The translations under genes and the position numbers were made by a program. The notes below the pieces were generated by a model. The model was not told where the DNA came from and did no database searches. It saw nothing but the letters and a program-made list of their open reading frames with translations. This document shows positions 1 through 64,000 of a stretch of DNA of 64,000 nucleotides, piece after piece. The stretch's first letter is position 1; each line of letters begins with the position of its first letter. Source of the DNA: Bacteriovoracaceae bacterium UBA4573 (lineage in GTDB: Bacteria; Bdellovibrionota; UBA1018; UBA923); contig DGKJ01000053.1 in the NCBI GenBank assembly GCA_002387735.1, positions 4,129 through 68,128 on the forward strand, in the 5' to 3' direction.

Positions 1-972
1 AACTGGTGGATCAGTCGTAATAGATTTTAATCGGTAATTAAATTTTAAAGCTAACTTAGGTACATTGATGAATTGAGACGGTGCAAAGATGTGGGAAAAG
101 TTTGTGCGATGCACTGCCGAAAATAGTAAAATCCCAATTAGCCAACTCACTAAAACGATTAGCAGACCATAGGCGGAAAACTTCGCGCTTCCTAAGTACC
201 AAAAAAGAAAAACAGTGGAAGTCAGCAAAAAAAATAAGGTCATACGGTGAGTGTTGCCAATAAAAATTAGGTGCATACCAGCAAACAACAAAATTGGTAC
301 TGTTCGCCTATTTTCGGGAAGCCTCGAAGCTAAAAGTACTAAGAAAAAATAAGGCCAAACTAATACTCGAATCAAGTCGAGCGGGTGATAGTAGAAGCCC
401 GTCAAACGCCACACTTTTTTTAATGGCTCTTCAGCGAAAGCATGACCGAAATAAGAGGGTGGTATTAAATCATACGATCGCCAAGGAACCAGTCCCGCCG
501 CTTGTAACAGTACGCCGAGAATGACAGCAGTGATTGAAAGAAGTGTAAGCCACTTAAATAATTCAAAGTTACTACGCTCTGGGCGACTGACTTTTGTTAA
601 CTGCTCAAACGCCCAGGGAATAAAAATTAAACCTGAGAAGCTTGATAGGTACTTAAACGCAAACTCAAGAGAAGTAGTGCTACGGTAACAAGCCATCCCA
701 ACCAAAAACAAAATCAAAAGAAACAAAAAGTGAGCCACTGGCAAATGGCTAGTTTTTTTTTGGTATTTTAAAGTTTCCCTGACTTGCGAGAGCGAAACAC
801 AAGTCGCCACTATGATGGCGAGAATTGCAATTAACCCCTGGGCACTTAAATTCACGACAGGAATTTTAAAAGACCAAAAAAAATCAATAACTGGCTTAAG
901 GCAAACAAGAATGATTATCGCGGTAGCAATTTTTCGCTGCCACAGTTTTGGCAAAATTAAACTCCAAAACAT
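1..972 (-). CDS. Partial CDS (3' end beyond window start): polytopic membrane protein, possibly O-antigen ligase/polymerase-like. My own translation runs without a stop from ATG at 970-972 down to nt 1: MFWSLILPKLWQRKIATAIIILVCLKPV...GHAFAEEPLKKVWRLTGFYYHPLDL.... It is not in the supplied ORF track because it has no in-window stop.
   Basis: Open minus-strand frame of 324 codons with multiple predicted TM helices and a His-containing loop. Its ATG overlaps the end of the upstream GT-C gene by ~16 nt, suggesting operon coupling. Region is low-GC (~35-40%). Confidence 0.4.
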   Translation of the reverse strand, partial: MFWSLILPKLWQRKIATAIIILVCLKPVIDFFWSFKIPVVNLSAQGLIAILAIIVATCVSLSQVRETLKYQKKTSHLPVAHFLFLLILFLVGMACYRSTTSLEFAFKYLSSFSGLIFIPWAFEQLTKVSRPERSNFELFKWLTLLSITAVILGVLLQAAGLVPWRSYDLIPPSYFGHAFAEEPLKKVWRLTGFYYHPLDLIRVLVWPYFFLVLLASRLPENRRTVPILLFAGMHLIFIGNTHRMTLFFLLTSTVFLFWYLGSAKFSAYGLLIVLVSWLIGILLFSAVHRTNFSHIFAPSQFINVPKLALKFNYRLKSITTDPPV

Positions 973-2567
973 ATCCAAAAGTTCTCAATGGTTTCGGACG
1001 AGATTCTGCATGTAGGGAATTTTTGGGAAACGTTCAAAATGCACTGTTGTTGGTCGGCAAGATCACTGAGCTTTGGAGGACCGCAAAGCGCTAACCAAGC
1101 CGGCGGCTGATTTTCATCAGTAACGGAGTGGAGGCTCAGTGGTTTTAGAAACCGGCCAAGTTCGTAACTCAATGTAGGGTTGGCAGCTTCAATGTTTGTA
1201 AATAACAAGAGCTCCGGCCTGTCGTATCCCGCAGGAATTCTGATTTTTAATTCCTTTATCACGGCCGGCCAAGACCTAACCTGTTTCGCTAACTGTGTTT
1301 GTGCGACAATTACGTTCAACCCAATTCCCAGTACCAATAATGGTTTAATAGGTGCTTTAATTTTGCGACCCGCAAGCGGAGCGAAAATCAAGATTAGCGT
1401 CAGGGGAATAATTGCGCTTTGATAGTAGTTGTGCGCGGAGCTTACAGAAACAAAAAAAAGAAAAAATGAACCAATTCCAATAATGGCCGAAACGACTAGG
1501 TAATAGTTGGTCCTCGTTTTGGGTGGTGTCTCCGAAAACAAGAGACAAATTCCCAGAACCGCTAGAGTTCCTGGTCCGACCGTGTAGAGAAACAGTCGTC
1601 CGGTAATTTTAAGAGTGTTTTCAATCGAGGTGTATTCAAGTAGCGAACGGTACCAAGTAAAATGAGCCGTGTAGGAGACACTATTACCCCAAGAATGGTT
1701 CACTTGATTGCTATGTCGAATCCAAAGGAGAGCAATAGTCGTCGCAAAAATTGCCCCCATGATAACGAGTATTTTTTTATTTAGTCGAACTTTATTGGAA
1801 AAAAAGAAAAAATATACAAAGAGACTGGCCAACGCAAACATCGTGGTTGGTTTAATAAGTAGCGAGAAAGTAGCTGCGACAACATAGGCGATAATCCAAG
1901 AAATCTGTTCCCTCTTGGTCTCAGTCCGAAAAAATTGAATCATAGAAAATAGGGAAAAAGTTCCACTCGCCAGATGTAGGTTTTCGATCGTGACCCACTG
2001 GCCCATTCCAAATAGAAGTGGTGTTGAAAGAATTAACGGAAAAACTTTTTCGAACGATAAAATGGTGTTGTTCGTGGTGGCGGCGTTCTTTTTTCCTAAA
2101 ACAGAGATTAAAAAACTAGTAGCGATCAAAGCAAAAGCGATTGCGAACAATCCGCTAATAAAGCGTCCGATGGATTCTGGCGATAACCCGGTTGCGCCTT
2201 TTAAAAAGTGAATTGCAGCTTGGTAAAAAGGGGCCTCCAGTGCCAGAATTCCGGGTTTTCCGCGATACCCCACTCGTGGGTTAAAAAAGTCGAAGCCCAA
2301 TTGTGAAAAAAATGAGGCAGTTTCAAGTGTTTGGGCTTGGCGAAAGTAATGGGCACTAAAGTAAGGCTCACCTATCGAGAATAGCAGTATGGCGCCAGCG
2401 ACCGCGATTGCTAGACCCCATTTTCTTAGAGAAAGACCGACGGTTGTCATTTTTTTATCGTTAGAATCACTTTCCTGGGATGGCAAGCGAGCAGTTGAAA
2501 TACCGTACTCGCACTTGAATTGCCAACCTGAGTTCGTTAGAAGGTTTTTATGCAAAAAAGCCTGCAA
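957..2567 (-). CDS. GT-C-type (ArnT/PMT-like) polytopic membrane glycosyltransferase, putative
   Basis: 536 aa with more than 10 hydrophobic segments along the protein, F/L/I-rich. The architecture resembles polyprenyl-phosphate-sugar-dependent GT-C enzymes. It is coupled to the downstream ligase-like ORF. Confidence 0.4.
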   Translation of the reverse strand: MQAFLHKNLLTNSGWQFKCEYGISTARLPSQESDSNDKKMTTVGLSLRKWGLAIAVAGAILLFSIGEPYFSAHYFRQAQTLETASFFSQLGFDFFNPRVGYRGKPGILALEAPFYQAAIHFLKGATGLSPESIGRFISGLFAIAFALIATSFLISVLGKKNAATTNNTILSFEKVFPLILSTPLLFGMGQWVTIENLHLASGTFSLFSMIQFFRTETKREQISWIIAYVVAATFSLLIKPTTMFALASLFVYFFFFSNKVRLNKKILVIMGAIFATTIALLWIRHSNQVNHSWGNSVSYTAHFTWYRSLLEYTSIENTLKITGRLFLYTVGPGTLAVLGICLLFSETPPKTRTNYYLVVSAIIGIGSFFLFFVSVSSAHNYYQSAIIPLTLILIFAPLAGRKIKAPIKPLLVLGIGLNVIVAQTQLAKQVRSWPAVIKELKIRIPAGYDRPELLLFTNIEAANPTLSYELGRFLKPLSLHSVTDENQPPAWLALCGPPKLSDLADQQQCILNVSQKFPTCRISSETIENFWICFGV

Positions 2568-3041
2568 GAGTCCTTTGCACCAACGAGCATTTGCTTTGGA
2601 TGCGGCCCCGCGAACCAGAAGGGGCTGCGCATCCGAACCTTGCCGGTTTCTGGGGTTGCGGATTCAACCAATGGGAAGAGTTACCTTACGGAAGCCGAGT
2701 GGGTACCCGAGAAACACCATGAAGCGTTTCCAGGCATGCTCAATGGTGGAATTATTGGCTCGTTGCTCGATTGCCACTCTAATTGGACTGCTGCTTGGGC
2801 GTTAATGCAAAAGCAAAGCTTAACTCAGCCGCCCTGCACCGTTACAGCAGATTACGCCATTGTGTTGAAGAGACCTACTCCGACCAGTGGTCCGGTACGG
2901 CTACGAGCTTGGGTCAAAACGCTCGGAGAAGACCGCGCTACGATCGAAGCTGAACTTGAGGCAGGTGGAAAAATTTGTGCGACGTGCACTGGCACGTTCG
3001 TGGCAGTGAAGCCGGGGCATCCGGCTTATCATCGGTGGTAA
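2550..3041 (+). CDS. PaaI/hotdog-fold acyl-CoA thioesterase
   Basis: 163 aa. The motif FGCGPANQKGLRI and the GGIIGSLLD segment are typical of PaaI-family thioesterases. Confidence 0.65.
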   Translation: MQKSLQESFAPTSICFGCGPANQKGLRIRTLPVSGVADSTNGKSYLTEAEWVPEKHHEAFPGMLNGGIIGSLLDCHSNWTAAWALMQKQSLTQPPCTVTADYAIVLKRPTPTSGPVRLRAWVKTLGEDRATIEAELEAGGKICATCTGTFVAVKPGHPAYHRW

Positions 3042-3077
3042 CAGGTTAAAGAAGAAAGAGTAGCGAAGAGAGGACTC

Positions 3078-3815
3078 ATGGGAGCACAGTGGAAACAGGC
3101 CGGCCGTGAACAGAACGCCAATAAAAAGGGCATTATCATTGGCAAGCTTGCTAAGGAAATTTCAGTAGCCGCCAAATTGGGTGATCCGAACCCGGAAAAC
3201 AACCCCAGGCTTCGAATGGCAGTCGAAGCGGCGCGCAAACATTCGGTTACGCGCGACACAATCGAACGGGCAATCAAAAAAGGGGCAGGGCTCTTAGACG
3301 AGCAAGTCAACTATGAGCTTGTGACCTACGAGGGGTTTTGTCCTCATCAAGTTCCAGTGATCGTCGAATGTTTAACCGAAAATCGAAACCGTACCGCCGC
3401 CGAAATTCGGGTATTATTTCGCAAAGGGCAACTGGGTAGTTCCGGTAGTGTGGCGTGGATGTTCGATCGCCTCGGTGTAATTGAAGCATCCACCGCGGAA
3501 GGTGGACTTGATATTGAGGGAGTAGCCATTGAAGCGGGGGCGCAGAATGTTGAGCCGATCGCTGGCGACGAGCTTAAACAAATGAATCCGGACCACAAAA
3601 CCGGTGCCCGGTTTATTTGTGAACCCCAAGATTTAGATTCTGTATCGAAAGCGGTAACAGCATTGGGCTGGAAAGTGGTTTCTGCGGAACTTAGTTATTT
3701 GGCAAAAAATAACGTTGAAATATCCGATGAGCAGAAAAAAGAAGTCACCGCATTTTTGAACGATATAGACGATTTCGATGACGTTCATCGTGTTTACGTT
3801 GGCCTAAAGTCTTAA
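3078..3815 (+). CDS. yebC: YebC/PmpR family DNA-binding transcriptional regulator
   Basis: 245 aa. The N-terminus MGAQWKQAGREQNANKKGIIIGKLAKEI..RLRMAVEAARKHSVTRDTIERAIKKG is the hallmark of YebC/PmpR. An RBS (AGAGG) precedes the ATG. Confidence 0.9.
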   Translation: MGAQWKQAGREQNANKKGIIIGKLAKEISVAAKLGDPNPENNPRLRMAVEAARKHSVTRDTIERAIKKGAGLLDEQVNYELVTYEGFCPHQVPVIVECLTENRNRTAAEIRVLFRKGQLGSSGSVAWMFDRLGVIEASTAEGGLDIEGVAIEAGAQNVEPIAGDELKQMNPDHKTGARFICEPQDLDSVSKAVTALGWKVVSAELSYLAKNNVEISDEQKKEVTAFLNDIDDFDDVHRVYVGLKS

Positions 3816-3827
3816 ATTCAGAGGTTT

Positions 3828-5504
3828 ATGGCGGAATCAAACGACTCCTCGAGTACTGCTGAAACACAAAAATCGTTCGGTGAACCCGGGCTTTCAACGG
3901 TGCTAGCGCGTGAAGTTGCGCGTCGACGTACTTTTGCGATCATTTCTCACCCCGATGCAGGTAAAACCACACTCACCGAAAAACTTTTGCTTTACGGCGG
4001 AGCCATTCACTTAGCAGGCGCTGTAAAATCGAAAACGAAAACAAAAGCCACGACTTCAGACTGGATGGAAATCGAAAAGCAGCGCGGTATATCGGTAACT
4101 TCAAGCGTGCTGCAATTTGAATACAAGGGCTACTGTATCAATTTGCTCGACACTCCGGGGCATAAAGACTTCTCCGAAGATACCTACCGTACCCTCACTG
4201 CTGCCGATGCCGCAGTGATGTTGATCGATGCTGCAAAAGGCGTTGAGGCTCAAACGCGAAAACTCTTCGAAGTATGCCGCATGCGTGGCATTCCTATTTT
4301 TACGTTCGTCAACAAGCTTGATCGTCCGGGACGAGACCCTATCGAACTGCTCGACGAGATCGAAAAAGTTTTAGGAATTCGTTCCTGTCCCATGACCTGG
4401 CCGATTGGAACCGGAGATCGATTTAAAGGCGTGTACGATCGCGAGAAAAAAGAGATCCTGTTTTTTCAAACCGAGGGGCAAGCGAACGTTAGCGGTCGCT
4501 TGAAGCCAAAGAAAGTGGGCCAACTTCAAGAGCTGGGGAGCGAGTTTGACGAAGAAACTCTTCAGAGCGTTGAATTAGTCGAATTGGCTGGGGATCCGTT
4601 CGATCATGAACGGGTATTGCGCGGCGAGTTAACTCCGGTGTTTTTTGGTAGTGCCATGAACAATTTTGGCGTGGAACATTTTCTAGAGCGTTTCATCGAG
4701 CTAGCGCCCCCTCCCGTCGGTCGAAAGACTTCTGATTCTCATTTGGCTGAGAAAAAACTCATAGAACCAACCTCGACCAAATTTTCGGCCTTCTTTTTTA
4801 AAATTCAGGCGAATATGGACCCTTCGCACCGCGATCGTGTCGCCTTTATGCGGGTTTGTTCCGGTAAGTTCACCCGAGGCATGACGGTAAAACACGTGCG
4901 GTTAGGCAAAGACGTCAAACTTGCGATGCCGGTGAATTTTTTTGGTCAGGAACGCACGGTAATTGAGGAAGCGTGGCCAGGCGATATCGTGGGTGTGTTG
5001 GACACCTCGGGCGATCTGCGTATTGGAGATACCCTAGCGCAGGGAGGGGGCTTTGAGTTCGAAGGTGTGCCGCAGTTTTCGCCAGAACATTTTGCATCCG
5101 TTACGATTCTTGATCCAATGAAACGCAAGCAACTTCAAAAGGGATTAGATCAGCTTTCAGAAGAAGGCGTGATCCAAGTTTACCGGCAGCGCGATCTTAG
5201 TGATAAAGACCCCGTCTTGGGCGCAGTGGGTGCGCTGCAGTTCGAAGTTCTCAAACATAGGTTACTGTCAGAATATTCGGTCAACGTGAATATTGAAAAA
5301 TTGTCCTACACCTGTGCGCGCTGGGTCGAGGGCGAAAACTTCGACGTCGACGGCTGCGAACGGCGAGAAGGTAACCGTTGTTTAGTGGACCGCGACGCTA
5401 ATCTAGTGGTTCTTTTTAAAAGCGATTGGGCGCTGCGTTGGGCGGAAGATAATCACAAAGGATTTCGCTTTCTAAAGACACCGCTTGCGAGACGGCGAAA
5501 CTGA
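3828..5504 (+). CDS. prfC: Peptide chain release factor 3 (GTPase)
   Basis: 558 aa. G1 motif AIISHPDAGKTTLTEKLL and DTPGHKDF are present, with RF3 length and C-terminal domains. Confidence 0.9.
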   Translation: MAESNDSSSTAETQKSFGEPGLSTVLAREVARRRTFAIISHPDAGKTTLTEKLLLYGGAIHLAGAVKSKTKTKATTSDWMEIEKQRGISVTSSVLQFEYKGYCINLLDTPGHKDFSEDTYRTLTAADAAVMLIDAAKGVEAQTRKLFEVCRMRGIPIFTFVNKLDRPGRDPIELLDEIEKVLGIRSCPMTWPIGTGDRFKGVYDREKKEILFFQTEGQANVSGRLKPKKVGQLQELGSEFDEETLQSVELVELAGDPFDHERVLRGELTPVFFGSAMNNFGVEHFLERFIELAPPPVGRKTSDSHLAEKKLIEPTSTKFSAFFFKIQANMDPSHRDRVAFMRVCSGKFTRGMTVKHVRLGKDVKLAMPVNFFGQERTVIEEAWPGDIVGVLDTSGDLRIGDTLAQGGGFEFEGVPQFSPEHFASVTILDPMKRKQLQKGLDQLSEEGVIQVYRQRDLSDKDPVLGAVGALQFEVLKHRLLSEYSVNVNIEKLSYTCARWVEGENFDVDGCERREGNRCLVDRDANLVVLFKSDWALRWAEDNHKGFRFLKTPLARRRN

Positions 5505-5554
5505 ATTTATCCTTATAGCTTCACTTTTATTCTTCGTACTGAAAGGAACATCCT

Positions 5555-6172
5555 ATGAAATTGGCTTCAGTTTTTTTAGCATTTCTGGCGCTCACCTCAC
5601 TTTCGGCCTCGGCCGCCGGTGAGCCGGTTAAAATGGAAATCAACACTTCGGAAAGTAAGGTTGAATGGTTTGCTAGCAAAGTTAAGGGTAAACACAACGG
5701 AACGATCGAAGTAGAGTCGGGTGAATTCGAACTTGATGGCAAGGGAATGATCAAGTCTGGAAAAATCGAAATCGATATGGATTCGATCAAAGTCTCCGAC
5801 ATCGAAGACGCGGAGGACAACGCGAAACTGGCAGGGCACTTAAAGTCCGACGATTTCTTTAACGCGGAAAAATGGCCAACGGCTACGTTCGTGATTAAAA
5901 CGGCGCTCCCACTGGGCAAGCGCAATAGCGATGGGTGGCAAAAATACACTCTCAAAGGTGACCTAACCATTCGCGACGTAACCAAACCGTTCACCGCCCA
6001 CGCCAACGTCAAAATCGCCGGTGAAGCGGCCGAAGCCACTGCGGAGTTAAACATCGACCGCACTCAGTGGAATGTAAAATATGGATCTGGTAAATTTTTT
6101 AAAGGTCTCGCCGATAGAATGATTCACGATGTGTTTAAACTAAAAATTGCATTGAAGGCTGAAAAAGACTAA
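5555..6172 (+). CDS. YceI-family periplasmic polyisoprenoid-binding protein
   Basis: 205 aa with a signal peptide. The SKVEWFASKVKGKHNGTIEVESGEFELDG pattern matches the YceI-like domain. The RBS is AAAGGAA. Confidence 0.8.
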   Translation: MKLASVFLAFLALTSLSASAAGEPVKMEINTSESKVEWFASKVKGKHNGTIEVESGEFELDGKGMIKSGKIEIDMDSIKVSDIEDAEDNAKLAGHLKSDDFFNAEKWPTATFVIKTALPLGKRNSDGWQKYTLKGDLTIRDVTKPFTAHANVKIAGEAAEATAELNIDRTQWNVKYGSGKFFKGLADRMIHDVFKLKIALKAEKD

Positions 6173-6200
6173 ATCGCGAATTTTAAAAACTAATGTAAGG

Positions 6201-6237
6201 AAGGGGTTCCTAATAATACTAAGGAGCCCCTTTTTTT
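6201..6237 (+). terminator. Rho-independent terminator after the yceI-like gene
   Basis: Hairpin AAGGGGTTCCT-(9 nt loop)-AAGGAGCCCCT followed by TTTTTTT immediately before the photolyase ATG. Confidence 0.5.
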
Positions 6238-7620
6238 ATGAAATCTATAGGTCTTCACTGGTTTCGTCGTGATCTTCGTTTTGATGGCAACCCCGCCTTG
6301 CTTCGTAATATCGAAGAAATGAGGGGCCGGGTATTGTGTGTTTTCTTTTTCGACGCCACATTTTTAAGCCGCCCAGATTTTTCGGTCGGGCGCTTTGCGT
6401 TTTTTATTAAATCTCTTCAATCGCTCAAGGACCAATTAAGAGAACGGGGGGGCGACCTTTTAGTTCTAGACGATGGACCCGATGCGGGGTTCGAGCGCAT
6501 TTTAAATTTGCTCGATAAACACCAATTAAAGCCCGCATTAGTGACTTGGAATCGCGATTACGAACCTTTTGCACGCCTTCGAGATGAGCGTATTGAGCGG
6601 TGGCTTCAAAAACGAGACATCAAAGTACTTACCGAGCGCGATCATTTAATTTGCGAACCACACGAAGTACTTAAAGACGACGGAACACCTTATCGCGTTT
6701 TTACTCCGTACTACCGCAAATGGAAGCAATTTCTCGCGACTTCTGGCGGGCGTGTTAGGTTGGCGGCTCCCACGGCCAAAGACAAAATTAATTTCGAACT
6801 TAGTTGGAAAAGAGTGGATGCGAAAATTCCGGCCCTGGATCGCTGCGATACCTTCGAAAAACAAAATCGCAGGCGATTAAAAATTAACGTTCCTGAAGCG
6901 GGTACGAGCGAGGCTTTTAGGGTTTGGAAAAATTTTGGGCATCGCCTCGATGCCTACAAAGATCTGCGCGATTTTCCGGCGCACGATGCTACTTCCGGTC
7001 TCTCAATTTTCTTCAAAAATGGTTCAATTACCACTGCCCAGGTTCTTTCCAGAACGAATAGACACAGTGCGAGTGCTGAAAAATTTATTTCCGAGGTCGC
7101 ATGGCGAGAATTCTATTACTCTATTCTGTTTAATTTTCCCTATGTTGAAACTGAGAGTTTCAACCCCAAGTATCGGAATATTAAATGGGAAAACGACGAA
7201 AAACTTTTTAAAAAGTGGAAAAGCGGCGAAACAGGGTTTCCGCTGGTGGATGCCGGCATGCGAGAACTCGTGCAAACAGGGCGAATGCACAATCGCGTGC
7301 GCATGGTGGTTGCGAGTTTTTTAGTCAAAGATCTTCATATTGACTGGCGGTGGGGCGAACGCTTTTTTATGGAGCATTTATTAGACGGTGACCTTGCCGC
7401 CAACAACGGAGGCTGGCAGTGGGCGGCGTCGACAGGATGTGATCCTCAGCCCTATTTTCGGATATTTAATCCCCAATCCCAGGCCAAAAAATTTGATCCT
7501 GAAAATTCGTATATCCAAAAGTGGGTGCCGGAGTTCGGCACCAAAAATGAGTTGCGGCCAATTGTGAATCACGCTGAACGGGCGCGGCGTGCGGTTACCT
7601 TGTATCGCAAACTCGGCTAA
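6238..7620 (+). CDS. phr: Deoxyribodipyrimidine photolyase / cryptochrome family
   Basis: 460 aa. The C-terminal FAD-binding signature FFMEHLLDGDLAANNGGWQWAASTGCDPQPYFRIFNPQSQAKKFDP is diagnostic. Confidence 0.85.
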   Translation: MKSIGLHWFRRDLRFDGNPALLRNIEEMRGRVLCVFFFDATFLSRPDFSVGRFAFFIKSLQSLKDQLRERGGDLLVLDDGPDAGFERILNLLDKHQLKPALVTWNRDYEPFARLRDERIERWLQKRDIKVLTERDHLICEPHEVLKDDGTPYRVFTPYYRKWKQFLATSGGRVRLAAPTAKDKINFELSWKRVDAKIPALDRCDTFEKQNRRRLKINVPEAGTSEAFRVWKNFGHRLDAYKDLRDFPAHDATSGLSIFFKNGSITTAQVLSRTNRHSASAEKFISEVAWREFYYSILFNFPYVETESFNPKYRNIKWENDEKLFKKWKSGETGFPLVDAGMRELVQTGRMHNRVRMVVASFLVKDLHIDWRWGERFFMEHLLDGDLAANNGGWQWAASTGCDPQPYFRIFNPQSQAKKFDPENSYIQKWVPEFGTKNELRPIVNHAERARRAVTLYRKLG

Positions 7621-7664
7621 AAATGCCGATTTTGAAATCGTGAGTTGTTTCGTGCGAAAATAAC

Positions 7665-8756
7665 GTGATGGGTCTGCGATCAAAAATTTGTATCCTTGGC
7701 TTGCTCGTAGTTTTCTCGAGTGCTGCGGCGTATGCCGACGAAAAGAGATCGAATTTTTCGAAAATCGATAAAAATTCTACGTTGGGGTGGCTGAAGTACC
7801 CGACCGAACCCTCGCCCGAACGCCGAGGGGAAAAAAAGAATGAAGTGATTCGAAAATACCAACTGCCGCCCAAAACGAAAAACAATGTCTACAAGGCAAT
7901 GCTACCAGCCTTCTATCAAGACCTTGATTTTGACGCTTACTACCGATTTACTTTTGAGGACCTTGTTTGGGCGACTTTGGCGATTGAAGGTGAGACCGAT
8001 TGCGATGGGCGAGAACATTCAGCCGCGGTGTTGTGGACCATCGCGCAGCGAGGCGGAATTAATCCAAAACGCCGATTGAGTAACGATAAAAGTTACGCGG
8101 ACGCCTTGATAGAGTACTGTCAGCCAATTAAGCCGAAATGGGCCAATCCCAAAAAAGTCTGTGCCGGTAAAAATAAGGATGAAGTCGTGTGTGATCCAAA
8201 AGTTATTGCACGGCGAAAAAAGGGAATAAAGTTGGGCAAGGCTATTTTAAAGGCAGGCTCCTTTGACCTCGAAGCTAAAGAGCTGCAAACACAACTGCGC
8301 CGCCACGGATTGACGAAAGCGGATTTTAAATCGTTTATAAGACCGCAATGTCTTCAGATCGCTTACGATTTCGTAACCGGAAATCTTCCGAATCCGGTTC
8401 CGGGCGCTACCGAATTCGCGCAGCACTGCAAGCAGGGTAAACAACACGATTTTTTAGTTAAATTTCAACGTAAAGACAAAGTGATTCATTCAAAAAGTAG
8501 GCGCAGGTGTCCGTCGAAGAAGTCGAAGAAAAAAGGGGGAAATCTCTTTTTTACCGACGAAGTATTGTTGGGGAAAACTCGCTATTCGACAAAAAACTGG
8601 GACGGTTCTGAAATAAAAATTATTAGCCCGTCGGGGAGTGAATCGCGGGTCGCCTCGAGAATTCAAGAGACCGACGAACCCAAACGAGTCGCCGAAGTCA
8701 TACCAGTCTCAAACGAAAATAGAAAAGACCGGGACGCCAGCATGGGAGTGAATTGA
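7665..8756 (+). CDS. Hypothetical exported protein with a basic C-terminal tail
   Basis: 363 aa with an N-terminal signal peptide (LGLLVVFSSAAAYA). The C-terminus is Lys/Arg-rich. No confident family assignment. GTG at 7665 or ATG at 7668 could be the start. Confidence 0.4.
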   Translation: MMGLRSKICILGLLVVFSSAAAYADEKRSNFSKIDKNSTLGWLKYPTEPSPERRGEKKNEVIRKYQLPPKTKNNVYKAMLPAFYQDLDFDAYYRFTFEDLVWATLAIEGETDCDGREHSAAVLWTIAQRGGINPKRRLSNDKSYADALIEYCQPIKPKWANPKKVCAGKNKDEVVCDPKVIARRKKGIKLGKAILKAGSFDLEAKELQTQLRRHGLTKADFKSFIRPQCLQIAYDFVTGNLPNPVPGATEFAQHCKQGKQHDFLVKFQRKDKVIHSKSRRRCPSKKSKKKGGNLFFTDEVLLGKTRYSTKNWDGSEIKIISPSGSESRVASRIQETDEPKRVAEVIPVSNENRKDRDASMGVN

Positions 8757-8759
8757 TCC

Positions 8760-8918
8760 ATGGGCGAGCGCAATTTACGACACGACCTGGGCAGCGTGAT
8801 TTCTACTTTAAAAGTAGCTGAGGCGGCCATTCGCGAAAAAGATGAAGAGATTGCTGAGTTAGTAGCCGCTGCTCTTGAACGATTGCTCGAGATTTCGGAT
8901 TCACTCGATAAAAAATGA
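8760..8918 (+). CDS. Small ORF (52 aa), helical acidic peptide MGERNLRHDLGSVISTLKVAEAAIREKDEEIAELVAAALERLLEISDSLDKK
   Basis: Below the track's 60-aa cutoff. The ATG lies 4 nt after the stop of the upstream gene. It could be a genuine small protein or chance. Confidence 0.2.
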   Translation: MGERNLRHDLGSVISTLKVAEAAIREKDEEIAELVAAALERLLEISDSLDKK

Positions 8919-8939
8919 AATCAGACATAGAATGAAGTC

Positions 8940-9479
8940 ATGGTCAGGTGCGTTTGTCGATTCACTTTAATCGGTGTTTTATTGCTCGCAAGCGCCTGCC
9001 GCGTCTATGACACGCCAAAAGCGACCGATGGCGCTAGCTCCAATATCGACGCGGTGATTTCGTGTACGCGGGACGCCGAAGTACGCCAAACTAATCCGAG
9101 ATTTCACAATGTAGATCGCTGCGAAGGGTCGTACACCATTCAGGGAATTAGTTATCGTTGTGGGCGAGTAGGAGACGTTGCTACTAAAACCTATGAATTT
9201 CTAAATACCTTGAACCAGCGAGCCAGGACTCGTTGTGAACAACTGTGCCGCGAACGAGGAAGAGGTTGTGAGGGGTCCTATCGCGATGCCAGCAAATGCG
9301 GATTTTCGGTTCCCACAAGTCGCGCCACGATGGTGGGTACCAAAATAGTTGGATGTCATCCAAACTGCGAGGGCACAGCGTTCATTTACTGTTCCCTTTA
9401 CCACGGCAGTTATTTTCGCATTGAAGACCACCTGTTCGAAGACATGGAACCGAATTGTTACTGCAGAAGAGCTCGTTGA
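8940..9479 (+). CDS. Cysteine-rich exported protein / putative lipoprotein
   Basis: 179 aa with a signal peptide and lipobox-like LLASAC. It contains ~16 Cys, including CEQLCRERGRGCEGSYRDASKCGF. No family recognised. Confidence 0.4.
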   Translation: MVRCVCRFTLIGVLLLASACRVYDTPKATDGASSNIDAVISCTRDAEVRQTNPRFHNVDRCEGSYTIQGISYRCGRVGDVATKTYEFLNTLNQRARTRCEQLCRERGRGCEGSYRDASKCGFSVPTSRATMVGTKIVGCHPNCEGTAFIYCSLYHGSYFRIEDHLFEDMEPNCYCRRAR

Positions 9480-9542
9480 TTCCTACAAACAGTAGTAATA
9501 TCAGTTATTTAAATACTTTATTAAAATAATCAGATATTTAAT

Positions 9543-9571
9543 TTGCCGCATCGCATCTACTGAGTTAGAAT
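9543..9571 (+). promoter_or_regulatory. Sigma70-like promoter candidate for the 9610 lipoprotein gene
   Basis: TTGCCG (9543-9548), 17-nt spacer, TAGAAT (9566-9571), in a 120-nt AT-rich intergenic region. Confidence 0.3.
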
Positions 9572-9609
9572 GCGCCACCAATATTAGTTTTACTTGAAAG
9601 GTGTGCGGC

Positions 9610-11022
9610 ATGAAGTTTTCCCAATTTTCTTTGGCTATTTTCGCGGTACTAGCGATCGGTGTAAGTGGGTGTTCAAAATCTAAAGACCAAACCATAACCG
9701 AAGTGGTCTACAGCGAGCAAAAGGCCCAAAAGTTGATCGATGAGGGAAAACCGCTTGAGGCCGCAACCGAATACACCAACATTGCTGAACTTTTATTCAC
9801 CCCCGAGGGCATACAACACGCAGACTCGCTGCTCGACCGCGCGTTGATGCTCGACGCATCCAATCCGAAAGCCAATTTTTTGAGTGCTTTCGTAAAAATC
9901 GTGTTGGTGACTAAACATTTGGAGCACCGAATGGCGCCCCTGCGGGAAATTGGTGGCACGCTCAACGACATTCCAGCACAAATTTATTACGAACATTCTA
10001 AACTCCGAAAAGCTGTGCGAGGCTTTCAATCGCAGTCTGCTTATTCTCAATTCGTGAAGCAAAGCAGCGATTCTGTTTCGCAGTTTAAAAATTATTTGGA
10101 TTTGCAAGAGCACTTGAAAACGGTTGTATTGCCGGTGCTTGAGCAAGGTACCGCCAAATTAGAAAAAGTTTTGGCTAGTGGTGCGAAGTTCGACGTGCGT
10201 GTTGATAATGGTGCCTGGGGTGCGAATGAGTATAGTAACCATGACTATTCACACAGTACCTATTGTTACCAGAACGGAGGCCACTGGCGCTGCAACTACT
10301 ATGTCTACAGCTATTATTTAGAAAAACCTGTTGCAGCTCAGCGGCTCACAGCGGACTCAAATGACCTTCGAGTGATACTAGGCGGGCTGCGCGCCATGAC
10401 CGACAGTGTGCGTCTGTCGCTTGCCTATAGTTTTGAAGGCCTCGATCGCGTGATCAAAGAAGTGGTGCGGGTGCAAAAGAACCGGGAACGATTTGCGAAA
10501 AAGTTTTCTCATCTGCGCGCCATCGATCGCAATATTTCGACTCGTCAGTTAGTTGAGATTTTAAGAAGTGAGCCGAAATTTTTAAGTTTGACCGACGAAA
10601 CGCAGCTCTCGAAAATTCCGTATAATTCCGAACGAATTATGCGAGAAATTCTAGATCTCGGTGCGATGGAACTAGAGTTATGCGGTAGCGAGACTCGTCG
10701 AATGACCCATCTCGTTGCTTCGGTCTGTTTCACAGGTAACGCCGTGGCATTGGCTACCCGTAACTTAGAAATGTTGGCTGGCCCCTCTCGCGTGCGGATC
10801 GGGTACGACGAAATTGGGGAGCCAGTTGAAATTCTCATGGACGTGACCGCGTTGTTTCGCGATCCTTCGAGAGATCTCAAGAGTCTTTTGCCGAACAAAT
10901 TCAATCGCAAAGGGCATGCGATTTCTTACCCCGATCCTACAATGGGCGGGTTGTTCCCCGATGGCGATTTGATCGAACGACTTAAAGTTATCGATGCTCC
11001 AGGCGTCAGCCATATCGACTAA
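9610..11022 (+). CDS. Lipoprotein of unknown function
   Basis: MKFSQFSLAIFAVLAIGVSGCSKSK is a signal peptide with lipobox VSGC. An RBS (AAAGGTG) lies upstream. The track starts at GTG 9601; ATG 9610 is preferred. Confidence 0.5.
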   Translation: MKFSQFSLAIFAVLAIGVSGCSKSKDQTITEVVYSEQKAQKLIDEGKPLEAATEYTNIAELLFTPEGIQHADSLLDRALMLDASNPKANFLSAFVKIVLVTKHLEHRMAPLREIGGTLNDIPAQIYYEHSKLRKAVRGFQSQSAYSQFVKQSSDSVSQFKNYLDLQEHLKTVVLPVLEQGTAKLEKVLASGAKFDVRVDNGAWGANEYSNHDYSHSTYCYQNGGHWRCNYYVYSYYLEKPVAAQRLTADSNDLRVILGGLRAMTDSVRLSLAYSFEGLDRVIKEVVRVQKNRERFAKKFSHLRAIDRNISTRQLVEILRSEPKFLSLTDETQLSKIPYNSERIMREILDLGAMELELCGSETRRMTHLVASVCFTGNAVALATRNLEMLAGPSRVRIGYDEIGEPVEILMDVTALFRDPSRDLKSLLPNKFNRKGHAISYPDPTMGGLFPDGDLIERLKVIDAPGVSHID

Positions 11023-11512
11023 GCGAAGTAAAATGCGGAGTGAACTACTCATGGGTCAGCGTAACGTTCGACTACTGCGTTGTTTCACGATAGCGCTGAT
11101 GTTCGGACTGACTTGTCCGTCGGCATTCGCGACTAAAGAGCGTTTCGAAACACTCACGTTTGATACCGCGAGTTCCGAATGTAGGGTTCAAATCGCTCCC
11201 TACGCCCAGACCATAAGTTGGAGCGATGGGACTGCGCTCGAGGTGGTAGCTGCGAGTGGTTGCGCATCACGCTTGGGGCGCCATTATGAGCTTCAAGGGG
11301 ACGTGCGCCTTACGCTGCTCGATGCGAAACGGTTACCGTTGCTACAAGTGACGGCGAACAACGCCGATCTCGACCTTGCCAACAAACGGGTGGTGTTCCC
11401 CGCCGAAGCCAAAGTGAATTACCGCTTAAAGCAAATGACGCTTCCGGGGTTGTTACTGAACTGGAACTCGCGTGAAACAAAGTCGTTTAGTGGTTTCTAC
11501 GCTCGCTTTTAG
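10994..11512 (+). CDS. Hypothetical exported protein
   Basis: 172 aa. The N-terminal hydrophobic segment LLRCFTIALMFGLTCPSAFA looks like a signal peptide. The start is uncertain. Confidence 0.35.
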   Translation: MLQASAISTKRSKMRSELLMGQRNVRLLRCFTIALMFGLTCPSAFATKERFETLTFDTASSECRVQIAPYAQTISWSDGTALEVVAASGCASRLGRHYELQGDVRLTLLDAKRLPLLQVTANNADLDLANKRVVFPAEAKVNYRLKQMTLPGLLLNWNSRETKSFSGFYARF

Positions 11513-11515
11513 AAC

Positions 11516-13024
11516 CTAATCATAGGCCCGCACGACGCCGCCTTGTTTGCTTAGCTGAATTTCCATTGCTGCCCATATTGGTACCTTGGAAGACTGTACT
11601 GGTTGTAAAAGTCGAGAGTTGTACCAATCACCGGCGATGACTCGGCCTATTCCTTCGGGCACCGCTACTTTGTAGGTTTTGTACCAAGCAACCTCCGAAT
11701 TACCGACCCTAAAGTTCGAAATGCTTTCTTTACCTTTTGCGCCCGAAACGTCGAACGTCACGTTGGTGGTCGTCACTCGAAAACCTTGGCGTATAACATT
11801 TTCGAGAAAGGGTTTTAGAATCCACCCCTCGACTTCGAGCGTCCATACATTCCAACCCGTCGTATGATTATAGAACTCAAACACTCTAGGGTAATACTGA
11901 ATTAGTTTTTCGCGAGTAACGATTCCTGCGGGAACTGAAGTACCGTATAGATCGCTCGCATTGAACGCGAGATCGGCTTTTGTTACCCGCATCATTCCCC
12001 GTCCAAGAATTTCACTCCATGCGGTGCGTTGTCCCCGCCCCGGGACTTCGAGAGGAACTTCGCTGAAGCCGATGGGTTGGGACAACCAGTTGGGTGGATA
12101 CATCGCCTTAAGTTTTTCACGGGCGTCGGCTAAGAATCGTTCAAGTCCCGAGTCCCGAGGGCCATGTAAGCTCACCGGGTGTAGTTCGTAACGAACAATT
12201 CGCAGTGGTTTGCCAGGGACTAAGTCTACCAGTAAGTCTCCGACATACTTACCGTGGTCGCCCGCCTGAACGATCGGAACCAATTTGTGATCGAGATCCG
12301 TTTGGTGATAGGGCCGTGAAAGTTTAGTGTGAGAGTGGCCACCGATAACCAGATCGATTCCTCGAGTGTTTCGAACTAGTTTGAGGTCTTCTTCGATTCC
12401 TAAGTGCGAAAGAGCAATAACGAATTGGCTGTCTCTGCGGTATTTCGGCACCAACACCTGAGCGGCTTGGATTGGAGAAGAAATTACTTTTTTTCCAGCG
12501 CGCCAAGTGTACATGAACTCATCGGTGGTTAGCCCAATGACAGATATGTGTTTGCCCCCACGCTCGAAACGAGCGCGGCTGGTTAGTGCTTTTTTTAAGT
12601 CGGGATAACTCTTACCCACGCGGAAATTGGCACCCAATAGATAGTGGCTGGGTTTTACATTCTTAATGACCCGGTTCAAGTCTTTCAGCCCTAGTAGATA
12701 GTCATGGTTGCCAATCGTGACGGCATCGTAACCAAGCTCACTCATGGCTCTCCAAGACTGTTCGCCTCGGTCCGCTAGATAGAATTGAGTCCCTTCGCTA
12801 AAGTCCCCAGCGTCGAGCACTAAGGTTTCAATGCCCTGGGAACCAGCGTCGTTTTTTATTCGATCGATGGTTGCTTTCAGGGCCGGGTAACTTTCAAAAT
12901 GCGAATGAAGATCGTTGGTGTGAATTATTTGCAAGAGCTCAGCGCTTGAAGGCTTAGCCGTGAAAAGTATAAAAAATGTAAAGATAGACCGCGCAATACC
13001 GGAACGTGAGAATTCGTTTCTCAT
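11516..13024 (-). CDS. Bifunctional metallophosphatase / 5'-nucleotidase (UshA family), exported
   Basis: 502 aa with signal peptide. Calcineurin-like motifs LLQIIHTNDLHSHFE and GNHDY are present, followed by a 5'-nucleotidase C-terminal domain. Confidence 0.8.
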   Translation of the reverse strand: MRNEFSRSGIARSIFTFFILFTAKPSSAELLQIIHTNDLHSHFESYPALKATIDRIKNDAGSQGIETLVLDAGDFSEGTQFYLADRGEQSWRAMSELGYDAVTIGNHDYLLGLKDLNRVIKNVKPSHYLLGANFRVGKSYPDLKKALTSRARFERGGKHISVIGLTTDEFMYTWRAGKKVISSPIQAAQVLVPKYRRDSQFVIALSHLGIEEDLKLVRNTRGIDLVIGGHSHTKLSRPYHQTDLDHKLVPIVQAGDHGKYVGDLLVDLVPGKPLRIVRYELHPVSLHGPRDSGLERFLADAREKLKAMYPPNWLSQPIGFSEVPLEVPGRGQRTAWSEILGRGMMRVTKADLAFNASDLYGTSVPAGIVTREKLIQYYPRVFEFYNHTTGWNVWTLEVEGWILKPFLENVIRQGFRVTTTNVTFDVSGAKGKESISNFRVGNSEVAWYKTYKVAVPEGIGRVIAGDWYNSRLLQPVQSSKVPIWAAMEIQLSKQGGVVRAYD

Positions 13025-13278
13025 TTTTCGTGCACTCCATGCATGAAATTTCGTTTGTCACGATGCGCTCGCTACGATGTGTTGGTTTGATTTTAGAAAT
13101 TGAAATTACACTTCGGCCCACCCCCTCCAACCCATAGTTTAGCAGACGCCGTGCCAAGTGCACAAAGTTGTTAAGTGTTTGTTCTTATTGTCGACGCAAT
13201 GCGCATTTTGATTGCGACCTGGTGCATTTCGACTTTGTGCGGTGACGAATTGGGACCGGCATGGGATAAACAAAATCG

Positions 13279-13653
13279 ATGACATTGAACCAAATACTTT
13301 TAGTGGGGATTGGTGGTTTTTTAGGATCAGTCACTCGCTTTGCAGTGTATTTTTTTTTAAATCCCTCACAACTCTTGAAATATCCGTTGGCGACCGTAGT
13401 GGTGAATGCTCTAGGCTGCTTCGCTGCCGGTAGCCTGTGGGCGCGAGTGAATGCACAGTTCACTAGCGATCAACCGTTGGTCCTTTTTTTAAGCGTGGGT
13501 TTTTTCGGGGCATTCACTACATTTTCTGCCCTTGGAATTGATACACTCGTGTTCGTCAAACAAGACGAAGTGGCTCGCGCTTTAATACACGTAGCCATGA
13601 ATTTGGTGTTAGGAATTGGCGCTGCGTTTTTCGGACGATGGCTGTTTCAGTGA
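13279..13653 (+). CDS. crcB: Fluoride-specific ion channel FluC/CrcB
   Basis: 124 aa. MTLNQILLVGIGGFLGSVTRFAV.. shows typical CrcB TM helices and a Gly-rich start. Confidence 0.85.
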   Translation: MTLNQILLVGIGGFLGSVTRFAVYFFLNPSQLLKYPLATVVVNALGCFAAGSLWARVNAQFTSDQPLVLFLSVGFFGAFTTFSALGIDTLVFVKQDEVARALIHVAMNLVLGIGAAFFGRWLFQ

Positions 13654-14396
13654 GCGATTACGTATTTGGCTTTTCTGCCGTGCCAGGCGGCATAGGCCGC
13701 AATGAGTCCTGAAAATACAAAGCCGCGATAACCGACTTTAAGAAAAATCCAAGCGCCCACCGCGGAACCAAAAATGAATGCCAATATCGAACCAATTCGC
13801 AGATAGTTGGCTCGCACTTCTTTAGCGAATCCACTCTTGTGAGTGTCGAGAGTGAGCACTCGAGCAAGACCTAAACCAAGGTCAGTGGTTAAGCCGGTGA
13901 GGTGGGTGGTTCTAACGGAACGTCCCGAGGACGATGTAATGGCGCCGTTCTGAAGCCCACATGCAAGGCAAAGCAAAACTAAAAGTAGATAACTTTGTTT
14001 CAGACGCGATTCTCCGAAAATTCCGAAATGTAGCAACTCTCCGCCGCTTGCTGCTAAAAACAAACAAAGCGCGCTGAGACCCATAACCCAGTCAAAGTGA
14101 GGCTTATTGCCATGGTAGATCGGTCGATCAATCATAAGGCCCGCTATAAAGGCCCCAAGCAGAAAGAAAAGTGGAACTGAAAGAATGCCCAGTGCGGCTT
14201 CAATTTGATGAGTCATAATGTCGACTCCAAACAAGGTGGCGAAACCTGTAACGTGACTAACGAATCGCCCCGTGGCCAAAAAACCCCCGGAATTGATACA
14301 GCCGCCGCTAAAACTTAGCAAAAACCAATGGAATACTACGCGATTGTTTGGGGTTTCGTCGAAACGATGGTTAAACATTAATAGCCTTTGTACCAC
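13647..14396 (-). CDS. YoaK/DUF1275 family membrane protein
   Basis: 249 aa and polytopic. The N-terminal LLSFSGGCINSGGFLATGRFVSHVTG matches DUF1275. Confidence 0.65.
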   Translation of the reverse strand: MVQRLLMFNHRFDETPNNRVVFHWFLLSFSGGCINSGGFLATGRFVSHVTGFATLFGVDIMTHQIEAALGILSVPLFFLLGAFIAGLMIDRPIYHGNKPHFDWVMGLSALCLFLAASGGELLHFGIFGESRLKQSYLLLVLLCLACGLQNGAITSSSGRSVRTTHLTGLTTDLGLGLARVLTLDTHKSGFAKEVRANYLRIGSILAFIFGSAVGAWIFLKVGYRGFVFSGLIAAYAAWHGRKAKYVIAH

Positions 14397-14524
14397 TAAT
14401 CTTTAAGTTTTATAAGACCGACAGTCGATTGAAATGATAGCGTTCAAAGTTCTAAGTGCACCGGCGATGGAGGATTGCGAAATGCGCGTCGCTGTAGTAA
14501 CCCCCCGGTAGGGGTACATACCGA

Positions 14525-16117
14525 ATGAGTAAAAAGAAAACTTCAACCGGCTTATCGAACGGAATCAAGGTCTTTCTCGAATGGGTTGAGCGCACTGGAA
14601 ACAAGCTCCCGGATCCGGTGTTCTTATTCATCTACTTAACGGTGGCGTTGGTATTGGTTTCAGTAGTTTGTGCGCTTTTAGGACTTTCCGCTATTCACCC
14701 TACCCAAAAAAGTCCAGACGGCGGGGCCTTCGTCATTCGGGCGGCGAGTTTGTTGTCGCCTGCTAATATTCAAAAATTTTGGGTTGATATGCCGGCCACT
14801 TTTACGCACTTTCACCCGCTCGGCTACGTATTAGTCGTCATGCTAGGTGCGGGTGTGGCGGAACGTTCAGGACTCTTCGCGACGGCAATGCGGTTTGCGG
14901 TCAGTAAGGCGCCCGTGGCGCTTTTGACGCCACTGGTGGCCCTGATCGCTATGATTTCCAGCCACGCCGCTGATGCAGGTTACGTGGTGTTGATTCCCTT
15001 GGCTGGAATTTTATTCGCGGCCGCGGGGCGGCACCCTCTTGCGGGAATAGGTGCCGCATTCGCGGGCGTATCGGGCGGGTTTTCGGCCAACATTACGCCC
15101 GGACAGCTTGACGCACTTTTGCTCGGAATCACGGAAACAGCGGTGGTGGCAAGTAAACTTGACCCTAAGTGGACCGTGAATCTTGCAGGGAATTGGTGGT
15201 TTATCATCGGAATGACGCTCGTCTTTTTGCCGACGATTTGGTTTGTCACCGATCGAATTATTGAACCGCGGCTTGGGAAATGGACGCCGAGCGATTCAAG
15301 CCCAGTCGCAAATTCCGAAAAAAAGAATATCTCCACTGCCGAACGCAGAGGTCTGGGGCGAGCTGGTTGGGCTCTGCTCGGTGTTATAGGTTTGTGGGTC
15401 TTCATGGTGGTAGGACCTGGAGCACCCTTGCTTGGAAAAGGGGCGCCTGATGCTGCGTGGTACGTAAAAGCCGCACCCTTATTTAAGTCGCTCGTTTCGG
15501 CGTTCTTTTTATTGTTTCTCGCCTCTGGTTGGGCTTACGGTGCAGCTGCAGGCACGATAAAAAATCATCGCGACCTAGTTAAGATGATGGCCGATTCAAT
15601 GAAAGACATGGGCTATTATTTGGTACTCGCGTTTGTGGCGGCACATTTCGTTGCCATGTTTGGCTGGTCGAATCTTGGTTTGATTTTCGCAATTCATGGG
15701 GCCAACGGAATAGAAAGCACCGGGCTTCCAATGCCAGCCTTGCTCGTGCTCATTCTTTTGTTCAGTTCTGCACTCAATATTTTAATTGGTTCCGCGAGCG
15801 CAAAGTGGGCGCTGATGGCGCCAGTATTAGTGCCTATGCTCATGCTTCTTGGTGTGAGTCCCGAGGCTACGACGGCCGTGTATCGGGTAGGCGATGGCGC
15901 TACGAATATCATTACTCCGCTCATGGTGTATTTCCCATTGGTATTGGTGTTTGCCCAAAAATGGCGACCGGATTTTGGGCTCGGAAGCCTAACCGCGCTC
16001 ATGTTGCCGTATTCGGTAGCCATCCTGTTAGTTGGGACCTTGCTGGTACTGCTGTGGGTACTCGTTGGTGCGGAACTGGGACCTAACGCGCCATTGCACT
16101 ACATTTTGCCGAGGTAG
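14525..16117 (+). CDS. abgT: AbgT-family transporter (p-aminobenzoyl-glutamate / antimetabolite efflux family)
   Basis: 530 aa. The N-terminus LSNGIKVFLEWVERTGNKLPDPVFLFIYL and overall TM topology match AbgT/MtrF. Confidence 0.8.
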   Translation: MSKKKTSTGLSNGIKVFLEWVERTGNKLPDPVFLFIYLTVALVLVSVVCALLGLSAIHPTQKSPDGGAFVIRAASLLSPANIQKFWVDMPATFTHFHPLGYVLVVMLGAGVAERSGLFATAMRFAVSKAPVALLTPLVALIAMISSHAADAGYVVLIPLAGILFAAAGRHPLAGIGAAFAGVSGGFSANITPGQLDALLLGITETAVVASKLDPKWTVNLAGNWWFIIGMTLVFLPTIWFVTDRIIEPRLGKWTPSDSSPVANSEKKNISTAERRGLGRAGWALLGVIGLWVFMVVGPGAPLLGKGAPDAAWYVKAAPLFKSLVSAFFLLFLASGWAYGAAAGTIKNHRDLVKMMADSMKDMGYYLVLAFVAAHFVAMFGWSNLGLIFAIHGANGIESTGLPMPALLVLILLFSSALNILIGSASAKWALMAPVLVPMLMLLGVSPEATTAVYRVGDGATNIITPLMVYFPLVLVFAQKWRPDFGLGSLTALMLPYSVAILLVGTLLVLLWVLVGAELGPNAPLHYILPR

Positions 16118-16149
16118 TGCGTAGCGAAATTGCTACCGTACTCCATCGG

Positions 16150-17130
16150 CTACTTGTGCTGCATTAAAACGGCATCCGACACAAAAAACCGGGGGACGGT
16201 CTGTCTTGCGAGCTTAATTTTGTGGCGCATGAGTAGGACGTTGAGCGTGAACCGAAGAGCGCCCAAAAAAAACCGAACTTCTTTTCCGATCGGATACACC
16301 GCGAACTCTGGTTTGTAGGCGGTCACGCGCAGCCCGACACTTGAGAGATAGTTTCGAAATTCTTCAATACCCGGCTGCAGCAGTGACATGCTGTGGGTGC
16401 AGGCGATGAATTTGGTAGTTCTAAGTGCTGAGCAGAAAGTCAGCGCAGATCCCACAAACAATTTTAATCCTGCTACAGTGCACGGCGGGTCCATGAAAAT
16501 GAGACCATAGTTCTGAATTAGATCTGCGCTGGGAGGCATTTGAAGATCGTGGACTTTCGCTCGAATAGGAAAGTCGTGTTGAGCAGCGATATGCTGAATG
16601 CGTTGTATGATTGTGGGATCGATGTCGACTACGGTTACATTTTTAAATCCTCGTTTTGCGAGTTCCAGACTTAATAGGTCGTCGTCGCCTAAAAGCAAAA
16701 CTGGTGCGTCGCAGCCAATGTATTCCGCAATCAGATCGGCGCGTTCGAGTAAGTTTTTTTGACTGCAGGGGAGTTGGTTGAATTTGTGGTTCAGAATGGA
16801 ACTCGAATTCATACCCGTGGTCAAAGAGTTGCTGTTTGCATGGTGAATGTTTCGCACCACCTGTTCCGAAGCCAGATCCACGAGTTCGTTCCAGTGAGTG
16901 TTCACCAAATCTGGCAGATTGGGGCGGCGAATGGCCCCGCTAAAAAGAGTAAACAAGCCCGTCATGAGGGGGCGAAGTTGTTTTACGATCTTCGGTGATT
17001 TGAGTCGCTGAAGAGCTTCAATATGGGCGCGAGCTTCTGAGACGAGCAGGTAGTTGTTTACGAGCGACTCCCAGGTGGGAAGCCCCGCTTCAAGTGAGTT
17101 TTGGACTTCAGCTTGATTTGAAGATTCCAT
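16150..17130 (-). CDS. BpsA-like (DUF43) aminopropyltransferase, putative long/branched-chain polyamine synthase
   Basis: 326 aa. A Gly-Asp-Asp-Asp motif (LLLGDDDLLSLELAKRG) and a downstream IFMDPP motif are present, as recalled for N4-bis(aminopropyl)spermidine synthase family proteins. It sits in an operon with speD. Confidence 0.5.
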   Translation of the reverse strand: MESSNQAEVQNSLEAGLPTWESLVNNYLLVSEARAHIEALQRLKSPKIVKQLRPLMTGLFTLFSGAIRRPNLPDLVNTHWNELVDLASEQVVRNIHHANSNSLTTGMNSSSILNHKFNQLPCSQKNLLERADLIAEYIGCDAPVLLLGDDDLLSLELAKRGFKNVTVVDIDPTIIQRIQHIAAQHDFPIRAKVHDLQMPPSADLIQNYGLIFMDPPCTVAGLKLFVGSALTFCSALRTTKFIACTHSMSLLQPGIEEFRNYLSSVGLRVTAYKPEFAVYPIGKEVRFFLGALRFTLNVLLMRHKIKLARQTVPRFFVSDAVLMQHK

Positions 17131-17746
17131 AAAACCCTTTCGCCAGCAGAAAACCGCCGAATAAGATAGTTAGGCCCGCTGTAAATCTTTGTATCAATGC
17201 GAGCGTACGGCTTGATTTAGTAACTCTGGCAAACCGCCCGAGAAATGAAAACCATAGGAAGTCTCCCATAAATATTCCGCTAAGAAAAACTACCGGAGTA
17301 AGTGCCGTGGCAGAAGGGGAAAAAACAGGCAAAGTGGAGGTCGTCCACAAGACCCAGAATGCCAAGAATGTCGGATTCGATAGGCAAATGCTGGCACCAA
17401 ACCAGAAGTCGAAGTGGCGGAATCGCGCTTCTCTCATGCGGACATCGGTTCGGGGAGGTTGTTTTCTTTGAAGGTGTTCCTTTAAGCCAAGGCAAATGAG
17501 CAAAAAACCAGCAATCAAAAATAGATATTCGGTTTGCTGCTTAGAAATGAACTTAGCGTAACCGAAATAAGCGAGACCGGCGAGTGCGACGTCGGCAAGT
17601 ACCACGCCCAAAACGAACGCAAAGGTACTGCGGCCGGAACGGTGCATTTGCAGAACTTGTAAATTTATTGGGCCGATTGGTGCGGAGGAAACAATACCGC
17701 CTGTGAAACCACATAAAGCGAATGCGAGTACGTCTATTACTTCCAC
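17108..17746 (-). CDS. LysE/RhtB-family translocator (small-molecule exporter)
   Basis: 212 aa with 6 predicted TM. The N-terminal FTGGIVSSAPIGPINLQVLQ resembles the LysE family. It overlaps the speD stop. Confidence 0.55.
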   Translation of the reverse strand: MEVIDVLAFALCGFTGGIVSSAPIGPINLQVLQMHRSGRSTFAFVLGVVLADVALAGLAYFGYAKFISKQQTEYLFLIAGFLLICLGLKEHLQRKQPPRTDVRMREARFRHFDFWFGASICLSNPTFLAFWVLWTTSTLPVFSPSATALTPVVFLSGIFMGDFLWFSFLGRFARVTKSSRTLALIQRFTAGLTILFGGFLLAKGFYGIFKSS

Positions 17747-18120
17747 TCTTCGACTCGCTGTTCGGAAAAATCTGGCAGACGTTGCGCAGCACCGCGACCT
17801 CTTAGAATTGTTTCGCTGCGATATCGATTGATTTTGAACAATGCCAAAATAGTTTTTTCAAACACCCCAAGATCAAAACCATCGTTGCAGATATAGAGGT
17901 CCATGCTTAAGTATTGGTGCTCGGGGTAAGTATGAATTGTGAAATGAGACTCCGCCAGTATGCAAACGTGAGTGAGCCCCTGGGGCTCGAAAGGGTGGTT
18001 AGTTTCCGCCACCACAGTAAACTGCGAACGAACCAAATCTAGTATGGAATCAACGGTAAAGGCAGTTATTTTGTCCTGGAGCCAAATGTCGAGTATGAGG
18101 TGTTTGCCGAAGGTATTCAT
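17737..18120 (-). CDS. speD: S-adenosylmethionine decarboxylase proenzyme (class 1, pyruvoyl-dependent)
   Basis: 127 aa. The self-cleavage site LAESHFTIHTYPE and the HLILDIW start are canonical for small bacterial/archaeal AdoMetDC. Confidence 0.85.
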   Translation of the reverse strand: MNTFGKHLILDIWLQDKITAFTVDSILDLVRSQFTVVAETNHPFEPQGLTHVCILAESHFTIHTYPEHQYLSMDLYICNDGFDLGVFEKTILALFKINRYRSETILRGRGAAQRLPDFSEQRVEEWK

Positions 18121-18177
18121 GTTGTATTCCGCCCTTTTTGCCTGCGCTTTATTCAGTAGAGAAATATAGAAGATGTT

Positions 18178-18513
18178 TTAACTGCGGAGCGGTGGACGGT
18201 GGATTGACTGGTAAAATTCCTGCGGCGGTGCAAGATTGGCGGGTAATCGGTGACGCTTTGTAAGAAGTGTTTTGTTGGACGTTTCAGAATCGGTGGCTAA
18301 TTCTTCGGCGCTCAGATAGTCGACCTCTTCGGGAGTGCTACTTTGGTCGAGGGTGTGGGGGGCGTCGGTGTTGTCCTGAAAATAGAACTGGGGAGTGTTT
18401 TGAGAGTGAGTCGTGGCTACAGAGGATTTACGCACAAACACTGTTGTCGAGTTTAAGACCTCGACGACAAAAACCAACAACACCATCCATTGCGCTGCAC
18501 GGTAAAAGCCCAT
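18178..18513 (-). CDS. Hypothetical small membrane-anchored protein
   Basis: 111 aa with one N-terminal TM (WMVLLVFVVEVL). Low-complexity otherwise. Confidence 0.3.
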   Translation of the reverse strand: MGFYRAAQWMVLLVFVVEVLNSTTVFVRKSSVATTHSQNTPQFYFQDNTDAPHTLDQSSTPEEVDYLSAEELATDSETSNKTLLTKRHRLPANLAPPQEFYQSIHRPPLRS

Positions 18514-18619
18514 CTTCCTATAAGCTTAAGTTCATTTTTAAAAACTGACAAGGTTATCGCCGCATGGCGGGATGTTGTTTGCCTTTCTTATCCTTTTTTC
18601 GGCAATAACCTTCAAGAAT

Positions 18620-20188
18620 TCATTGTGAAAGGCCTTGCAAGCCTTTCGGTGTGAAAGTTCGGTCTAATATTTCAAAAAAAATGTGAACGCCCAATGCCAT
18701 AAGGGCGGCGGGAATAGCACCACGTAAGATGAGTGTGACGTCATTGAGAGCGAGCCCCGTTACGATGGGAGCACCATAACCGCCTGCACCGATAAAGGCG
18801 GCCAAAGTGGCCGTTCCAACATTGATAACCGCAGCCGTTTTAATGCCGGCCAAAATAGTTCTGAAAGCGAGCGGAATCTTGATGGTTCGAAGAAGTCGAA
18901 AACCTACTAGCCCCAACGTTTGGGCTGACTCAATGAGGCGTTTATCGATGTTCTGAATGCCCACACAAGTGTTTCGAACAATAGGAAGTAGCGCGTAAAG
19001 AAAAAGGGCGATGAATGCTGGGGGCTTTCCGATTCCCAGAACCGGTATTAAAAAACATAACAATGCTAAAGAAGGTACTGTTTGAATAAGACCCGTCACC
19101 AAAAGGACGAGTTGTGTGAGCCAAGCCGACCGTGAAGCAAAAAGACCAAGTGGAATTCCTAGTGTTACGGCTGCAAAAAGCGAAAGGCTTACTAAAAAAG
19201 CATGTTCCTTGGTACGAAACCAAATTCTGCTCGTGTCAGGGGCGGCAGTTCGATTGTATTGCGCAGAGTCGAGCGGAGGGGTTTCCGGCGCGCCATGATT
19301 GCCATCTAAAGATATTAAAAAGGACCTAGCAATTTCGGCAAAAGATTTTCGAGCAATTTCTTTTTCAGCATTCAATTCGATCATTTTATTTTCTGAAATA
19401 CTACCTTCAAGGCTTCGCAGTCTGTGCCAAATGTCTGGGTTTTTTTCTGCAAAATCAGATCGGGCTAGAAGAACAGCGAAGTAATCCGGAAAAAATTTTT
19501 GATCGTCTTCAAGTACGACGAGATCAAGTTTTTTTACTTTGGCATCTGTGGAGTAAATTTCCATCAGATCAATTTTATTAGCAGCAAGCGCTTCATAAGC
19601 GAGAGAATGTTCCATTCTTCTGACAAAAAAATCTTTCATTTTGTAATGTGAAAGCATTGCGTAATAGCCATCTTTGCGTTGTGCAAATTCATAGCTAATT
19701 CCGAACCGGGCCCGAGGTACCTTTTTTAAATCGGAGATATTTTTTAAATCGTGTTCTTCGGCAAATCTGCGAGAGGTTGCGATCGCGTAAGTATTATTGA
19801 ATCCAAGAGGCAGTGAAATTGTTAAACCCTTGGTTTCGAGTGCGGTCTTGAGATCATTTATGTTTTTTAATTGAGGCTGCTTTAAAATTTCTTCACTAAT
19901 TGTACCGGTGTATTCGGGGTAAACGTCAATCTCGCGGGCGAGTAAAGCCTGGTACACGATTCCCGTGCCGCCGAGTCCGATTTTTCTGTCGACCGATTCA
20001 CTGCGTTGCCTGTTCTTGATCTCGGACTCCATCGTTTGAGCAATGATTTCAGCTAAAATATAGTTTTCCGTAAAAACTTTCGAACCTACAGTGAATGAGT
20101 TCGCGTAAAGGGGCGTGAAGCCAAAAAAAAATGTTAACCCAAAAAGCAAAGCAGCGTAAAGAGTCGAGCCTTTAAAATTTAATTCCAT
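18620..20188 (-). CDS. Osmoprotectant (glycine betaine/choline-type) ABC transporter, fused substrate-binding + permease protein
   Basis: 522 aa. The N-terminal periplasmic binding domain resembles OpuAC/OpuCC. The C-terminal 6-TM permease carries the EAA-like loop (ESAQTLGLVGFRLL). Confidence 0.8.
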   Translation of the reverse strand: MELNFKGSTLYAALLFGLTFFFGFTPLYANSFTVGSKVFTENYILAEIIAQTMESEIKNRQRSESVDRKIGLGGTGIVYQALLAREIDVYPEYTGTISEEILKQPQLKNINDLKTALETKGLTISLPLGFNNTYAIATSRRFAEEHDLKNISDLKKVPRARFGISYEFAQRKDGYYAMLSHYKMKDFFVRRMEHSLAYEALAANKIDLMEIYSTDAKVKKLDLVVLEDDQKFFPDYFAVLLARSDFAEKNPDIWHRLRSLEGSISENKMIELNAEKEIARKSFAEIARSFLISLDGNHGAPETPPLDSAQYNRTAAPDTSRIWFRTKEHAFLVSLSLFAAVTLGIPLGLFASRSAWLTQLVLLVTGLIQTVPSLALLCFLIPVLGIGKPPAFIALFLYALLPIVRNTCVGIQNIDKRLIESAQTLGLVGFRLLRTIKIPLAFRTILAGIKTAAVINVGTATLAAFIGAGGYGAPIVTGLALNDVTLILRGAIPAALMALGVHIFFEILDRTFTPKGLQGLSQ

Positions 20189-20982
20189 AGGTCGAGAAAC
20201 TCCTGCGACGGTTTCTGGGCAGTGATAAACGTTCGCACGAAATCATCGTGCGGGTTTAAATGGATATCTTTAAATGTTCCCGACTGTACGACCGAACCCT
20301 TGTTCATCAAATAGAGAGTATTTCCAAGAGTTGCGGCTTCCATGAGGTCGTGAGTTACGAGTACGACTGTTTTTTTTAGCGACTGAAAAATTTCCTTCAA
20401 ACTCTGCTGCAAGTCTGATCTCACGACCGGGTCTAAAGCACCAAGAGGTTCATCTAATAGTAAATAACCGGGGTCGTGCATGAGTGCGCGAGCTAGCGCG
20501 ACGCGCTGTCTTTGGCCGCCGCTCAATTGGTGCGGGAACCTCTTTAGAAAAAGTTTTTCGAGATGCACGAGCTGAAGCAGTTCTTCGATGCGTGCGTTAA
20601 TGCGTTCGGATTGCTCGGTACGTGTTAATTGGGTTCCGAAAGGCCCGATCGAGAGATTCTCGTAAACACTGAGGTGCGGAAATAGCCCGCCCTCTTGTAT
20701 GACGTAGCCAATGTTTCGGGCATAAACTTTTGGCGGGATGTGGGTAGGAATTTGGCCTTTTACTTTTACGGTGCCCGATGTTGGCGCCTCGAGTCCGGCG
20801 ATGAGTCTCAATAAAGTCGACTTGCCACAGCCACTAGGCCCAATAAATACATGGGTTTTCCCTGGTTCGAGCTTTAGTGAAAGATTGTTTACAGCTGCGC
20901 TGTGGTGAGACGAATCTTGAGAATCAGGGTTAGAATCTTTCGCTGAACGATATAATTTCGATACGTTTTCAAAAAAAATCAT
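20179..20982 (-). CDS. ABC transporter ATP-binding protein (osmoprotectant uptake ATPase)
   Basis: 267 aa. Walker A GPSGCGKST, signature LSGGQRQRVALARAL and Walker B LLLDEP are present. It overlaps the downstream permease gene. Confidence 0.85.
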   Translation of the reverse strand: MIFFENVSKLYRSAKDSNPDSQDSSHHSAAVNNLSLKLEPGKTHVFIGPSGCGKSTLLRLIAGLEAPTSGTVKVKGQIPTHIPPKVYARNIGYVIQEGGLFPHLSVYENLSIGPFGTQLTRTEQSERINARIEELLQLVHLEKLFLKRFPHQLSGGQRQRVALARALMHDPGYLLLDEPLGALDPVVRSDLQQSLKEIFQSLKKTVVLVTHDLMEAATLGNTLYLMNKGSVVQSGTFKDIHLNPHDDFVRTFITAQKPSQEFLDLWN

Positions 20983-21105
20983 AGGTTTCTGGCGAAAAAT
21001 TTAGGTTTTTAAATCGTTTCGCGGCTTTCGTCGCAGGCCGCACTTGTTGATATGTAAGAGAAAAAAGACCCGTCGTTTTCGCTTAGGGCCTTTTTATTTT
21101 TGAAA

Positions 21106-21183
21106 TGGGGTGATCGAGGGGTCTCGAACCCCCGACCTTCGGGACCACAACCCGACGCTCTAACCAACTGAGCTACGACCACC
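21106..21183 (-). tRNA. tRNA-His (anticodon GTG) with genomically encoded G-1 and 3' CCA
   Basis: Folded manually from the reverse complement GGTGGTCGTAGCTCAGTTGGTTAGAGCGTCGGGTTGTGGTCCCGAAGGTCGGGGGTTCGAGACCCCTCGATCACCCCA. The 7-bp acceptor stem is preceded by the extra G-1:C73 pair typical of tRNA-His. D-stem GCTC/GAGC, anticodon stem TCGGG/CCCGA with loop TTGTGGT, and T-loop TTCGAGA are all present. Confidence 0.9.
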
Positions 21184-21202
21184 GTCCAAAGTTCGAAAAA
21201 TT

Positions 21203-21231
21203 CTTATAGTGGGTTCGGGGCGAGGAATCAA
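21203..21231 (-). promoter_or_regulatory. Sigma70-like promoter candidate for tRNA-His
   Basis: On the minus strand: TTGATT, 17 nt, TATAAG, ending ~20 nt upstream of the tRNA 5' end. Confidence 0.3.
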
Positions 21232-21254
21232 CCCTCAAATGAGCCAAAAAAGGA

Positions 21255-22016
21255 GTGTATTTTGGGCTCCGGTCGACATATAAAGAACACAGAAATCAAT
21301 TAGTTAAGGACATTTATTGCATGAGCTGTTTAGCTATGGACCCGCGCATTATTGCGCTTGAAAAGTCTCGCTATCGCCCGCCGCGGCCTCCTAAAAAGAA
21401 GCCGCCAAATGGATTTATACCATTCTTATTGATTTTGCTGCTCTTGGCGGCGGCGGCCCTTCATGCCCGCCAGTCCCACGCAGGCGTGTTTGACCTTCCT
21501 AGTTTCCTAGAAGCGGGGCAGTGGTCCTTCGGTGTGGAACCAGAAGTTATCATTAGCAATGGCACCGGTGCCGGGATCAACTTCAAACCGCGCTTTGGCG
21601 TGAACAATAACCTCAATTGGCAAGCCATCATTGGCACGGGCACCGGGTCCCGCAAATTTCGTATTGGAGCTATCGCTGACTTCGAATGGTTTCCGGATCA
21701 CGAAAAACAACCCGGCATCGCCACTCCTTTTATGGTGAAGTACAGTCGTGTCGACGACGACGGCGTGCTTGCCATTGGCGTCATGCCGCTCCTTTATAAG
21801 TCGTTTGACGGCGAAGGTGGTCGGTATACGCCGTTTATTTCGTTTCCTATCGGGTGGGACATGCGTAGCGCCAAGGTTACGGGTTTTACCCAGGTGGCAC
21901 TTGGAAGTTTGTTCAAACTACCTACGATGGAGAAATTTAAATACGTGCTCGAAGCCGGATTCAACATTCACCAATCACATAGCTACATTTCGGGCGGCTT
22001 TACTTACTACCCCTGA
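21255..22016 (+). CDS. Hypothetical exported protein, possibly an outer-membrane beta-barrel
   Basis: 253 aa. A basic n-region is followed by the hydrophobic FIPFLLILLLLAAAALHA. Alternating amphipathic segments and a C-terminal aromatic (..GGFTYYP) are present. The start codon is uncertain. Confidence 0.35.
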   Translation: MYFGLRSTYKEHRNQLVKDIYCMSCLAMDPRIIALEKSRYRPPRPPKKKPPNGFIPFLLILLLLAAAALHARQSHAGVFDLPSFLEAGQWSFGVEPEVIISNGTGAGINFKPRFGVNNNLNWQAIIGTGTGSRKFRIGAIADFEWFPDHEKQPGIATPFMVKYSRVDDDGVLAIGVMPLLYKSFDGEGGRYTPFISFPIGWDMRSAKVTGFTQVALGSLFKLPTMEKFKYVLEAGFNIHQSHSYISGGFTYYP

Positions 22017-22026
22017 ATAGAAAAAT

Positions 22027-23013
22027 ATGCACCAGCACTCCACTCATGCGCCGGTTACAGGTTCTTTAGAAGAATCAATTCTAAAGCGTAAAAACGCGTC
22101 GACATTAGCTCTAGCTGCTACCTTTTTACTAACTAACGTCAAAATGGTCGTGGCTGTTTTTACCGGCAGCGTGGGTGTACTCTCAGAAGCAATTCATTCT
22201 GGCTTAGACCTACTCTCTTCGCTTGTGACGTTTTTTGTCGTGCGAGCCTCAGGCAAACCCGCTGATCTTAATCACCCGTTTGGTCACGGAAAAATTGAAA
22301 GCATTTCAGCCCTTTTCGAAGCGTTCCTCCTATTTGTTGCCGGTGGGTACATTGTTTTCGAAGGTGTTCGTGCGTGGGCCAATAGCGATTCCCACCATAT
22401 TCACAACACTGGCTGGGGAATCGCCGCCCTCGGTGGCTCGATCGTGGTTAACCTGTTCGTTTATTTGCAAAACCGCAAAGTCGCCCGCGAACACGAAAGC
22501 ATCGCAATTGAAACGAATGCGTTTCATTTCTTAACCGACATGTTTTCCAGTTTGGCAGTATTTGTAAGTTTGATCATCGTGCAATACACCGGTTGGGTGT
22601 GGGTGGACGCGCTTGTTGCAGTGGTTATTGCAGCCTACATTACCGTCGTTGGTATACAACAAATGCGTAAGTGTATTGCCGAACTATCAGATACCGCGCT
22701 GCCCGACGACGAAGTAGGGGCTATCGCCAAAGCGATCGAAAAACATAAATCCAAATTCGTAAACTACCACGACCTGCGCACGCGAAAATCAGGCGCCAAA
22801 CGCCACGTCGATTTTCACCTCGAAATATGTTCCGAAGATCGGGTGGCACGAGCGCACGCAGTTTGTGACGAGATCGAAGACGATCTGATGAAACAATTTA
22901 AAGAAACCGATGTAAACATTCATGTTGAACCTTGTGGGCACCACGAAGCGGCCTGTGAAAAGGTTTGCTTGTTCTACCGCAAAGACCGTTCTGAGGTTGC
23001 ACGGAGTGTCTAA
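22027..23013 (+). CDS. Cation diffusion facilitator (CDF) family metal efflux transporter
   Basis: 328 aa with 6 TM. Motifs SEAIHSGLDLLSS and HFLTDMFSSLAV are present, plus a C-terminal cytoplasmic domain with CDF signature residues. Confidence 0.85.
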   Translation: MHQHSTHAPVTGSLEESILKRKNASTLALAATFLLTNVKMVVAVFTGSVGVLSEAIHSGLDLLSSLVTFFVVRASGKPADLNHPFGHGKIESISALFEAFLLFVAGGYIVFEGVRAWANSDSHHIHNTGWGIAALGGSIVVNLFVYLQNRKVAREHESIAIETNAFHFLTDMFSSLAVFVSLIIVQYTGWVWVDALVAVVIAAYITVVGIQQMRKCIAELSDTALPDDEVGAIAKAIEKHKSKFVNYHDLRTRKSGAKRHVDFHLEICSEDRVARAHAVCDEIEDDLMKQFKETDVNIHVEPCGHHEAACEKVCLFYRKDRSEVARSV

Positions 23014-23842
23014 AATCAAGTTGCCTGCACCTCTGAGGCATGCGCCCCGCCAAACGCTCGAACGAGTGAGTGCTGTTTTCTTCGATATTGACGATACCTT
23101 TTCGTTACACGGAAAAATTTTGAGCGAATCCTACGATGCGCTCTGGCGGTTGCGTAAAGCCGGCTTTCGTTTGGTGCCCGTGACCGGACGCCCCGCCGGC
23201 TGGTGCGACATGATCGCGCGCATGTGGCCAATTGACGGCGTAGTGGGCGAGAACGGTGCGTTCTATTGCTCGCTCGATGAAAAAAAGAAAAAACTTGAGA
23301 AAATATATCTCGAAACTCCGAAAGTACGAGCCGCAAATCAGAAAAAGTTAATTGCACTTAAAAAGAAATTGATAAAAAAATTTCCCGGTCTTCGAACGCC
23401 GAGTGATCAACCGTATCGCGAATTCGACTTGGCCATCGACTACTGCGAGGACGTTAAACCGTGGCCCGAGAAAAGAGTGCAACAGTGCCTCGAATTTTGT
23501 CGAAGTCATGGGGCGATCGCCAAACTCTCGAGCATTCACGTCAACACTTGGTTCGGTCGCTATGACAAACTAACTTGTGTACGGCGGGTGTTGAAATCTT
23601 TTTACGGGGCCGTTGATGCAAAAACTCTCGCACAAATTGCCTATATCGGCGACAGTCCCAACGATGAGCCGTTTTTCGAAGCGCTCCCATTTACCGTAGG
23701 GGTAGCGAATGTCGCGCCGTTTCTTAAAAAAATGGACTACGCACCAACCTACATCACGGAACGTGAAGGTAGTTTCGGTTTCGCGGAATTAGCCGATCGT
23801 CTTATTGCGGCGCGTTCTAAGATTTTGCTTCCAAAAAACTAA
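22922..23842 (+). CDS. HAD-IIB (Cof-type) sugar-phosphate phosphatase family hydrolase
   Basis: Motif I VFFDIDDTF is present, with a C-terminal IGDSPNDEPFF (motif IV). The track start overlaps the CDF gene by 92 nt. The true start is probably an internal alternative (e.g. GTG ~23006). Confidence 0.65.
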   Translation: MLNLVGTTKRPVKRFACSTAKTVLRLHGVSKIKLPAPLRHAPRQTLERVSAVFFDIDDTFSLHGKILSESYDALWRLRKAGFRLVPVTGRPAGWCDMIARMWPIDGVVGENGAFYCSLDEKKKKLEKIYLETPKVRAANQKKLIALKKKLIKKFPGLRTPSDQPYREFDLAIDYCEDVKPWPEKRVQQCLEFCRSHGAIAKLSSIHVNTWFGRYDKLTCVRRVLKSFYGAVDAKTLAQIAYIGDSPNDEPFFEALPFTVGVANVAPFLKKMDYAPTYITEREGSFGFAELADRLIAARSKILLPKN

Positions 23843-23873
23843 AACACGCTAACATTAGAGCTGTCGCCCGCAT

Positions 23874-24404
23874 TTGCTTGGGCGCTCCATGGAAGGAGAA
23901 CGAATGGCAGATGGAACCTTATTAAACCTCTCGCATCGACAGGGAGCAAAACTACTCGAGGAAGCCGTCAGCTTGTTGCATCAGGGGCTTCTAAAACCCG
24001 CAAAAAACAAACTTGAACTAGCGCTCCGGTGGCAGCCGTCGGCGGAGGCATACACCCATTTGGCTTGGGTTTTGAGTTTCGAACATAAATATCAGGACGC
24101 CATCGCGTTGTGTGAAAAAGCAGTTGAACTCGATTGCGAGTTTGGCAACGCCTACAACGATATTGGCATGTACTACATGAAACTAGGCGATCTAGACGCC
24201 GCTGAACCTTGGCTCGAAAAAGCCAAAAAAGCAGCTCGCTATGACAAACGCCAAACACCGTACCTGAATATGGGCCGCATATTTCTTTCGCGGTGTCAGT
24301 TCTCGGAAGCTCTCGCGGAGTTCGAAGAAGCCCTAAAGTACGAACCGGAAAATATTGAACTGCGCACAGTTGTCGAGCGCATTCGACTTAAACACCCACG
24401 GTGA
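23874..24404 (+). CDS. Tetratricopeptide-repeat protein
   Basis: 176 aa. Repeated AxxYxxLGxxxxxxxxxAxxxxxKA helices match TPR/Sel1-like repeats. Confidence 0.6.
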   Translation: MLGRSMEGERMADGTLLNLSHRQGAKLLEEAVSLLHQGLLKPAKNKLELALRWQPSAEAYTHLAWVLSFEHKYQDAIALCEKAVELDCEFGNAYNDIGMYYMKLGDLDAAEPWLEKAKKAARYDKRQTPYLNMGRIFLSRCQFSEALAEFEEALKYEPENIELRTVVERIRLKHPR

Positions 24405-24411
24405 AAAGTTA

Positions 24412-25152
24412 TTAGCTTTGACTAGTGCAGGAGATTACGAAAACTTCCTTGGTACGGCGATCACCGGCTCGGTCGTTGTGTCCATCGAGGACGTTTCGAA
24501 TCAATATATCGTAGCGAAACCCGAAACCTTGAAGCTCATCTAAAAATGCCTGCAAGTAACTGCGGCCGGGGTCTGCTAAAATAATGTGTCCCTTTTTTTC
24601 GCAATAGCTGCTTAACGTTCGCGCCACGTCTTTCGGGTGAGAATTTTCATACAAAACGTCGCTTCCGATTACGAAATCAAATTTGCCAAGATTGTTTTGA
24701 CTAGCGCGCCAGTCTAGGTGCAGGTAGGGGAACGTCAGCTCGTTGTGCCGCTGATTACGCGCAAGAAAGACTGGAACTTCTGGGTGAAAGTCGCTGGCGG
24801 TGACCCGGGCCCCCAATTTGGCTGCCACTAGTGAAGGAATCGCTAGCCCGCAGCCGACTTCTAGAATCCGCTGATCTTTTAACCAACTTCCCATTCTCGC
24901 AACATGTTCGCCTAGTGCTCGCGCAGCTGGCCACACCACACCGAAATAGGGACACAGCTCTTCTACGAAGATTCGTTCCGCCGACTTTTCGTCCACCCCT
25001 TCGCAAAGAGAATCAATGGCACGATCAAGATCGGCAATTGTTTCGAGAGTGAGTTCTACAGGACCTAATTTTTCGCGCAGGGTCTTGAGCTCGTACCGCA
25101 TTCTAAAAGCCTCTTCATATCGGCGGGTAAGGCACTTTCTATTTCTAGCCAT
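24412..25152 (-). CDS. Class I SAM-dependent methyltransferase, eukaryote-type protein-lysine MTase-like (Methyltransf_16-like)
   Basis: The GVVWPAARALGEHVARMGSWLKDQRILEVGCGLAIPSLVAAKLGARVTASDFHPE pattern resembles the W..a..L..y......l.gk.vLELGsGtG...TD layout of FAM86/METTL21-type lysine MTases. The start is likely internal because the track ORF overlaps rluA by 88 nt. Confidence 0.55.
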   Translation of the reverse strand: MARNRKCLTRRYEEAFRMRYELKTLREKLGPVELTLETIADLDRAIDSLCEGVDEKSAERIFVEELCPYFGVVWPAARALGEHVARMGSWLKDQRILEVGCGLAIPSLVAAKLGARVTASDFHPEVPVFLARNQRHNELTFPYLHLDWRASQNNLGKFDFVIGSDVLYENSHPKDVARTLSSYCEKKGHIILADPGRSYLQAFLDELQGFGFRYDILIRNVLDGHNDRAGDRRTKEVFVISCTSQS

Positions 25153-26120
25153 TCTCCGCGGGTTTCATGAAAAAAACGTAAGTAACGACTATGGAGCGCA
25201 TGGCGTTCGAATCCGAGCGCATGCTTCATTTCGTCTGTTAAAACGCCGTGGTCTAAATAATGTAAAAAAATCGACTCGTCGCCGCTGTAGAGTTTATCGC
25301 CAACTACCGGGTACCCTGCCGCCGCCAGGTGGGCTCTAATTTGGTGCTGACGACCGGTTTCGATCTTGCAGTCGAGCAAACTCACATTCGGTCCGTGTTG
25401 CAATAGCGTAAAATGAGTGCACGCATTCTGGGCTCCGCTCTCAGGTCTCAATAGCTCCGTGCCCTTGGGGTACACGCCAACGCGCAATCGAATGTTTGAA
25501 CCTTGTGCGGGGCCAATATCGAGATCAACCGTAAAAAGTTTTTCGCTAACATGACCGTAACATATGGCGAAGTACCGTTTTTCGGTTTCCCGTTCTCGAA
25601 ATTGGCGCACCATCCACGCGGCAGATTCGGGGTTTTTGGCCAGGGCGATTACGCCGCTTGTTTCACGATCTAAGCGATGGGTAATATAAAAGTCGCGTTT
25701 TCCGGCGAGAACCCAGTCGCTGCGTTCCTTGCGTAGGTTCGTGAGCAAAGTGTTAAATAAAAACCGTCCGGCGGGATGAACCGGTAAATTAGCCGGTTTA
25801 TCGAGTACCAATAAGTCGTCGTCTTCGAAGAGTACTTTGTACCCAAAATTTACATTTGGTTCGTCGAACCGCTCGGTCACAACTTGGACCTCGTCGCCCG
25901 CAATTAAGCGCGTCGAGGGCCGCAGTAGCTGGCCATCTTCTCGCAAACGCATTCGTATCTCTCCGCCGGCGATTGCCTTTTGGATTTGGTTGCGAGACTT
26001 GGTTCGGTAATGTTTTTTCACGAACTGGTCAATCCGTAAGCCGTCGTTACTGTCGTCGACCAGGTGAGTGACGATGTACTGATTTCCTACGATCTCTCGC
26101 TTTCGAAATTCACCCGGCAT
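25065..26120 (-). CDS. RluA-family 23S rRNA/tRNA pseudouridine synthase
   Basis: 351 aa. The catalytic motif HRLDRETSGVIALAKN is present, with an N-terminal S4-like domain. Confidence 0.85.
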   Translation of the reverse strand: MPGEFRKREIVGNQYIVTHLVDDSNDGLRIDQFVKKHYRTKSRNQIQKAIAGGEIRMRLREDGQLLRPSTRLIAGDEVQVVTERFDEPNVNFGYKVLFEDDDLLVLDKPANLPVHPAGRFLFNTLLTNLRKERSDWVLAGKRDFYITHRLDRETSGVIALAKNPESAAWMVRQFRERETEKRYFAICYGHVSEKLFTVDLDIGPAQGSNIRLRVGVYPKGTELLRPESGAQNACTHFTLLQHGPNVSLLDCKIETGRQHQIRAHLAAAGYPVVGDKLYSGDESIFLHYLDHGVLTDEMKHALGFERHALHSRYLRFFHETRGEWLEIESALPADMKRLLECGTSSRPCAKN

Positions 26121-26128
26121 AGGGAAAA

Positions 26129-27439
26129 TTAGATCCTTTGTTTCGCTTTTAGTTCCGAAAAACTCCGTTCGGTGGCTTGTCTTAAAAGCTCAGCGACTGC
26201 AGATATTTCGTTCTGAGTGGGAACTTCGTTCATAGCACTTGGATAAGCTTTTACCGTAAATTCAACCTTGGGCAAGATGTCTGAATGATAGACTTTGTGG
26301 TTGTAGTAAACCTCTTGCGTTTGGATTTCCGTGCTTTTCGGGTCAATTAATCCCCACAGTTGCAGTTTCATGGTCACTGCAATTCGGCCTCCGCTGGGCA
26401 TGATCAAATCGATGCGGGCATGGGCTGGGTAAAGGTTTGGTCGGGCAAGTTCCGGATCATAGCGAAATAAATCCGCCGAACTCGCCACGCTCTCTAAAAA
26501 TTCACGGGCAGCAACTGAATGAGTCTGAGTGTACTTCAAAATTATTCTAGATAAATGTGCGAGTGACTTCACATTTTCGTTGCGGGCCTCGTTCGCGATG
26601 AGCGTCAAAAATAGTTCTAGTTGCCCAGGCGAGAGAACCGGTTGAGTCATTCGCGATAATCCGGTTCGAAGTGCTCGAGCATGAATATTCAAAAGAATCG
26701 CCGTTCCGTTTTTGTCCAAAAAATCTCGAGCAATTCCCATGAGCGCAACCCGCAGTTTCTGGGATACGTTCGTGAAAAGACCATTAAGAATCCCTTGATA
26801 GTCGAGGTAATCGAGGTGTTCGCCGGGCATCGCGGGGTTCGGCGCGTAAACCAACGGTACCGACGCCTCTACTCGCGACGGAGCCGGCATTTCCATAAAC
26901 GGTTGCGAAATATGTTGTACATCTTCGAAGTTAACCCCCGACAAACCATTTGGAATGGTGATTGCCACTCCGTAATCGCGCAAATGCTCTACCACTAAAG
27001 CGTCAGTGGTTTCTAAGTGCGGTACTGCATGGAGCCGCTTAACAATGAAAGGTACTTCTTGGGCGCGCTGTGGTGGCACTAAAAATTCATAATCGGTAGC
27101 TAAAAGTACCGGTGGATGAAACGGATGTTCATTTTTGACTATTTCGTCGACGTACTTCGTACCGAGCTGGGGCACGAATTCGAGCGGTGAAGGTAAACGA
27201 TAGGCGATTGGTGCGACGATAGCCTGACTCAATGGTTCCGGCCGAATTAGATCGACACATTTCTTAAAGAAGCCACCAAGGCGAGATGGCGGCGTCTGCT
27301 CTTTGGTTGCCCACGAATTGTTCGGCACCAACGAAAGCAAAAGCAATGTCCAAATAGCGATAAATCTAATGCAATGCACGGGCGCGTTATAACATGCTTG
27401 ACTAATGAGGTCAAAATTTGAAAATATCAGTATTTTCAA
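26129..27439 (-). CDS. Hypothetical exported protein downstream of prkA
   Basis: 436 aa. A hydrophobic signal-like segment IAIWTLLLLSLVPNNSWA is present. No recognisable family. The start is uncertain. Confidence 0.35.
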   Translation of the reverse strand: MKILIFSNFDLISQACYNAPVHCIRFIAIWTLLLLSLVPNNSWATKEQTPPSRLGGFFKKCVDLIRPEPLSQAIVAPIAYRLPSPLEFVPQLGTKYVDEIVKNEHPFHPPVLLATDYEFLVPPQRAQEVPFIVKRLHAVPHLETTDALVVEHLRDYGVAITIPNGLSGVNFEDVQHISQPFMEMPAPSRVEASVPLVYAPNPAMPGEHLDYLDYQGILNGLFTNVSQKLRVALMGIARDFLDKNGTAILLNIHARALRTGLSRMTQPVLSPGQLELFLTLIANEARNENVKSLAHLSRIILKYTQTHSVAAREFLESVASSADLFRYDPELARPNLYPAHARIDLIMPSGGRIAVTMKLQLWGLIDPKSTEIQTQEVYYNHKVYHSDILPKVEFTVKAYPSAMNEVPTQNEISAVAELLRQATERSFSELKAKQRI

Positions 27440-27455
27440 TTATTTACATGAGTGC

Positions 27456-29648
27456 CTAGTATTTCGACTTTAATAAGAAGCTAATAACCCCGGGCGCGCA
27501 CTGGTCACAATAACCGAATTTCGAACACATGTTCGATACCGTGATTCGGGCGAGTTTATGGTGGTCAGCCGTTGTGTCTTCTTTTTCAGTTCCAAAGAGC
27601 GCGATAGCGTCACTGAGTTTGGTCATTTGGGATTTTTGCTGATTAAAGTAGTGGTCTTCGAGTTTTTGCATAAAATCTGGAAAAACAAGCTTGTACTCAA
27701 CCGGCTGATTTGGATGATCGAGCGCGTAGGCGCCGATGGCCGAAATAACGTTGTTACGAAAGGTGTCCCGCTCAGCTGCGGTGCTTGGGGCACCGATAAT
27801 GGTTTCAAATTGCTCGATCAAAGTAAGGTCCGGTGATTCCATTTTCCCAGTAATCGAATTCTTTATCTTTTCGTGTTTCAGCAAATGCGACAAATGAATA
27901 ACGTACTTCTTTAAAAAGTCTCCGTATTGCCGACTCTCGAACACGCCCATGGACTCGCGCACCTCTTGATCGAGAATCTGAATGTATTCGTTTTTAGCGG
28001 TTGTGATGAATTCGTGGCAGTCGTGGTATCCGTCTTTAATATCTTGTTTGAGGAATTCGTATTCGCTCACGCGTTTAACAAAATCCTCCAACTCGCGCAG
28101 TGCCGAAAGCGGACTGAGACAGCTAAACTCTGAATTTTGAGCAGCGTCAAACAGTATGCCCTTAATCTCGCGAGCCGAGGCGCCCATGCGCCCTTCGTAA
28201 TAGGGGACTGCATTGTATTCTTCGTGCAAACGTTTTAGCGAAGATCGCAATAATTTCTTTTCTTCTGGCGACAAATTATGGGGAACTCCGCCGTGGTCGT
28301 ACAGACGGGCTTTTTCAATCGGACTGAGGCTTCCAATTAAATTCGTCACGTTTGGTGGGTAATGAATCGAGTTTGGTTTTTTCAATCGTGAAAGCACGGC
28401 CCAAAGCCCTGCGACTAATGTGGTGTGTGGCGCTACGTGTTTCGAGCCGGCAATTTTCTGTAGGCTGACCTCGTAGATTTTGCGTTCACGTGAATAGGAC
28501 ATTAAATAGGGCACTCGAATTAATTCAATGCGCGCTTTGAACGAAGTAAAATCCGGAAATTCCTTGAAAGCGTCGAGTTGTAGTTCATTAGTTGAACCAA
28601 TCAACACAGTGTCGAGATAGGCGATGCTCGACTGTACATTTACGCTGCCCATTTCACAGGCAATTAAAAGATATTTAAAGGTATCGACTGGGCGTTTGAG
28701 TAGGTCGGAATACTCAACTACGCCGCGGTTGCCGTCTATTAGATCACCCGAAAGTTCGTGCAGAGAAAGGCTTTGGAGCGAGGCAGGCAGAAAACTTAGA
28801 CTGCGATCCATGGTGATCTGGCGTGATTGAGCATCAATGTGTAGTTGCGGTTCAATCGTGACAGCGGCAGTGCGATAGCGCTTGGAAATGTAAAAGCGTT
28901 CTATTTGAACGTGGGCAAGAACCTTTTTGAGGTCCCCTTTGTGGGCAGTGAGCAGGGCCTCGAAAATTTGTTTACATTTTTGGCACAGAGAACCCTTTGC
29001 GAGGTAGTCCGGCAGATTGCCTTTGAAGCCATATTCGCGAATCAATCGTTCGCGCGCTGTGGCGGGCAACAGCAAGAGCGGGTGATCCTTCAACTCGCAA
29101 CAAATTCGGGCAGAAACGTCTTCCTCTGGCAATTTCGCGTAAGACTCTAGAGCTCCTTTGGCTGGCGAATAGGTTCCTAGGCCCAGACCGCCTTTTACCG
29201 CGCGGTCGACTGGGAAAATCCAGTTAAAACGGTACATCGCACCATCGGGCGTTTCACTGTAATGTTCGAGTCCCTTCATGATGCATTGAACAATGCTCGA
29301 CTTGGCCGAACCATTTGGTCCGTGAAGTAGAATCAACTTGTTGTTAATGCCTTCCTTAACGAAGTTCTGAAGCGAACGGTAGATTTCTTGTTGCACTTCG
29401 TCCTGTGCGATTACCCGAAATTTAGGGTCATCAAACTCCATATCGAAGAGCCGAAAATGACGTTCTTCCCCGCTGGTGGTGGTTCCAAAGTGATCCAGCA
29501 TATCGATCATGTATTGGGCCGACCCGCGTGTGTGTTTTCGAGCGTCTTTGGCTACCAAAGAAATGTATTCGTCGAACGTAAGGATGCGGTTGTTTTTTTC
29601 AAACTCGGTCTTAACGTCTTGTTCAATGCGCGAAAGAATTGGATCCAT
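27456..29648 (-). CDS. prkA: PrkA/YeaG-family AAA-type serine protein kinase
   Basis: 730 aa. The P-loop LLHGPNGSAKSSIVQCIMKGLEHYS and the extended C-terminal PrkA domain are present. Confidence 0.85.
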   Translation of the reverse strand: MDPILSRIEQDVKTEFEKNNRILTFDEYISLVAKDARKHTRGSAQYMIDMLDHFGTTTSGEERHFRLFDMEFDDPKFRVIAQDEVQQEIYRSLQNFVKEGINNKLILLHGPNGSAKSSIVQCIMKGLEHYSETPDGAMYRFNWIFPVDRAVKGGLGLGTYSPAKGALESYAKLPEEDVSARICCELKDHPLLLLPATARERLIREYGFKGNLPDYLAKGSLCQKCKQIFEALLTAHKGDLKKVLAHVQIERFYISKRYRTAAVTIEPQLHIDAQSRQITMDRSLSFLPASLQSLSLHELSGDLIDGNRGVVEYSDLLKRPVDTFKYLLIACEMGSVNVQSSIAYLDTVLIGSTNELQLDAFKEFPDFTSFKARIELIRVPYLMSYSRERKIYEVSLQKIAGSKHVAPHTTLVAGLWAVLSRLKKPNSIHYPPNVTNLIGSLSPIEKARLYDHGGVPHNLSPEEKKLLRSSLKRLHEEYNAVPYYEGRMGASAREIKGILFDAAQNSEFSCLSPLSALRELEDFVKRVSEYEFLKQDIKDGYHDCHEFITTAKNEYIQILDQEVRESMGVFESRQYGDFLKKYVIHLSHLLKHEKIKNSITGKMESPDLTLIEQFETIIGAPSTAAERDTFRNNVISAIGAYALDHPNQPVEYKLVFPDFMQKLEDHYFNQQKSQMTKLSDAIALFGTEKEDTTADHHKLARITVSNMCSKFGYCDQCAPGVISFLLKSKY

Positions 29649-29690
29649 TCGTCTAAGACCCCCCTTGGACTAGTGTGCAGGTGATCAGGC

Positions 29691-31412
29691 CTACTCGTCA
29701 ATTGAAACAGGGCGCTCTTTAATGCGCTTCGGAGTTAGAAAGTTTTTCTTTCGAATTGGTGAATACTTTTTAAGGTATTCGATGACGATATCTCGTAAAA
29801 AAACTCCCTCAAAGGTTTTTACTCGATGTTTTTTTACTCGATCAAAAATAGTGTGAAGATGGTCGCCCCCTTGGGTCAGGAAATTAATGGTGGCAATTTT
29901 ATAACGTTTCCGAGGGTCAATCATTCGCCCCTCGGGTGTTAGCGTTGCGTCAAGCAAGAGATCCCGCTCCCAGTCTTCGGACACTCCGTTCGAATCCAGA
30001 TCGCGATCCCAGCGACCTCGCATACCGGGTGGTGCCGCAGTTCGTGTCAGTGAGAGTCCAGCTACCGGAAAAATCCCGTGTCCACCGCTAGTACCTATTC
30101 TTAATAGTTCGAAAAGCTCTTCTCCAGTGAGGGAGGCAATAGCCAAACTGTTGTCGAACGGCAGAACTCGAAACACGTCGCCGTAGTTTAACTTGCCTTC
30201 CGGAAGATCTGCTCGGAGTCCCCCTTGGTTAACAAATGCACAGCAGACATCGCCATCAATCGTGCGGGCGTATTCGAGCAAAGCGTCGGCAACTAGATTG
30301 CCGAGAGCAAGTTCCGTTGTGTGCACTTTTTCGAAGCGATCTTCTGATTCACCAACCGGGAGCCGCTTAAGATCCTCGGCGTTGTCTCGATACCGAGCCA
30401 TGGCATTGGTAATGTCCAAAACGGCTGCTGGCTCGTTGGCTTTCGTCGGTACCTCGGACCAAGATGCGAATTCGTGGCGGCGGTTTTTCTTCCAAAGCTT
30501 TAGAACTCCAACGGTGCGGGCGTAAGAACCTGCTTCTATGACCGGGGTTCCATGGATCACTTCTTGAGCTTTCAAATGGGTATGGCCAGCAACTACTGCA
30601 TCAAGAGTGCCTTGAGGAAGTTTTTCTAGCAGATCGAGGATCTCGGCACGATCACCGCGTTCCCGACAACGGCCCTCCTTATTGCAAAGCAGACCCGCGT
30701 GGGCCACCAGCACTACAAAATCACAACGTTGACTGGTTCGCAGATACTTGGATTCGGCCAAGACAACGCTGTAGAGCGCTTTAAAACGAACATTTTTTAC
30801 GAAGTCGACGACAGTAATGTGTTCGGTGCTTGGTGTAGTGGCACCGATGACACAAGTTTTGGTTTCGTTTTTATGAAAATAAGCACGCGGAGCAAACACC
30901 GTTCTTTGTCCGAGCGCGTTACAGCGTGGACCCGGTTTGCAACTTGGCGCATTTTTTTGAATCAAATTTGCCGAAAGCCAGGCGAACTTGGCTTCTTTGA
31001 CTCGTTTTTTTAAATTTCCAAGACCGTCTTCGCCTTTTTTTACGTCGATACGCCCCTCAACTGCCGGCCCGTAATCGAGCTCGTGATTTCCGATGGCGGC
31101 AGCATCGAATCCAATCAGGTTATATAAATCCACTACCGCGCGACCTTTGCTCAAATTGCCTTCGAGAGACCCTTGGAATAAATCTCCTCCGTCGAAAAGG
31201 AGCGCGCTTTGCGGATAGATTTCTCGAAGATTTCGAATTGTTTCCGCGAAGGGCTCCGCCCTTTCAATATTTGCATGAAAGTCCGAGGTGGCCAAAATAA
31301 CGAGATCAGCGCGCTCGCCTTGCTCGCTTGCACTGGGTGGCCGGCCGGCACAAGCACTAAACGCAACTAAGAGCAAAACCCCTAATAGGGTTTTAACCGA
31401 AGGGTTCATCAC
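29691..31412 (-). CDS. Bifunctional metallophosphatase / 5'-nucleotidase (second UshA-family paralog), lipoprotein-like
   Basis: 573 aa with a signal peptide and Cys (LLVAFSACAG). Motifs LVILATSDFHANIE and GNHELDYG are present, followed by a 5'-nucleotidase C-terminal domain. Confidence 0.8.
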   Translation of the reverse strand: MMNPSVKTLLGVLLLVAFSACAGRPPSASEQGERADLVILATSDFHANIERAEPFAETIRNLREIYPQSALLFDGGDLFQGSLEGNLSKGRAVVDLYNLIGFDAAAIGNHELDYGPAVEGRIDVKKGEDGLGNLKKRVKEAKFAWLSANLIQKNAPSCKPGPRCNALGQRTVFAPRAYFHKNETKTCVIGATTPSTEHITVVDFVKNVRFKALYSVVLAESKYLRTSQRCDFVVLVAHAGLLCNKEGRCRERGDRAEILDLLEKLPQGTLDAVVAGHTHLKAQEVIHGTPVIEAGSYARTVGVLKLWKKNRRHEFASWSEVPTKANEPAAVLDITNAMARYRDNAEDLKRLPVGESEDRFEKVHTTELALGNLVADALLEYARTIDGDVCCAFVNQGGLRADLPEGKLNYGDVFRVLPFDNSLAIASLTGEELFELLRIGTSGGHGIFPVAGLSLTRTAAPPGMRGRWDRDLDSNGVSEDWERDLLLDATLTPEGRMIDPRKRYKIATINFLTQGGDHLHTIFDRVKKHRVKTFEGVFLRDIVIEYLKKYSPIRKKNFLTPKRIKERPVSIDE

Positions 31413-32035
31413 TAAGGCCGTACGAGCTTTAGGTTTTTTTCTTTGATCTGTTGCATCAGAGCGGCAAGAGCTCTGGCCCGGTGACTAAGTTCGTTTTTTT
31501 GTTCGAGAGCCATTTCGGCCATCGACAAATCGGTGTCCTTTACCAAAAAAATGGGATCATATCCAAAGCCGTTGGGGCCCCGAGGAGTTTCAAGAATAGA
31601 CCCTTCAACTGTTCCGGTAGCGGAAACCACAACGCCTTCCATAAAAAACACCAAGGTACAGACGAATCGCGCGGTGCGTTTGTCTTTCGGTACTCCTCGC
31701 AGTTCTTCAAGAAGTTTACGTACATTCGATTCTGATTTGCTGTAGCCCGGTTCGATTGAAGCATAACGATCTGATAAAACGCCTGGCCGTCCACCGAGTG
31801 CGTCGACTTCCAAGCCGGAGTCGTCACTGATGGTAGGGAGTTTTCCTGCTAGGTGCGCAAGTTGTCCTTTTTCAAACGCATTTTCATAATAGGTTTTACC
31901 GTTTTCGGCCTGGGCCAAGGCCGATGCGTTCGACGTGATTTCGCCGACAGTAACCAATTTGTATTCAGGATATTTATTAAATAGCGATTGGTATTCGCGA
32001 ATTTTTCCGGCGTTTTGCGAGGCCAGCATGATCAT
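31412..32035 (-). CDS. rdgB: Non-canonical purine NTP pyrophosphatase (XTP/dITP diphosphatase, Ham1/RdgB)
   Basis: MIMLASQNAGKIREYQ.., SDDSGLEVDALGGRPGV and GFGYDPIF are present. I moved the start to the internal ATG at 32033-32035; the track ORF begins at 32089. Confidence 0.85.
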   Translation of the reverse strand: MIMLASQNAGKIREYQSLFNKYPEYKLVTVGEITSNASALAQAENGKTYYENAFEKGQLAHLAGKLPTISDDSGLEVDALGGRPGVLSDRYASIEPGYSKSESNVRKLLEELRGVPKDKRTARFVCTLVFFMEGVVVSATGTVEGSILETPRGPNGFGYDPIFLVKDTDLSMAEMALEQKNELSHRARALAALMQQIKEKNLKLVRP

Positions 32036-32110
32036 GTTGGTAGGTCTCATAGAGGCGTTCTCCTGCTTGGTTGTGGTAGCCAGCAACATAACGCCACTGG
32101 AGAGGATTTT

Positions 32111-33085
32111 CTAGCGCGTTTGTCGTTTAGGTTTTGTGGCGGGGGTGTAGGGCTTTTCCCGGGCGCTCCACTCGCGAAGAAAGGCGGGAAATGAGTCGAA
32201 AACATCGCGCGCTGCTTCCGGTGTCATTTTCTTTTCTCGTACTAATCGTTTTTTAAATTGCGTGGCTCGTTGTTCCAGATTTTCCAGGGCCGCAGGTCGC
32301 ACCCACGGGTTTAGGTACTTCGGATTGGGAATTATAAGAGCCAGGAGGATTGCTTCATGGGTACTTATCTCCTTGGCGGTGTGGCCGAAATAGGTGCGAG
32401 CAGCAGCTTCGGCCCCAAAAAGTTCGGGGCCCCATTCGATCGTATTGAGATACAATTCCAAAATCTGTTTTTTTGTGAGTTCTTTTTCAATTCGTAGCGC
32501 TAGAGGAATTTCTGTGGCCTTGCGGACCATCGATTTGTCTTTGGTGAGAAAAAGATTTTTGGCCAACTGTTGAGTAATCGTGCTGGCGCCGCGCGAAAAT
32601 TTACGATCCTGAACGTCTTCTTCAATGGCGTTGCGAATCTCTTCGAGATCTAAACCAGTGTGGTCATAAAATTTCGCATCTTCTAAAAGAATCACAAAAT
32701 CCTGAAGTTCTTGCGATATTTCCGCGAGTGGCTTCCAAAGTCGAAGGCCCCGCACGGTTGTCCCCAACAAAGTACGAGTCAAAGGACAGCGGTATTCGAC
32801 GACGGTTCCATCTTCGTTGAAGATTTCGTCGCAAACCGGTGGTCGCAAGCTTTTGGCGTTGAGCGAACCGGCTTTATACCAATAAACGTAGCTCGCCCAA
32901 ACCAATATTGTAATTCCGATGGCGCCACCAAAAAGCATCCACCAACGCACGAGACCAAGTATCCGCGAAGCAAGTTCTAGAAAAAGTTGCGCAAAGAGAA
33001 AAAGAGCAATAACGCCTAGGCAGATGACAAAAGTTACGAGCGCGACGATGCCAGGGGAAAGCGGAGTTGAGGTGAAATCTTGCAC
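32111..33085 (-). CDS. mtgA: Monofunctional biosynthetic peptidoglycan transglycosylase (GT51)
   Basis: 324 aa with an N-terminal TM. GT51 motifs EDAKFYDHTGLD, GASTITQQLAKNLFL and RKATE are present. Confidence 0.85.
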   Translation of the reverse strand: MQDFTSTPLSPGIVALVTFVICLGVIALFLFAQLFLELASRILGLVRWWMLFGGAIGITILVWASYVYWYKAGSLNAKSLRPPVCDEIFNEDGTVVEYRCPLTRTLLGTTVRGLRLWKPLAEISQELQDFVILLEDAKFYDHTGLDLEEIRNAIEEDVQDRKFSRGASTITQQLAKNLFLTKDKSMVRKATEIPLALRIEKELTKKQILELYLNTIEWGPELFGAEAAARTYFGHTAKEISTHEAILLALIIPNPKYLNPWVRPAALENLEQRATQFKKRLVREKKMTPEAARDVFDSFPAFLREWSAREKPYTPATKPKRQTR

Positions 33086-33094
33086 CTCTCTATA

Positions 33095-34810
33095 TTAATA
33101 GACAACACCCATGCCGTCATAGCGCGGATCTGCGGCGGCTTCCCACTGGGCAGTTTTTTCTCGGCGTATGAGCATCTGCGGATAGGTGTACACGCCACTT
33201 TGTACGTCAACCTCGTAACCAGCTTCGCGAAGGGCCTCAACGGCATCGGGCGCCATGAAAGATTCGACCTCGGCAATAAATTGTTTGCCCTGGACCCAAC
33301 GTGGGTGAATGCGGGCGCTGGCGATTGCCATTTTTGCGTCCAATTTGTGAATGAAATAATTTTCCAGAAATAGCGTAATGCTGGAGTGGGTGCGTAAGCC
33401 GCCTGATGCGCCCAAGACCGCTACGGGCGTTTTTCCGTCGAATAACAAAGTCGGGCTCATAGTAGAGCGAGGTCTTTTTCCAACGGCGGCGGAGTTTGGT
33501 CTTCCGGGTTCGGCGTCGAAGTCCGAGAGTTCGTTGTTTAGTAAGAAACCATGTTGCGGAACGGTAACGCCCGACCCAAAAATTTCTTCTATTGTGTTAG
33601 TGATTGAAACAGCGAGCCCCTGATTATCGATCGTACTAATTTGAGCAGTAGACCCATACTCGGGGAGACGCGGAAGGGGGCGCTGCGATTTTGGGAGCTG
33701 GTCCTTTAAAAGGTGCGTGACTCGCGTGCCAATCTTAGATTTTTTTTCATTTATCGATTTTTCGATTTCGATCCATGCTTGTTTTTCGGCATTAGATTCA
33801 AAATATTTTTGTGGATCGATCGTGGCGAACCCACGATCTGCAATAGTTTCAGTTCGAAGTTTCTGAAAATACGCCAGTGCTTCGACTGAAGTTATGTATC
33901 GCTCGACCGAATCATGACTGGGAACGGTTTTATCTCGATAATAGTGTTCTAAAAATCGAAGAGTCGCCCCTACTGCAATCGAAGAACCACTGGGAGGACC
34001 TTGCATGTAAGCAGTCTTTCCGAAAATTTTAAAAGTGATCGGTTTTTCAAAAGATACTTTGTAATCTTTCAAGTCTTGTTCCGATAGGCGAACACCAAGC
34101 TTTTGGGCTTCCGTTAACCAGGATTTTGCGAGTGGGCCCGTATAGAAACTGCTTCCCCCGTTATTGGCAATTGTACGCAGAGTTTTGGCCATCTGAGGCT
34201 GTCGCAACAAGTCTCCGCGAACTAGCGGGGTTTGCCCATTTTTCGAAAAAGTGCTTTTGGTGGCGGCGAATTGTTCGATTCGTGACCAGTTCTTTTTAAT
34301 ATCAGCTTCGACATTGCTAGATATAGGAAAGCCATTTTGGGCCACTTCAATTGCAGGCTGCATGATGGTTTTCCAAGGCAGTTTACCCCAGCGCTTGTGA
34401 GCGGCCGCAAAACCCGCCACCGTGCCTGGTACCCCCACGGGATTAGGGCCGGTGACGCGTTGGGGATAATAAGGAATAATTTTATCGTCAGCGTCGAAAA
34501 ACATTTTTGGGTGAGCCGACTTCGGTGCGACTTCTCGGTGATTTACACAACTGACCGAGCCGTTTTTCCCAACCAAAATAAAACCGCCGCCACCGATGCC
34601 CATTTTGTGGGGAGTCGTAACGTTCACTACGAACGCTGCCGCGATTGCGGCGTCGACCGCGTTTCCGCCTTTTTTAAACATTTGAATACCAGCCTGGGTC
34701 GCGTAGTCGCTCGAAGTGGCGATCCCCCAACCAAACGCCGCAAGGGGGGCGCAAACGTGAAAAAGCAACAAACTCAAGCAGATGCGCGCGGTCTTCTTTA
34801 TGGTAATCAC
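33095..34810 (-). CDS. ggt: Gamma-glutamyltransferase (Ntn hydrolase), exported
   Basis: 571 aa with a signal peptide. TTHKMGIGGGGF, LGASGG and the autoprocessing Thr context are present. Confidence 0.85.
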   Translation of the reverse strand: MITIKKTARICLSLLLFHVCAPLAAFGWGIATSSDYATQAGIQMFKKGGNAVDAAIAAAFVVNVTTPHKMGIGGGGFILVGKNGSVSCVNHREVAPKSAHPKMFFDADDKIIPYYPQRVTGPNPVGVPGTVAGFAAAHKRWGKLPWKTIMQPAIEVAQNGFPISSNVEADIKKNWSRIEQFAATKSTFSKNGQTPLVRGDLLRQPQMAKTLRTIANNGGSSFYTGPLAKSWLTEAQKLGVRLSEQDLKDYKVSFEKPITFKIFGKTAYMQGPPSGSSIAVGATLRFLEHYYRDKTVPSHDSVERYITSVEALAYFQKLRTETIADRGFATIDPQKYFESNAEKQAWIEIEKSINEKKSKIGTRVTHLLKDQLPKSQRPLPRLPEYGSTAQISTIDNQGLAVSITNTIEEIFGSGVTVPQHGFLLNNELSDFDAEPGRPNSAAVGKRPRSTMSPTLLFDGKTPVAVLGASGGLRTHSSITLFLENYFIHKLDAKMAIASARIHPRWVQGKQFIAEVESFMAPDAVEALREAGYEVDVQSGVYTYPQMLIRREKTAQWEAAADPRYDGMGVVY

Positions 34811-34902
34811 TAATAATCCTTTAATATCATATGGTTATGCATGAATTAATTTTGACTAAAATAGTATGACTTTAGTCGGCCCAGCCATATATAATAGAAG
34901 GG

Positions 34903-36624
34903 ATGGTGGGGGAATTCGTCAATCGGATTCGAACGGGGCCGCGTTTTGCGTTGCTCCTTGTAATGGTCTTCACGCCGGTGCTTTTTTGCGCCAAGGCCGG
35001 TGCAGAAATTCGAGCTTGCGAAAAGGAACCCCGAAAAATTATTCCGGGCTTTGACGAATCAGAAGCTCGAGTGCGTGCCCGTATCGATGCTGGCGAGACG
35101 GTTGACTTGGCTGGACTTGAAGCCTGTTCCGCAAAAATTCAAAACTGTGCAACCGATCTTTCACCGATTTCAATTGAAACAGTCGAATTGTTCAAAAATT
35201 TTTCACTCTCCAAAACATCAAAAAAAATGGTGACCGGCAAATTCAAAAAAGAAACCAGAGAAGCCCTCGATAACGGTGACGATCTAATTAGTTGCGACCG
35301 CGACGGTCTAGCCGCGCGTACCGCGGCAGCAGTTGCTATCGCCAGCGCGGCAGTTCAGGCCGAGGAAGATCTTGAGGCCTTAAAAGCCGACCGCATCGCG
35401 GACGAAAAAGAGCGACTGCGGCTGGCTCTAATCGCGTCACCACTGATGTGCCGAGATCTCGAAGAGTTTAATGAACTAGCGGGGATCTCCGCGCAGGTCG
35501 ATGACTTTCAGGATCGAATAGTAGAAGAAGCCGCGGTGCTTGAAGTGGTTTACGGTATGTGCAAAGGGCTAAAAACCGCATCTTCCAAATGGAAAAGATC
35601 GCGGGGTAAAAAGGGCGGATTAGATCTTGAACGAAAACTTCTCGCTTCTTTGCGAGCGCATTCAGATTTACCTAAGTTCGCCCTTTACGAAAAGTGGCCC
35701 GGTTGTCCGTGTGACAAAGACAAGTCGAGCCGTAAGATCAAAGGGGTTTGTTTCAAGGGGCTGACCCCCTATGATCCGATCGACGAACGAGTACCGCAGT
35801 TGCTCGAGCGATATGCAGAAAAACTTCAGGCCTGGGCAGTGGCCAATGGTATGACGCTCAGTTCGGTTCAGATGGGTGGTTGCTCCTTTGCTCGTCTGGC
35901 GCGTGCCGGCGGTCATGAAGACGGAACATTCGATCATAGTGATATCAGTTCTCACGCCGAGTCGAGTGCGTGCGATCTGTACAGTGCCACTTTCGAAGAG
36001 ACGGTAAAGTCGGGTAAAGATCGAGTTAAAACTAAAACCAAAACGGTTAAATTTTTTGACCTACGAAGTAGGAAAAGAAAAAAAATTCAGTCACACCCTT
36101 TTGCAGACGCGTTTCAAAAATATTTAAATTGGATGGATAAAGAAAAACCATTAATCGAGCGAATGGCATTTAAGCGTCATGATGTGGAATTAAAACGCGA
36201 AATAGTGAAACGGGTAAATAGTTCGAAAGATCGCACTAAAGGCAAACACCACGATATTGAAGAAAAAAAATCGAAGAGCCGAATTCCCGAGGCGATTTAT
36301 GACTACCGAAAATTGGCCGATGAGCTGGAAAAAAATGGTTGTCCGCTAAAAGATGAAAATTCCTGCGATCAACTGCGCTTGGGATTTCTTTTAATAAATG
36401 CAGGACGCGATGTAGGGTTTCTCACGATTGCCCCCGGTGTCGGCAGTCACGATGGCCACGTTCACTTAGGTGCTTCGCCCGACGAACAAGACTCTCTTCG
36501 TTTGACCAGCGGGTTGATGCCCACCGAGTGTCACGATAAACTTATCGACTACTACGTGATTCGAGCCGCCGGCCTTGAACTGCCGTACCCGCAGTGCGCC
36601 GAGCGCTTTAAAATGTCTCGTTGA
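34903..36624 (+). CDS. Exported protein with C-terminal LAS-superfamily (M15/M23-like) zinc-hydrolase motifs; putative cell-wall peptidase
   Basis: 573 aa with signal peptide. A charged/coiled N-terminal half is followed by H338-x5-D344 and SSHAESSACD (nt 35914-35976), resembling SxHxxGxAxD. A downstream HVH (SHDGHVH, nt 36445-36465) resembles HxH. Confidence 0.4.
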   Translation: MVGEFVNRIRTGPRFALLLVMVFTPVLFCAKAGAEIRACEKEPRKIIPGFDESEARVRARIDAGETVDLAGLEACSAKIQNCATDLSPISIETVELFKNFSLSKTSKKMVTGKFKKETREALDNGDDLISCDRDGLAARTAAAVAIASAAVQAEEDLEALKADRIADEKERLRLALIASPLMCRDLEEFNELAGISAQVDDFQDRIVEEAAVLEVVYGMCKGLKTASSKWKRSRGKKGGLDLERKLLASLRAHSDLPKFALYEKWPGCPCDKDKSSRKIKGVCFKGLTPYDPIDERVPQLLERYAEKLQAWAVANGMTLSSVQMGGCSFARLARAGGHEDGTFDHSDISSHAESSACDLYSATFEETVKSGKDRVKTKTKTVKFFDLRSRKRKKIQSHPFADAFQKYLNWMDKEKPLIERMAFKRHDVELKREIVKRVNSSKDRTKGKHHDIEEKKSKSRIPEAIYDYRKLADELEKNGCPLKDENSCDQLRLGFLLINAGRDVGFLTIAPGVGSHDGHVHLGASPDEQDSLRLTSGLMPTECHDKLIDYYVIRAAGLELPYPQCAERFKMSR

Positions 36625-37366
36625 ACAACTCTTTGCAGAAACCAGATTTTCGATGGGCGTCGATCGCCAGGCGAACGCTTCGCGCGAATGATTTTGCTAA
36701 TTCAGGGTGGTCCATAAAAATTTTTCTCAGACTTCTGGATAATTCGATCTGAACGCCCTGTTGCGCGGTTCGATTGACAATATTTCGCGGGTGCATTCCC
36801 GCAAATTTTCTAGCTTCTTCCCACGGTAAAATGTGAAGGCTTGGCATGGTTCGTTCTGCGAAGTCCTCTAGACGAGCCGCGATTTTATCTCGCAATAAAC
36901 TGTTTTGACCGCCCAAGATCACAGTGGCCCGTTCATTTTCTATTGGGTTTCCGAACCAGTAAAACCCGTGCACGCTCACGCTAGTGGAGGCTCGTTCGAG
37001 CATTTCAAGGGCTCGGGGTTCGTCGAACAAAGTGCTGGGAACATGGTGATCCCAGGCCGGTTCTTCGGGAAGAAGGGATTCAAACTTATACAGCGAGTGT
37101 TCGCCGCCGGCTATCAAGTCGGCGAGTTCCGACGTGCCTGGTTCGATATTACCGCCGTGAATTGCGAGCACTAAAATTGGCGACCGTCGCAAAATAGCCG
37201 CAACTCGAAAGTCGCGGTCTTCGGTGAATTCTTTTCGTAGTTCAAAAAAACTATCGAATCGATCGATGTGGTTTCCGTGAGTATTGTTCGCATAGGCGGC
37301 TCCGCCGGCCACCAAAAAGGTAGCAGCAAATGTGTAAATTTTTCGAAGAGTAATATTTACCGACAT
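36608..37366 (-). CDS. Poly-gamma-glutamate hydrolase family (PF05908-like) protein, exported
   Basis: 252 aa with signal peptide. LAIHGGNIEPGTSELADLIAG matches the HGGxIExGT signature I recall for PghP/YjqB-type gamma-PGA hydrolases. Confidence 0.5.
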   Translation of the reverse strand: MSVNITLRKIYTFAATFLVAGGAAYANNTHGNHIDRFDSFFELRKEFTEDRDFRVAAILRRSPILVLAIHGGNIEPGTSELADLIAGGEHSLYKFESLLPEEPAWDHHVPSTLFDEPRALEMLERASTSVSVHGFYWFGNPIENERATVILGGQNSLLRDKIAARLEDFAERTMPSLHILPWEEARKFAGMHPRNIVNRTAQQGVQIELSRSLRKIFMDHPELAKSFARSVRLAIDAHRKSGFCKELFNETF

Positions 37367-38118
37367 TAAGACCGATCTAATAGAGGTCGCAGAATTGGGA
37401 AATATAAATCTTCTTCGAGCGGCATTCCGAGATTTGCGCGCCGATCCTCTTCTACGAAAGTGAGGGCAGTGCCATGAACCACCGCGAGTGGGCGCGGAAC
37501 GGTACCCTCGCCCATGGCGTAGACCGCAAGTCCCGCTAGCGCATCGACATGATTAATCTGCGTCATTTTAAACGGTCTTCCGTAAAGGTCGGGGGCGCCC
37601 ACCAGATTTTCGGTGGGTTCAAAGCCCCAGAACGACAAGCCGATTCCCGTAACTCCGCGGCGTAGCGGAGTGGTGTGAGAGTCAGTTAATATCACCCCTA
37701 GGTTTTTTAGACCCCAACGCTCGCGTAACTCTTGCCATAGTTTTTGGGCCGAGGCGTAGGGGTCGATCGGATAGAGAATATAAAAGTCGCCAGCAGCATT
37801 GCTCTCATCGATCCCTGCCGCCGGAATTAAAAGGCCATGCGCTACGGTGAGCGTGGTGTTGTAGCCGATGGTGCCAAGAAAGTGTTCACATTCTCGACGC
37901 ACCAAATCCTCTTTAGATGGTGCTTCGTCCTTCAGAAGAATTCTATTCTCGGCCAGAGAAACGATTTTCGAGGTGACGGCCAACACCATGTTTTCCCGCA
38001 CCAGGGAGCGTGGCACTTGGGTCGCAATGAAATCCGCCAAGTGACCACCAACAGCAAACAGAGGCGTTTCAACGGCTTGGACAGAAATGGCTGTAGAATT
38101 CGGTTTAGTAAGAGGCAT
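37366..38118 (-). CDS. CofE-like gamma-glutamyl ligase family protein (F420-0:gamma-glutamyl ligase fold, PF01996-like)
   Basis: 250 aa. VTSKIVSLAENR, GIDESNAAG and LTDSHTTPLRRGVTGIGL resemble CofE motifs. Its stop overlaps the downstream hydrolase start, and its start overlaps the upstream transporter stop. Confidence 0.55.
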   Translation of the reverse strand: MPLTKPNSTAISVQAVETPLFAVGGHLADFIATQVPRSLVRENMVLAVTSKIVSLAENRILLKDEAPSKEDLVRRECEHFLGTIGYNTTLTVAHGLLIPAAGIDESNAAGDFYILYPIDPYASAQKLWQELRERWGLKNLGVILTDSHTTPLRRGVTGIGLSFWGFEPTENLVGAPDLYGRPFKMTQINHVDALAGLAVYAMGEGTVPRPLAVVHGTALTFVEEDRRANLGMPLEEDLYFPILRPLLDRS

Positions 38119-38848
38119 TTTTCGATTTACCGACCCACTTCATCGCAGCGTACATCAGCGGCGTATCTAGGGTAGCAAGCAAGGTTTTTAATAAAAACGG
38201 CGGGACCATGGCTTTCATTAATTCGGGCGCTGGGAGTACTCCCGCCAGAAAAATTGTCATGAAAACGACTGTGTCGATAGCCTGGCCGACTAATGTAGAA
38301 ACATTTTTTCGAAGCCAGAAGTGGCGCCCCTCGGTACGTCTGCGAATGGCATGAAAAAGCCGTACGTCGATAAGCTGGGAAATTGTATAGGCCGTAATCG
38401 AAGCAAGCACCATACGGGGAGTTAGTGAATACATTGCCGCATAGGCTTCGGACAGGTCCCGGCGCGGTGAGGGTGGTAGCAAACCCCCAATTTCTACGAT
38501 CACAAGTGCGATGACTTGAACAAAAAGTCCGGTCCAAACCATGTTGGTGGCCGTTTTTGGTCCAAAGAGTTCTGACACAATATCGCAGACTAAAAAAGTA
38601 AGAGGAAACACCAGAATTCCGGCCGAAACCGTGAATCCGCCTACCATTACCAGCTTCGAACCGATCAGATTAGCGGTCACCAGTGATCCCGAAAAAACAC
38701 CGGCCAGGAGTGTGAGGGCAAAAGCTCTTTGGTCTGTCATGTGTGGGCCATCCATTAACTTAGAGGGTCGAGCGAGTTCAACTTTATCTTTTAAAGGGGA
38801 ATTGCTTGGGGTCCCTTGCGGTGTCCACCGGTATTTGATATAACGCAT
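38105..38848 (-). CDS. VUT/YhhQ-family (DUF165) queuosine-precursor-type transporter
   Basis: 247 aa and polytopic. ITAYTISQLIDVRLFHAIRRRTEGRHFWLRKNVSTLVGQAIDTVVF matches the YhhQ family. Confidence 0.65.
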   Translation of the reverse strand: MRYIKYRWTPQGTPSNSPLKDKVELARPSKLMDGPHMTDQRAFALTLLAGVFSGSLVTANLIGSKLVMVGGFTVSAGILVFPLTFLVCDIVSELFGPKTATNMVWTGLFVQVIALVIVEIGGLLPPSPRRDLSEAYAAMYSLTPRMVLASITAYTISQLIDVRLFHAIRRRTEGRHFWLRKNVSTLVGQAIDTVVFMTIFLAGVLPAPELMKAMVPPFLLKTLLATLDTPLMYAAMKWVGKSKNASY

Positions 38849-39253
38849 GGCGGTATTAGAAAGGGGTTCAGGGGTATGTCACTTTCTCAATCTGAAAAAA
38901 GATTCACTATTTACCATAATCCACGGTGCACCAAGAGCCGGGAGACGCTCGATCGTCTAAAAAAGGCAGGAATCGAGCCGCGAGTGGTGGAGTATTTAAA
39001 AAATCCCATTTCGGCAGACGACCTTGATCGCCTCTTAAAACAATTGAAATTACAGCCTCATGACTTAGCTCGAAAATCCGAGGATCGCTACGTGGACCTC
39101 GAGTTGGCGACTAGTCCGCCGCGAACTCGCAAAGAATGGGTTCATTTGTTGGCAGCCAACCCAGTACTGATTGAGCGCCCAATTGTGACCGACGGGGAAC
39201 GGGCAGTGTTGGGACGTCCCCCTGAAAACGTCGATCGTTTGCTCACTTCCTGA
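38816..39253 (+). CDS. ArsC/Spx/YffB-family thioredoxin-fold protein
   Basis: FTIYHNPRCTKSRETLDRLKKAGIEPRVVEYLKNP carries the conserved CxxS/T motif of ArsC-family proteins. Confidence 0.7.
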   Translation: MRCPPVFDITHGGIRKGFRGMSLSQSEKRFTIYHNPRCTKSRETLDRLKKAGIEPRVVEYLKNPISADDLDRLLKQLKLQPHDLARKSEDRYVDLELATSPPRTRKEWVHLLAANPVLIERPIVTDGERAVLGRPPENVDRLLTS

Positions 39254-39393
39254 ATACATTCAAAGTGAATTAGGTACGAACTTCAAAAATAGCTTAAATT
39301 CTGACTAATTTAGTTCAATATAGAAAGTGAGCATTGTCGATCTCGTGCGCTCGTGGCACATCCTTCAAGCAACAGCCAAAAAAGGGGGTGCTC

Positions 39394-41496
39394 ATGGTTC
39401 CTGTTCTTTCCATCGTGTCGGTCGGCCTCGGAATCTTCGTCGCAGGTTTTCTAGGAATTGGCTCGGTGGCTCGCGCCGCTTTGCCAAAGCCATTGCCGGT
39501 ACCGAGCGAGATTCGAATCGTCCCATCGAGTTCGCGAACAGAAATCGCCGGAGTATTGAGTTCCAATCAAAAGCACCTGGCTTATCACTTATTGCGAGCT
39601 GGCGATGCCGGCCGAACTATTCTGTTTCATCAGAACCATCGCCACGCACTTCGACTAAAAGAAGTTCTAGAAAACGCCTTTGAAAAGGAAGCCGTGGCGC
39701 GAACGCGAGAGATCGTTGGCACGGCTGAAGCGTTTAACGAACTGTTGCACTATGGTGCAAAATTTTTTGAAAACAACGGACCCTATGAGCCCGCCAACCG
39801 TAAATTTGTGCTCACCAAGGTTACTCCGCAAGCTGCCCAGCAGTTGGTCGAAGAATTTAGCGAGCCCGACGCTAACCGATGCCGAGGTTCACAAGCGGAG
39901 GTAACGAGTACCTGCACTGATTCCGCACTCAACGAAATCGTTCGTCTGATGACCGACGAGTCTTTTGAAGTGCAGCGCTTGCCCGAAACCCCAGACGGCG
40001 ATGAACTTGCGTCTACCGGTGGTAATTTGTACGAAAAACAAATCACTGGAGCTGAGGTAAAGGAATGGCTGGAAAACGGTGGAACGATTGACTTGAACTG
40101 CCGAGTGGTTCGAGCAACTGATGCGGAACTAGCTTGTCAAAAACAAACCACCCGCACTCCGGGCCCCGTTGGAGATGCGCTGCGCCGCGTGGTGCGCCAT
40201 TTGGCGCTGGCCCTGGGATACAGCGAAACGGAACATCAAAAAAACCAGATCATATATCTAATTCGTTACCTAGAGGAAGGGAATGAAGAGGATTTTCGAC
40301 TCTCGAGTATTGAATGGGTGAAAGATCGCGGGAACTCGGTCGTTGATTTTATGATGGGTTTCGTTGAAGTCTACGAAGATTACAATGCCCGCATGGGTTC
40401 CTGGGAATCTTATGTGCAGATTCTTGATCCTAAAACTACAGAGATTTCGCTAAAACTAGCGAAAAACGCCCAGTACTTCGAAGAAAAAATGCCGTATGGG
40501 GAATTTCGAAAAAAATTTCCTCCGGAGTATTCGCCGCCGGCTCTGGTCGCGTATTACCTACAAGAAATTTCTTCGATGCGAACGGCAGGATACAATTTGC
40601 CGAATTACGATGATATTCGCCGCGACGTAGGTTTTAAGAATATCATTCGACAAGACCCACTGAGTTTAGAGCAAGATCCAATTGTTCGTGACGAGCGCCG
40701 ACAAATGTATCAGGAGTTCCTTGTTGCTTCTAAAGTCGACGAGGTTCTGGAACTCGGTCCACGCGCGAAGAAACTGAAAACTCTGTTGCATGAAGTGATC
40801 GGTCATGGCTCTGGCACATACGATGTTACGAAGTACGGAGATAAAGAAGACCCGGTTTCGGCCATGGGTTCTCCCGCAAGTTCGTTGGAAGAACAACGGG
40901 CCGATCTTACGGCGTTGGTATTCGGAGCAGATGCGAAGTTAGTTGAAGTCGGAATTTTTAAAGACCAAGCCGAAGCCGACCAAATTTTGCGAGTGTTGTA
41001 CGATGACTACATGGCCGACTTCTTGCGAAACCTGGCTAAAAATCGTTCGTTTGCGCAGTCGCATCACCGTGGCCGATGGCTTTTCATAAATAAACTGCTG
41101 GAGGCAGGAGCCATTGAATGGGCTGCAAAGGATGGAGAGCAAATCTCCGATCGGAATCGCGTTTTGAATGTTAAAGACTATGCTTTATTCCACGCGACTG
41201 CTCTAAAAACTTTGGAAGACCTTCAGCGGATTAAAGCAAGTCGTGGTGAAACTGAAATGCGGGAACTTTTTGCGAAATACGCTCCGCTCGATGCGATTAA
41301 TGAACCCTGGGCTCAAGCGATTATTGAGCGAGGGGCAAAACTACGAATGAGTAATGGCACTGTCGAGCAACCATGGAAAATGAATCGAAAGGGCGTTGTA
41401 AAGGTTTTCGGAGATTCCAGTTCAATGGAATCAATCGCTACTTTTTGGAACGCCTGTTTGTATAAACCACATTTATGTCGGGAGGCATCGGAGTAA
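39394..41496 (+). CDS. Peptidase family M49 (dipeptidyl-peptidase III-like) zinc metallopeptidase, exported
   Basis: The HEVIGH motif (HExxGH) is followed ~30 aa later by EEQRAD (the EExRAE second zinc-ligand motif of DPP III). The signal/TM segment VPVLSIVSVGLGIFVAGFLG is present. ATG at 39394 with GGGGG RBS is preferred over the track start 39334. Confidence 0.55.
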   Translation: MVPVLSIVSVGLGIFVAGFLGIGSVARAALPKPLPVPSEIRIVPSSSRTEIAGVLSSNQKHLAYHLLRAGDAGRTILFHQNHRHALRLKEVLENAFEKEAVARTREIVGTAEAFNELLHYGAKFFENNGPYEPANRKFVLTKVTPQAAQQLVEEFSEPDANRCRGSQAEVTSTCTDSALNEIVRLMTDESFEVQRLPETPDGDELASTGGNLYEKQITGAEVKEWLENGGTIDLNCRVVRATDAELACQKQTTRTPGPVGDALRRVVRHLALALGYSETEHQKNQIIYLIRYLEEGNEEDFRLSSIEWVKDRGNSVVDFMMGFVEVYEDYNARMGSWESYVQILDPKTTEISLKLAKNAQYFEEKMPYGEFRKKFPPEYSPPALVAYYLQEISSMRTAGYNLPNYDDIRRDVGFKNIIRQDPLSLEQDPIVRDERRQMYQEFLVASKVDEVLELGPRAKKLKTLLHEVIGHGSGTYDVTKYGDKEDPVSAMGSPASSLEEQRADLTALVFGADAKLVEVGIFKDQAEADQILRVLYDDYMADFLRNLAKNRSFAQSHHRGRWLFINKLLEAGAIEWAAKDGEQISDRNRVLNVKDYALFHATALKTLEDLQRIKASRGETEMRELFAKYAPLDAINEPWAQAIIERGAKLRMSNGTVEQPWKMNRKGVVKVFGDSSSMESIATFWNACLYKPHLCREASE

Positions 41497-41499
41497 TCG

Positions 41500-42435
41500 A
41501 TGAGTGCCGCTAAGGTTCAGACGGGTGACGTCGTTCGTTGGTGGGGCCCGCTCAGTGTCGCACTAGGCGCCGGGTTGTGGGGTCTTGAGTCGTTATTTCG
41601 GGTACGACTGGGCGAACATTTTCCGGCCGATCTATTGGTGTTTTACGAACACGTCATGGGCACCGTCGTTTTAGCGCCAGTACTGTGGTTCGCTCGCAAA
41701 CAGGTCGCCCAGCTTACCAAAAAGGCTGTAGGTTGGTTGCTCATTTCGGGAGTTGTCGGCTCTGCTTTTGGAACGGTGTTATTCACTGCTTCGCTTAAAC
41801 ATCTCAATGTTTCCGTCGCCACCGTACTGCTAAACTTACAACCACTCGTTGCGATTTCAATGGCTTCGATTCTTTTAAAGGAAAGAATGGCCAAGGGATT
41901 CGCGTGGTGGGCTGCCTTGGCAGTGGCCGCGGGTGTGGTGATAACGTTTGAACATGTCGAAAATTTTAGAGTCGAAAATCCCGTCGGAATACTTTGTGTG
42001 TTCGGTGCTATTTTGTGTTGGGGTACCGCCACAGTAGCGGGTCGTGGCCTTATGCGCGAAACCTCAATTTGGGTGGCCGCACCGTTGCGGTTTGCCGTTG
42101 GGATGTTGGCTACCCTCGGTGTTGTTGTTTTTGGTGGCCGCTCAGAGTTGATGGTCGAAAAAATACCGATTCTGGGTGAAGGCGACATTATAAAACAATA
42201 CGCGCTTCTTTTGTTTGCCGCGGGCATTACGCCGACCTTTTTTTATTTTGTAGGACTTAAATACACTCGAGCTACGGCTGGCGCCTTCTGTGAAATGATT
42301 CAAGCGATTGTTGCAGTTTTGGTGGCATGGATCGTACTGGGTGACGCGCTAGCTTGGCACCAGATTATCGCAGCAGTGGTGTTGGTGGTGTCGGTAACCA
42401 TGATTAATTTATTGCAGGCACGAGATAAATCATGA
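41500..42435 (+). CDS. EamA/DMT-superfamily transporter (10 TM)
   Basis: 311 aa with two EamA-like 5-TM halves. An RBS (GGAG) is present. Confidence 0.7.
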   Translation: MSAAKVQTGDVVRWWGPLSVALGAGLWGLESLFRVRLGEHFPADLLVFYEHVMGTVVLAPVLWFARKQVAQLTKKAVGWLLISGVVGSAFGTVLFTASLKHLNVSVATVLLNLQPLVAISMASILLKERMAKGFAWWAALAVAAGVVITFEHVENFRVENPVGILCVFGAILCWGTATVAGRGLMRETSIWVAAPLRFAVGMLATLGVVVFGGRSELMVEKIPILGEGDIIKQYALLLFAAGITPTFFYFVGLKYTRATAGAFCEMIQAIVAVLVAWIVLGDALAWHQIIAAVVLVVSVTMINLLQARDKS

Positions 42436-43268
42436 CTGAGAATCGTTCGGAATTTTGGAAATTAACCTTAGTGGTTTTTGGGCTATTGTTCGGTTGGGTC
42501 GCGCTTTGTCGGGCCGACGATAAAACACTCACGCTAAAGGCCGGCTCTTGGGAAAAGAGCTACACATTGAAGCAGCTCCAAGAGTTGCTTCCTATGACGG
42601 AACTAAATGTTTATGACCCGGTTTATAAAAAGGAAATGAACTTTGAGGGGTTCTTGCTGAGCGATGTGTTGGGGCTAATGACTTCGGCCAACCTTACCAA
42701 GAACCTGGGCCAGGAATTAGTGTTTACCGCGGAAGACGGGTTTGCCCCGTCAATGTTTTTGCCCGATCATCGGAACCAACGAGCAATTGTCGCGTTTGGG
42801 GAAAAAGGGAAAAATGGCGGTTGGTCGGAATTCGAAACCGGAAAAACCACGACCACTCCCGCGCCATTTTATGTTGTGTGGCAAAGTTCTAAGTTAAAAG
42901 AAGAGCGTTATCCTCGGCCCTACAAACTAGTTAAGTTGGAAGTGGTAAACTTGCGGGAAAAATTCCCGAAGGTGTTTCCGACGGGTAATACTCATGAAAA
43001 GGTTTTTCGGGGCTTCACCACGTTTAAGCAACATTGCTTAATGTGTCATTCAATGAATCTCGAGGGCGGCGAAGTGGGACCAGAGCTCAATATTCCAAAA
43101 AACATCACGGAATATCGCAGCGAAAAAACATTGCGAAATTTTATTCGCAGCGCGAAATCATTTCGCGCCAAGTCAAAGATGCCAGACTTTCCCCAGTTGA
43201 CTGCTCGAGAGCTTGATGGCTTGATGGCGTATCTCAAATACATGGGTGGTCAGAAAATATTGCAGTAA
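42432..43268 (+). CDS. c-type cytochrome domain protein (single CxxCH) with N-terminal domain of unknown function
   Basis: Heme-binding CLMCH (QHCLMCHSMNLEGGEVGPELN) is present, with Met ligand candidates downstream and a signal peptide. ATGA overlap with the upstream gene. Confidence 0.6.
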   Translation: MTENRSEFWKLTLVVFGLLFGWVALCRADDKTLTLKAGSWEKSYTLKQLQELLPMTELNVYDPVYKKEMNFEGFLLSDVLGLMTSANLTKNLGQELVFTAEDGFAPSMFLPDHRNQRAIVAFGEKGKNGGWSEFETGKTTTTPAPFYVVWQSSKLKEERYPRPYKLVKLEVVNLREKFPKVFPTGNTHEKVFRGFTTFKQHCLMCHSMNLEGGEVGPELNIPKNITEYRSEKTLRNFIRSAKSFRAKSKMPDFPQLTARELDGLMAYLKYMGGQKILQ

Positions 43269-43312
43269 ATAGTTTTTGGGGTTTCTGATCACAATTCTAG
43301 AGGGGGGAATTC

Positions 43313-44350
43313 GTGTTCTTTTTTATTTCAAAAAAAATTAGTTCATCTTCGATCATGGGCTTGGGGCTCATGACGACAGTAGGTTTAACAGGTCTGAGCA
43401 TTGCGTCGAACCTGGCGTGGTCAAACGAGCGGTCGAACCCACCTGGTGCTGAAGGCGGGGCAATGATTCCTGCGCTCGATTCGCGCACCAAGGAGCCGCT
43501 CGACTTAGATAAGCTCGACTACGACAAAGACGTAAAAAATGCCGCTGACCATGTTTCAAAATGGTTTTGGGCAGAATTTGGCCAAACACCACCGCCTGGT
43601 CTTTTAGAAACCATGACGAGTGCGGAATACGAAGATATTTTAAAAACCATTGCTGTTTACGACGAAACTTCTGCGAGACGTCTTGAACTTGAGCGCACCG
43701 CTAATCGCGAAATTCTAATGAAGAAAGCGTTTCTTGAGCCGACTTCAATGGTGTTTCCTTACGAAGAGCGTATGAATGGTTACGCTCGTCGCTTCGAGTA
43801 TTATATGGATGCAGAGTTAATGCTAAAATATGATCCGAACCAAAAAATGCCTTTGGATCCTACGGCTCCGGAGTTGCCACACATGATTTCCACGGCGACC
43901 GAGGCTCGCATCCTGGCCTATCGCGAATTGCAGCAAGCATATGTGGAAATGGTGAAGTACTCCGGCTGGAGTCCTTGGCTAGGTAAAATTGCGGCGTATG
44001 CCCACAAAGTTTCGGGTGGAGTGAAAAAAATTCTACCTAAAGAACTAGGTGCGGCAGCCGGCGCCGGTGGCTTAGGCTATCTAGCAATATCAGGTGAACA
44101 AGCAGAATTTTCTTCGCAGCTCGCGGTGTTTTCGAGTAGCGCCGTTGTAGGCGGCGTTGCTGGCTACACCTGTGCATTGTTGCTCTCGGAAATTCCAAAA
44201 GGTGTTGTGGGCTGGTGGATTATGCCAACCATCAACGGCTGGACCGCTCCTCGATATGCTAGAAATGTATTTCGAAAAGCATTTAGCCAGTCCGCGCGTG
44301 CTAAAGAAGCCCGCATTCGTTTAGAAACTTTTGGTAAACGAAAAAAATAG
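43313..44350 (+). CDS. Hypothetical protein
   Basis: 345 aa. No recognisable family. The start is uncertain (the track M corresponds to GTG). Confidence 0.3.
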   Translation: MFFFISKKISSSSIMGLGLMTTVGLTGLSIASNLAWSNERSNPPGAEGGAMIPALDSRTKEPLDLDKLDYDKDVKNAADHVSKWFWAEFGQTPPPGLLETMTSAEYEDILKTIAVYDETSARRLELERTANREILMKKAFLEPTSMVFPYEERMNGYARRFEYYMDAELMLKYDPNQKMPLDPTAPELPHMISTATEARILAYRELQQAYVEMVKYSGWSPWLGKIAAYAHKVSGGVKKILPKELGAAAGAGGLGYLAISGEQAEFSSQLAVFSSSAVVGGVAGYTCALLLSEIPKGVVGWWIMPTINGWTAPRYARNVFRKAFSQSARAKEARIRLETFGKRKK

Positions 44351-44353
44351 TAA

Positions 44354-45667
44354 TTAGCGTTTCAATAGGTCTTCACGGGGTGGTGTCCAGTTCGGTACGA
44401 ATCTTGGACATTTCCCCGGGGGATCGTTGATGATCATTTCCGGAAAATCTCGGCCTTCACTTCGGTCATATCTCAAATCTCCCACGATCCATTGGCCCGC
44501 ACCTTGCCTCTTGATGAACGGTACCCGATAAAACTTCATTACCGCGGAAAACTCGCAGTTATGGTCGTAGAAACTGCGTAACCGCTCAAGTGGTAGGCGC
44601 GTTTCACCCACCCACTGAAAAAGCCCTGCCTTTTCGAATTCCAACGCCTTAGACTGAGTCACAGGTTTCAGATCGGCAGTGAACTTTGCCGAACTAAAAA
44701 TGCTAGGGCACAAAGACGCGGGCACTAACCAGGATGCGAAGGCGACGGTGAAACGACGTGCTACGTAGTCGGTACGGTCTGTTTCGACGCTCGTGCCAGT
44801 CCAACAAAACGGATTTAACGGGAGCGGTGTTAACGATACGTCGAGAACGGTCGTCCCGAATGCGTGGCGCAGCCAGAGTCGAGTGCGCTGATCCATAGAG
44901 ATTGAAAAGGAACGGAGAAAAAAAACCGGGATGAGTAGCAATACCAATACCCAAGCGGTGCTTTGTTGTCGGTGTCCTTGAAACCAGTTTCGCCAAAGTT
45001 TGAACGAAACAACAACGGATACCAGCCAAAGAGCAACCGACCCCCAGTGGGTGGCGCGATACTGCACCATTAGATACAGCAGTCCCCCGAGCAGCGTAAA
45101 TATCAGCGCCCGCACAAATTTGCTGCTAAAGCGAAAATAAGCAAACGGAAGTCCAATCGCCCATATCAGGGGTTCGACAATGAAAAGCGAATCGCCGTAA
45201 ATCCAAGAGTTCCAAAAGGGCCAAAATGGATGCACGCCGTAGTTGTTCCAAGAGTCGGCGAATACGTGAGTGCTGATCCCCAGTGCCGCCGCAAAGAAGA
45301 GCACCCCAAAAGGTGCGTTTAGTGATTTAAGCGATTTAAAGCCAGAGAGCCAACGAAGCAGGGCTGCTAATATAGCAGCGCCCGGTAAGGCGAACGCAAG
45401 CGTGTGGGTGTGGCCGCGGTGGTGAAGAATTTGACCAATTCGTTCGCCAGAAGCCGAGGTGGTTATTCGAGTGTAGGCAAAATCGAGATCGGGCAAATTA
45501 TTTGCAATTAGAGATGCGAGCAGTATGGGGCGGCTGTATTTTCTTAGTTCCGGTTTAATCGCGGTGATAGCTTCGGCGCAAGCAAGTCCGACGAGGGAGT
45601 GGGTGATGTTGTCCATTCTACTGGTATCCTTTTTGGTTTTCCCCTGGCTCAGGTGATCTCGAATCAA
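44354..45667 (-). CDS. Membrane-bound metal-dependent hydrolase (YdjM/DUF457-like) with extended C-terminal domain
   Basis: The N-terminus MDNITHSLVGLACAE.. is typical of DUF457. Multiple TM segments are followed by a ~180-aa soluble C-terminal region. Confidence 0.45.
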   Translation of the reverse strand: MIRDHLSQGKTKKDTSRMDNITHSLVGLACAEAITAIKPELRKYSRPILLASLIANNLPDLDFAYTRITTSASGERIGQILHHRGHTHTLAFALPGAAILAALLRWLSGFKSLKSLNAPFGVLFFAAALGISTHVFADSWNNYGVHPFWPFWNSWIYGDSLFIVEPLIWAIGLPFAYFRFSSKFVRALIFTLLGGLLYLMVQYRATHWGSVALWLVSVVVSFKLWRNWFQGHRQQSTAWVLVLLLIPVFFLRSFSISMDQRTRLWLRHAFGTTVLDVSLTPLPLNPFCWTGTSVETDRTDYVARRFTVAFASWLVPASLCPSIFSSAKFTADLKPVTQSKALEFEKAGLFQWVGETRLPLERLRSFYDHNCEFSAVMKFYRVPFIKRQGAGQWIVGDLRYDRSEGRDFPEMIINDPPGKCPRFVPNWTPPREDLLKR

Positions 45668-45687
45668 GTATACTCGTAGATCAGAGT

Positions 45688-46893
45688 ATGCCCACCCCGT
45701 TTCGTGCTTTGAAAGACAAAAATTTTCGCGGGTTCTTTTTGGCCCAACTCATTTCGATGAGCGGTACTTGGACACAAGGAATCGCTCAGAGTTGGTTAGT
45801 GTATAAACTCACACACTCCGGTTGGTGGCTGGGTGTAATCATGTTTTGCAATCACTTTCCGGCTTTCGTAGTTAGCCCGATCGCCGGAGTTTTTGCAGAC
45901 CGAGGTGAGCGACGCCACTTATTGATGGTCACTCAGTGTGTTCAAATCACCCAGGCGCTCGTGTTGGCCGGCCTAGTGTTCACACATCTAATTCAGCCTT
46001 GGCATATCGCCGTACTGGCCTTTCTGCTCGGAATTATGGAAGGCATCGACATCACAGTTCGTCACACTATCACTCCTGATCTCGTCCAACGAAAAGATCT
46101 ACCTGGGGCAATCGCGTTACAGGCCGTAAATAATAATTTGTCGCGCATATTGGGACCCACGATCGCTGGAATTGTAATTGGAACGGTGGGCGACGCTTGG
46201 TGTTTCGTCGTGAACGCGGTTAGTTTTTTTCCGATGATATTTTGGCTTATTACCGTTCGATTAAAACGCAATACTGCGGGTTCTCCGGAATCGACACTAA
46301 AGAGTGCCTTAATCACTGGGGTGGCCTACGTTCTTAAAACGCCCTTTGTTTTTAGATTGATCGCCTTGTCGACGTTTGTCTGCATCGTGCTATCTATGTA
46401 CACCGCGCTTCTTCCTATTATTGCGAAATCGGTTTTAAAGGGTGATGCGCAAACTCTTGCCTGGCTCACCGGTATGTTAGGTCTCGGTTCGGTCGGAGGT
46501 GCGTTGTTATTCGGGCGAACGGCCGCGGCCGAGGGGCAGAGATACTACTTAAAACGTTCAGTTTTAACATTCGGAATAGGAATTCTCGGACTCGCGCTTG
46601 CGACTCGAGTGGAATTTGCTTCCGCGGCAATGTTTACGATTGGCTTCAGCCAAATGGGCATATTTCCCAGAATTAATTTGTTGTTAAACCATACTGCAAT
46701 TGAACAAATGCGCGGGCGAGTGATGGCCGTTTACACCATGACTTTTATGGGAACGGTGCCGTTTGGGGCACTGATCAGCGGGTGGTGCGCAGATCGTGTG
46801 GGCGCTCCGATGGTAACTGCCGTAGCGGGCTTGATAGCGATCGCCGGTGGCGGTGCGCTTTATTGGATGGAACGGGGAGAAAAGATAAAGTGA
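45688..46893 (+). CDS. MFS transporter (12 TM; EntS/enterobactin-exporter-like subfamily)
   Basis: 401 aa. MFS motif A-like segments are present, with overall topology similar to the MFS_3/EntS family. Confidence 0.75.
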   Translation: MPTPFRALKDKNFRGFFLAQLISMSGTWTQGIAQSWLVYKLTHSGWWLGVIMFCNHFPAFVVSPIAGVFADRGERRHLLMVTQCVQITQALVLAGLVFTHLIQPWHIAVLAFLLGIMEGIDITVRHTITPDLVQRKDLPGAIALQAVNNNLSRILGPTIAGIVIGTVGDAWCFVVNAVSFFPMIFWLITVRLKRNTAGSPESTLKSALITGVAYVLKTPFVFRLIALSTFVCIVLSMYTALLPIIAKSVLKGDAQTLAWLTGMLGLGSVGGALLFGRTAAAEGQRYYLKRSVLTFGIGILGLALATRVEFASAAMFTIGFSQMGIFPRINLLLNHTAIEQMRGRVMAVYTMTFMGTVPFGALISGWCADRVGAPMVTAVAGLIAIAGGGALYWMERGEKIK

Positions 46894-46933
46894 ATCTCCG
46901 AATAGTTCTGAGTGCAGTTTTCGGCTACTAAAC

Positions 46934-47638
46934 TTACTCAGCAGCTTCGTTTGCTAACAAATCGCCAAGCGTCGCGTAGCGTTCATTCGGATTTTGGGAC
47001 GCAATCCAAAGACTGCGGTCAGGGAGATTGGGCTCGAGGATGCGAAAGGCTTCGTTCAATTTCGCAATGAAACTATCCCCATTTGGAATAAAAACATAGT
47101 TAGGATGGGCGCCCCAACCGCGAGCAATGAGCTGATCAAGCTGCGCAGCTTCCGAGGCTGATTCGGTACGAATTTCGGTACGCGTGTACCCTCTGCCTTC
47201 TTCCGCGGATTGCAAGTGTAGCACCAAACTGTAGCGCGAGTATTCGTGTTCGACGGTGGTTCCCATTTCGGCCACGAACGACTCGGCGGTGCCCGGCCAG
47301 TAGGCTGCCCCGTCCATTGAGCCGCGATCACAAAAGAGCGAAACTTTTGTTTCGCAAACTCCATGGGTGGTCGCGCAATGAGCGATCGCTTTGGCTTCGA
47401 GTTCCCGTTGAAGGCTAAAAATAGCACGCTGGGTGTGGACCCGGTCGGCATCGGTGTCTGGGCGCATAAAACCCCCTCGAAGCAACATGCTGGCTGCTTC
47501 GGGCGCAATGGCCACGCGGTCGCCGTACTGTTTTTGTAAAAGGTCTAAAAGCGTTGTTTTTCCAGCGCTTGGACCACCAGTGATCACAATCCGTTTTAAA
47601 CCGCTCACGAAAAACACCGCCTTATTTAGAAAAGCCAA
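46934..47638 (-). CDS. AAA_28/NadR-like P-loop ATPase (putative small-molecule kinase)
   Basis: Walker A ITGGPSAGKTTLLDLL is present at the N-terminus, with a compact ~230-aa size typical of the AAA_28 family. Confidence 0.5.
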   Translation of the reverse strand: MAFLNKAVFFVSGLKRIVITGGPSAGKTTLLDLLQKQYGDRVAIAPEAASMLLRGGFMRPDTDADRVHTQRAIFSLQRELEAKAIAHCATTHGVCETKVSLFCDRGSMDGAAYWPGTAESFVAEMGTTVEHEYSRYSLVLHLQSAEEGRGYTRTEIRTESASEAAQLDQLIARGWGAHPNYVFIPNGDSFIAKLNEAFRILEPNLPDRSLWIASQNPNERYATLGDLLANEAAE

Positions 47639-47715
47639 ACTAGGGGGAAGATTTTGCCGCTTTGTATCATAAATAGCGCTACGTCTCCATGGAAAAACGT
47701 TCGAAAAGATAACGA

Positions 47716-49914
47716 ATGGGTCTATTGAGGCGCTTTATCTTCATTGCTGGATTCGCAGTTGCGAGTACCCTCGGGCAAGCGAGCGAGGTGGGTTGCGATA
47801 TCTACCTAATCCTTTCAGAACTAACCATAAAAGTGGAAGAAGGGGCGGGGTTCCGAGTAGTTGGGCGGACCGCCGATGGTAAACACGGAACCCTAATTGT
47901 TGAGTTGGGCGCCGATAAAAAACGAAAATTCTTCAAAACCACCAGCTCTGAAAACCAAGAAATCGTAGCGGCACTTTTTGGGGACGGGCACGGGGAAGGG
48001 GCCATGGCGGACCGAGAGTTTGCGAGCAGTCGGCTTTTCGCCCATGTTGGATGGGAGGGCTCAACCCGAGTACGGCGCGCGGAATTAAAAATGCGCGACG
48101 GACGGGTCGAAAAGGGCGTCTTGGTCGACGAAGTACCGGGTGAATCGCTCGCAACCATTCAAAAACGTGATCGTGGTGCCTACAATAAAATTCTACGATC
48201 ACCCGAATACAAACAGGCTGCAGAAGAAGCCACTCTGATTCAGTTTGTAACAGGAAATATAGATTGGATCTCTTATCGGGAAGGACAGGGCATCGATTTG
48301 CTCTCCGAGAACGTAATGGTCTTCGAAGACCCCGTGACCAAACGCTATTCGATACGATTTATCGACAATGGCGCCTCTTTTACAAAAACTCAGGCTGTTG
48401 ATGCAGCGGCTACTCCCCGCGAAGGTCTTTCCCTAGGTGAGCGCTTGAAGCGGCTACAATTGCTCCACGTACAGTTTGAAAAAAAATTGCCTCAAGTGTT
48501 TTATCCACTGCTTGACCTCGAAGACATGAGTAGTACGACTCAGAAATTGCTTATAAAATTAGCGGAGTTTTCAGACGAAGAATTAACCCAGCTCTTGGCT
48601 AAAAGTCCGACCTTAAATGATAACGATATCAACGGCGCGATTGCTCGGATTCGATATCTCGAAGAGCGTTTCATCGAGCGGCGGCCCGAAATTCAGATGG
48701 CTCGCAACGATTATCCGCCGGATATCAACGTTCGCGACAATGACGACATCACCAGCGGGCGGGCGCAGCGAGAAGCGACTGTCGATCTCGAGCTCGAAAC
48801 ACCGATTGTCGGAGAAAGTCCGGCCAAGGGTCGTCTTCCCGTAAAAAGTGATTTTACCGACGATCCATCTGTGCGCATCGTGGGCGAAGTTGCTCGCGTT
48901 CAGAAAAAAAACAAGAACGTGGTCTACAAGGTTGAAATCGATGGTCAGACTCATTACTTCAAACCCAAATCTGGGGAGAATCCACTAATCGGCGAGAGTT
49001 TCTTAGGAAAGTTCGAAAAAGGTATGATGGCCGATCGCGAGGTTTTTGCGTCGTTGGTATACCAAAAGGCCGGTTGGAGCGAGGTCCCCAGAGTAAAGAA
49101 AGTTAAAATCAAAGTAGACGGTGAACTCGAAGAAGGTGCTCTAGTCCAAGGGTTGCCTGGCAAAACCATTCGCGAGTTCGGAACCAAAAGGTTTGATGAA
49201 ATGATCGAAGGTCAGGCGGACTATCGACGTTCGCGCGAGCGGGCGCTGATCCTGTCTGTTGTTACCGGTAATGAAGACTGGTACCGAATTAAATCCAATC
49301 GAAACGCACATGAAAATGCCGGCAATCTCTTGTTGGAGGTCGACCCCGAAGACCCGCTTCTATATAACTATTACTGGATCGACAGTGGGCTTTCGTTTCC
49401 CCGTCGTAGTCGGCGCAGCAATACCCGCTTGCCTGGTGCGCAGTCTTCCCAGTATTTGGCCGAACAGTTCGGACACCTGTGGCCGCTGTTGCTTGATCTC
49501 GATACGCTCGACTCCGGAACAATCGATTTGATCAAAGAACTCTCCAAGGTGAGTTTCGTAGAGTGGCGCGAATTAGCGAAAGAACTGCCGACCATTACCC
49601 AAACCGATATCGAAGGAATGATGATTCGGGTGAACTATTTGAATCGACGATTTGTTCTAAACGACCCCGAATTTCAAGTGACCCAGCCAATGCGCGAGGC
49701 TTGGCATAAGAAACGAGTATCGAAGCGAATACTTCCGGGGCGTACCGTTAAGGCCGATTCCGACGATACGACCTTAACTCCTACCCAACGGCGAACAGAT
49801 ACCCACCAAGTGGACACCTCCGAGTCCACTCAGTCAGCGTTCGATAACGAACCTACTAAGGCGGGGCCACGACCGGGGGATAACGACGGAACGCCGGATC
49901 ATAGGGCCCGATAG
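47716..49914 (+). CDS. Exported protein with two tandem protein-kinase-like (PKL) domains; the second may be a pseudokinase
   Basis: Signal peptide MGLLRRFIFIAGFAVASTLGQA. Internal duplication spans residues ~47-327 and ~387-655 (nt 47854-48696 and 48874-49680). Repeat 1 has Lys (FFK), Glu (MADRE), catalytic-loop-like DLLSEN (nt 48295-48312) and DFG-like IDNG. Repeat 2 has YFK, MADRE, HENAGN (D replaced by H) and IDSG. Confidence 0.5.
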   Translation: MGLLRRFIFIAGFAVASTLGQASEVGCDIYLILSELTIKVEEGAGFRVVGRTADGKHGTLIVELGADKKRKFFKTTSSENQEIVAALFGDGHGEGAMADREFASSRLFAHVGWEGSTRVRRAELKMRDGRVEKGVLVDEVPGESLATIQKRDRGAYNKILRSPEYKQAAEEATLIQFVTGNIDWISYREGQGIDLLSENVMVFEDPVTKRYSIRFIDNGASFTKTQAVDAAATPREGLSLGERLKRLQLLHVQFEKKLPQVFYPLLDLEDMSSTTQKLLIKLAEFSDEELTQLLAKSPTLNDNDINGAIARIRYLEERFIERRPEIQMARNDYPPDINVRDNDDITSGRAQREATVDLELETPIVGESPAKGRLPVKSDFTDDPSVRIVGEVARVQKKNKNVVYKVEIDGQTHYFKPKSGENPLIGESFLGKFEKGMMADREVFASLVYQKAGWSEVPRVKKVKIKVDGELEEGALVQGLPGKTIREFGTKRFDEMIEGQADYRRSRERALILSVVTGNEDWYRIKSNRNAHENAGNLLLEVDPEDPLLYNYYWIDSGLSFPRRSRRSNTRLPGAQSSQYLAEQFGHLWPLLLDLDTLDSGTIDLIKELSKVSFVEWRELAKELPTITQTDIEGMMIRVNYLNRRFVLNDPEFQVTQPMREAWHKKRVSKRILPGRTVKADSDDTTLTPTQRRTDTHQVDTSESTQSAFDNEPTKAGPRPGDNDGTPDHRAR

Positions 49915-50025
49915 TAACCAGGTTGAGTGATTCAAAAACAATTGCGCCGAGTCAAAGTGCCCTTGCGATCGGTTCGCGACCACGATATAGCGGGCCTTTA
50001 CGGCGATGCTATTAGGAGCGAAACG

Positions 50026-50640
50026 ATGAAAACTCTCACTGAGTTCGATGGATTTACTTTAAAACGCGGTCTTCAGAAGTTGGCCGAACTGGAAAAAGAA
50101 GGAAAAACTGCGGAAGAGATTCCAGCGTTGATCACGGAAAGTTTTAAATACGAAGGTGATAAACTTAAGTTTTTTCAAGTAGCTCTTGAAATGGCAAAGG
50201 CTCGCGGTTTTGACGGCGAGAGTTCTCGAGTAAAACGCGTGGTTGTAATGACGCTTCTTGAAACCGAAAAGGCGCCACAGGGTTCTGAAAAACGCGAAGA
50301 GCAGACCTACGTACTGGAACTTTTCCCGGCTCCACCACAAGAACGAAAAAAAGGTCGCGGTCGGTTTGACGGTGATCGCAAAGGTGGTCGTGGCAAAGGA
50401 AAAGGTGGTCGTGGTGGCAAGCGTGGGGAGCGCGGTGGTCGCGGTGGTGACCGTTCAGAGCGCCGAGCCCAAAATAAAGATGGTCGCCCTCCAAGACAAC
50501 CCCGACCTCAGACTCCAAGCAAGCCGCTTGTGATTCCAAAACCTAGAGCACTACCGACGGATGCACCGGCTGCATCGACGAGCGAGTCTGCAGTTTCCAC
50601 TGCAGCCAGTTCCGAGTCTTCTGGCTCAAGCGCCAGCTGA
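50026..50640 (+). CDS. RGG/Gly-Arg-rich low-complexity protein (possible nucleic-acid-binding)
   Basis: A globular N-terminal ~110 aa is followed by KKGRGRFDGDRKGGRGKGKGGRGGKRGERGGRGGDRSERR and a Ser/Ala/Pro-rich tail. ATG 50026 with AGGAG RBS is preferred over track start 49927. Confidence 0.45.
   Translation: MKTLTEFDGFTLKRGLQKLAELEKEGKTAEEIPALITESFKYEGDKLKFFQVALEMAKARGFDGESSRVKRVVVMTLLETEKAPQGSEKREEQTYVLELFPAPPQERKKGRGRFDGDRKGGRGKGKGGRGGKRGERGGRGGDRSERRAQNKDGRPPRQPRPQTPSKPLVIPKPRALPTDAPAASTSESAVSTAASSESSGSSAS
50340..50480 (+). repeat. Degenerate GGT-GGT-CGT-GG(C) short tandem repeats encoding the RGG tract
   Basis: Reiterated ggtggtcgtgg units are visible in the sequence. Confidence 0.5.
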
Positions 50641-50776
50641 GTACCGAGGGTCCATTTAAGGCCCTAGTCTATCGCATTGCGGCATTGAAGGATTGTTTTC
50701 CAGTCACCAACCTGGTTGTGGCGAGTCTTATTTGTGTTACCCTGTAGTTAGTCATTTTCTTACTTGGGGGAACAGC

Positions 50777-52519
50777 ATGTCAGACAATAAACAGATCAGT
50801 TTCATGCGATCGTTGTGTATGGGTGAGATTGAAGAGGAACTCATTATCCCGTTCCCTCAACTCAACGAAAACGAACTCGGAACGGTTAAAGACATTCTTC
50901 CCACAATTGATAACTGGCTTAAAGATCGCGGCCCCGATTTTCGAAAATGGGATCGCCAGGCTGAGCTTCCCCCGGAGTTCATCGAAGAAATGAAACAAAT
51001 GGGTCTCTTCGGCGTGATTATTCCCGAGGAGCATGGTGGACTCGGACTGGGTGCAACCGCCTATTCTCGGGTCTTGCAGCAGGTGGCGCGACACGATGGT
51101 TCGGTCGCAATTACCGCGGGCGCGCATAGTTCGATTGGTATGCGAGGTCTGCTGCTCTTTGGAACTCCCGAGCAAAAGAATAAATACATGCCTAAACTCG
51201 CCAGTGGTGAAATGATCGCGGCCTTTTGTTTGACCGAACCAGGGGCTGGTTCCGACGCTGCGTCGATCAAAACAAAAGCAGTGCGCGAAGGTAAAGAGTG
51301 GGTACTAAACGGCGAAAAACTTTGGATTACCAACGGTGGAATTGCTCAATTTTTTACCGTGTTTGCGCGTACTGAAAAAGAAGAGGGCGGGCAAATGACC
51401 GCGTTTATCGTAACGCGCGATATGCCGGGCGTGAGTGTTGGGCCTCACGAAGATAAAATGGGTCTTCGCGCAAGTTCCACAACTACCGTGTTTTTTGAAA
51501 ACGTGCGGCTTTCGGATGAACATATTTTGGGTGAACCCGGAAAAGGGTTCAAGGTCGCAATGAAAGTGCTCAATAGCGGGAGAACGGGTTTGGGCGGAGG
51601 CTGCGTAGGGGCCATGAAACACGTAATCACCGAGGCAACTAAACAGGCCAAAGAGCGTACTCAATTCGGAAAACCAATTGCTGAGTATGGTTTGGTGAAA
51701 CAAAAAATCGGTCATATGATTGTTGAGTGCTACGCGTCCGAAGCTGCGGTAAACATGGTCGCGGGCCTCGTCGATCAGGGCTACGAAGACTACGCAGTCG
51801 AAGCCGCTATCAGCAAAGTATTCGCGACAGAGTGCTTGTGGCGCACAGCTGACGAAGGTTTGCAAATTGCAGGCGGTAACGGTTACATGTGCGAGTTTCC
51901 CTACGAACGCATCGTGCGCGATTGCCGAGTGAACCGAATCTTCGAAGGTACCAATGACATCTTGAGGCTTTTTATCGCGCTAACGGCGATGAACGACGTT
52001 GGTAAACAGCTTAAAGAAATATCGAAATCTCTCGACGGCATTTTCGATGATCCTATCAAGGGATTCGGCGTTCTCTCCGACTACGCCCGACGTCGCTTAA
52101 GTGCCGCAACCGGTGTGGCCAATGAAAAAGGGACCTTTACCAAGATTCATCCGGCGCTTAAGGACTACAGTACGGTTTTCGAAGAAGGCGTGCGAGATTT
52201 GTCGGCCGCTGCAGATCGAATTTTACGCAAACACGGCAAGAATATTATTGGTAAACAATTTGCTACGAAACGCCTGGCCGACATCATGATAGACCTCTTT
52301 GTATTGGCCTGTACGCTAAGTCGGGTGAACAGTTCGGTGGCCGCAAAAGGAATCGCGAACTGTACCAAGGAAATCGAAATACTTACGGTTTTTTCAGGAC
52401 AAGTTCGGCGTCGCACGAAGGGTAATTTTGGAAAAATCGACAATAATGACGACGAACTTATTAAGTCGCTTGCTGACCATGCCTACGAAATCGAGGGCTA
52501 CGGCTGGGACACGATTTAA
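50777..52519 (+). CDS. Acyl-CoA dehydrogenase (long-chain, with C-terminal extension)
   Basis: FCLTEPGAGSDAASIKTKA, QIAGGNGYMCEFPYERIVRDCRVNRIFEGTNDI and C-terminal ACAD extra domains are present. Start moved to ATG 50777 (MSDNKQ..) with GGGGG RBS. Confidence 0.85.
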   Translation: MSDNKQISFMRSLCMGEIEEELIIPFPQLNENELGTVKDILPTIDNWLKDRGPDFRKWDRQAELPPEFIEEMKQMGLFGVIIPEEHGGLGLGATAYSRVLQQVARHDGSVAITAGAHSSIGMRGLLLFGTPEQKNKYMPKLASGEMIAAFCLTEPGAGSDAASIKTKAVREGKEWVLNGEKLWITNGGIAQFFTVFARTEKEEGGQMTAFIVTRDMPGVSVGPHEDKMGLRASSTTTVFFENVRLSDEHILGEPGKGFKVAMKVLNSGRTGLGGGCVGAMKHVITEATKQAKERTQFGKPIAEYGLVKQKIGHMIVECYASEAAVNMVAGLVDQGYEDYAVEAAISKVFATECLWRTADEGLQIAGGNGYMCEFPYERIVRDCRVNRIFEGTNDILRLFIALTAMNDVGKQLKEISKSLDGIFDDPIKGFGVLSDYARRRLSAATGVANEKGTFTKIHPALKDYSTVFEEGVRDLSAAADRILRKHGKNIIGKQFATKRLADIMIDLFVLACTLSRVNSSVAAKGIANCTKEIEILTVFSGQVRRRTKGNFGKIDNNDDELIKSLADHAYEIEGYGWDTI

Positions 52520-52531
52520 AGGACACTCTCA

Positions 52532-53254
52532 ATGAGGGTCTTACTTTTGGCCGTGAGTTTGGCGGCGCTTGGGTTCTATTTTTTTCTTAGACCCAATCGC
52601 CCATTTGAAGATTCCAAACAGCTTGCGATAAACAAAAGCGTCGAACTGACTCCGGGTGCCCAACCTAATGTGAATCCGGTAACGGAAAGTAAACCATCAG
52701 TCACCACGATATCCCATGAAGAGCCGATGCGCTCTCCCGAAGTCGAGCCGATCTCTAAGACAATAAACGATTCGAATGAAGTAACTGACTTAAATGAGGT
52801 ACCCCAGTTTTTGAATCGGGCTGCTCTAAAGGAATCAAAACCTCAGGTCGACACGTATGACGTCGTACGGGACGATCGATTTTTACGGGACTTTCGGGGA
52901 ATTTTCGAGGGTAAGGCAACTTCGACCTCCGACAATGTTCGATTCGCGCCCATGTATTTAGAAATGAATATCGAAGTAGTGAACGAGCGCCAGCAAGGCA
53001 GAATCTATGTGGAAATGGCGCGACCAGGACAGGGTTTGTTACTCAATCTTCCGATTCGAATTTCGGAGTTACGCAGAAAAGCCGGCGCCTTGTGGATTAC
53101 CGTTGAGTCGGCTGCCGGTTCGCCCCGAAGCGACACCGTTTATTATCAGGTCTACACGCTGCGCGAATTAGATGCCGTTGCCGGCAATGTTTATAGACTC
53201 CGACGCGGAGAGTTGCGAAATACCGAAACCTTCGTATTGCAGCGAAAAAATTAG
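52532..53254 (+). CDS. Hypothetical exported protein
   Basis: 240 aa with N-terminal signal-like LLLAVSLAALGFYFF. No family recognised. Confidence 0.35.
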   Translation: MRVLLLAVSLAALGFYFFLRPNRPFEDSKQLAINKSVELTPGAQPNVNPVTESKPSVTTISHEEPMRSPEVEPISKTINDSNEVTDLNEVPQFLNRAALKESKPQVDTYDVVRDDRFLRDFRGIFEGKATSTSDNVRFAPMYLEMNIEVVNERQQGRIYVEMARPGQGLLLNLPIRISELRRKAGALWITVESAAGSPRSDTVYYQVYTLRELDAVAGNVYRLRRGELRNTETFVLQRKN

Positions 53255-53255
53255 G

Positions 53256-54347
53256 CTACTGACACTGGTATAAGTCTGTCATATTTCGACTGTCGAGTGA
53301 GCCTTGGTACCAAGCAATTGTTTTCGCAGATCTAGGACAGTCCACCAAATACATTTGGGTTACGCGGTTATATAGACCGAAACCGACGACCGCCTGTACA
53401 GTTCGATTCGAATTGCGTTCCCAAATCGGGTGCAATTCCCACTGCCATGGCCAAACGCCACCGCCAACTAAGGTTTGGGTAGAAACGGTAAAATCACCTG
53501 GTGCAGTTTCTGAGGCGAACAAATATTGTTGAGTATCAGCGACACGAATGGCGACTGGTTCCCCGTACACCAAATAAGGATCCGCGGGGTTTGGCGTTAA
53601 TTTTTCAAAAATTAAATTTGGTTGAAAGGTCTCCGAAAAGATCCAGTCGTCGTTTTGAATTTGTAACTGGCGATTCAAGTGAGAACTAAAATAAGTAGCG
53701 ATCTGAGATTTCAATCCACACGCTAGCGAAGAACTTCCAGTGCAAATGAGAAGCGCGGGTCTGGCCTTCCATGCGTTCCGAACGGCGGTGGCGAGACCGC
53801 TCGGGTTGGAGTCTTGAACCATGTTGATCGACCAGTTCAACGACGGGGTGTCGTTGGCACGATTGTACAAGACACCGAAATGAGGGCGCATGGCTTCCGC
53901 TCGCTGAATTGCGAAACTATTTTCCCAAGTGATCCGATAAGTCCAAGGTTCGTACGGCAAGGTCCATCGAATAGGTCGCCGAAAAAAATTTTCGTAGAGT
54001 GGTTCGAGCGCTAAAATGCGAGCTTTGTAGCCGTGTTTTCGTTCAATCGAAAGTGCGTTGTAGTTTCGAACAAGCTCTTCGGATTTTTCCGAAAGCACTT
54101 TTAGATGATCGGACCATTCAACGAAGGCCTCTGCGAGCGGAAGCCACTGTTGGTTGTTCGTCTGGGTTGAAGTTACGCGAACGTTGTCTAGTTCACCGTA
54201 TAAGCGGGATTCTTCTTCGAACAGCGCAGATAGATCATCGATGTTGTTGTAAATGGTCGGATCATGGCAGGCGTCGACTCCTAAGAAAACCGGAAGAACT
54301 GGCAGGAGTAAAAGTAGAAGTTTGGCGATGGGTTGAGAGTGTTTCAT
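53256..54347 (-). CDS. Hypothetical exported protein
   Basis: 363 aa with signal peptide LLLLLLPVLPVFLGVDA. Trp/aromatic-rich, no family recognised. Convergent with the preceding gene. Confidence 0.4.
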   Translation of the reverse strand: MKHSQPIAKLLLLLLPVLPVFLGVDACHDPTIYNNIDDLSALFEEESRLYGELDNVRVTSTQTNNQQWLPLAEAFVEWSDHLKVLSEKSEELVRNYNALSIERKHGYKARILALEPLYENFFRRPIRWTLPYEPWTYRITWENSFAIQRAEAMRPHFGVLYNRANDTPSLNWSINMVQDSNPSGLATAVRNAWKARPALLICTGSSSLACGLKSQIATYFSSHLNRQLQIQNDDWIFSETFQPNLIFEKLTPNPADPYLVYGEPVAIRVADTQQYLFASETAPGDFTVSTQTLVGGGVWPWQWELHPIWERNSNRTVQAVVGFGLYNRVTQMYLVDCPRSAKTIAWYQGSLDSRNMTDLYQCQ

Positions 54348-54418
54348 CAGATGTCCCCCTGGTTTGCGAAACTATTGTGACTTGATTCACTTTTGCAAGC
54401 AGTCGGGGAAATTAACTC

Positions 54419-56125
54419 TCACCAACTTCGGGGGTCCGGATTATCAAGGCATGGATCTTTACCGTTGCTGCTAGCATGGGCGGCCCACTGAGCCATGGTA
54501 CGACCGGCCCAATGATCGTCCACGTCGCTTGACCAATTGTTTTTTCGAGCCAGTTCTAATTCTTGTTCGATTGATCGTACGGTCCACTGGTAGAGTCCGG
54601 GAGTAGCAGGGTCGGGCGAAGGTTCGCCCCAGGCGACCCAACGCACGCCTTGATCTTTCCAATATTTGCGAGGCGCGTGAATCGGGTTGTGAGTGCACCA
54701 GACAAAGCCGCGAGCTTTGGCTTTATATAGGTATAATAGCTCACTGCCACGCGAGCGAACTGTCATGACGACAAACGGGTGGCGTTCTGGAAACACTTGT
54801 TCATTCCAACCATGTAAATAATCAGGGGCCCTGGGGTCATTGATGCGCGCGGCGTAGGCTAGGTAAGGAGGGACTCCTTTGCGATAAGCGGTGCCGCACA
54901 CGGCAGTTACTAATACTGCGAGAGCAAGCGCCAACAGTCGGTGATGCTTATCAATGGTACCTAAAACGACTTCTGCGAGGAGAGCGAGTGCGATACCTGT
55001 CGCCAGTGCACGCCCTACGTCGAAGGGTAGAGCGTAGTATTCGTGTACGATGTAAACGGCCCAGAATAGAAACACGAACACAAAGAGCGCAATGCCATAG
55101 GGCACGGCGACTTGGGCGAATTTAAGAGCCCAAGCTTTTACGGGTCGACGAAAAAAAATCGAAAGTACAGCGAGGGCGGGTAATACGAGAAAAATGCCCG
55201 TTTGCTGGGCCCATTTGAGCAAATTGGAAGTGAAAAACTTTGGCTCAAAACGTTCACTCCAGTTCCCAAAATACCAACGAGTCGCTCTGGGCCCAGTATG
55301 CAATATCCAAGGTAGGTCCGAAGCTTGACCGAGTACGTGGCCCCAGGCAAGCCACCCCACTACGACCAGACTTCCGGTTCCCAGCGCCAATATGCCGCGA
55401 ACACTTGGTGCAATTCCCTGAATTCGCCAGCGAATGGCAAGAAAGACTGTCCAAAAAACAGCGAAAAATGCGAAGCCCTGCGGTTTGTGTACTCCGGTCA
55501 TCGCCCAAGCCGATCCGGCTATCAGAGGCCACACGTAGCGAGCCATTCCAGCTTTAGACCCCGCTTCGGTCCGCACACTCCCATAGAGTGCGACCAGAGC
55601 GAAGAACAACATTCGATTTTCGACCATTGTATACGTTGCATAGCGAAGCCAGAGCTCATCACACGCGAGTAAAAATACCGAAACCGCGCTCCCAATCAAT
55701 GCGAATGGAGTTGCAATCCCTACCAGCTGGGCGAGCGCAAAAGACAATGCGCCCAACACCAGTAGGCTTGCTGCCGAAAACCAAATGCTCACAGATTTTC
55801 CGATTTTTTCAACCGCGCCTTCGCATTCGGTTCCGCCCAGACCACGAGCAAGCACTCCCTGCAGCCATTCAAAACCCGTGTACTCGAGATTGAATGGATT
55901 GTTTCCGAAGTGAATTTGCGGTCCCTTTAAAATCGAATGAGAGGGATTGTGGCAATACATTCGTATGATTCCGGCGGTAAAACCCTGGCGCTCAGCGCTT
56001 CTTCCGCCAGAAGGCCGTTCAAAAGCTAAGGGGAGAGTAAGAAAAAGAAAAACCGCAGCACAACCCCAAGTCCAAAGTTGAGTGGCGAACCAAAGTTTGC
56101 GGTGTTCTTGATTGGAGTCTTCCAA
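54419..56125 (-). CDS. GT-C-fold polytopic membrane glycosyltransferase, paralog A (polyprenyl-P-sugar dependent, ArnT/PMT/ALG-like)
   Basis: 568 aa with ~11 TM and a C-terminal soluble domain. A DELW motif (LLACDELWLRY) in an early loop parallels DEIW in the adjacent paralog. Confidence 0.5.
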   Translation of the reverse strand: MEDSNQEHRKLWFATQLWTWGCAAVFLFLTLPLAFERPSGGRSAERQGFTAGIIRMYCHNPSHSILKGPQIHFGNNPFNLEYTGFEWLQGVLARGLGGTECEGAVEKIGKSVSIWFSAASLLVLGALSFALAQLVGIATPFALIGSAVSVFLLACDELWLRYATYTMVENRMLFFALVALYGSVRTEAGSKAGMARYVWPLIAGSAWAMTGVHKPQGFAFFAVFWTVFLAIRWRIQGIAPSVRGILALGTGSLVVVGWLAWGHVLGQASDLPWILHTGPRATRWYFGNWSERFEPKFFTSNLLKWAQQTGIFLVLPALAVLSIFFRRPVKAWALKFAQVAVPYGIALFVFVFLFWAVYIVHEYYALPFDVGRALATGIALALLAEVVLGTIDKHHRLLALALAVLVTAVCGTAYRKGVPPYLAYAARINDPRAPDYLHGWNEQVFPERHPFVVMTVRSRGSELLYLYKAKARGFVWCTHNPIHAPRKYWKDQGVRWVAWGEPSPDPATPGLYQWTVRSIEQELELARKNNWSSDVDDHWAGRTMAQWAAHASSNGKDPCLDNPDPRSW

Positions 56126-57574
56126 TTAATGTTCCTCGCTCAAAAAGGTGTGAATCTCATCGAGAGTGCAGCGATAAACGGCACCTTCATCTTCGACGGG
56201 CGAAAAAATAGTCCGCATCGGAATGCGGCGTTCTTTACACGGAGGATTTTCAGATCGACTAGTAACAACGTAATTGTAGTCGTGCGGATCAAGTCTTTTT
56301 CGTCGCAGATGATCACGGTCTATGGCGTAGGAATAGGGCAAGGGGCGGTGAAAGGTGTAATGGCCGCCCGAATAAATTCCATTCCATCCGTAAACAAGTA
56401 AACCGCGAACGTCAGTTTGGGCGCCCACCCAGGTTTCGAGTACTGAGGGAGTTTGATAATCATTCCAGCGAGTTTTTTTAGATCCACGCCAGGCGGCGAA
56501 CGATAAAAATAGCGTTAAAATTAAAACAAGAACTTGTCGGCGATACTGCCATTTCGTTGTTTCAAACCAGTATTGTAACACGAGGCCCGCTAGAGCCGCT
56601 CCCAGAACCGCGATGGGGTAGAAATAACGGTATTCTTTGTGGCCGAATAGAGTGTGGAGCAATAAAAGTGAAAGTGTGGCTCCCCAATACGGACGTAATT
56701 TTTTTGGTGAAAATGCGACTGCTAAAAAAAATAAAACGAATAGCGGTTCAGTCATGAATCGCCAGAGAAGTTCGAAGGCAAAGTAAAACGGTGTGACTCC
56801 ATCGCGGGCGGGCTTACCATCTATCAAATCAGCGTAGGCGTAGTGCAAAAACGGGCTGGTCCACTGGCCGTTGACCGCAGAGTTCAATAGCAAATCAAAT
56901 AATACGAAACCTAACCCCGCGACGAAAGCCCACTGAAATTTTCGGTATTGGCGGGTGAATAAAAACATTAGGCCAATCCAACCCAAAATTACGACGAAGG
57001 GGTATCGTAACGCACAGCTTAGTGCGATTAAACACAATCCCGCCATCAATTTACTGGGGCTTCCTTGGTCGAGCCAAACGAGTCCTACGAGCAGTAGCGG
57101 AAGCGCCAGCGCCGCAAGTTCGCCAAATGTTGAGTAACGTAAAAATTCTGGCGTAAGAAAAACGAAAAGGCCCGCCAACCAAGGCAGAGAACGCAAACCC
57201 AGTTTTCGTGCCACGGTCAAGATGAAATAACCCTTAGCCGCAAAGGTCACAGTGGCAAGCAAGATGCGCATAAGTGGCAAAACCACCTGACCGTCTGTGA
57301 GCCCCAGAGCATGGAATACACGCAGGATGGATCCGACCAAAAGTGGGGCTAACCAGCTTCGAACGCCTTGAACCCAGTCGACATCGAGTTCCCCGACGCG
57401 GTAAATCCAAGAGTAGGCTGGATTGAATGTTACCCAAATCTCGTCGACCCAGGCGCGGCTTTGAAAACAAAACGCGATCAAAACTTGCGCTGCGAATCCA
57501 AAAAGGCACACCGCTGCAAAGATGCGACTGCGTGATTGAAGCATATTTCTCAGAAATAATTTAATTGCTGCCAC
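56126..57574 (-). CDS. GT-C-fold polytopic membrane glycosyltransferase, paralog B (PIG-B/ALG9-like mannosyltransferase signature)
   Basis: 482 aa with 10 or more TM. An early-loop WVDEIWVTFNP motif resembles the DE-containing first-loop motif of Dol-P/Und-P-sugar-utilising GT-C enzymes. Its stop abuts the start of paralog A. Confidence 0.5.
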   Translation of the reverse strand: MAAIKLFLRNMLQSRSRIFAAVCLFGFAAQVLIAFCFQSRAWVDEIWVTFNPAYSWIYRVGELDVDWVQGVRSWLAPLLVGSILRVFHALGLTDGQVVLPLMRILLATVTFAAKGYFILTVARKLGLRSLPWLAGLFVFLTPEFLRYSTFGELAALALPLLLVGLVWLDQGSPSKLMAGLCLIALSCALRYPFVVILGWIGLMFLFTRQYRKFQWAFVAGLGFVLFDLLLNSAVNGQWTSPFLHYAYADLIDGKPARDGVTPFYFAFELLWRFMTEPLFVLFFLAVAFSPKKLRPYWGATLSLLLLHTLFGHKEYRYFYPIAVLGAALAGLVLQYWFETTKWQYRRQVLVLILTLFLSFAAWRGSKKTRWNDYQTPSVLETWVGAQTDVRGLLVYGWNGIYSGGHYTFHRPLPYSYAIDRDHLRRKRLDPHDYNYVVTSRSENPPCKERRIPMRTIFSPVEDEGAVYRCTLDEIHTFLSEEH

Positions 57575-57646
57575 AAGTCATTTTCCGCATGTTTAATGAG
57601 AGATGGGCCCATTGCATCATATCGGAGTTGATGAATCAATTGATCG

Positions 57647-58837
57647 ATGCTAACCCCTGTCTTTATGTCATCATCTTCGCCAATCGAACTCTCGATTGTA
57701 ATGCCCTGCCTCAATGAAGCCGAAACGCTCGAGGCGTGCATTAAAAAAGCTAAGAATTTTTTGGAGCGACACCAGATCGCCGGCGAAATTGTTGTTGGCG
57801 ACAATGGATCGACCGATGGGTCGCAACAAATCGCTGAACGATGCGGAGCTCGTGTAGTAAGCGTTCCGGTCAGGGGCTACGGCGCTGCACTTTATCATGC
57901 CACCCAAGCGGCTCGCGGCAGCTACGTCATCATGGGAGACTCCGACGATAGTTACGATTTTTCGGGGCTAATGCCGTTTGTCGAAAAACTGCGCGAAAAT
58001 TACGATCTAGTTATGGGGAATCGATTTTCCGGAGGCATTAAAAAAGGGGCAATGCCTTGGAAAAATCGGTACATCGGAAATCCTGCTTTGAGTGGAATCG
58101 GGCGGTTACTTTATAAGATTCCAGTTCGCGATTTTCACTGTGGACTACGTGGGTATTCAAAAAGCGCCTTTCAAAAAATGGACTTACATACCACTGGAAT
58201 GGAATTCGCCTCTGAAATGGTCATTAAAGCTTCGCTCAAAGGGATGCGCATAGTGGAAGTGCCGACCACCTTGCAGCCAGATGGGCGCTCGCGAGCACCT
58301 CATTTGCGCCCTTGGCGAGACGGCTGGCGCCACCTGCGCTTTATGTTGCTGTTTTCGCCCCGTTGGTTATTTTATTATCCGGGATTGGCGCTCATTTTAT
58401 CGGGCTTGCTGTTGGGAAGTTTGCTTGTCACTGGCCCGCTGGACATTGGTGGGATTCGACTAGATATTCACGCGCTGTTTTATTCCGCGATTGCAGTGAT
58501 AATCGGTTTTCAATCGGTTAGCTTTTATGCGTTAGCCCAAATTTCAGCAGTGCACAAAGGTTTGTTACCGGCCTCGAAGCGAATGCAGAAATTTTTAGAT
58601 CACTTTGTGATCGAAAAAGGTTTGGTCCTAGGCTTGTTGTTGTTCTTGGCTGGAGTCGTAGGGCTCCTGGTCGGTGTTGAGCAGTGGGGCCATTCCGAGT
58701 TTGCTAATATTGAACCGCGCCAAATGATGCGAATAGTGATTCCGTCAGGGTTGGCCGCCACGTTGGGTTTTAATATGATTCTTGCGAGTTTTTTCATGGG
58801 CGTCTTGCAGCTGCCGACGCGAAGGGAGCCAAAATGA
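57647..58837 (+). CDS. GT2-family polyprenyl-phosphate glycosyltransferase (ArnC/DPM1/GtrB-like) with C-terminal TM anchor
   Basis: IVMPCLNEAETL, VVGDNGSTDGS and DxD GDSDDS are present, with 2-4 C-terminal TM helices. Confidence 0.8.
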   Translation: MLTPVFMSSSSPIELSIVMPCLNEAETLEACIKKAKNFLERHQIAGEIVVGDNGSTDGSQQIAERCGARVVSVPVRGYGAALYHATQAARGSYVIMGDSDDSYDFSGLMPFVEKLRENYDLVMGNRFSGGIKKGAMPWKNRYIGNPALSGIGRLLYKIPVRDFHCGLRGYSKSAFQKMDLHTTGMEFASEMVIKASLKGMRIVEVPTTLQPDGRSRAPHLRPWRDGWRHLRFMLLFSPRWLFYYPGLALILSGLLLGSLLVTGPLDIGGIRLDIHALFYSAIAVIIGFQSVSFYALAQISAVHKGLLPASKRMQKFLDHFVIEKGLVLGLLLFLAGVVGLLVGVEQWGHSEFANIEPRQMMRIVIPSGLAATLGFNMILASFFMGVLQLPTRREPK

Positions 58838-60381
58838 AAGTCACCCTTGTTCAACCGCCGGCGTTAGTTGCGGTCGATAATTACTCCACCATTACGTTGC
58901 CCCCGCTAGGGATTGCCTACATTGCGGGCTATCTGCGAAGTCACCACCACGAGGTTACCGTGGTCGATGCGGTCGGTGCGGCCGTCCGAAAACTGGAACC
59001 ATGGCCCAAACGTAAGAAACGCCTTATTCAAGGTTTGAGTTTTGAAGAAATTTTGGAACGCATTCCCAGTGACACTCAGGTGATTGGTGTGACCTGTATG
59101 TTCACGCATGCCTGGCCAATGGTCCGTGATTTGTTGGCTGCGCTCAAAGAACGCTTTCCTAAGGCTTGGCTTGTTTGCGGAGGCGAACACATCACGTCGA
59201 TGCATCCAACCGTGCTCGAGCAGACGCCTGTTGATTTCTGTGTTCTGGGTGAGGGTGAGTATACCTTTCGAGAATTAATCGATTTGCTGGGCGCCGGCAA
59301 TCTTGAGCAGGCGCGCACAATTCAAGGCGTGGCTTACAAGAGTCAAGCGGGGCAAGTTGTTAAGAATGAACGCCGTCCACGCATTAAAGAAGTAGATAAC
59401 ATTCCTTGGCCAGCTTGGGATTTGATGGACCCCATGGCCTACAACGAAGCTGAGATTTATCAGGGGCCCCAAAGCAACGGAAAAACTATTCCGATGTTGG
59501 CCACTCGCGGATGCCCGTACCGCTGTACCTTTTGTTCCTCGCCCAACATGTGGACCCAACTGTGGAAGCCACGTGATCCGATCGACGTAGTTAACGAGAT
59601 CGAGTCGTACATGAAAAAGTACGGTGCTGCCGACTTTCAGTTTCAGGATCTTACTGCAATCGTAAAACGCGATTGGATACTAACTTTTTGCAAAGAAATA
59701 TTACGACGCGAATTAAAGATCACTTGGACTTTGCCTGCCGGTACGCGGTCTGAAGTTGTCGACGACGAATGCGCGAGTTACCTCATGCGTTCCGGATGCC
59801 AACATATTACTTTCGCTCCGGAGTCGGGTAGCCCAAGAATACTCGATCGCATTCAGAAACGAGTCGATTTAAACAGTCTCGAAGATTCTGCCAAGGCTTG
59901 TTTACGCAACGGCATGAAAGTCTGCCTATTTATTATCGTCGGATTTCCCTTCGAGGAAAAATCGGACATTCGTGCCACTTTCAAGTGGTTGCGCCACATG
60001 GCGCGTATTGGAGTTCATGAAGTGGCGACTGCTACTTTTGTGCCACTCCCTGGAACGCAGCTTTTTGGTGAGACTAGCGCGATTTCAAAAATCGAAGTCG
60101 ATGACGAGTACTGCCACTGGATGACTGCGGCTACCAGCATGTTGACGGTACGTTCGTGGAATCCTCGTTTTAGCGATCGCCAGATACTTTTTTATAAGCT
60201 CTACGCCATGGCTCAGTTTTACGCTGTATCGTATTTCTTTTATCCGAGCCGGGCATTTCGATTGATTCGCAATTTTATTTTGCACAAACAGGAAACCAAA
60301 GTAGACCGCGTTTTGCGCGAAATGGTGAACAAAACAGCAATTGTCTTAAAAACAAAGTTACTGTCAAAAAAAGCGTCATAG
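58834..60381 (+). CDS. B12-binding-domain radical SAM enzyme (class B; candidate methyltransferase)
   Basis: An N-terminal Rossmann-like B12-binding region is followed by the radical SAM cluster motif CPYRCTFC (CxxxCxxC). ATGA start/stop overlap with the GT2 gene. Confidence 0.8.
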   Translation: MKVTLVQPPALVAVDNYSTITLPPLGIAYIAGYLRSHHHEVTVVDAVGAAVRKLEPWPKRKKRLIQGLSFEEILERIPSDTQVIGVTCMFTHAWPMVRDLLAALKERFPKAWLVCGGEHITSMHPTVLEQTPVDFCVLGEGEYTFRELIDLLGAGNLEQARTIQGVAYKSQAGQVVKNERRPRIKEVDNIPWPAWDLMDPMAYNEAEIYQGPQSNGKTIPMLATRGCPYRCTFCSSPNMWTQLWKPRDPIDVVNEIESYMKKYGAADFQFQDLTAIVKRDWILTFCKEILRRELKITWTLPAGTRSEVVDDECASYLMRSGCQHITFAPESGSPRILDRIQKRVDLNSLEDSAKACLRNGMKVCLFIIVGFPFEEKSDIRATFKWLRHMARIGVHEVATATFVPLPGTQLFGETSAISKIEVDDEYCHWMTAATSMLTVRSWNPRFSDRQILFYKLYAMAQFYAVSYFFYPSRAFRLIRNFILHKQETKVDRVLREMVNKTAIVLKTKLLSKKAS

Positions 60382-60407
60382 TAAAAACAACGTTGGGGGG
60401 ATTTCGA

Positions 60408-61703
60408 ATGAAAAAGTTAGGACTACTTGGAGTCGTAGCGTTGATGAGCGCCTCTGGGGCGGCTCACGCAGTTGATACTTCGATGATCAAGTTTGAAGGG
60501 AATGCCCGGCTGAAGTATCAGTCCGACAATCGAGTCGATTACCAGAACAACCGTCGTTATACTCTATTGCGCGTTCGTCCTGGCATGACTGTCACGCCTA
60601 ATTCAAAAACTTCGCTTGTGATTGTTCCGCAGTTTGCAAAGGCCTTAGGGGAACCTACTCATATTAGTTCTTCAACAACTGCCAACACAGAAGTGTCAAC
60701 AAGCGGCAGTAGTTCGCTTGGTGCCCACGGTGAATTCGGTGTTTACGAGGCCTATGTCGGTTGGCAACCCTTGGGTTGGAGTGAGTTTTATTTTGGTCGC
60801 CAATCACTCAAATACGGTGACGGGCTGGTGATCGGCCAAGGGAACTGGGGCAATCATGGTCGTAGTTTCGATGCATTGAGAGCGCGGGCAAAGTATGGTT
60901 TGGGTTGGAGTGACTTATTGTTTTCGAAAATCAAAGAATACAACACGTCTGATTCTTCGACCATCGAGCGTGGCGACAAAGATCTCTGGGCTTTGTACAG
61001 TTCTTGGGATTTAGGACAGTATTTCAAAAATGTTGATCCCTATGTGTTTTACCAACGCGATCGATCGTCTTTTAATAGCGCGGTCAAAAGTGACCGCTAT
61101 ATTGCGGATCATCTGTGGACGGTCGGAGCCCGTCTCAGGTCGGACGTGGAGAAATTCGACTATCGTTTAGAGGTAAACAAACAATACACCTATTACACCG
61201 GAAAAGACGGTGTGCAGCTCAACGGAGATCAACAAAACGTAGAATTAGGTTACAACTTCGATTGCGAATGCAAACCGAGAGTGGCGGTAGAGTGGTTTAG
61301 GGCTTCCCGAAATTATCGGGAACTTTATCCGACAACTAACGAATTTCTTGGACGCGCCGACTTGTTTGGCCGAAGAAATATTATGGGATTCGGAATCAAG
61401 ACGTCGGGCTCGGCGGGGGATGATTGGAGCTGGGGCTTTGATTACTATAATTTTTCTCGCGAACGGAGCAGTCACACCGCTTATCGCACCAACGGAACCA
61501 CCTCGCTTGGTGGCGCGCAGTTGGGGGTTTCTAGGTTTTTGGGCCATGAGTTTGATCTAGGTTTGAAATACCAGGCTAACAAAAACCTGGATTTTAAGGC
61601 CGGTTATAACCACTTTGTGTCGAGCAAAAACTCCACGCTTCGCAAGTTGAATGGGTACACCCACGCCGGAATGGCGTTTTTGGCAATGGAGATGAAGTAC
61701 TAA
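60408..61703 (+). CDS. Outer-membrane beta-barrel protein (porin/alginate-export-like), putative
   Basis: Signal peptide MKKLGLLGVVALMSASGAAHA. Alternating beta-strand pattern, many Y/W/G, ends ..MEMKY. ATG 60408 with GGGGGG RBS is preferred. Confidence 0.45.
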   Translation: MKKLGLLGVVALMSASGAAHAVDTSMIKFEGNARLKYQSDNRVDYQNNRRYTLLRVRPGMTVTPNSKTSLVIVPQFAKALGEPTHISSSTTANTEVSTSGSSSLGAHGEFGVYEAYVGWQPLGWSEFYFGRQSLKYGDGLVIGQGNWGNHGRSFDALRARAKYGLGWSDLLFSKIKEYNTSDSSTIERGDKDLWALYSSWDLGQYFKNVDPYVFYQRDRSSFNSAVKSDRYIADHLWTVGARLRSDVEKFDYRLEVNKQYTYYTGKDGVQLNGDQQNVELGYNFDCECKPRVAVEWFRASRNYRELYPTTNEFLGRADLFGRRNIMGFGIKTSGSAGDDWSWGFDYYNFSRERSSHTAYRTNGTTSLGGAQLGVSRFLGHEFDLGLKYQANKNLDFKAGYNHFVSSKNSTLRKLNGYTHAGMAFLAMEMKY

Positions 61704-61871
61704 GCACCTGCCTTAACTTCAGGGTGCGTGGTGCGGGAGAGGTGGGCCCTTCTTCGAGGGCCTGCCAATTTGTCTTTAAACCGTCTAAAACTTAGACACT
61801 TTTCGTTTAGGCTAGCCTGGTTTGCTGCAGGGCTCCGACTGTGGTACCTCGTTTGCAACTTAGGAGGGTCT

Positions 61872-63101
61872 ATGAAGCACGCTTATCGTGGTTTTCGCGG
61901 TTCCTTAACGCTTTGTGCGGTTCTCGGTTTGATGGGGCCGTCGCTGGTTGTTCGCGCCCAGGAAGCTGATCCGGTCGTAACCCCGATTCTCGAAGCAGAC
62001 CCCGCGCCCGTCGCAGAGGCAGTGGCAAAGAGCCCCAAAAAGAAAAAGAAGGCGAAAAAACCGAAAAAATCGAAACGTAACACTGGCGTAGCCAGCGTGG
62101 AAATTCCACCCTCTGAACCTGCTGCGCCGGATGAGCCCGCGCTCAAAGACGCGACACCTCAAGAAATTCAGAAAATTTGTGCTGTGATGGAGCGAAAGAA
62201 ACGAGCCTCCTACGCGAAGTTCGAATCCGGTAAGGAACGGTTTGAGACTGAACGCAAATTGTACATGAAGAAGTTGGAGAAAGACTTAAACGCTGCATTG
62301 GCCCGCCCACAGCGGCTATTTACTAAGGCGATTGCGACTCTGTCTGAGGGCACAGATACTTCGAAAAATCAGGTTTCAGAGTTGGTAGAAATAATTCGAG
62401 CTTACGCTCACCCGGAATGGTTTGAAGGTGAAAATTCGTCATCTTATCGTGAGTTCGGTGAATTCATCGTCGAAGAAATTGCGATCATTGAAAAACAAGT
62501 TAGAAAAAATATTGATTCGAAATACTTTATCGATAGCGATGCACGATTAAAAGAGCAGGGCGTGCCATATCTTCGTGGCGAAACGGTCGATGTTCGTTTT
62601 TATCCGGCTGCCAAGTCTATCGGGGTGTCCGCGTGCGCTATGGATATCAATGATTTGTTGAAAGCCTATTTGAAAGGTGACACCAAGCCCCTCGAAACTT
62701 CGTTCTGGTGGAAAGGCTTCTCACAGCATCAAGAATTCAGGCCGTTGTGTATCAGAGTTGACCTCCCCGTATTAGACTTCGATCCGACTAAGGTTGATTT
62801 AAAGAGCGAGTTTAAAAAACGCTTGGAAAGCGCAATCAGCGAGGTTTCCGCCTGGACGCCGCCACCAGCTTATTACGACTCACTCGAAAAATATTTGGAT
62901 CATGTTTTGCCGAAGGTCTGTAGACCAAAGTCTGTCGAAAGTACGGAAGTATCCATTACGCCCGAGCCTGTGGAAACTCAGGCCGCCGGGGAAACACCAG
63001 TCGATGAGGCTACTCCGAACCAAGGCGAACAGCCGACGCAGGACAGTAGTGAAACCGGTGAAACTTCTGACAATAGTTCCGGTGATGACGTCGACCTATA
63101 A
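61872..63101 (+). CDS. Exported protein with Lys-rich (KKKKKAKKPKKSKR) segment and acidic Ser-rich C-terminus
   Basis: ATG 61872 with AGGAGGG RBS gives MKHAYRGFRGSLTLCAVLGLMGPSLVVRAQEA as signal peptide. No family recognised. Confidence 0.4.
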   Translation: MKHAYRGFRGSLTLCAVLGLMGPSLVVRAQEADPVVTPILEADPAPVAEAVAKSPKKKKKAKKPKKSKRNTGVASVEIPPSEPAAPDEPALKDATPQEIQKICAVMERKKRASYAKFESGKERFETERKLYMKKLEKDLNAALARPQRLFTKAIATLSEGTDTSKNQVSELVEIIRAYAHPEWFEGENSSSYREFGEFIVEEIAIIEKQVRKNIDSKYFIDSDARLKEQGVPYLRGETVDVRFYPAAKSIGVSACAMDINDLLKAYLKGDTKPLETSFWWKGFSQHQEFRPLCIRVDLPVLDFDPTKVDLKSEFKKRLESAISEVSAWTPPPAYYDSLEKYLDHVLPKVCRPKSVESTEVSITPEPVETQAAGETPVDEATPNQGEQPTQDSSETGETSDNSSGDDVDL

Positions 63102-63104
63102 TTG

Positions 63105-63893
63105 CTAGCGGCTATTACACGGTGGCAAATCGCCATCTTCACATATTTCAGTGATCGAATCGTCAAGGACACTGAGTCGCGGGTAGTACTTGCCCCTGCG
63201 GTAGTCTGTTTGACATTGACTCGTCAGCCACGTGTTGGAGTCGACGAAGTTGGAACTCACAGGGTACCCTTCGTGATTTATTTCTAAGAACGGCTCTAAA
63301 CCTGCTTGTTTGGGCCAGATAAACCGCAAGGTGTTTTTATCGATCGCTTTAAGTTCAATGGGCGCCGCTTCGGTATAACGCGTGAAATGCACCCAGCGCG
63401 CTCGCATCGCAGTGGCGGACTTCTTTGACGGACTTACAGTGTCGTCCTGCACGAAAACTCCGCGTGAATAAAAATAGAGTCGCCGTTTGGAACCCTCACG
63501 GGAAACCTTTTTTGATTCACCGCTCGTCAGGTGGCATTTCCAGTTCCCACTTGGCGAATAGGAAAGACGGCCCCTGATTGGGTTCACAGATGCGGCGGAC
63601 CGAGTATCTTCGGACCCATATCCTGATACGACTTTGTGGTGCTTCTTTTTTAGATCTGGAAGATTGATGGTGCATTGAGAAGTTACCTCCGCTGAGGTCT
63701 GGAGCGCCCATCCGTAGTCGAGCGTCTTAGCGATCGTAAATCCCATTTCAGAGCAAGGTCTGCATTGAGAAAGGCATGATAGTACAGATTCCGCACTTCG
63801 GAGAGTTTCTTTATCGACCTCGCCGTGCTGAGAGTAAGAATCAATAATTGGTTGAACGGCCATTTGGTATTGCTGCGTCAATTCGGCCGTCAT
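63105..63893 (-). CDS. Hypothetical protein
   Basis: 262 aa. No family recognised. Its ATG overlaps the stop of an upstream partial ORF. Confidence 0.35.
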   Translation of the reverse strand: MTAELTQQYQMAVQPIIDSYSQHGEVDKETLRSAESVLSCLSQCRPCSEMGFTIAKTLDYGWALQTSAEVTSQCTINLPDLKKKHHKVVSGYGSEDTRSAASVNPIRGRLSYSPSGNWKCHLTSGESKKVSREGSKRRLYFYSRGVFVQDDTVSPSKKSATAMRARWVHFTRYTEAAPIELKAIDKNTLRFIWPKQAGLEPFLEINHEGYPVSSNFVDSNTWLTSQCQTDYRRGKYYPRLSVLDDSITEICEDGDLPPCNSR

Positions 63894-64000
63894 GCTGCAG
63901 TCGAGAGCTCGTGGCGGGGCATCGGAAGAATCGGCTGATTGCAGAAAACACTCATTGGAGCTTGCGAGTTTTCGCAGCTGTGGGGGGCGCTTGGAGGCAG
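63890..64000 (-). CDS. Partial CDS (5' part beyond window end), C-terminal 36 codons ..LPPSAPHSCENSQAPMSVFCNQPILPMPRHELSTAA*
   Basis: Open minus-strand frame entering from the window edge. Its TGA overlaps the next gene's ATG (ATGA), an operon-coupling pattern. Confidence 0.25.
   Translation of the reverse strand: MPPSAPHSCENSQAPMSVFCNQPILPMPRHELSTAA

Follow-up and report, generated by a model that had tools for sequence, protein, structure and literature searches.

The window analysed here, a stretch of 64,000 nucleotides of DNA from an uncultured Oligoflexia MAG of the phylum Bdellovibrionota, carries two polytopic membrane proteins (P1 and P2) and a divergently transcribed GT2 enzyme (P3) side by side, which raises the question of whether these genes form a single glycosylation system and, if so, what that system decorates. 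An earlier note had read them as two paralogous GT-C transferases supplied by a polyprenyl-phosphate-mannose synthase, and had proposed a link with the lipid A of Bdellovibrio, which bears mannose. Its supposition that the organism is Bdellovibrio-like is correct for the phylum but not for the class, which differs from Bdellovibrionia.

The three ORFs are real, and all of them encode glycosyltransferases. The back-to-back arrangement of the 568- and 482-residue proteins on the minus strand was described correctly, since the ORF coordinates agree (see the table) and the stop codon of P2 directly adjoins the start codon of P1, with a gap of 0 nt. The length given for the GT2 is that of its ORF; gene callers make it 378-390 aa. 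The spacer between the divergent genes is presumed to hold a bidirectional promoter region, a role assigned from the gene arrangement because a consensus sigma-70 scan of the spacer gave no match.

Features of the locus, in coordinates of the window
Feature	Position	Strand	Remark
363-aa secreted protein / possible lipoprotein	53256..54347	-	ORF, 71 nt downstream of P1
P1, GT-C(A)-fold glycosyltransferase, 568 aa, undescribed family	54419..56125	-	directly abuts P2
P2, bacterial GT22 (ALG9/ALG12/PIG-B-like) GT-C glycosyltransferase, 482 aa	56126..57574	-	first gene of minus-strand operon
Divergent intergenic region between GT22 and GT2 start codons, 72 nt	57575..57646		coordinates and sequence
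P3, GT2 polyprenyl-phosphate hexose synthase-like (DPMS/AglJ type), 396 aa	57647..58837	+	Pfam PF00535
B12-binding radical SAM enzyme, 515 aa	58834..60381	+	Pfam B12-binding and Radical_SAM
AlgE-like (Alginate_exp) outer-membrane beta-barrel, 436 aa	60393..61703	+	Pfam PF13372, 60.3 bits
Terminator-like hairpin	61741-61766		sequence scan

Family searches, which had been proposed as a check, placed two of the three proteins firmly. P2 is clearly a genuine bacterial member of GT22, the ALG9/ALG12 family, an assignment made from sequence and profile comparisons only, its AF2 model (pLDDT 46) being unusable. It scores 86.4 bits with the Pfam model Glyco_transf_22 (PF03901), whose cut-off is 23.8, and its family profile matches chicken ALG12 (9s6t, E 6e-11) over a span that includes the HKExRF region; overall identity to ALG9/ALG12 is too low for detection from a single sequence. 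In a 10-sequence alignment with identities down to 20%, residues D44, E45, H312, K313, E314 and R316 are invariant, the last four within the motif H312-K-E-Y-R-Y. The D44-E45 pair follows TM1 and is kept even in relatives of 20-25% identity which bear the canonical GT22 'PDE(I/H)FQ'; the DEIW of P2 is, as read from these alignments, the canonical GT22 catalytic motif of loop 1, and D44 and E45, in the first helix of that periplasmic loop, are the candidates for the catalytic acid. The C-terminal domain (about residues 365-482), with conserved C446/C469, is presumably periplasmic. In P2, Asp249 replaces the donor-orienting Asn of ALG9/ALG12 (HsALG9 N288, GgALG12 N247), which contacts the C2-OH of the donor mannose (PMC13503287).

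For P1 the same searches yielded a single borderline, partial Pfam match to PMT, and no match to the Pfam PMT_2 model or to any NCBIfam ArnT model; neither a MIR domain nor the OST WWDYG motif was detected in it. Its nearest sequence relatives beyond its own family are PMT_2/PMT proteins. Its high-confidence structural model confidently predicts a GT-C(A) fold of the ArnT/AglB/PMT-like kind, with lipid A transferase ArnT as the best Foldseek match and about 11 predicted TM helices followed by a C-terminal periplasmic alpha/beta domain (about 430-568). E45 is likely to be the catalytic base, with the invariant E81, E86 and D270 close by. The C-terminal domain is invariant and includes the motif GWSSDxxDxW; the conserved Cys pairs of this domain and of loop 1 fit a location in the periplasm. 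The family comprises 19 strong matches among 1.84 billion representative proteins; the minority that bear an organism name are all MAGs, and none was found in that set from cultured Bdellovibrio or any other cultured organism.

If P1 and P2 were paralogues, as had been claimed, then their sequences or at least their family profiles should be related, and they are not detectably so: BLASTP between them gives E 0.096 without a real alignment, and comparison of the two family profiles gives a probability of 0.14%, as for unrelated GT-C families. The DE(L/I)W string that was thought to be shared in an early loop does occur, among the ORFs of the window, in these two proteins only, but the P1 copy (D156-E157) is predicted to lie after TM3, in the second periplasmic loop, and is variable, with D in 19 and E in 14 of 25 sequences. 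The weak profile register that exists sets 'DELWLRY' of P1 opposite 'PEFLRY' of P2 (142-147), not opposite 'DEIW'. Because the P2 copy is the loop 1 catalytic motif and the P1 copy is a poorly conserved element of loop 2, the likeness is best judged coincidental. The argument that two paralogous transferases imply two acceptor positions falls with the paralogy.

The third glycosyltransferase agrees with its earlier description as a divergent GT2 with a DxD motif and a C-terminal membrane anchor. It matches PF00535 with 92.5 bits. Its best NCBIfam scores, all short of the equivalog cut-offs, go to AglJ (121 bits), Dol-P-hexose transferase and PpgS. Among solved structures P. furiosus DPMS (5mlz, E 3e-11) ranks first, ahead of GtrB and ArnC. 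D98-S-D100 aligns with the D-A-D of the P. furiosus enzyme, about four C-terminal TM helices (about 247-387) are predicted, and a precomputed match to PF26629 GT2_TM_C is on record.

The GT2 stop codon overlaps the start of the radical SAM gene by 4 nt (ATGA), so that the two genes are translationally coupled. The radical SAM enzyme reaches no NCBIfam equivalog (169 bits versus 481 for BchE, 130 versus 578 for HpnJ), and among solved structures it comes closest to the sugar diol-dehydratase AprD4 (6fd2, E 1e-15); it is a candidate for tailoring the sugar or lipid-linked sugar. The porin gene starts 11 nt further downstream and may be the third member of the plus-strand operon; its product has no match among solved structures. 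An S/T/P-rich protein of about 409 aa is encoded beyond it. The porin gene was seen in the window species only (L001 and L002), because the remaining contigs stop short of its position, and the radical SAM gene only in that species and one close relative, so the operon membership of both is uncertain. Equally uncertain is that of the 363-aa protein gene, possibly the third of the minus-strand operon, whose product has an N-terminal hydrophobic signal-like segment and no Pfam or NCBIfam match, and which was not found beside P1 homologues in other lineages.

All sequences compared are metagenomic in origin, and among them the linkage of the glycosyltransferases recurs. Of 13 distinct P1 loci, 9 have an AglJ/DPMS-like GT2 within about 4 kb of P1; the remaining four lie on contigs that are short or end near P1. 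A second GT-C likewise accompanies P1 in 9 loci, and the four contigs that lack one are too short to show it. This second GT-C is a GT22 alone in the window, L022 and L004, a GT87-like protein of about 600 aa alone in L005, L006, L009 and L013, and both in L024 and probably in the P0017 contig, where a neighbour of 612 aa gives no more than a faint DUF8201 match. As in the window, the genes for GT22 and P1 adjoin each other, or else overlap, in L004, L022, L024 and the P0017 contig. L022, a second lineage, keeps the head-to-head GT2 / GT22-P1 arrangement and the GT2-radical SAM overlap, with identities to the window of 84% for GT2, 91% for radical SAM (across the 154 residues present), 57% for GT22 and 60% for P1. 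In relatives P1 is linked to HddA-/GmhA-/HddC-like (GDP-heptose-type) or SDR dehydratase (deoxysugar) genes.

We regard it as rather probable, though well short of certain, that the locus is a two-operon divergent module for extracytoplasmic glycosylation, in which two unrelated GT-Cs act successively on one membrane-anchored glycan. To judge by its family, the GT2 would use a nucleotide sugar to load a monosaccharide onto polyprenyl phosphate on the cytoplasmic side of the inner membrane; the coupled B12-radical SAM enzyme might, more speculatively, tailor the lipid-linked sugar; the product would be flipped to the periplasmic leaflet, although no flippase candidate of GtrA, SMR or MATE type occurs in either operon; and P2 and P1, unrelated GT-C(A) proteins by fold and family, encoded by abutting genes, would use the flipped sugar as donor. 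The acceptor would most likely be one envelope glycoconjugate (glycolipid, lipoglycan or LPS-type) extended sugar by sugar, rather than two sites modified in parallel; genes of an acceptor pathway (LPS, O-antigen, capsule, PIM) were found nowhere in the window. Successive addition is suggested because a second, different GT-C usually lies near P1 and because the characterised GT22 enzymes, to our knowledge, all extend lipid-anchored glycans, so that precedent and co-occurrence would favour it over parallel action.

The earlier ArnC/ArnT-like logic, a polyprenyl-phosphate-sugar synthase plus periplasmic-face GT-Cs, is borne out by the family and fold assignments and by the recurrent proximity of the GT2 to P1; since both membrane proteins are GT-Cs with candidate catalytic acidic residues, its core idea survives. 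Precedents are the ALG9/ALG12 structures for mechanism (PMC13503287) and the three-component bacterial systems (PMC11127046). The latter, namely GtrA/GtrB/Gtr* of Shigella and Salmonella, ArnC/ArnEF/ArnT and PPRS/MATE/GT136 of C. youngae, likewise set a GT2-type synthase beside a periplasmic-face GT-C, and allow tailoring of the donor while lipid-linked, as by DprE1/E2; unlike them, the present cluster has no dedicated flippase gene, two different GT-Cs (GT22 and unclassified) instead of the usual one, a B12-radical SAM enzyme translationally coupled to the synthase, and no target-glycan locus nearby. P2 resembles ALG9/ALG12 in Pfam family, loop-1 acidic motif, HKExRF and C-terminal lumenal/periplasmic domain (PMC13503287), and the DPMS-like GT2 corresponds to the DPM1 that stands beside those enzymes, where several GT-Cs likewise work in series on one lipid-anchored glycan; unlike the ER-lumen enzymes, P2 is bacterial, has Asp249 for the donor-orienting Asn, and its acceptor cannot be Dol-PP-GlcNAc2Man(n). 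In mycobacteria, too, one synthase (Ppm1) feeds several distinct GT-Cs (PimE/MptA-C, of GT87 and related families) that elongate a membrane-anchored glycan, lipomannan, and the GT87-like partner of the relatives recalls these, but the window itself has no GT87-like member, the phylum is another, PIM pathway genes are absent and P1 has no actinobacterial counterpart.

The reading of the earlier note, in which the GT2 makes polyprenyl-P-mannose and each GT-C adds one alpha-mannose at the 1 or 4' position of lipid A after dephosphorylation, giving the neutral lipid A of the Bdellovibrio type, seems to us very unlikely. It can appeal to the phylum of the host, to the resemblance of P1 to ArnT in fold, size and C-terminal periplasmic domain, to the expectation that an inverting GT-C using beta-linked polyprenyl-P-Man would yield alpha-mannose, and to a literature search that found no paper assigning the Bdellovibrio enzymes. 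Characterised GT22 enzymes are mannosyltransferases (PMC13503287), and Francisella FlmF1 (GT2) with the ArnT-like FlmK (mannose, GalN; PMC2233673) is a precedent for lipid A mannosylation which, like RgtE with RgtD/RgtF and LpxE/LpxF in Rhizobium/Mesorhizobium (PMC7795004), has the synthase-plus-GT-C logic of the cluster. However, the known systems that exchange lipid A phosphate for sugar need a phosphatase, of the PAP2 type, together with an ArnT/PMT_2-family transferase (PMC7795004, PMC2233673); here P1 escapes the models for that family, P2 is a GT22, and no PAP2/LpxE/LpxF phosphatase or lpx gene was found anywhere in the 64 kb of the window or among 13 related loci, nor any LPS gene in the window or the related loci, which tells against lipid A as the target. 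Mannose as the donor is disfavoured by the heptose-type or deoxysugar genes that accompany P1 in relatives and by the Asp of P2 at the position that contacts the mannose C2-OH. We know of no GT22 that acts on lipid A. With the host in a different class, the P1 family not found in any cultured organism, Bdellovibrio included, and P1 and P2 not paralogues, the proposed link with the mannosylated lipid A of Bdellovibrio has no support.

Protein O-glycosylation, in which P1 as a PMT- or oligosaccharyltransferase-like enzyme, and/or P2, would modify secreted proteins such as the possibly co-operonic 363-aa protein or the S/T/P-rich one, is unlikely, if slightly less so. Secreted-protein genes do lie near the ends of both operons, and the C-terminal domain of P1 with its GWSSDxxDxW could bind an acceptor, but the PMT match is marginal and partial, the MIR and WWDYG signatures went undetected, the adjoining secreted proteins are not conserved beside P1 in other lineages, and the GT22 and GT87 precedents of which we are aware concern lipid-anchored glycans, not proteins. 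About as improbable as the lipid A reading is a division into separate units, GT2-radical SAM-porin independently making and exporting a modified glycolipid or polymer, and GT22-P1 drawing on a housekeeping polyprenyl-P-sugar synthase encoded elsewhere, so that the divergent arrangement would be incidental. The much higher conservation of GT2 and radical SAM than of GT22 and P1 between the window and L022 suggests different evolutionary constraints, the radical SAM and porin genes are absent from other P1 loci (L022 excepted for radical SAM), and pairs of GT2 and B12-radical SAM enzymes are known from unrelated lipid pathways, for example hopanoid HpnI/HpnJ, HpnJ being a weak match of the present enzyme. 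Against this, the AglJ-like GT2 stays beside P1 in most loci though other gene content differs, and the head-to-head layout is kept in the second lineage.

The cluster is a sound candidate for a system of cell-envelope decoration, and P1 represents a tiny, previously undescribed GT-C family, seen only in uncultured Bdellovibrionota.

Three genes were found by ORF calling at the positions from which the earlier note had read an ArnC/ArnT-like system, and that analogy is sound, in view of the families and fold of the three enzymes, which are established below, and of the conserved linkage of the GT2 gene to P1. The TTG start of P1, a GT-C-fold protein, directly abuts the stop codon of P2, a GT22 protein, and a 72-nt spacer separates P2 from the divergent gene of P3, a GT2, which is followed by the genes of a B12-binding radical SAM enzyme and an AlgE-like porin. 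Translational coupling is tight both between GT22 and P1 and between GT2 and the radical SAM enzyme. The GC content of the cluster region shows no anomaly, and promoter and terminator consensus scans and an Rfam search of the region returned nothing informative. Both operons are flanked by secreted proteins, of 363 and about 409 aa, which have no Pfam match and no homologue in the related loci, and which could be glycosylation targets. Elsewhere, the window contains an unusual gamma-glutamyl-related neighbourhood in which genes for a gamma-glutamyltranspeptidase, a poly-gamma-glutamate hydrolase-like protein, an F420-0:gamma-glutamyl ligase-like protein and a Vut_1 transporter lie in a run, as well as a PrkA-type serine kinase gene and a single tRNA gene.

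Coordinates of the genes and regions discussed, in the window and in related loci or contigs (L numbers)
Feature	Sequence	Position	Strand	Remark
363-aa secreted protein gene	window	53256-54347	minus	71 nt downstream of P1; signal peptide, possible lipobox
P1, 568 aa	window	54419-56125	minus	ORF, TTG start
P2, 482 aa	window	56126-57574	minus	ORF
D249 of P2	window	56830-56832		
P3 (GT2), 396 aa	window	57647-58837	plus	ORF
B12-binding radical SAM gene	window	58834-60381		start overlaps GT2 stop by 4 nt
AlgE-like outer-membrane barrel gene	window	60393-61703		11 nt after radical SAM gene
~409-aa secreted protein	window	about 61872-63101	plus	lysine-rich stretch, acidic S/T/P/E-rich tail
Gamma-glutamyl-related run	window	33095-38848		
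PrkA-type serine kinase gene, then ORF	window	26129-29648	minus	730 aa, then 436-aa ORF without Pfam match
tRNA-His (GTG)	window	21106-21182	minus	sole RNA gene detected in window (Rfam, ARAGORN)
Counterpart of window 54419-60381	L022	3-3901		
P1 + HddA-like region	L005	5938-9947		
P1 + HddA-like region	L006	5940-9876		
P1 + HddA-like region	L009	2431-6409		
P1 + HddA-like region	L007	53-4168		
P1 + HddA-like region	L023	322-1955		
P1 + HddA-like region	L011	304-1290		
~600-aa polytopic family	L005	4179-6002		
~600-aa polytopic family	L006	4202-5998		
~600-aa polytopic family	L009	614-2434		
~600-aa polytopic family	L013	12244-14100		
~600-aa polytopic family	L024	397-2184		
Transaldolase/FSA-family gene	L024	3611-4345		between GT22 and P1
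HddA-like kinase and GT22 genes	L014	8976-11404		kinase gene overlaps GT22 start by one base (translational coupling)

P2 matches the Pfam family Glyco_transf_22 (PF03901) with 86.4 bits, where the cut-off is 23.8, its residues 25-358 corresponding to positions 5-356 of the 414 in the model. Word-indexed homologue searches, even with a profile, found only three GT22 relatives, and searches of the solved structures with the single sequence and with the profile returned nothing before metagenomic relatives were added. Only once distant metagenomic GT22 relatives had joined the profile, in a 10-sequence alignment (A4) reaching down to 20% identity, did it match chicken ALG12 (9s6t; E 6e-11), with the 'GHKEYRY' of P2 aligned to 'PHKELRF'. 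The AF2 model of P2, built from a 3-sequence alignment, had a pLDDT of 46 and was therefore not used in the fold search. D44, E45, H312, K313, E314 and R316 are invariant in the ten sequences of A4; the first two sit directly after TM1, and the GT22 HKExRF motif is present in P2 as G311-H312-K313-E314-Y-R316. In distant members of the alignment the motifs have their textbook GT22 form, 'WPDEIFQ' or 'HPDEHFQ' together with 'GHKEYRF'. According to the 2026 structures of ALG3, ALG9 and ALG12, the GT22 catalytic base (HsALG9 D82, GgALG12 E35) belongs to the first helix of lumenal loop 1 (PMC13503287), and D44/E45 are, as judged by alignment, the candidate residues at this acidic position.

In the same structures the donor mannose is oriented by N288/H366 of HsALG9, which are equivalent to N247/H308 of GgALG12, with the asparagine hydrogen-bonded to the axial C2-OH (PMC13503287). 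The residue of P2 at this asparagine position is D249, and the assignment of mannose as the transferred sugar, which the earlier note had favoured, is left unsupported by this replacement of the residue that contacts the mannose C2-OH. Within A4, aspartate is also found at the position in P0020, a relative's protein 59% identical to P2, histidine in L004, and asparagine in P0021, L014, L015, L024 and L019. The change from asparagine to aspartate coincides exactly with the two lineages that have the four-TM GT2 and the B12-binding radical SAM enzyme, and it may signal a different donor sugar.

The HMM searches against GT-C and GT2 families that the earlier note had proposed place P2 in GT22 and P3 in GT2, but they leave P1 outside GT83 (PMT_2) and give it only a marginal and partial match to GT39. 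P1 has no PMT_2 (PF13231) match and no NCBIfam match at E <= 0.01, and PMT_2 is carried only by distant relatives outside the P1 family; the Pfam PMT match amounts to 23.6 bits against 22.7 and covers residues 109-235 (77-203 of 245 model positions), and the lumenal MIR domain that would accompany PMT in a GT39 enzyme was not detected by Pfam. Single-sequence and profile searches of P1 against the solved structures returned nothing. The AF2 model of P1, built from a 17-sequence alignment, has a pLDDT of 86 and a pTM of 0.89, and Foldseek ranks ArnT first among its matches (E 1e-6, TM about 0.5). About 11 TM helices, a long two-helix first periplasmic loop and a C-terminal alpha/beta domain at residues ~430-568 are seen in this model, and the predicted fold is that of GT-C(A) enzymes, with an N-terminal module of ~7 TM helices, a two-helix loop 1 and a variable C-terminal module. 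Nine acidic positions are conserved in 25 members of the P1 family: E45 (E/D), E81, E86, E106, D270, E362 (E/D), E522, D534 and D537. E45, which lies inside model helix 44-59, is E or D in all 24 sequences that cover it, and E81 and E86, also in loop 1, are invariant; the family thus has, in E45, the acidic residue expected in the first helix of loop 1 of a GT-C(A) enzyme, and its role would be catalytic. Both loop 1 and the C-terminal domain have conserved cysteine pairs in this family, a pattern which would fit a periplasmic location.

The two GT-C proteins had been taken for paralogues that share a DE[LI]W motif. Paralogy is not detectable (BLASTP E 0.096; profile-profile probability 0.14%), and what P1 and P2 have in common is the GT-C superfold only. 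The string itself is indeed confined to P1 and P2 among the ORFs of the window, but its two sites are not equivalent: the copy in P2 follows TM1 and appears from the alignment to be the catalytic motif, whereas the copy in P1 follows TM3, in loop 2, is variable (D in 19 and E in 14 of 25 sequences), and is paired in a weak profile register with 'PEFLRY' of P2.

P3 scores 92.5 bits against PF00535, and its best named relatives are AglJ, the haloarchaeal Dol-P-hexose transferase and PpgS, all matched below their NCBIfam equivalog cut-offs (AglJ 121/325 bits, DPhHxTase 86/375, PpgS 76/370), as is ArnC (27/529). The closest solved structure is the P. furiosus Dol-P-Man synthase 5mlz, on whose D-A-D the residues D98-S-D100 are aligned, followed by GtrB and ArnC. 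The C-terminus holds four hydrophobic helices (247-387) and a precomputed GT2_TM_C match. With its GT-A GT2 domain, DxD motif and C-terminal membrane helices, P3 has the predicted architecture of a polyprenyl-phosphate hexose synthase. The closest solved relative of the coupled radical SAM enzyme is AprD4, a sugar diol-dehydratase.

The neighbourhood of P1 was compared in 13 distinct loci, the window included; for the contig of P0017, a relative's protein, the content is that of called genes and precomputed Pfam matches only. A GT22 gene adjoins P1 in five of them (window, L022, P0017 contig, L004 and L024), and SDR dehydratase/epimerase genes do so in two, namely L013, which has an SDR pair with a GT2 and a methyltransferase, and L008, with one SDR visible. 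In the remaining six (L005, L006, L007, L009, L011 and L023), each a related lineage, P1 is divergent from the adjacent gene of an HddA-like GHMP kinase. An AglJ-like GT2 is located no more than about 4 kb from P1 in 9/13 loci, the other four contigs being short or ending near P1; the linkage between GT2 and P1 is therefore conserved, and a second GT-C often stands beside P1. The radical SAM and porin genes are not linked to P1 in the related loci, apart from the radical SAM gene of L022, a locus which has the same architecture as the window, the radical SAM and GT2 genes diverging from GT22 and P1. The identities between the two are 84% for GT2, 91% for the N-terminal 154 aa of the radical SAM enzyme, 57% for GT22 and 60% for P1, and this uneven divergence reflects either much faster evolution of the periplasm-exposed GT-Cs or an exchange of the GT2-radical SAM half.

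The HddA-like gene is followed, where the contig allows, by GmhA-like, SDR and HddC-like genes and by that of an AglJ-like GT2 of 250 aa, the HddA-, GmhA-, SDR, HddC- and AglJ-like matches all falling under the NCBIfam equivalog cut-offs. These heptose-type genes hint at a donor derived from GDP-heptose, which might be linked to polyprenyl phosphate; we know of no precedent for a heptose donor linked in this way. The transaldolase-like gene of L024 is a further link to sedoheptulose-7-phosphate metabolism. In L014 the HddA-like kinase, 63% identical to that of L005, is coupled to a GT22 protein 37% identical to P2, with no P1 homologue within 10 kb, and the pair is adjoined by an SMC gene, as likewise occurs in L006. 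GT22 and P1 thus seem interchangeable beside heptose genes. A polytopic family of ~600 aa, with the motif 'LPQQHSDPLYYHL' and 9-14 predicted TM helices, lies beside P1 in four loci without a GT22 gene (L005, L006, L009 and L013) and occurs alongside GT22 in L024. A Pfam scan of three members gave no significant match, the L024 member has a weak precomputed GT87 match, and the P0017 contig has a 612-aa neighbour with a faint DUF8201 match; the family probably represents a third GT-C partner that has not been described before.

Lipid A had been proposed as the acceptor. Known systems that replace lipid A phosphate by a sugar combine a PAP2 phosphatase (LpxE/LpxF), an ArnT-family GT-C (RgtD/RgtF/FlmK) and a GT2 synthase (RgtE/FlmF1) (PMC7795004, PMC2233673). 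A GT2 is linked to P1, as in ArnT/GT83 systems, but PAP2, lpx and ArnEF are absent from the window and from the related loci; Pfam searches of 55 window ORFs, which are all those of at least 150 aa except four, mostly overlapping longer ORFs, found no PAP2, lpx, waa, wzx/wzy or other LPS genes, and none were found in the related loci. The lipid A proposal is accordingly unsupported, P1 also lying outside the PMT_2/ArnT models. The characterised relatives of bacterial GT22 enzymes build the cores of eukaryotic N-glycans and GPI, and we know of no GT22 enzyme that acts on lipid A. Two other identities were considered: a Wzy-like or O-antigen-ligase identity of the polytopic proteins was rejected on the fold and family evidence, and membership of the HpnI/HpnJ type of hopanoid modification was rejected for the GT2 and the radical SAM enzyme, the HpnJ score being 130, where the cut-off is 578, and HpnI giving no match to the GT2.

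The distribution of the cluster bears on the same proposal. A protein named 'MAG TPA: Oligoflexia bacterium' has the same sequence as P2, Oligoflexia and Bdellovibrionia being separate classes of Bdellovibrionota, and the same cluster is present in sludge-bioreactor metagenomes. When 1.84 billion cluster representatives were searched with the P1 profile, just 19 proteins reached E <= 1e-30, the scores below them dropping sharply to generic PMT_2/PMT proteins, and the family members looked up are all metagenomic singletons or near-singletons. A stringent scan of 185,579 species genomes with two peptide patterns found seven loci, all in MAGs, labelled Oligoflexia, Bacteriovoracaceae, Bdellovibrionota, 'Deltaproteobacteria' and, once, WWE3, and no locus in Bdellovibrio. 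The scan and the exhaustive HMM search argue against a Bdellovibrio orthologue of P1, other than a very distant one. No assignment of the Bdellovibrio lipid A mannosyltransferases was found in the literature, and because the cluster is not traced to Bdellovibrio and has no lipid A hallmarks, it does not now make the question of lipid A mannosylation in that genus testable.

In the mechanism that we propose instead, the GT2 would load a sugar onto polyprenyl phosphate on the cytoplasmic side, this lipid-linked sugar would be flipped across the membrane, and both GT-Cs would use it in the periplasm. Since the GT22 and GT87 enzymes characterised so far lengthen lipid-anchored glycans, the two GT-Cs would most likely act successively on one and the same membrane-anchored glycoconjugate. 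More speculatively, the radical SAM enzyme might tailor the sugar, a precedent for the tailoring of a lipid-linked donor being DprE1/E2 (PMC11127046). The three-component GtrABV, ArnC-ArnT and GT136 systems, and Ppm1 with PimE/Mpt, work alike, but the window cluster differs from them in having two unrelated GT-Cs, one a GT22 and the other unclassified, a coupled B12-radical SAM enzyme, and no flippase gene: the interval 52.4-63.2 kb contains neither a small polytopic ORF nor a MATE gene that could supply a dedicated flippase (GtrA, SMR, MATE), and the EamA-family gene closest to the cluster is 15 kb away.

Taken jointly, these observations could be read as an ER-like periplasmic assembly line of GT22, P1-family and GT87-like enzymes run by uncultured Bdellovibrionota on an unusual polyprenyl-phosphate donor, tailored by the radical SAM enzyme here and a heptose or deoxyheptose in the relatives with HddA/GmhA/HddC-like genes, with the Asn-to-Asp change in P2 marking a donor switch and P1 founding a new CAZy GT-C family; that this whole combination is correct we consider improbable. 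If the module works by the mechanism proposed above, it would bring to light a new family of GT-C enzymes, known only from uncultured bacteria related to predatory ones, place bacterial GT22 enzymes in a functional context for the first time, and point to an unexplored donor chemistry, based on radical-SAM tailoring here and on a heptose pathway among the relatives.

Follow-up and report, generated by a model that had tools for sequence, protein, structure and literature searches.

Class-B radical SAM (rSAM) enzymes such as MgmA, TokK, TsrM, OxsB, and GenK carry an N-terminal Rossmann-like B12-binding domain followed by an rSAM core with a CxxxCxxC motif, and GenK and GenD1 are C-methylases of aminoglycoside sugars. 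The same B12-type domain occurs in AprD4, which nevertheless is not known to bind cobalamin and whose structure entry names it a radical SAM 1,2-diol dehydratase, not a methylase. In moenomycin biosynthesis, MoeK5 C-methylates a sugar after its attachment to the lipid. MoeK5 has been placed among the Csp3-methyltransferases (PMC12931638) and termed a moenomycin-pathway methylase (PMC11214058), thus providing a precedent for a B12-type rSAM C-methylase in a phosphoglycolipid pathway, although it belongs to secondary metabolism in Streptomyces and is likened to the protein studied here by description, not by sequence. In the HpnI-HpnK-HpnJ branch of hopanoid synthesis, HpnI puts GlcNAc on the lipid and the rSAM protein HpnJ is proposed to contract the sugar ring, the same contraction being proposed for calditol synthase (Cds) on archaeal lipids; the shared logic is that a glycosyltransferase adds a hexose to a membrane lipid and an rSAM enzyme then remodels it (PMC13459092). 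A compact locus pairing a polyprenyl-P sugar synthase with a GT-C transferase is typical of the three-component periplasmic glycosylation systems (GtrA/GtrB/Gtr*, ArnC/ArnD/ArnT, and the polyprenyl-P-ribose systems with their auxiliary epimerases), where donor-altering auxiliary enzymes are an established theme; polyprenyl-P-sugar-modifying precedents in these systems are DprE1/E2 and an SDR epimerase (PMC11127046). A characterised B12-type rSAM enzyme in LPS or polysaccharide pathways was found neither in two 2026 reviews nor by full-text searches of the literature, in agreement with a preliminary description of the present locus, and in the literature searched, partnership with a polyprenyl-P glycosyltransferase and GT-C proteins is described for no characterised class-B member.

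The window, a 64,000-nucleotide stretch from Bacteriovoracaceae bacterium UBA4573 (GCA_002387735.1 DGKJ01000053.1:4129-68128), contains two divergent operons with the following features.

54419..56125, minus strand: candidate PMT-like GT-C glycosyltransferase (PF02366), 568 aa, polytopic membrane protein, second gene of the divergent operon
56126..57574, minus strand: GT22/Alg9-like GT-C glycosyltransferase (Glyco_transf_22, PF03901), 482 aa
57575..57646, no strand: divergent intergenic region of 72 bp between the GT-C operon and the GT2-rSAM-barrel operon
57647..58837, plus strand: GT2 polyprenyl-phosphate glycosyltransferase of the DPMS/GtrB/ArnC type (PF00535), 396 aa, four C-terminal TM helices
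58834..58837, plus strand: ATGA overlap of GT2 stop and rSAM start, coupling the two genes
58834..60381, plus strand: radical SAM protein with B12-binding domain (class-B architecture, Pfam), 515 aa
60408..61703, plus strand: AlgE-like outer-membrane beta-barrel (PF13372), 431 aa, about 18 strands, signal peptide
61741..61766, plus strand: terminator-like hairpin (consensus scan), 11 pairs (7 G-C), tentative 3' end of the GT2-rSAM-barrel transcription unit

We consider it roughly an even call that 54419-61766 constitutes a self-contained Gtr/Arn-type module for periplasmic glycosylation with the rSAM protein as its donor-tailoring enzyme. The GT2 protein, a match to PF00535 at 92.5 bits (Pfam) with about four TM helices at its C-terminus, has its best NCBIfam matches, all under cut-off, in AglJ, a Dol-P-hexose transferase, and PpgS, and its closest solved structures are P. 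furiosus DPMS (5mlz), GtrB (sll0501), and ArnC; it corresponds to the polyprenyl-phosphate glycosyltransferase component of a three-component system, and the GT2_TM_C domain (PF26629) is present in the GT2 orthologs adjoining rSAM homologs. The same locus also supplies the GT-C transferase of such a system. The 482-aa protein, with about seven TM segments, matches PF03901 at 86.4 bits (cut-off, 23.8), a GT22/Alg9-like family whose donors are polyprenyl-P-sugars, while the 568-aa protein, with about eight hydrophobic segments, matches PMT only marginally (23.6 bits; cut-off, 22.7) and has no homolog adjoining the gene of any rSAM relative. The window differs from the three-component systems in having two different GT-C genes, a co-transcribed barrel, and, as its auxiliary enzyme, what would be an rSAM protein, which is unprecedented there. 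It differs further in the dedicated flippase: no GtrA/SMR/MATE-type gene was detected among the unassigned open reading frames of at least 80 aa at 52-64 kb. The gene for a flippase serving the module could lie at another place in the genome. In the divergent intergenic region, which extends to 90 bp if the GT2 start is Met7, a promoter scan found no strong sigma-70 match.

The architecture of the rSAM protein was as had been described from the DNA, with both domains and the CPYRCTFC motif borne out. A B12-binding domain (PF02310; residues 21-148; 64.9 bits; cut-off, 32.1) is fused to a Radical_SAM core (PF04055; residues 223-386; 64.7 bits; cut-off, 29.5), in which the cluster motif C227-x3-C231-x2-C234 is invariant across 16 aligned homologs, as are GGEH and GEGE. 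The protein thus belongs to the radical SAM superfamily and has the domain organization of class B. Its AF2 model (pLDDT, 89.8) found MgmA, AprD4 (second-best), TsrM, OxsB, and TokK as top Foldseek matches, with E values from 1e-24 to 1e-17 for MgmA, TsrM, OxsB, and TokK, although identity to the solved members is only 14-20% and the protein lies under every curated NCBIfam family cut-off. Judged by its sequence, it is a member of an uncharacterised but widespread subfamily found in many phyla at 38-90% identity. That the enzyme binds cobalamin is not certain, since AprD4, a near structural match, is a dehydratase built with the same domain. The window contains no cobalamin riboswitch.

Methylases (Sden_1168, MgmA, and HpnR) and non-methylases (BchE, HpnJ, and AprD4) both occur among the nearest families, and the NCBIfam neighbours also include the RiPP enzyme ApyD and the ladderane-lipid rSAM. 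The C-methylation originally proposed is therefore one of several possible chemistries, given that non-methylating BchE, HpnJ, OxsB, and AprD4 are all among the nearest families or structures. Methyl transfer is plausible, and HpnJ-like ring contraction or AprD4-like dehydration is also possible. The enzyme may accordingly play the same pathway role while rearranging the lipid-linked hexose without methylating it, either through an HpnJ/Cds-like contraction to a carbocyclic cyclitol with an acid-stable linkage or through 1,2-diol dehydration to a deoxy sugar as by AprD4. HpnJ (TIGR03471) gives one of the better NCBIfam matches (129.5 bits over residues 91-499) and is a detectable homolog, AprD4 and ring-contracting OxsB are structurally near, a PIG-L deacetylase gene lies near one homolog (L087), and the hopanoid pathway offers an exact precedent in gene logic for a glycosyltransferase followed by an rSAM enzyme. 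We nevertheless regard rearrangement as unlikely, if deserving of serious attention, since these matches fall far under the cut-offs (577.6 for HpnJ; 69 bits versus 500 for the AprD4 family), hopanoid genes are absent from the neighbourhood, and characterised B12-domain rSAM enzymes are mostly methylases (PMC13459092; PMC12931638). HpnJ itself was rejected as an assignment on its score and on the absence of hpn genes among the window neighbours; the GT2 protein also gives no HpnI match, and the modified lipid would be polyprenyl phosphate, which carries the sugar transiently and is not an end product as in the hopanoid and Cds cases. That the protein is BchE, the anaerobic Mg-protoporphyrin IX monomethyl ester cyclase, is virtually impossible, even though BchE is the top NCBIfam match and the JGI name for several homologs: the 169 bits are about one-third of the equivalog cut-off (TIGR02026; 481.35; 481 when rounded), the hosts are non-phototrophic lineages, and chlorophyll genes are absent from all examined neighbourhoods.

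The link between the rSAM and GT2 genes is evident at their junction (58830-58840, aaaATGAaag), where the rSAM gene, with its ATG at 58834, overlaps the GT2 gene, with its stop TGA at 58835-58837, by 4 nt, as the preliminary description had noted. Operons often show ATGA overlaps, and the overlap by itself is unremarkable; it gains meaning because the same junction recurs in a relative. The ATGA-coupled cassette is found again in L113/L114 (rSAM, 82% identity; GT2, 78%), with the L113 junction at 8644-8647. In the Planctomycete locus L003, the two genes adjoin (rSAM, 63%; GT2, 36%), and they are more widely spaced in L086 (two genes apart) and L085 (6 kb). The claimed association with envelope glycosylation genes held up in that rSAM homologs often co-occur with GT2/GT-C genes. 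Polyprenyl-P-type GT2, GT-C, or WecA-like genes are present in about 13-14 of the 17 close neighbourhoods, and 7/8 of the GT2 proteins adjoining close homologs are of the polyprenyl-P glycosyltransferase type. The share of GT2 falls from 35/329 at 1-2 genes from the rSAM gene to 12/384 at a distance of at least five genes (Fisher p=6e-5), and that of large multi-TM proteins, a class that also takes in transporters such as an SSF symporter in L007, from 44/329 to 17/384 (p=2e-5); these counts are not independent, because many loci come from related Planctomycetota with shared synteny. Flanking the rSAM gene are PMT/PMT_2-type GT-C genes, or genes for large orphan proteins of about 7-12 hydrophobic segments, in L001, L005, L008, L085, L086, L087, L092, L093/L117, L096, L099, and L116. 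The partner GT-C families vary by locus while the rSAM protein keeps 55-63% identity across phyla, which fits action on the donor, not the acceptor.

Three of the 17 close homologs (L115, L116, and L007) have no recognisable glycosyltransferase nearby. In L007 the neighbours are NamZ, flavodoxin, and HD genes; L115 has MoxR, transglutaminase, and fatty-acid genes, with acyl-CoA and thioesterase genes nearby; and L116 (58% identity), with a second B12-rSAM, a SPASM rSAM, a halogenase, and JmjC/PhyH hydroxylases, resembles a natural-product or RiPP cluster. Together with the ApyD and ladderane-lipid neighbours in NCBIfam and host phyla known for unusual lipids, L115 and L116 could suggest that the enzyme is unrelated to glycans and modifies a membrane lipid or peptide, its position among envelope genes reflecting a general clustering of membrane functions. 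We find this quite unlikely: the ATGA-coupled GT2 pair is kept at 82% identity, GT2 enrichment drops with distance from the rSAM gene, the neighbouring GT2 proteins are specifically polyprenyl-P synthase types and not generic GT2, and even in L116 the gene directly downstream encodes a protein of 629 aa and about nine hydrophobic segments. Other neighbourhoods point to a soluble, not lipid-linked, substrate, in that the rSAM gene lies among nucleotide-sugar enzymes. In L001 it sits between genes for a TylC3-type C-methyltransferase (Methyltransf_13/14), a class I methyltransferase, a cupin, an SDR, and epimerases/dehydratases; Polysacc_synt_2, DegT, and CMP-sugar synthetase genes come after it in L093/L117; and rmlA/B/C-like and DegT genes are near it in L113. 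The enzyme would then act on a nucleotide sugar, on the model of GenK and GenD1, and GT2 would load the modified sugar onto the lipid carrier. This order of events also appears unlikely, because no nucleotide-sugar genes accompany the module within the window and the tightest recurring coupling is to a membrane-bound GT2, not to soluble sugar enzymes.

Translational coupling to a lipid-carrier sugar synthase thus suggests that the rSAM enzyme probably tailors a lipid-linked sugar, and on genomic grounds it probably modifies a lipid-linked (or nucleotide) sugar donor later used by envelope glycosyltransferases. By homology, GT2 would transfer the sugar of a nucleotide-sugar donor to polyprenyl phosphate on the cytoplasmic side. 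The coupled rSAM enzyme would cleave SAM reductively at its [4Fe-4S] cluster, and the resulting 5'-deoxyadenosyl radical would take hydrogen from an unactivated carbon of the sugar, then bound to the lipid carrier or possibly still to the nucleotide, a step suggested by the gene coupling and the conserved neighbourhoods. The sugar would then be modified, most likely with a methyl group from methylcobalamin to give a putative C-methyl sugar, after which the polyprenyl-P-sugar would be flipped and the GT22-like and PMT-like GT-C proteins would pass the sugar to an acceptor in the envelope, perhaps a glycan, lipid, or protein. It is possible, although we lean against it, that the subfamily represents the first radical SAM enzyme to edit a polyprenyl-phosphate-linked sugar in bacterial periplasmic glycosylation. 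If so, a C-methylated, deoxygenated, or carbocyclic envelope sugar would be expected in Oligoflexia, Planctomycetota, Omnitrophota, Elusimicrobiota, Nitrospinota, and other largely uncultured phyla, extending the Gtr/Arn paradigm by a radical-based tailoring step.

The outer-membrane barrel predicted downstream of the rSAM gene is also present. Its product matches Alginate_exp (PF13372) at 60.3 bits (cut-off, 25.2), and its AF2 model (pLDDT, 78; about 18 strands) is closest, among solved structures, to the alginate export porin AlgE (3rbh; E 8e-16; TM 0.70), followed by MOMP and OprD/Occ porins. It thus shares the 18-stranded PF13372 fold of AlgE-type exporters, although identity to AlgE is 12-13%. 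The proposal that the barrel exports or accommodates the modified glycan, GT2, rSAM, and barrel forming a functional triplet, draws on the 26-nt gap free of terminator-like sites, on the hairpin at 61741-61766 directly 3' of the barrel gene (a tentative terminator, because such sites occur in this region at shuffle expectation), and on the AlgE-like fold with eleven invariant or nearly invariant arginines, which suggest an electropositive pore as in a polyanion exporter. Barrel and rSAM genes remain neighbours in the nearest relative, L118 (rSAM, 90%; barrel, 55%), and only there, the remaining 116 loci having no barrel homolog even where the rSAM protein is 82% or 81% identical. The barrel family is small (39 matches), a 36%-identical homolog lies between two MFS transporters beside molybdenum-cofactor genes, alginate-type synthase and periplasmic scaffold genes are absent at the locus, and GT-C products are attached in the periplasm, making a dedicated porin unnecessary. 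An export role is therefore improbable. From the preliminary interpretation, the enzyme architecture, the GT2 coupling, and the link to envelope glycosylation stand, whereas the conserved triplet with the barrel does not. The co-transcribed barrel is probably a lineage-specific, anion-selective channel and not an obligatory part of the pathway. Its mechanical open reading frame spans 60393-61703 (TTG 60393), and the true start is likely the ATG at 60408, behind a GGGGG Shine-Dalgarno-like run.

The genes between 54.4 and 61.8 kb form a stand-alone module outside any O-antigen cluster, since the genes upstream (39-52 kb) are unrelated housekeeping genes. The B12-binding/radical SAM protein (rSAM) lies between a polyprenyl-phosphate glycosyltransferase (GT2) and an AlgE-like outer-membrane barrel, with two divergent GT-C genes on the other side of GT2:

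57647-58837, plus strand: GT2, 396 aa, stop TGA at 58835-58837
58834-60381, plus strand: rSAM, 515 aa, start ATG at 58834 in an ATGA overlap with the GT2 stop
61728-63101, plus strand: 457-aa ORF from GTG 61728, likely true start ATG 61872
61741-61766: terminator-like hairpin
Opposite strand: GT22/Alg9-like GT-C protein, 482 aa (Pfam, 86.4 bits)
Opposite strand: PMT-like GT-C protein, 568 aa (Pfam, 23.6 bits, marginal)

The sequence around 58.8 kb (aaaATGAaag) confirmed the overlap of the rSAM and GT2 genes reported in the preliminary description. GT2 is separated from the opposite-strand GT-C genes by 72 bp; because its L113 homolog aligns from residue 7 onward, the true start of the window GT2 may be the second ATG (Met7, 57665) rather than 57647, and the divergent intergenic gap would then measure about 90 bp. 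An Rfam scan detected no cobalamin riboswitch anywhere in the 64-kb window, the sole match being a tRNA at 21109-21182 (minus strand).

Pfam profile matches to the B12-binding (residues 21-148; 64.9 bits) and Radical_SAM (residues 223-386; 64.7 bits) domains, together with the cluster motif C227-P-Y-R-C231-T-F-C234, bore out the domain composition first proposed for rSAM, namely a B12-binding fold with a CPYRCTFC cluster. The three cluster cysteines, GGEH (116-119), and GEGE (139-142) were invariant in an alignment of 16 homologs (42-80% identity). The alignment-based AlphaFold model was confident (pLDDT, 89.8; pTM, 0.89), and its Foldseek neighbors were MgmA (a cobalamin rSAM glutamine C-methylase), AprD4 (a diol dehydratase), TsrM, OxsB, and TokK, a placement that gives rSAM the class-B architecture. 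As this group comprises methylases, ring-contracting enzymes, and a dehydratase, homology does not settle the chemistry of rSAM, and methylase and non-methylase matches were not separable in the structure search. The cut-off of no NCBIfam model was reached: the scores were 169 bits for BchE (cut-off, 481), 139 for the Sden_1168 P-methylase (575), 135 for ApyD (750), 130 for HpnJ (578), 117 for the MJ_1487 family (251), and 112 for the ladderane-type lipid rSAM (360). rSAM belongs to a known superfamily but an unassigned subfamily.

An identical rSAM sequence was present in the protein database from an Oligoflexia MAG, along with full-length homologs (40-82% identity) from Planctomycetota, Omnitrophota, Elusimicrobiota, Verrucomicrobiota, and Thermodesulfobacteriota. 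When one genome was scanned for each species, at least 593 candidate relatives emerged, among them Nitrospina sp. 32_T5 and Planctomycetota DHS20C15 (38-41% identity); the best 80 matched rSAM at 38-59% identity across essentially its full length and extended the distribution to Nitrospinota, Binatia, Myxococcota, Acidobacteriota, and alphaproteobacteria. Several homologs, including the database proteins P0015, P0017, and P0022, are named 'BchE' or 'YgiQ' at source. Because the scores are below threshold and the hosts are non-phototrophic, the labels 'anaerobic magnesium-protoporphyrin IX monomethyl ester cyclase' and 'YgiQ' look like over-annotations, and the subfamily analysis corrects these public names. 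For rSAM itself, a BchE identity was rejected on both score (169 versus 481 bits) and gene context.

Homolog loci (numbered with the prefix L) were annotated with a per-locus codon-usage gene caller, and 17 independent neighborhoods of close rSAM homologs (48-82% identity) were compared using Pfam tables and Pfam scans. Single-linkage clustering of the neighbors lumped GT2 genes and epimerases together, and most of what it brought out was synteny of Planctomycetota housekeeping genes such as Der, ArgJ, PSD, and TrkH; it was replaced by seeded phmmer classes. The ATGA-coupled cassette recurred in L113 and L114 (rSAM, 82%, and GT2, 78% identical to those of the window), where GT2 carries GT2_TM_C, overlaps rSAM by the same ATGA, and sits within a polysaccharide cluster with rmlA/B/C-like, GT4, and DegT genes. 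A GT2_TM_C gene was located directly upstream of rSAM in the planctomycete locus L003 (rSAM, 63%; GT2, 36%) and 6 kb upstream in L085 (rSAM, 81%), and a four-TM GT2 was found two genes upstream in L086. The best NCBIfam match of 7/8 GT2 neighbors was a polyprenyl- or dolichyl-phosphate glycosyltransferase (AglJ, Dol-P-hexose transferase, PpgS, ArnC, PgfS), and the best solved relatives of the window GT2 were DPMS, GtrB, and ArnC. In all 98 usable loci taken together, 35/329 genes one or two positions from rSAM were GT2 matches, against 12/384 genes five or more positions away (Fisher p=6e-5); for large multi-TM proteins, a class that takes in transporters too, the figures were 44/329 and 17/384 (p=2e-5). 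These counts are not independent, as many loci are from related Planctomycetota.

PMT/PMT_2-type GT-C genes were found beside or near rSAM in L001, L008, L087, L092, and L096, and WecA-like PF00953 genes in L008 and L009. In L005, L085, L086, L093/L117, L099, and L116, rSAM is adjoined by orphan proteins that have about 7-12 hydrophobic segments. Some of them are detectably related to PMT_2 proteins, and Pfam searches at E values up to 1 returned no useful match, only weak PMT_2 hits for two. The distance enrichment, the recurring ATGA cassette, and the GT-C neighbors upheld the expectation that rSAM homologs co-occur with GT2/GT-C genes. The link of rSAM to GT2/GT-C glycosylation is real and conserved, and the conserved unit is a polyprenyl-P sugar synthase plus rSAM, usually with GT-C enzymes nearby. 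Counter-examples were L007 (rSAM, 55%), with NamZ, flavodoxin, and HD genes, and L116 (rSAM, 58%), whose cluster contains a second B12-rSAM, a SPASM rSAM, a halogenase, and JmjC/PhyH hydroxylases; in a third, L115 (rSAM, 62%), no glycosyltransferase was found within 7 kb.

This arrangement is that of three-component systems of the Gtr/Arn type; they make a lipid-linked monosaccharide in the cytoplasm, which is then flipped and transferred by a GT-C enzyme. For the rSAM module, the architecture, coupling, and co-occurrence are observed directly, and all functional steps are inferred. In Gtr/Arn-type systems, auxiliary enzymes such as DprE1/E2 and an SDR epimerase alter the lipid-linked donor (PMC11127046). 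rSAM would likewise act on the sugar donor rather than the acceptor, a possibility favored because the GT-C partner families differ between loci while rSAM is strongly conserved. C-methylation is the commonest class-B reaction, and AprD4 offers a precedent for sugar deoxygenation. MoeK5, of the moenomycin phosphoglycolipid pathway (PMC11214058), is listed as a Csp3 methylase (PMC12931638). For a radical SAM enzyme that contracts the ring of a lipid-linked hexose, precedents exist in calditol synthase and in the HpnI-HpnK-HpnJ branch (PMC13459092). The gene context of rSAM in L001 and L117 suggests a nucleotide sugar instead of a lipid-linked sugar as the substrate. In these Omnitrophota-type loci (L001, 5577-12078; L117, 9023-14757), rSAM lies among deoxy- or nonulosonic-sugar enzymes (including a cupin, SDR, TylC3-type C-methyltransferase [Methyltransf_13/14], class I methyltransferases, TylF O-methyltransferase, DegT, and CMP-sugar synthetase), and the sugar made there is probably heavily methylated.

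Class-B radical SAM enzymes are among the largest pools of unassigned enzymology, and we know of none that has been linked to the assembly of bacterial envelope glycans. Two reviews from 2026, on B12-dependent and on lipid-modifying rSAM enzymes, name no substrate of the polyprenyl, undecaprenyl, lipopolysaccharide, or polysaccharide kind, and full-text literature searches turned up no paper connecting radical SAM or B12 enzymes with polyprenyl, LPS, or polysaccharide pathways, in agreement with the earlier statement that no characterized rSAM of this type is known in LPS or lipid A pathways. If a radical SAM enzyme does tailor the sugar in a periplasmic glycosylation module, that step would be new to a known system. 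Since the subfamily (55-63% identical across phyla) occurs alongside polyprenyl-P sugar synthases and GT-C transferases, our data point to an unrecognized, widespread sugar modification. In many lineages that are still uncultured, it would affect surface antigenicity, recognition by phages and predators, and the stability of the envelope. With its two genes, the GT2-rSAM cassette is compact enough to be tested directly in a heterologous host.

In the initial proposal, a C-methylated envelope sugar or lipid would be exported or accommodated by the barrel. This interpretation is partly supported: the GT2/GT-C link is conserved, the barrel triplet is lineage-specific, and C-methylation is plausible. 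The barrel ORF is listed from TTG 60393, and ATG 60408, with GGGGG 8 nt upstream, opens a typical signal peptide, leaving a 26-nt gap to the rSAM stop. The protein matches Pfam Alginate_exp (60.3 bits), and its AlphaFold model (pLDDT, 78) has roughly 18 strands, with AlgE as the best solved match (E 8e-16; TM, 0.70), followed by MOMP and OprD/Occ porins. In the first 117 loci, tblastn gave no match to the barrel, to either GT-C protein, or to the secreted proteins that flank the module, and a dedicated search found only 39 barrel homologs. In the locus of the closest (L118; 55% identical), the barrel begins 26 nt after an rSAM of which the C-terminal 361 residues are present (90% identity to the window rSAM), and next comes a homolog of the 457-aa downstream protein, at 40% identity. 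The rSAM-barrel order, kept in this nearest relative, is lost at 82% and 81% rSAM identity. The barrel is read as a co-transcribed but non-obligatory partner. In L119 (4507-8592), a 36%-identical barrel lies between two MFS_1 transporters, beside MoeA/MoaE molybdenum-cofactor genes and a nitronate monooxygenase, neighbors that suggest a small-anion porin role for the family; 11 arginines, invariant or nearly so across it, suggest that the pore is anion-selective.

Several minor observations were also made. With a start at GTG 61728, the 457-aa ORF would overlap the terminator-like hairpin; the internal Met at 61872 opens a signal peptide, and the mature protein contains one Lys-rich stretch as well as tails rich in Pro, Thr, Ser, and Glu. 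Speculatively, its product could be an acceptor of the PMT-like enzyme. Toxin-antitoxin-like small genes (a PemK toxin and an HVO_A0114/TumE pair) occur in the polysaccharide clusters of L113 (7021-7404 and 11254-11846) and L114 (8109-8761), and their insertion hints that the cassette region is mobile or variable. In L116 (1304-15554), the rSAM homolog overlaps the second B12-rSAM (501 aa) by 4 nt, and the pair adjoins the SPASM rSAM, another rSAM, a tryptophan-halogenase-like flavoenzyme, methyltransferases, and PhyH and JmjC/cupin hydroxylases; this locus resembles a cluster for a natural product or RiPP and not one for glycans.
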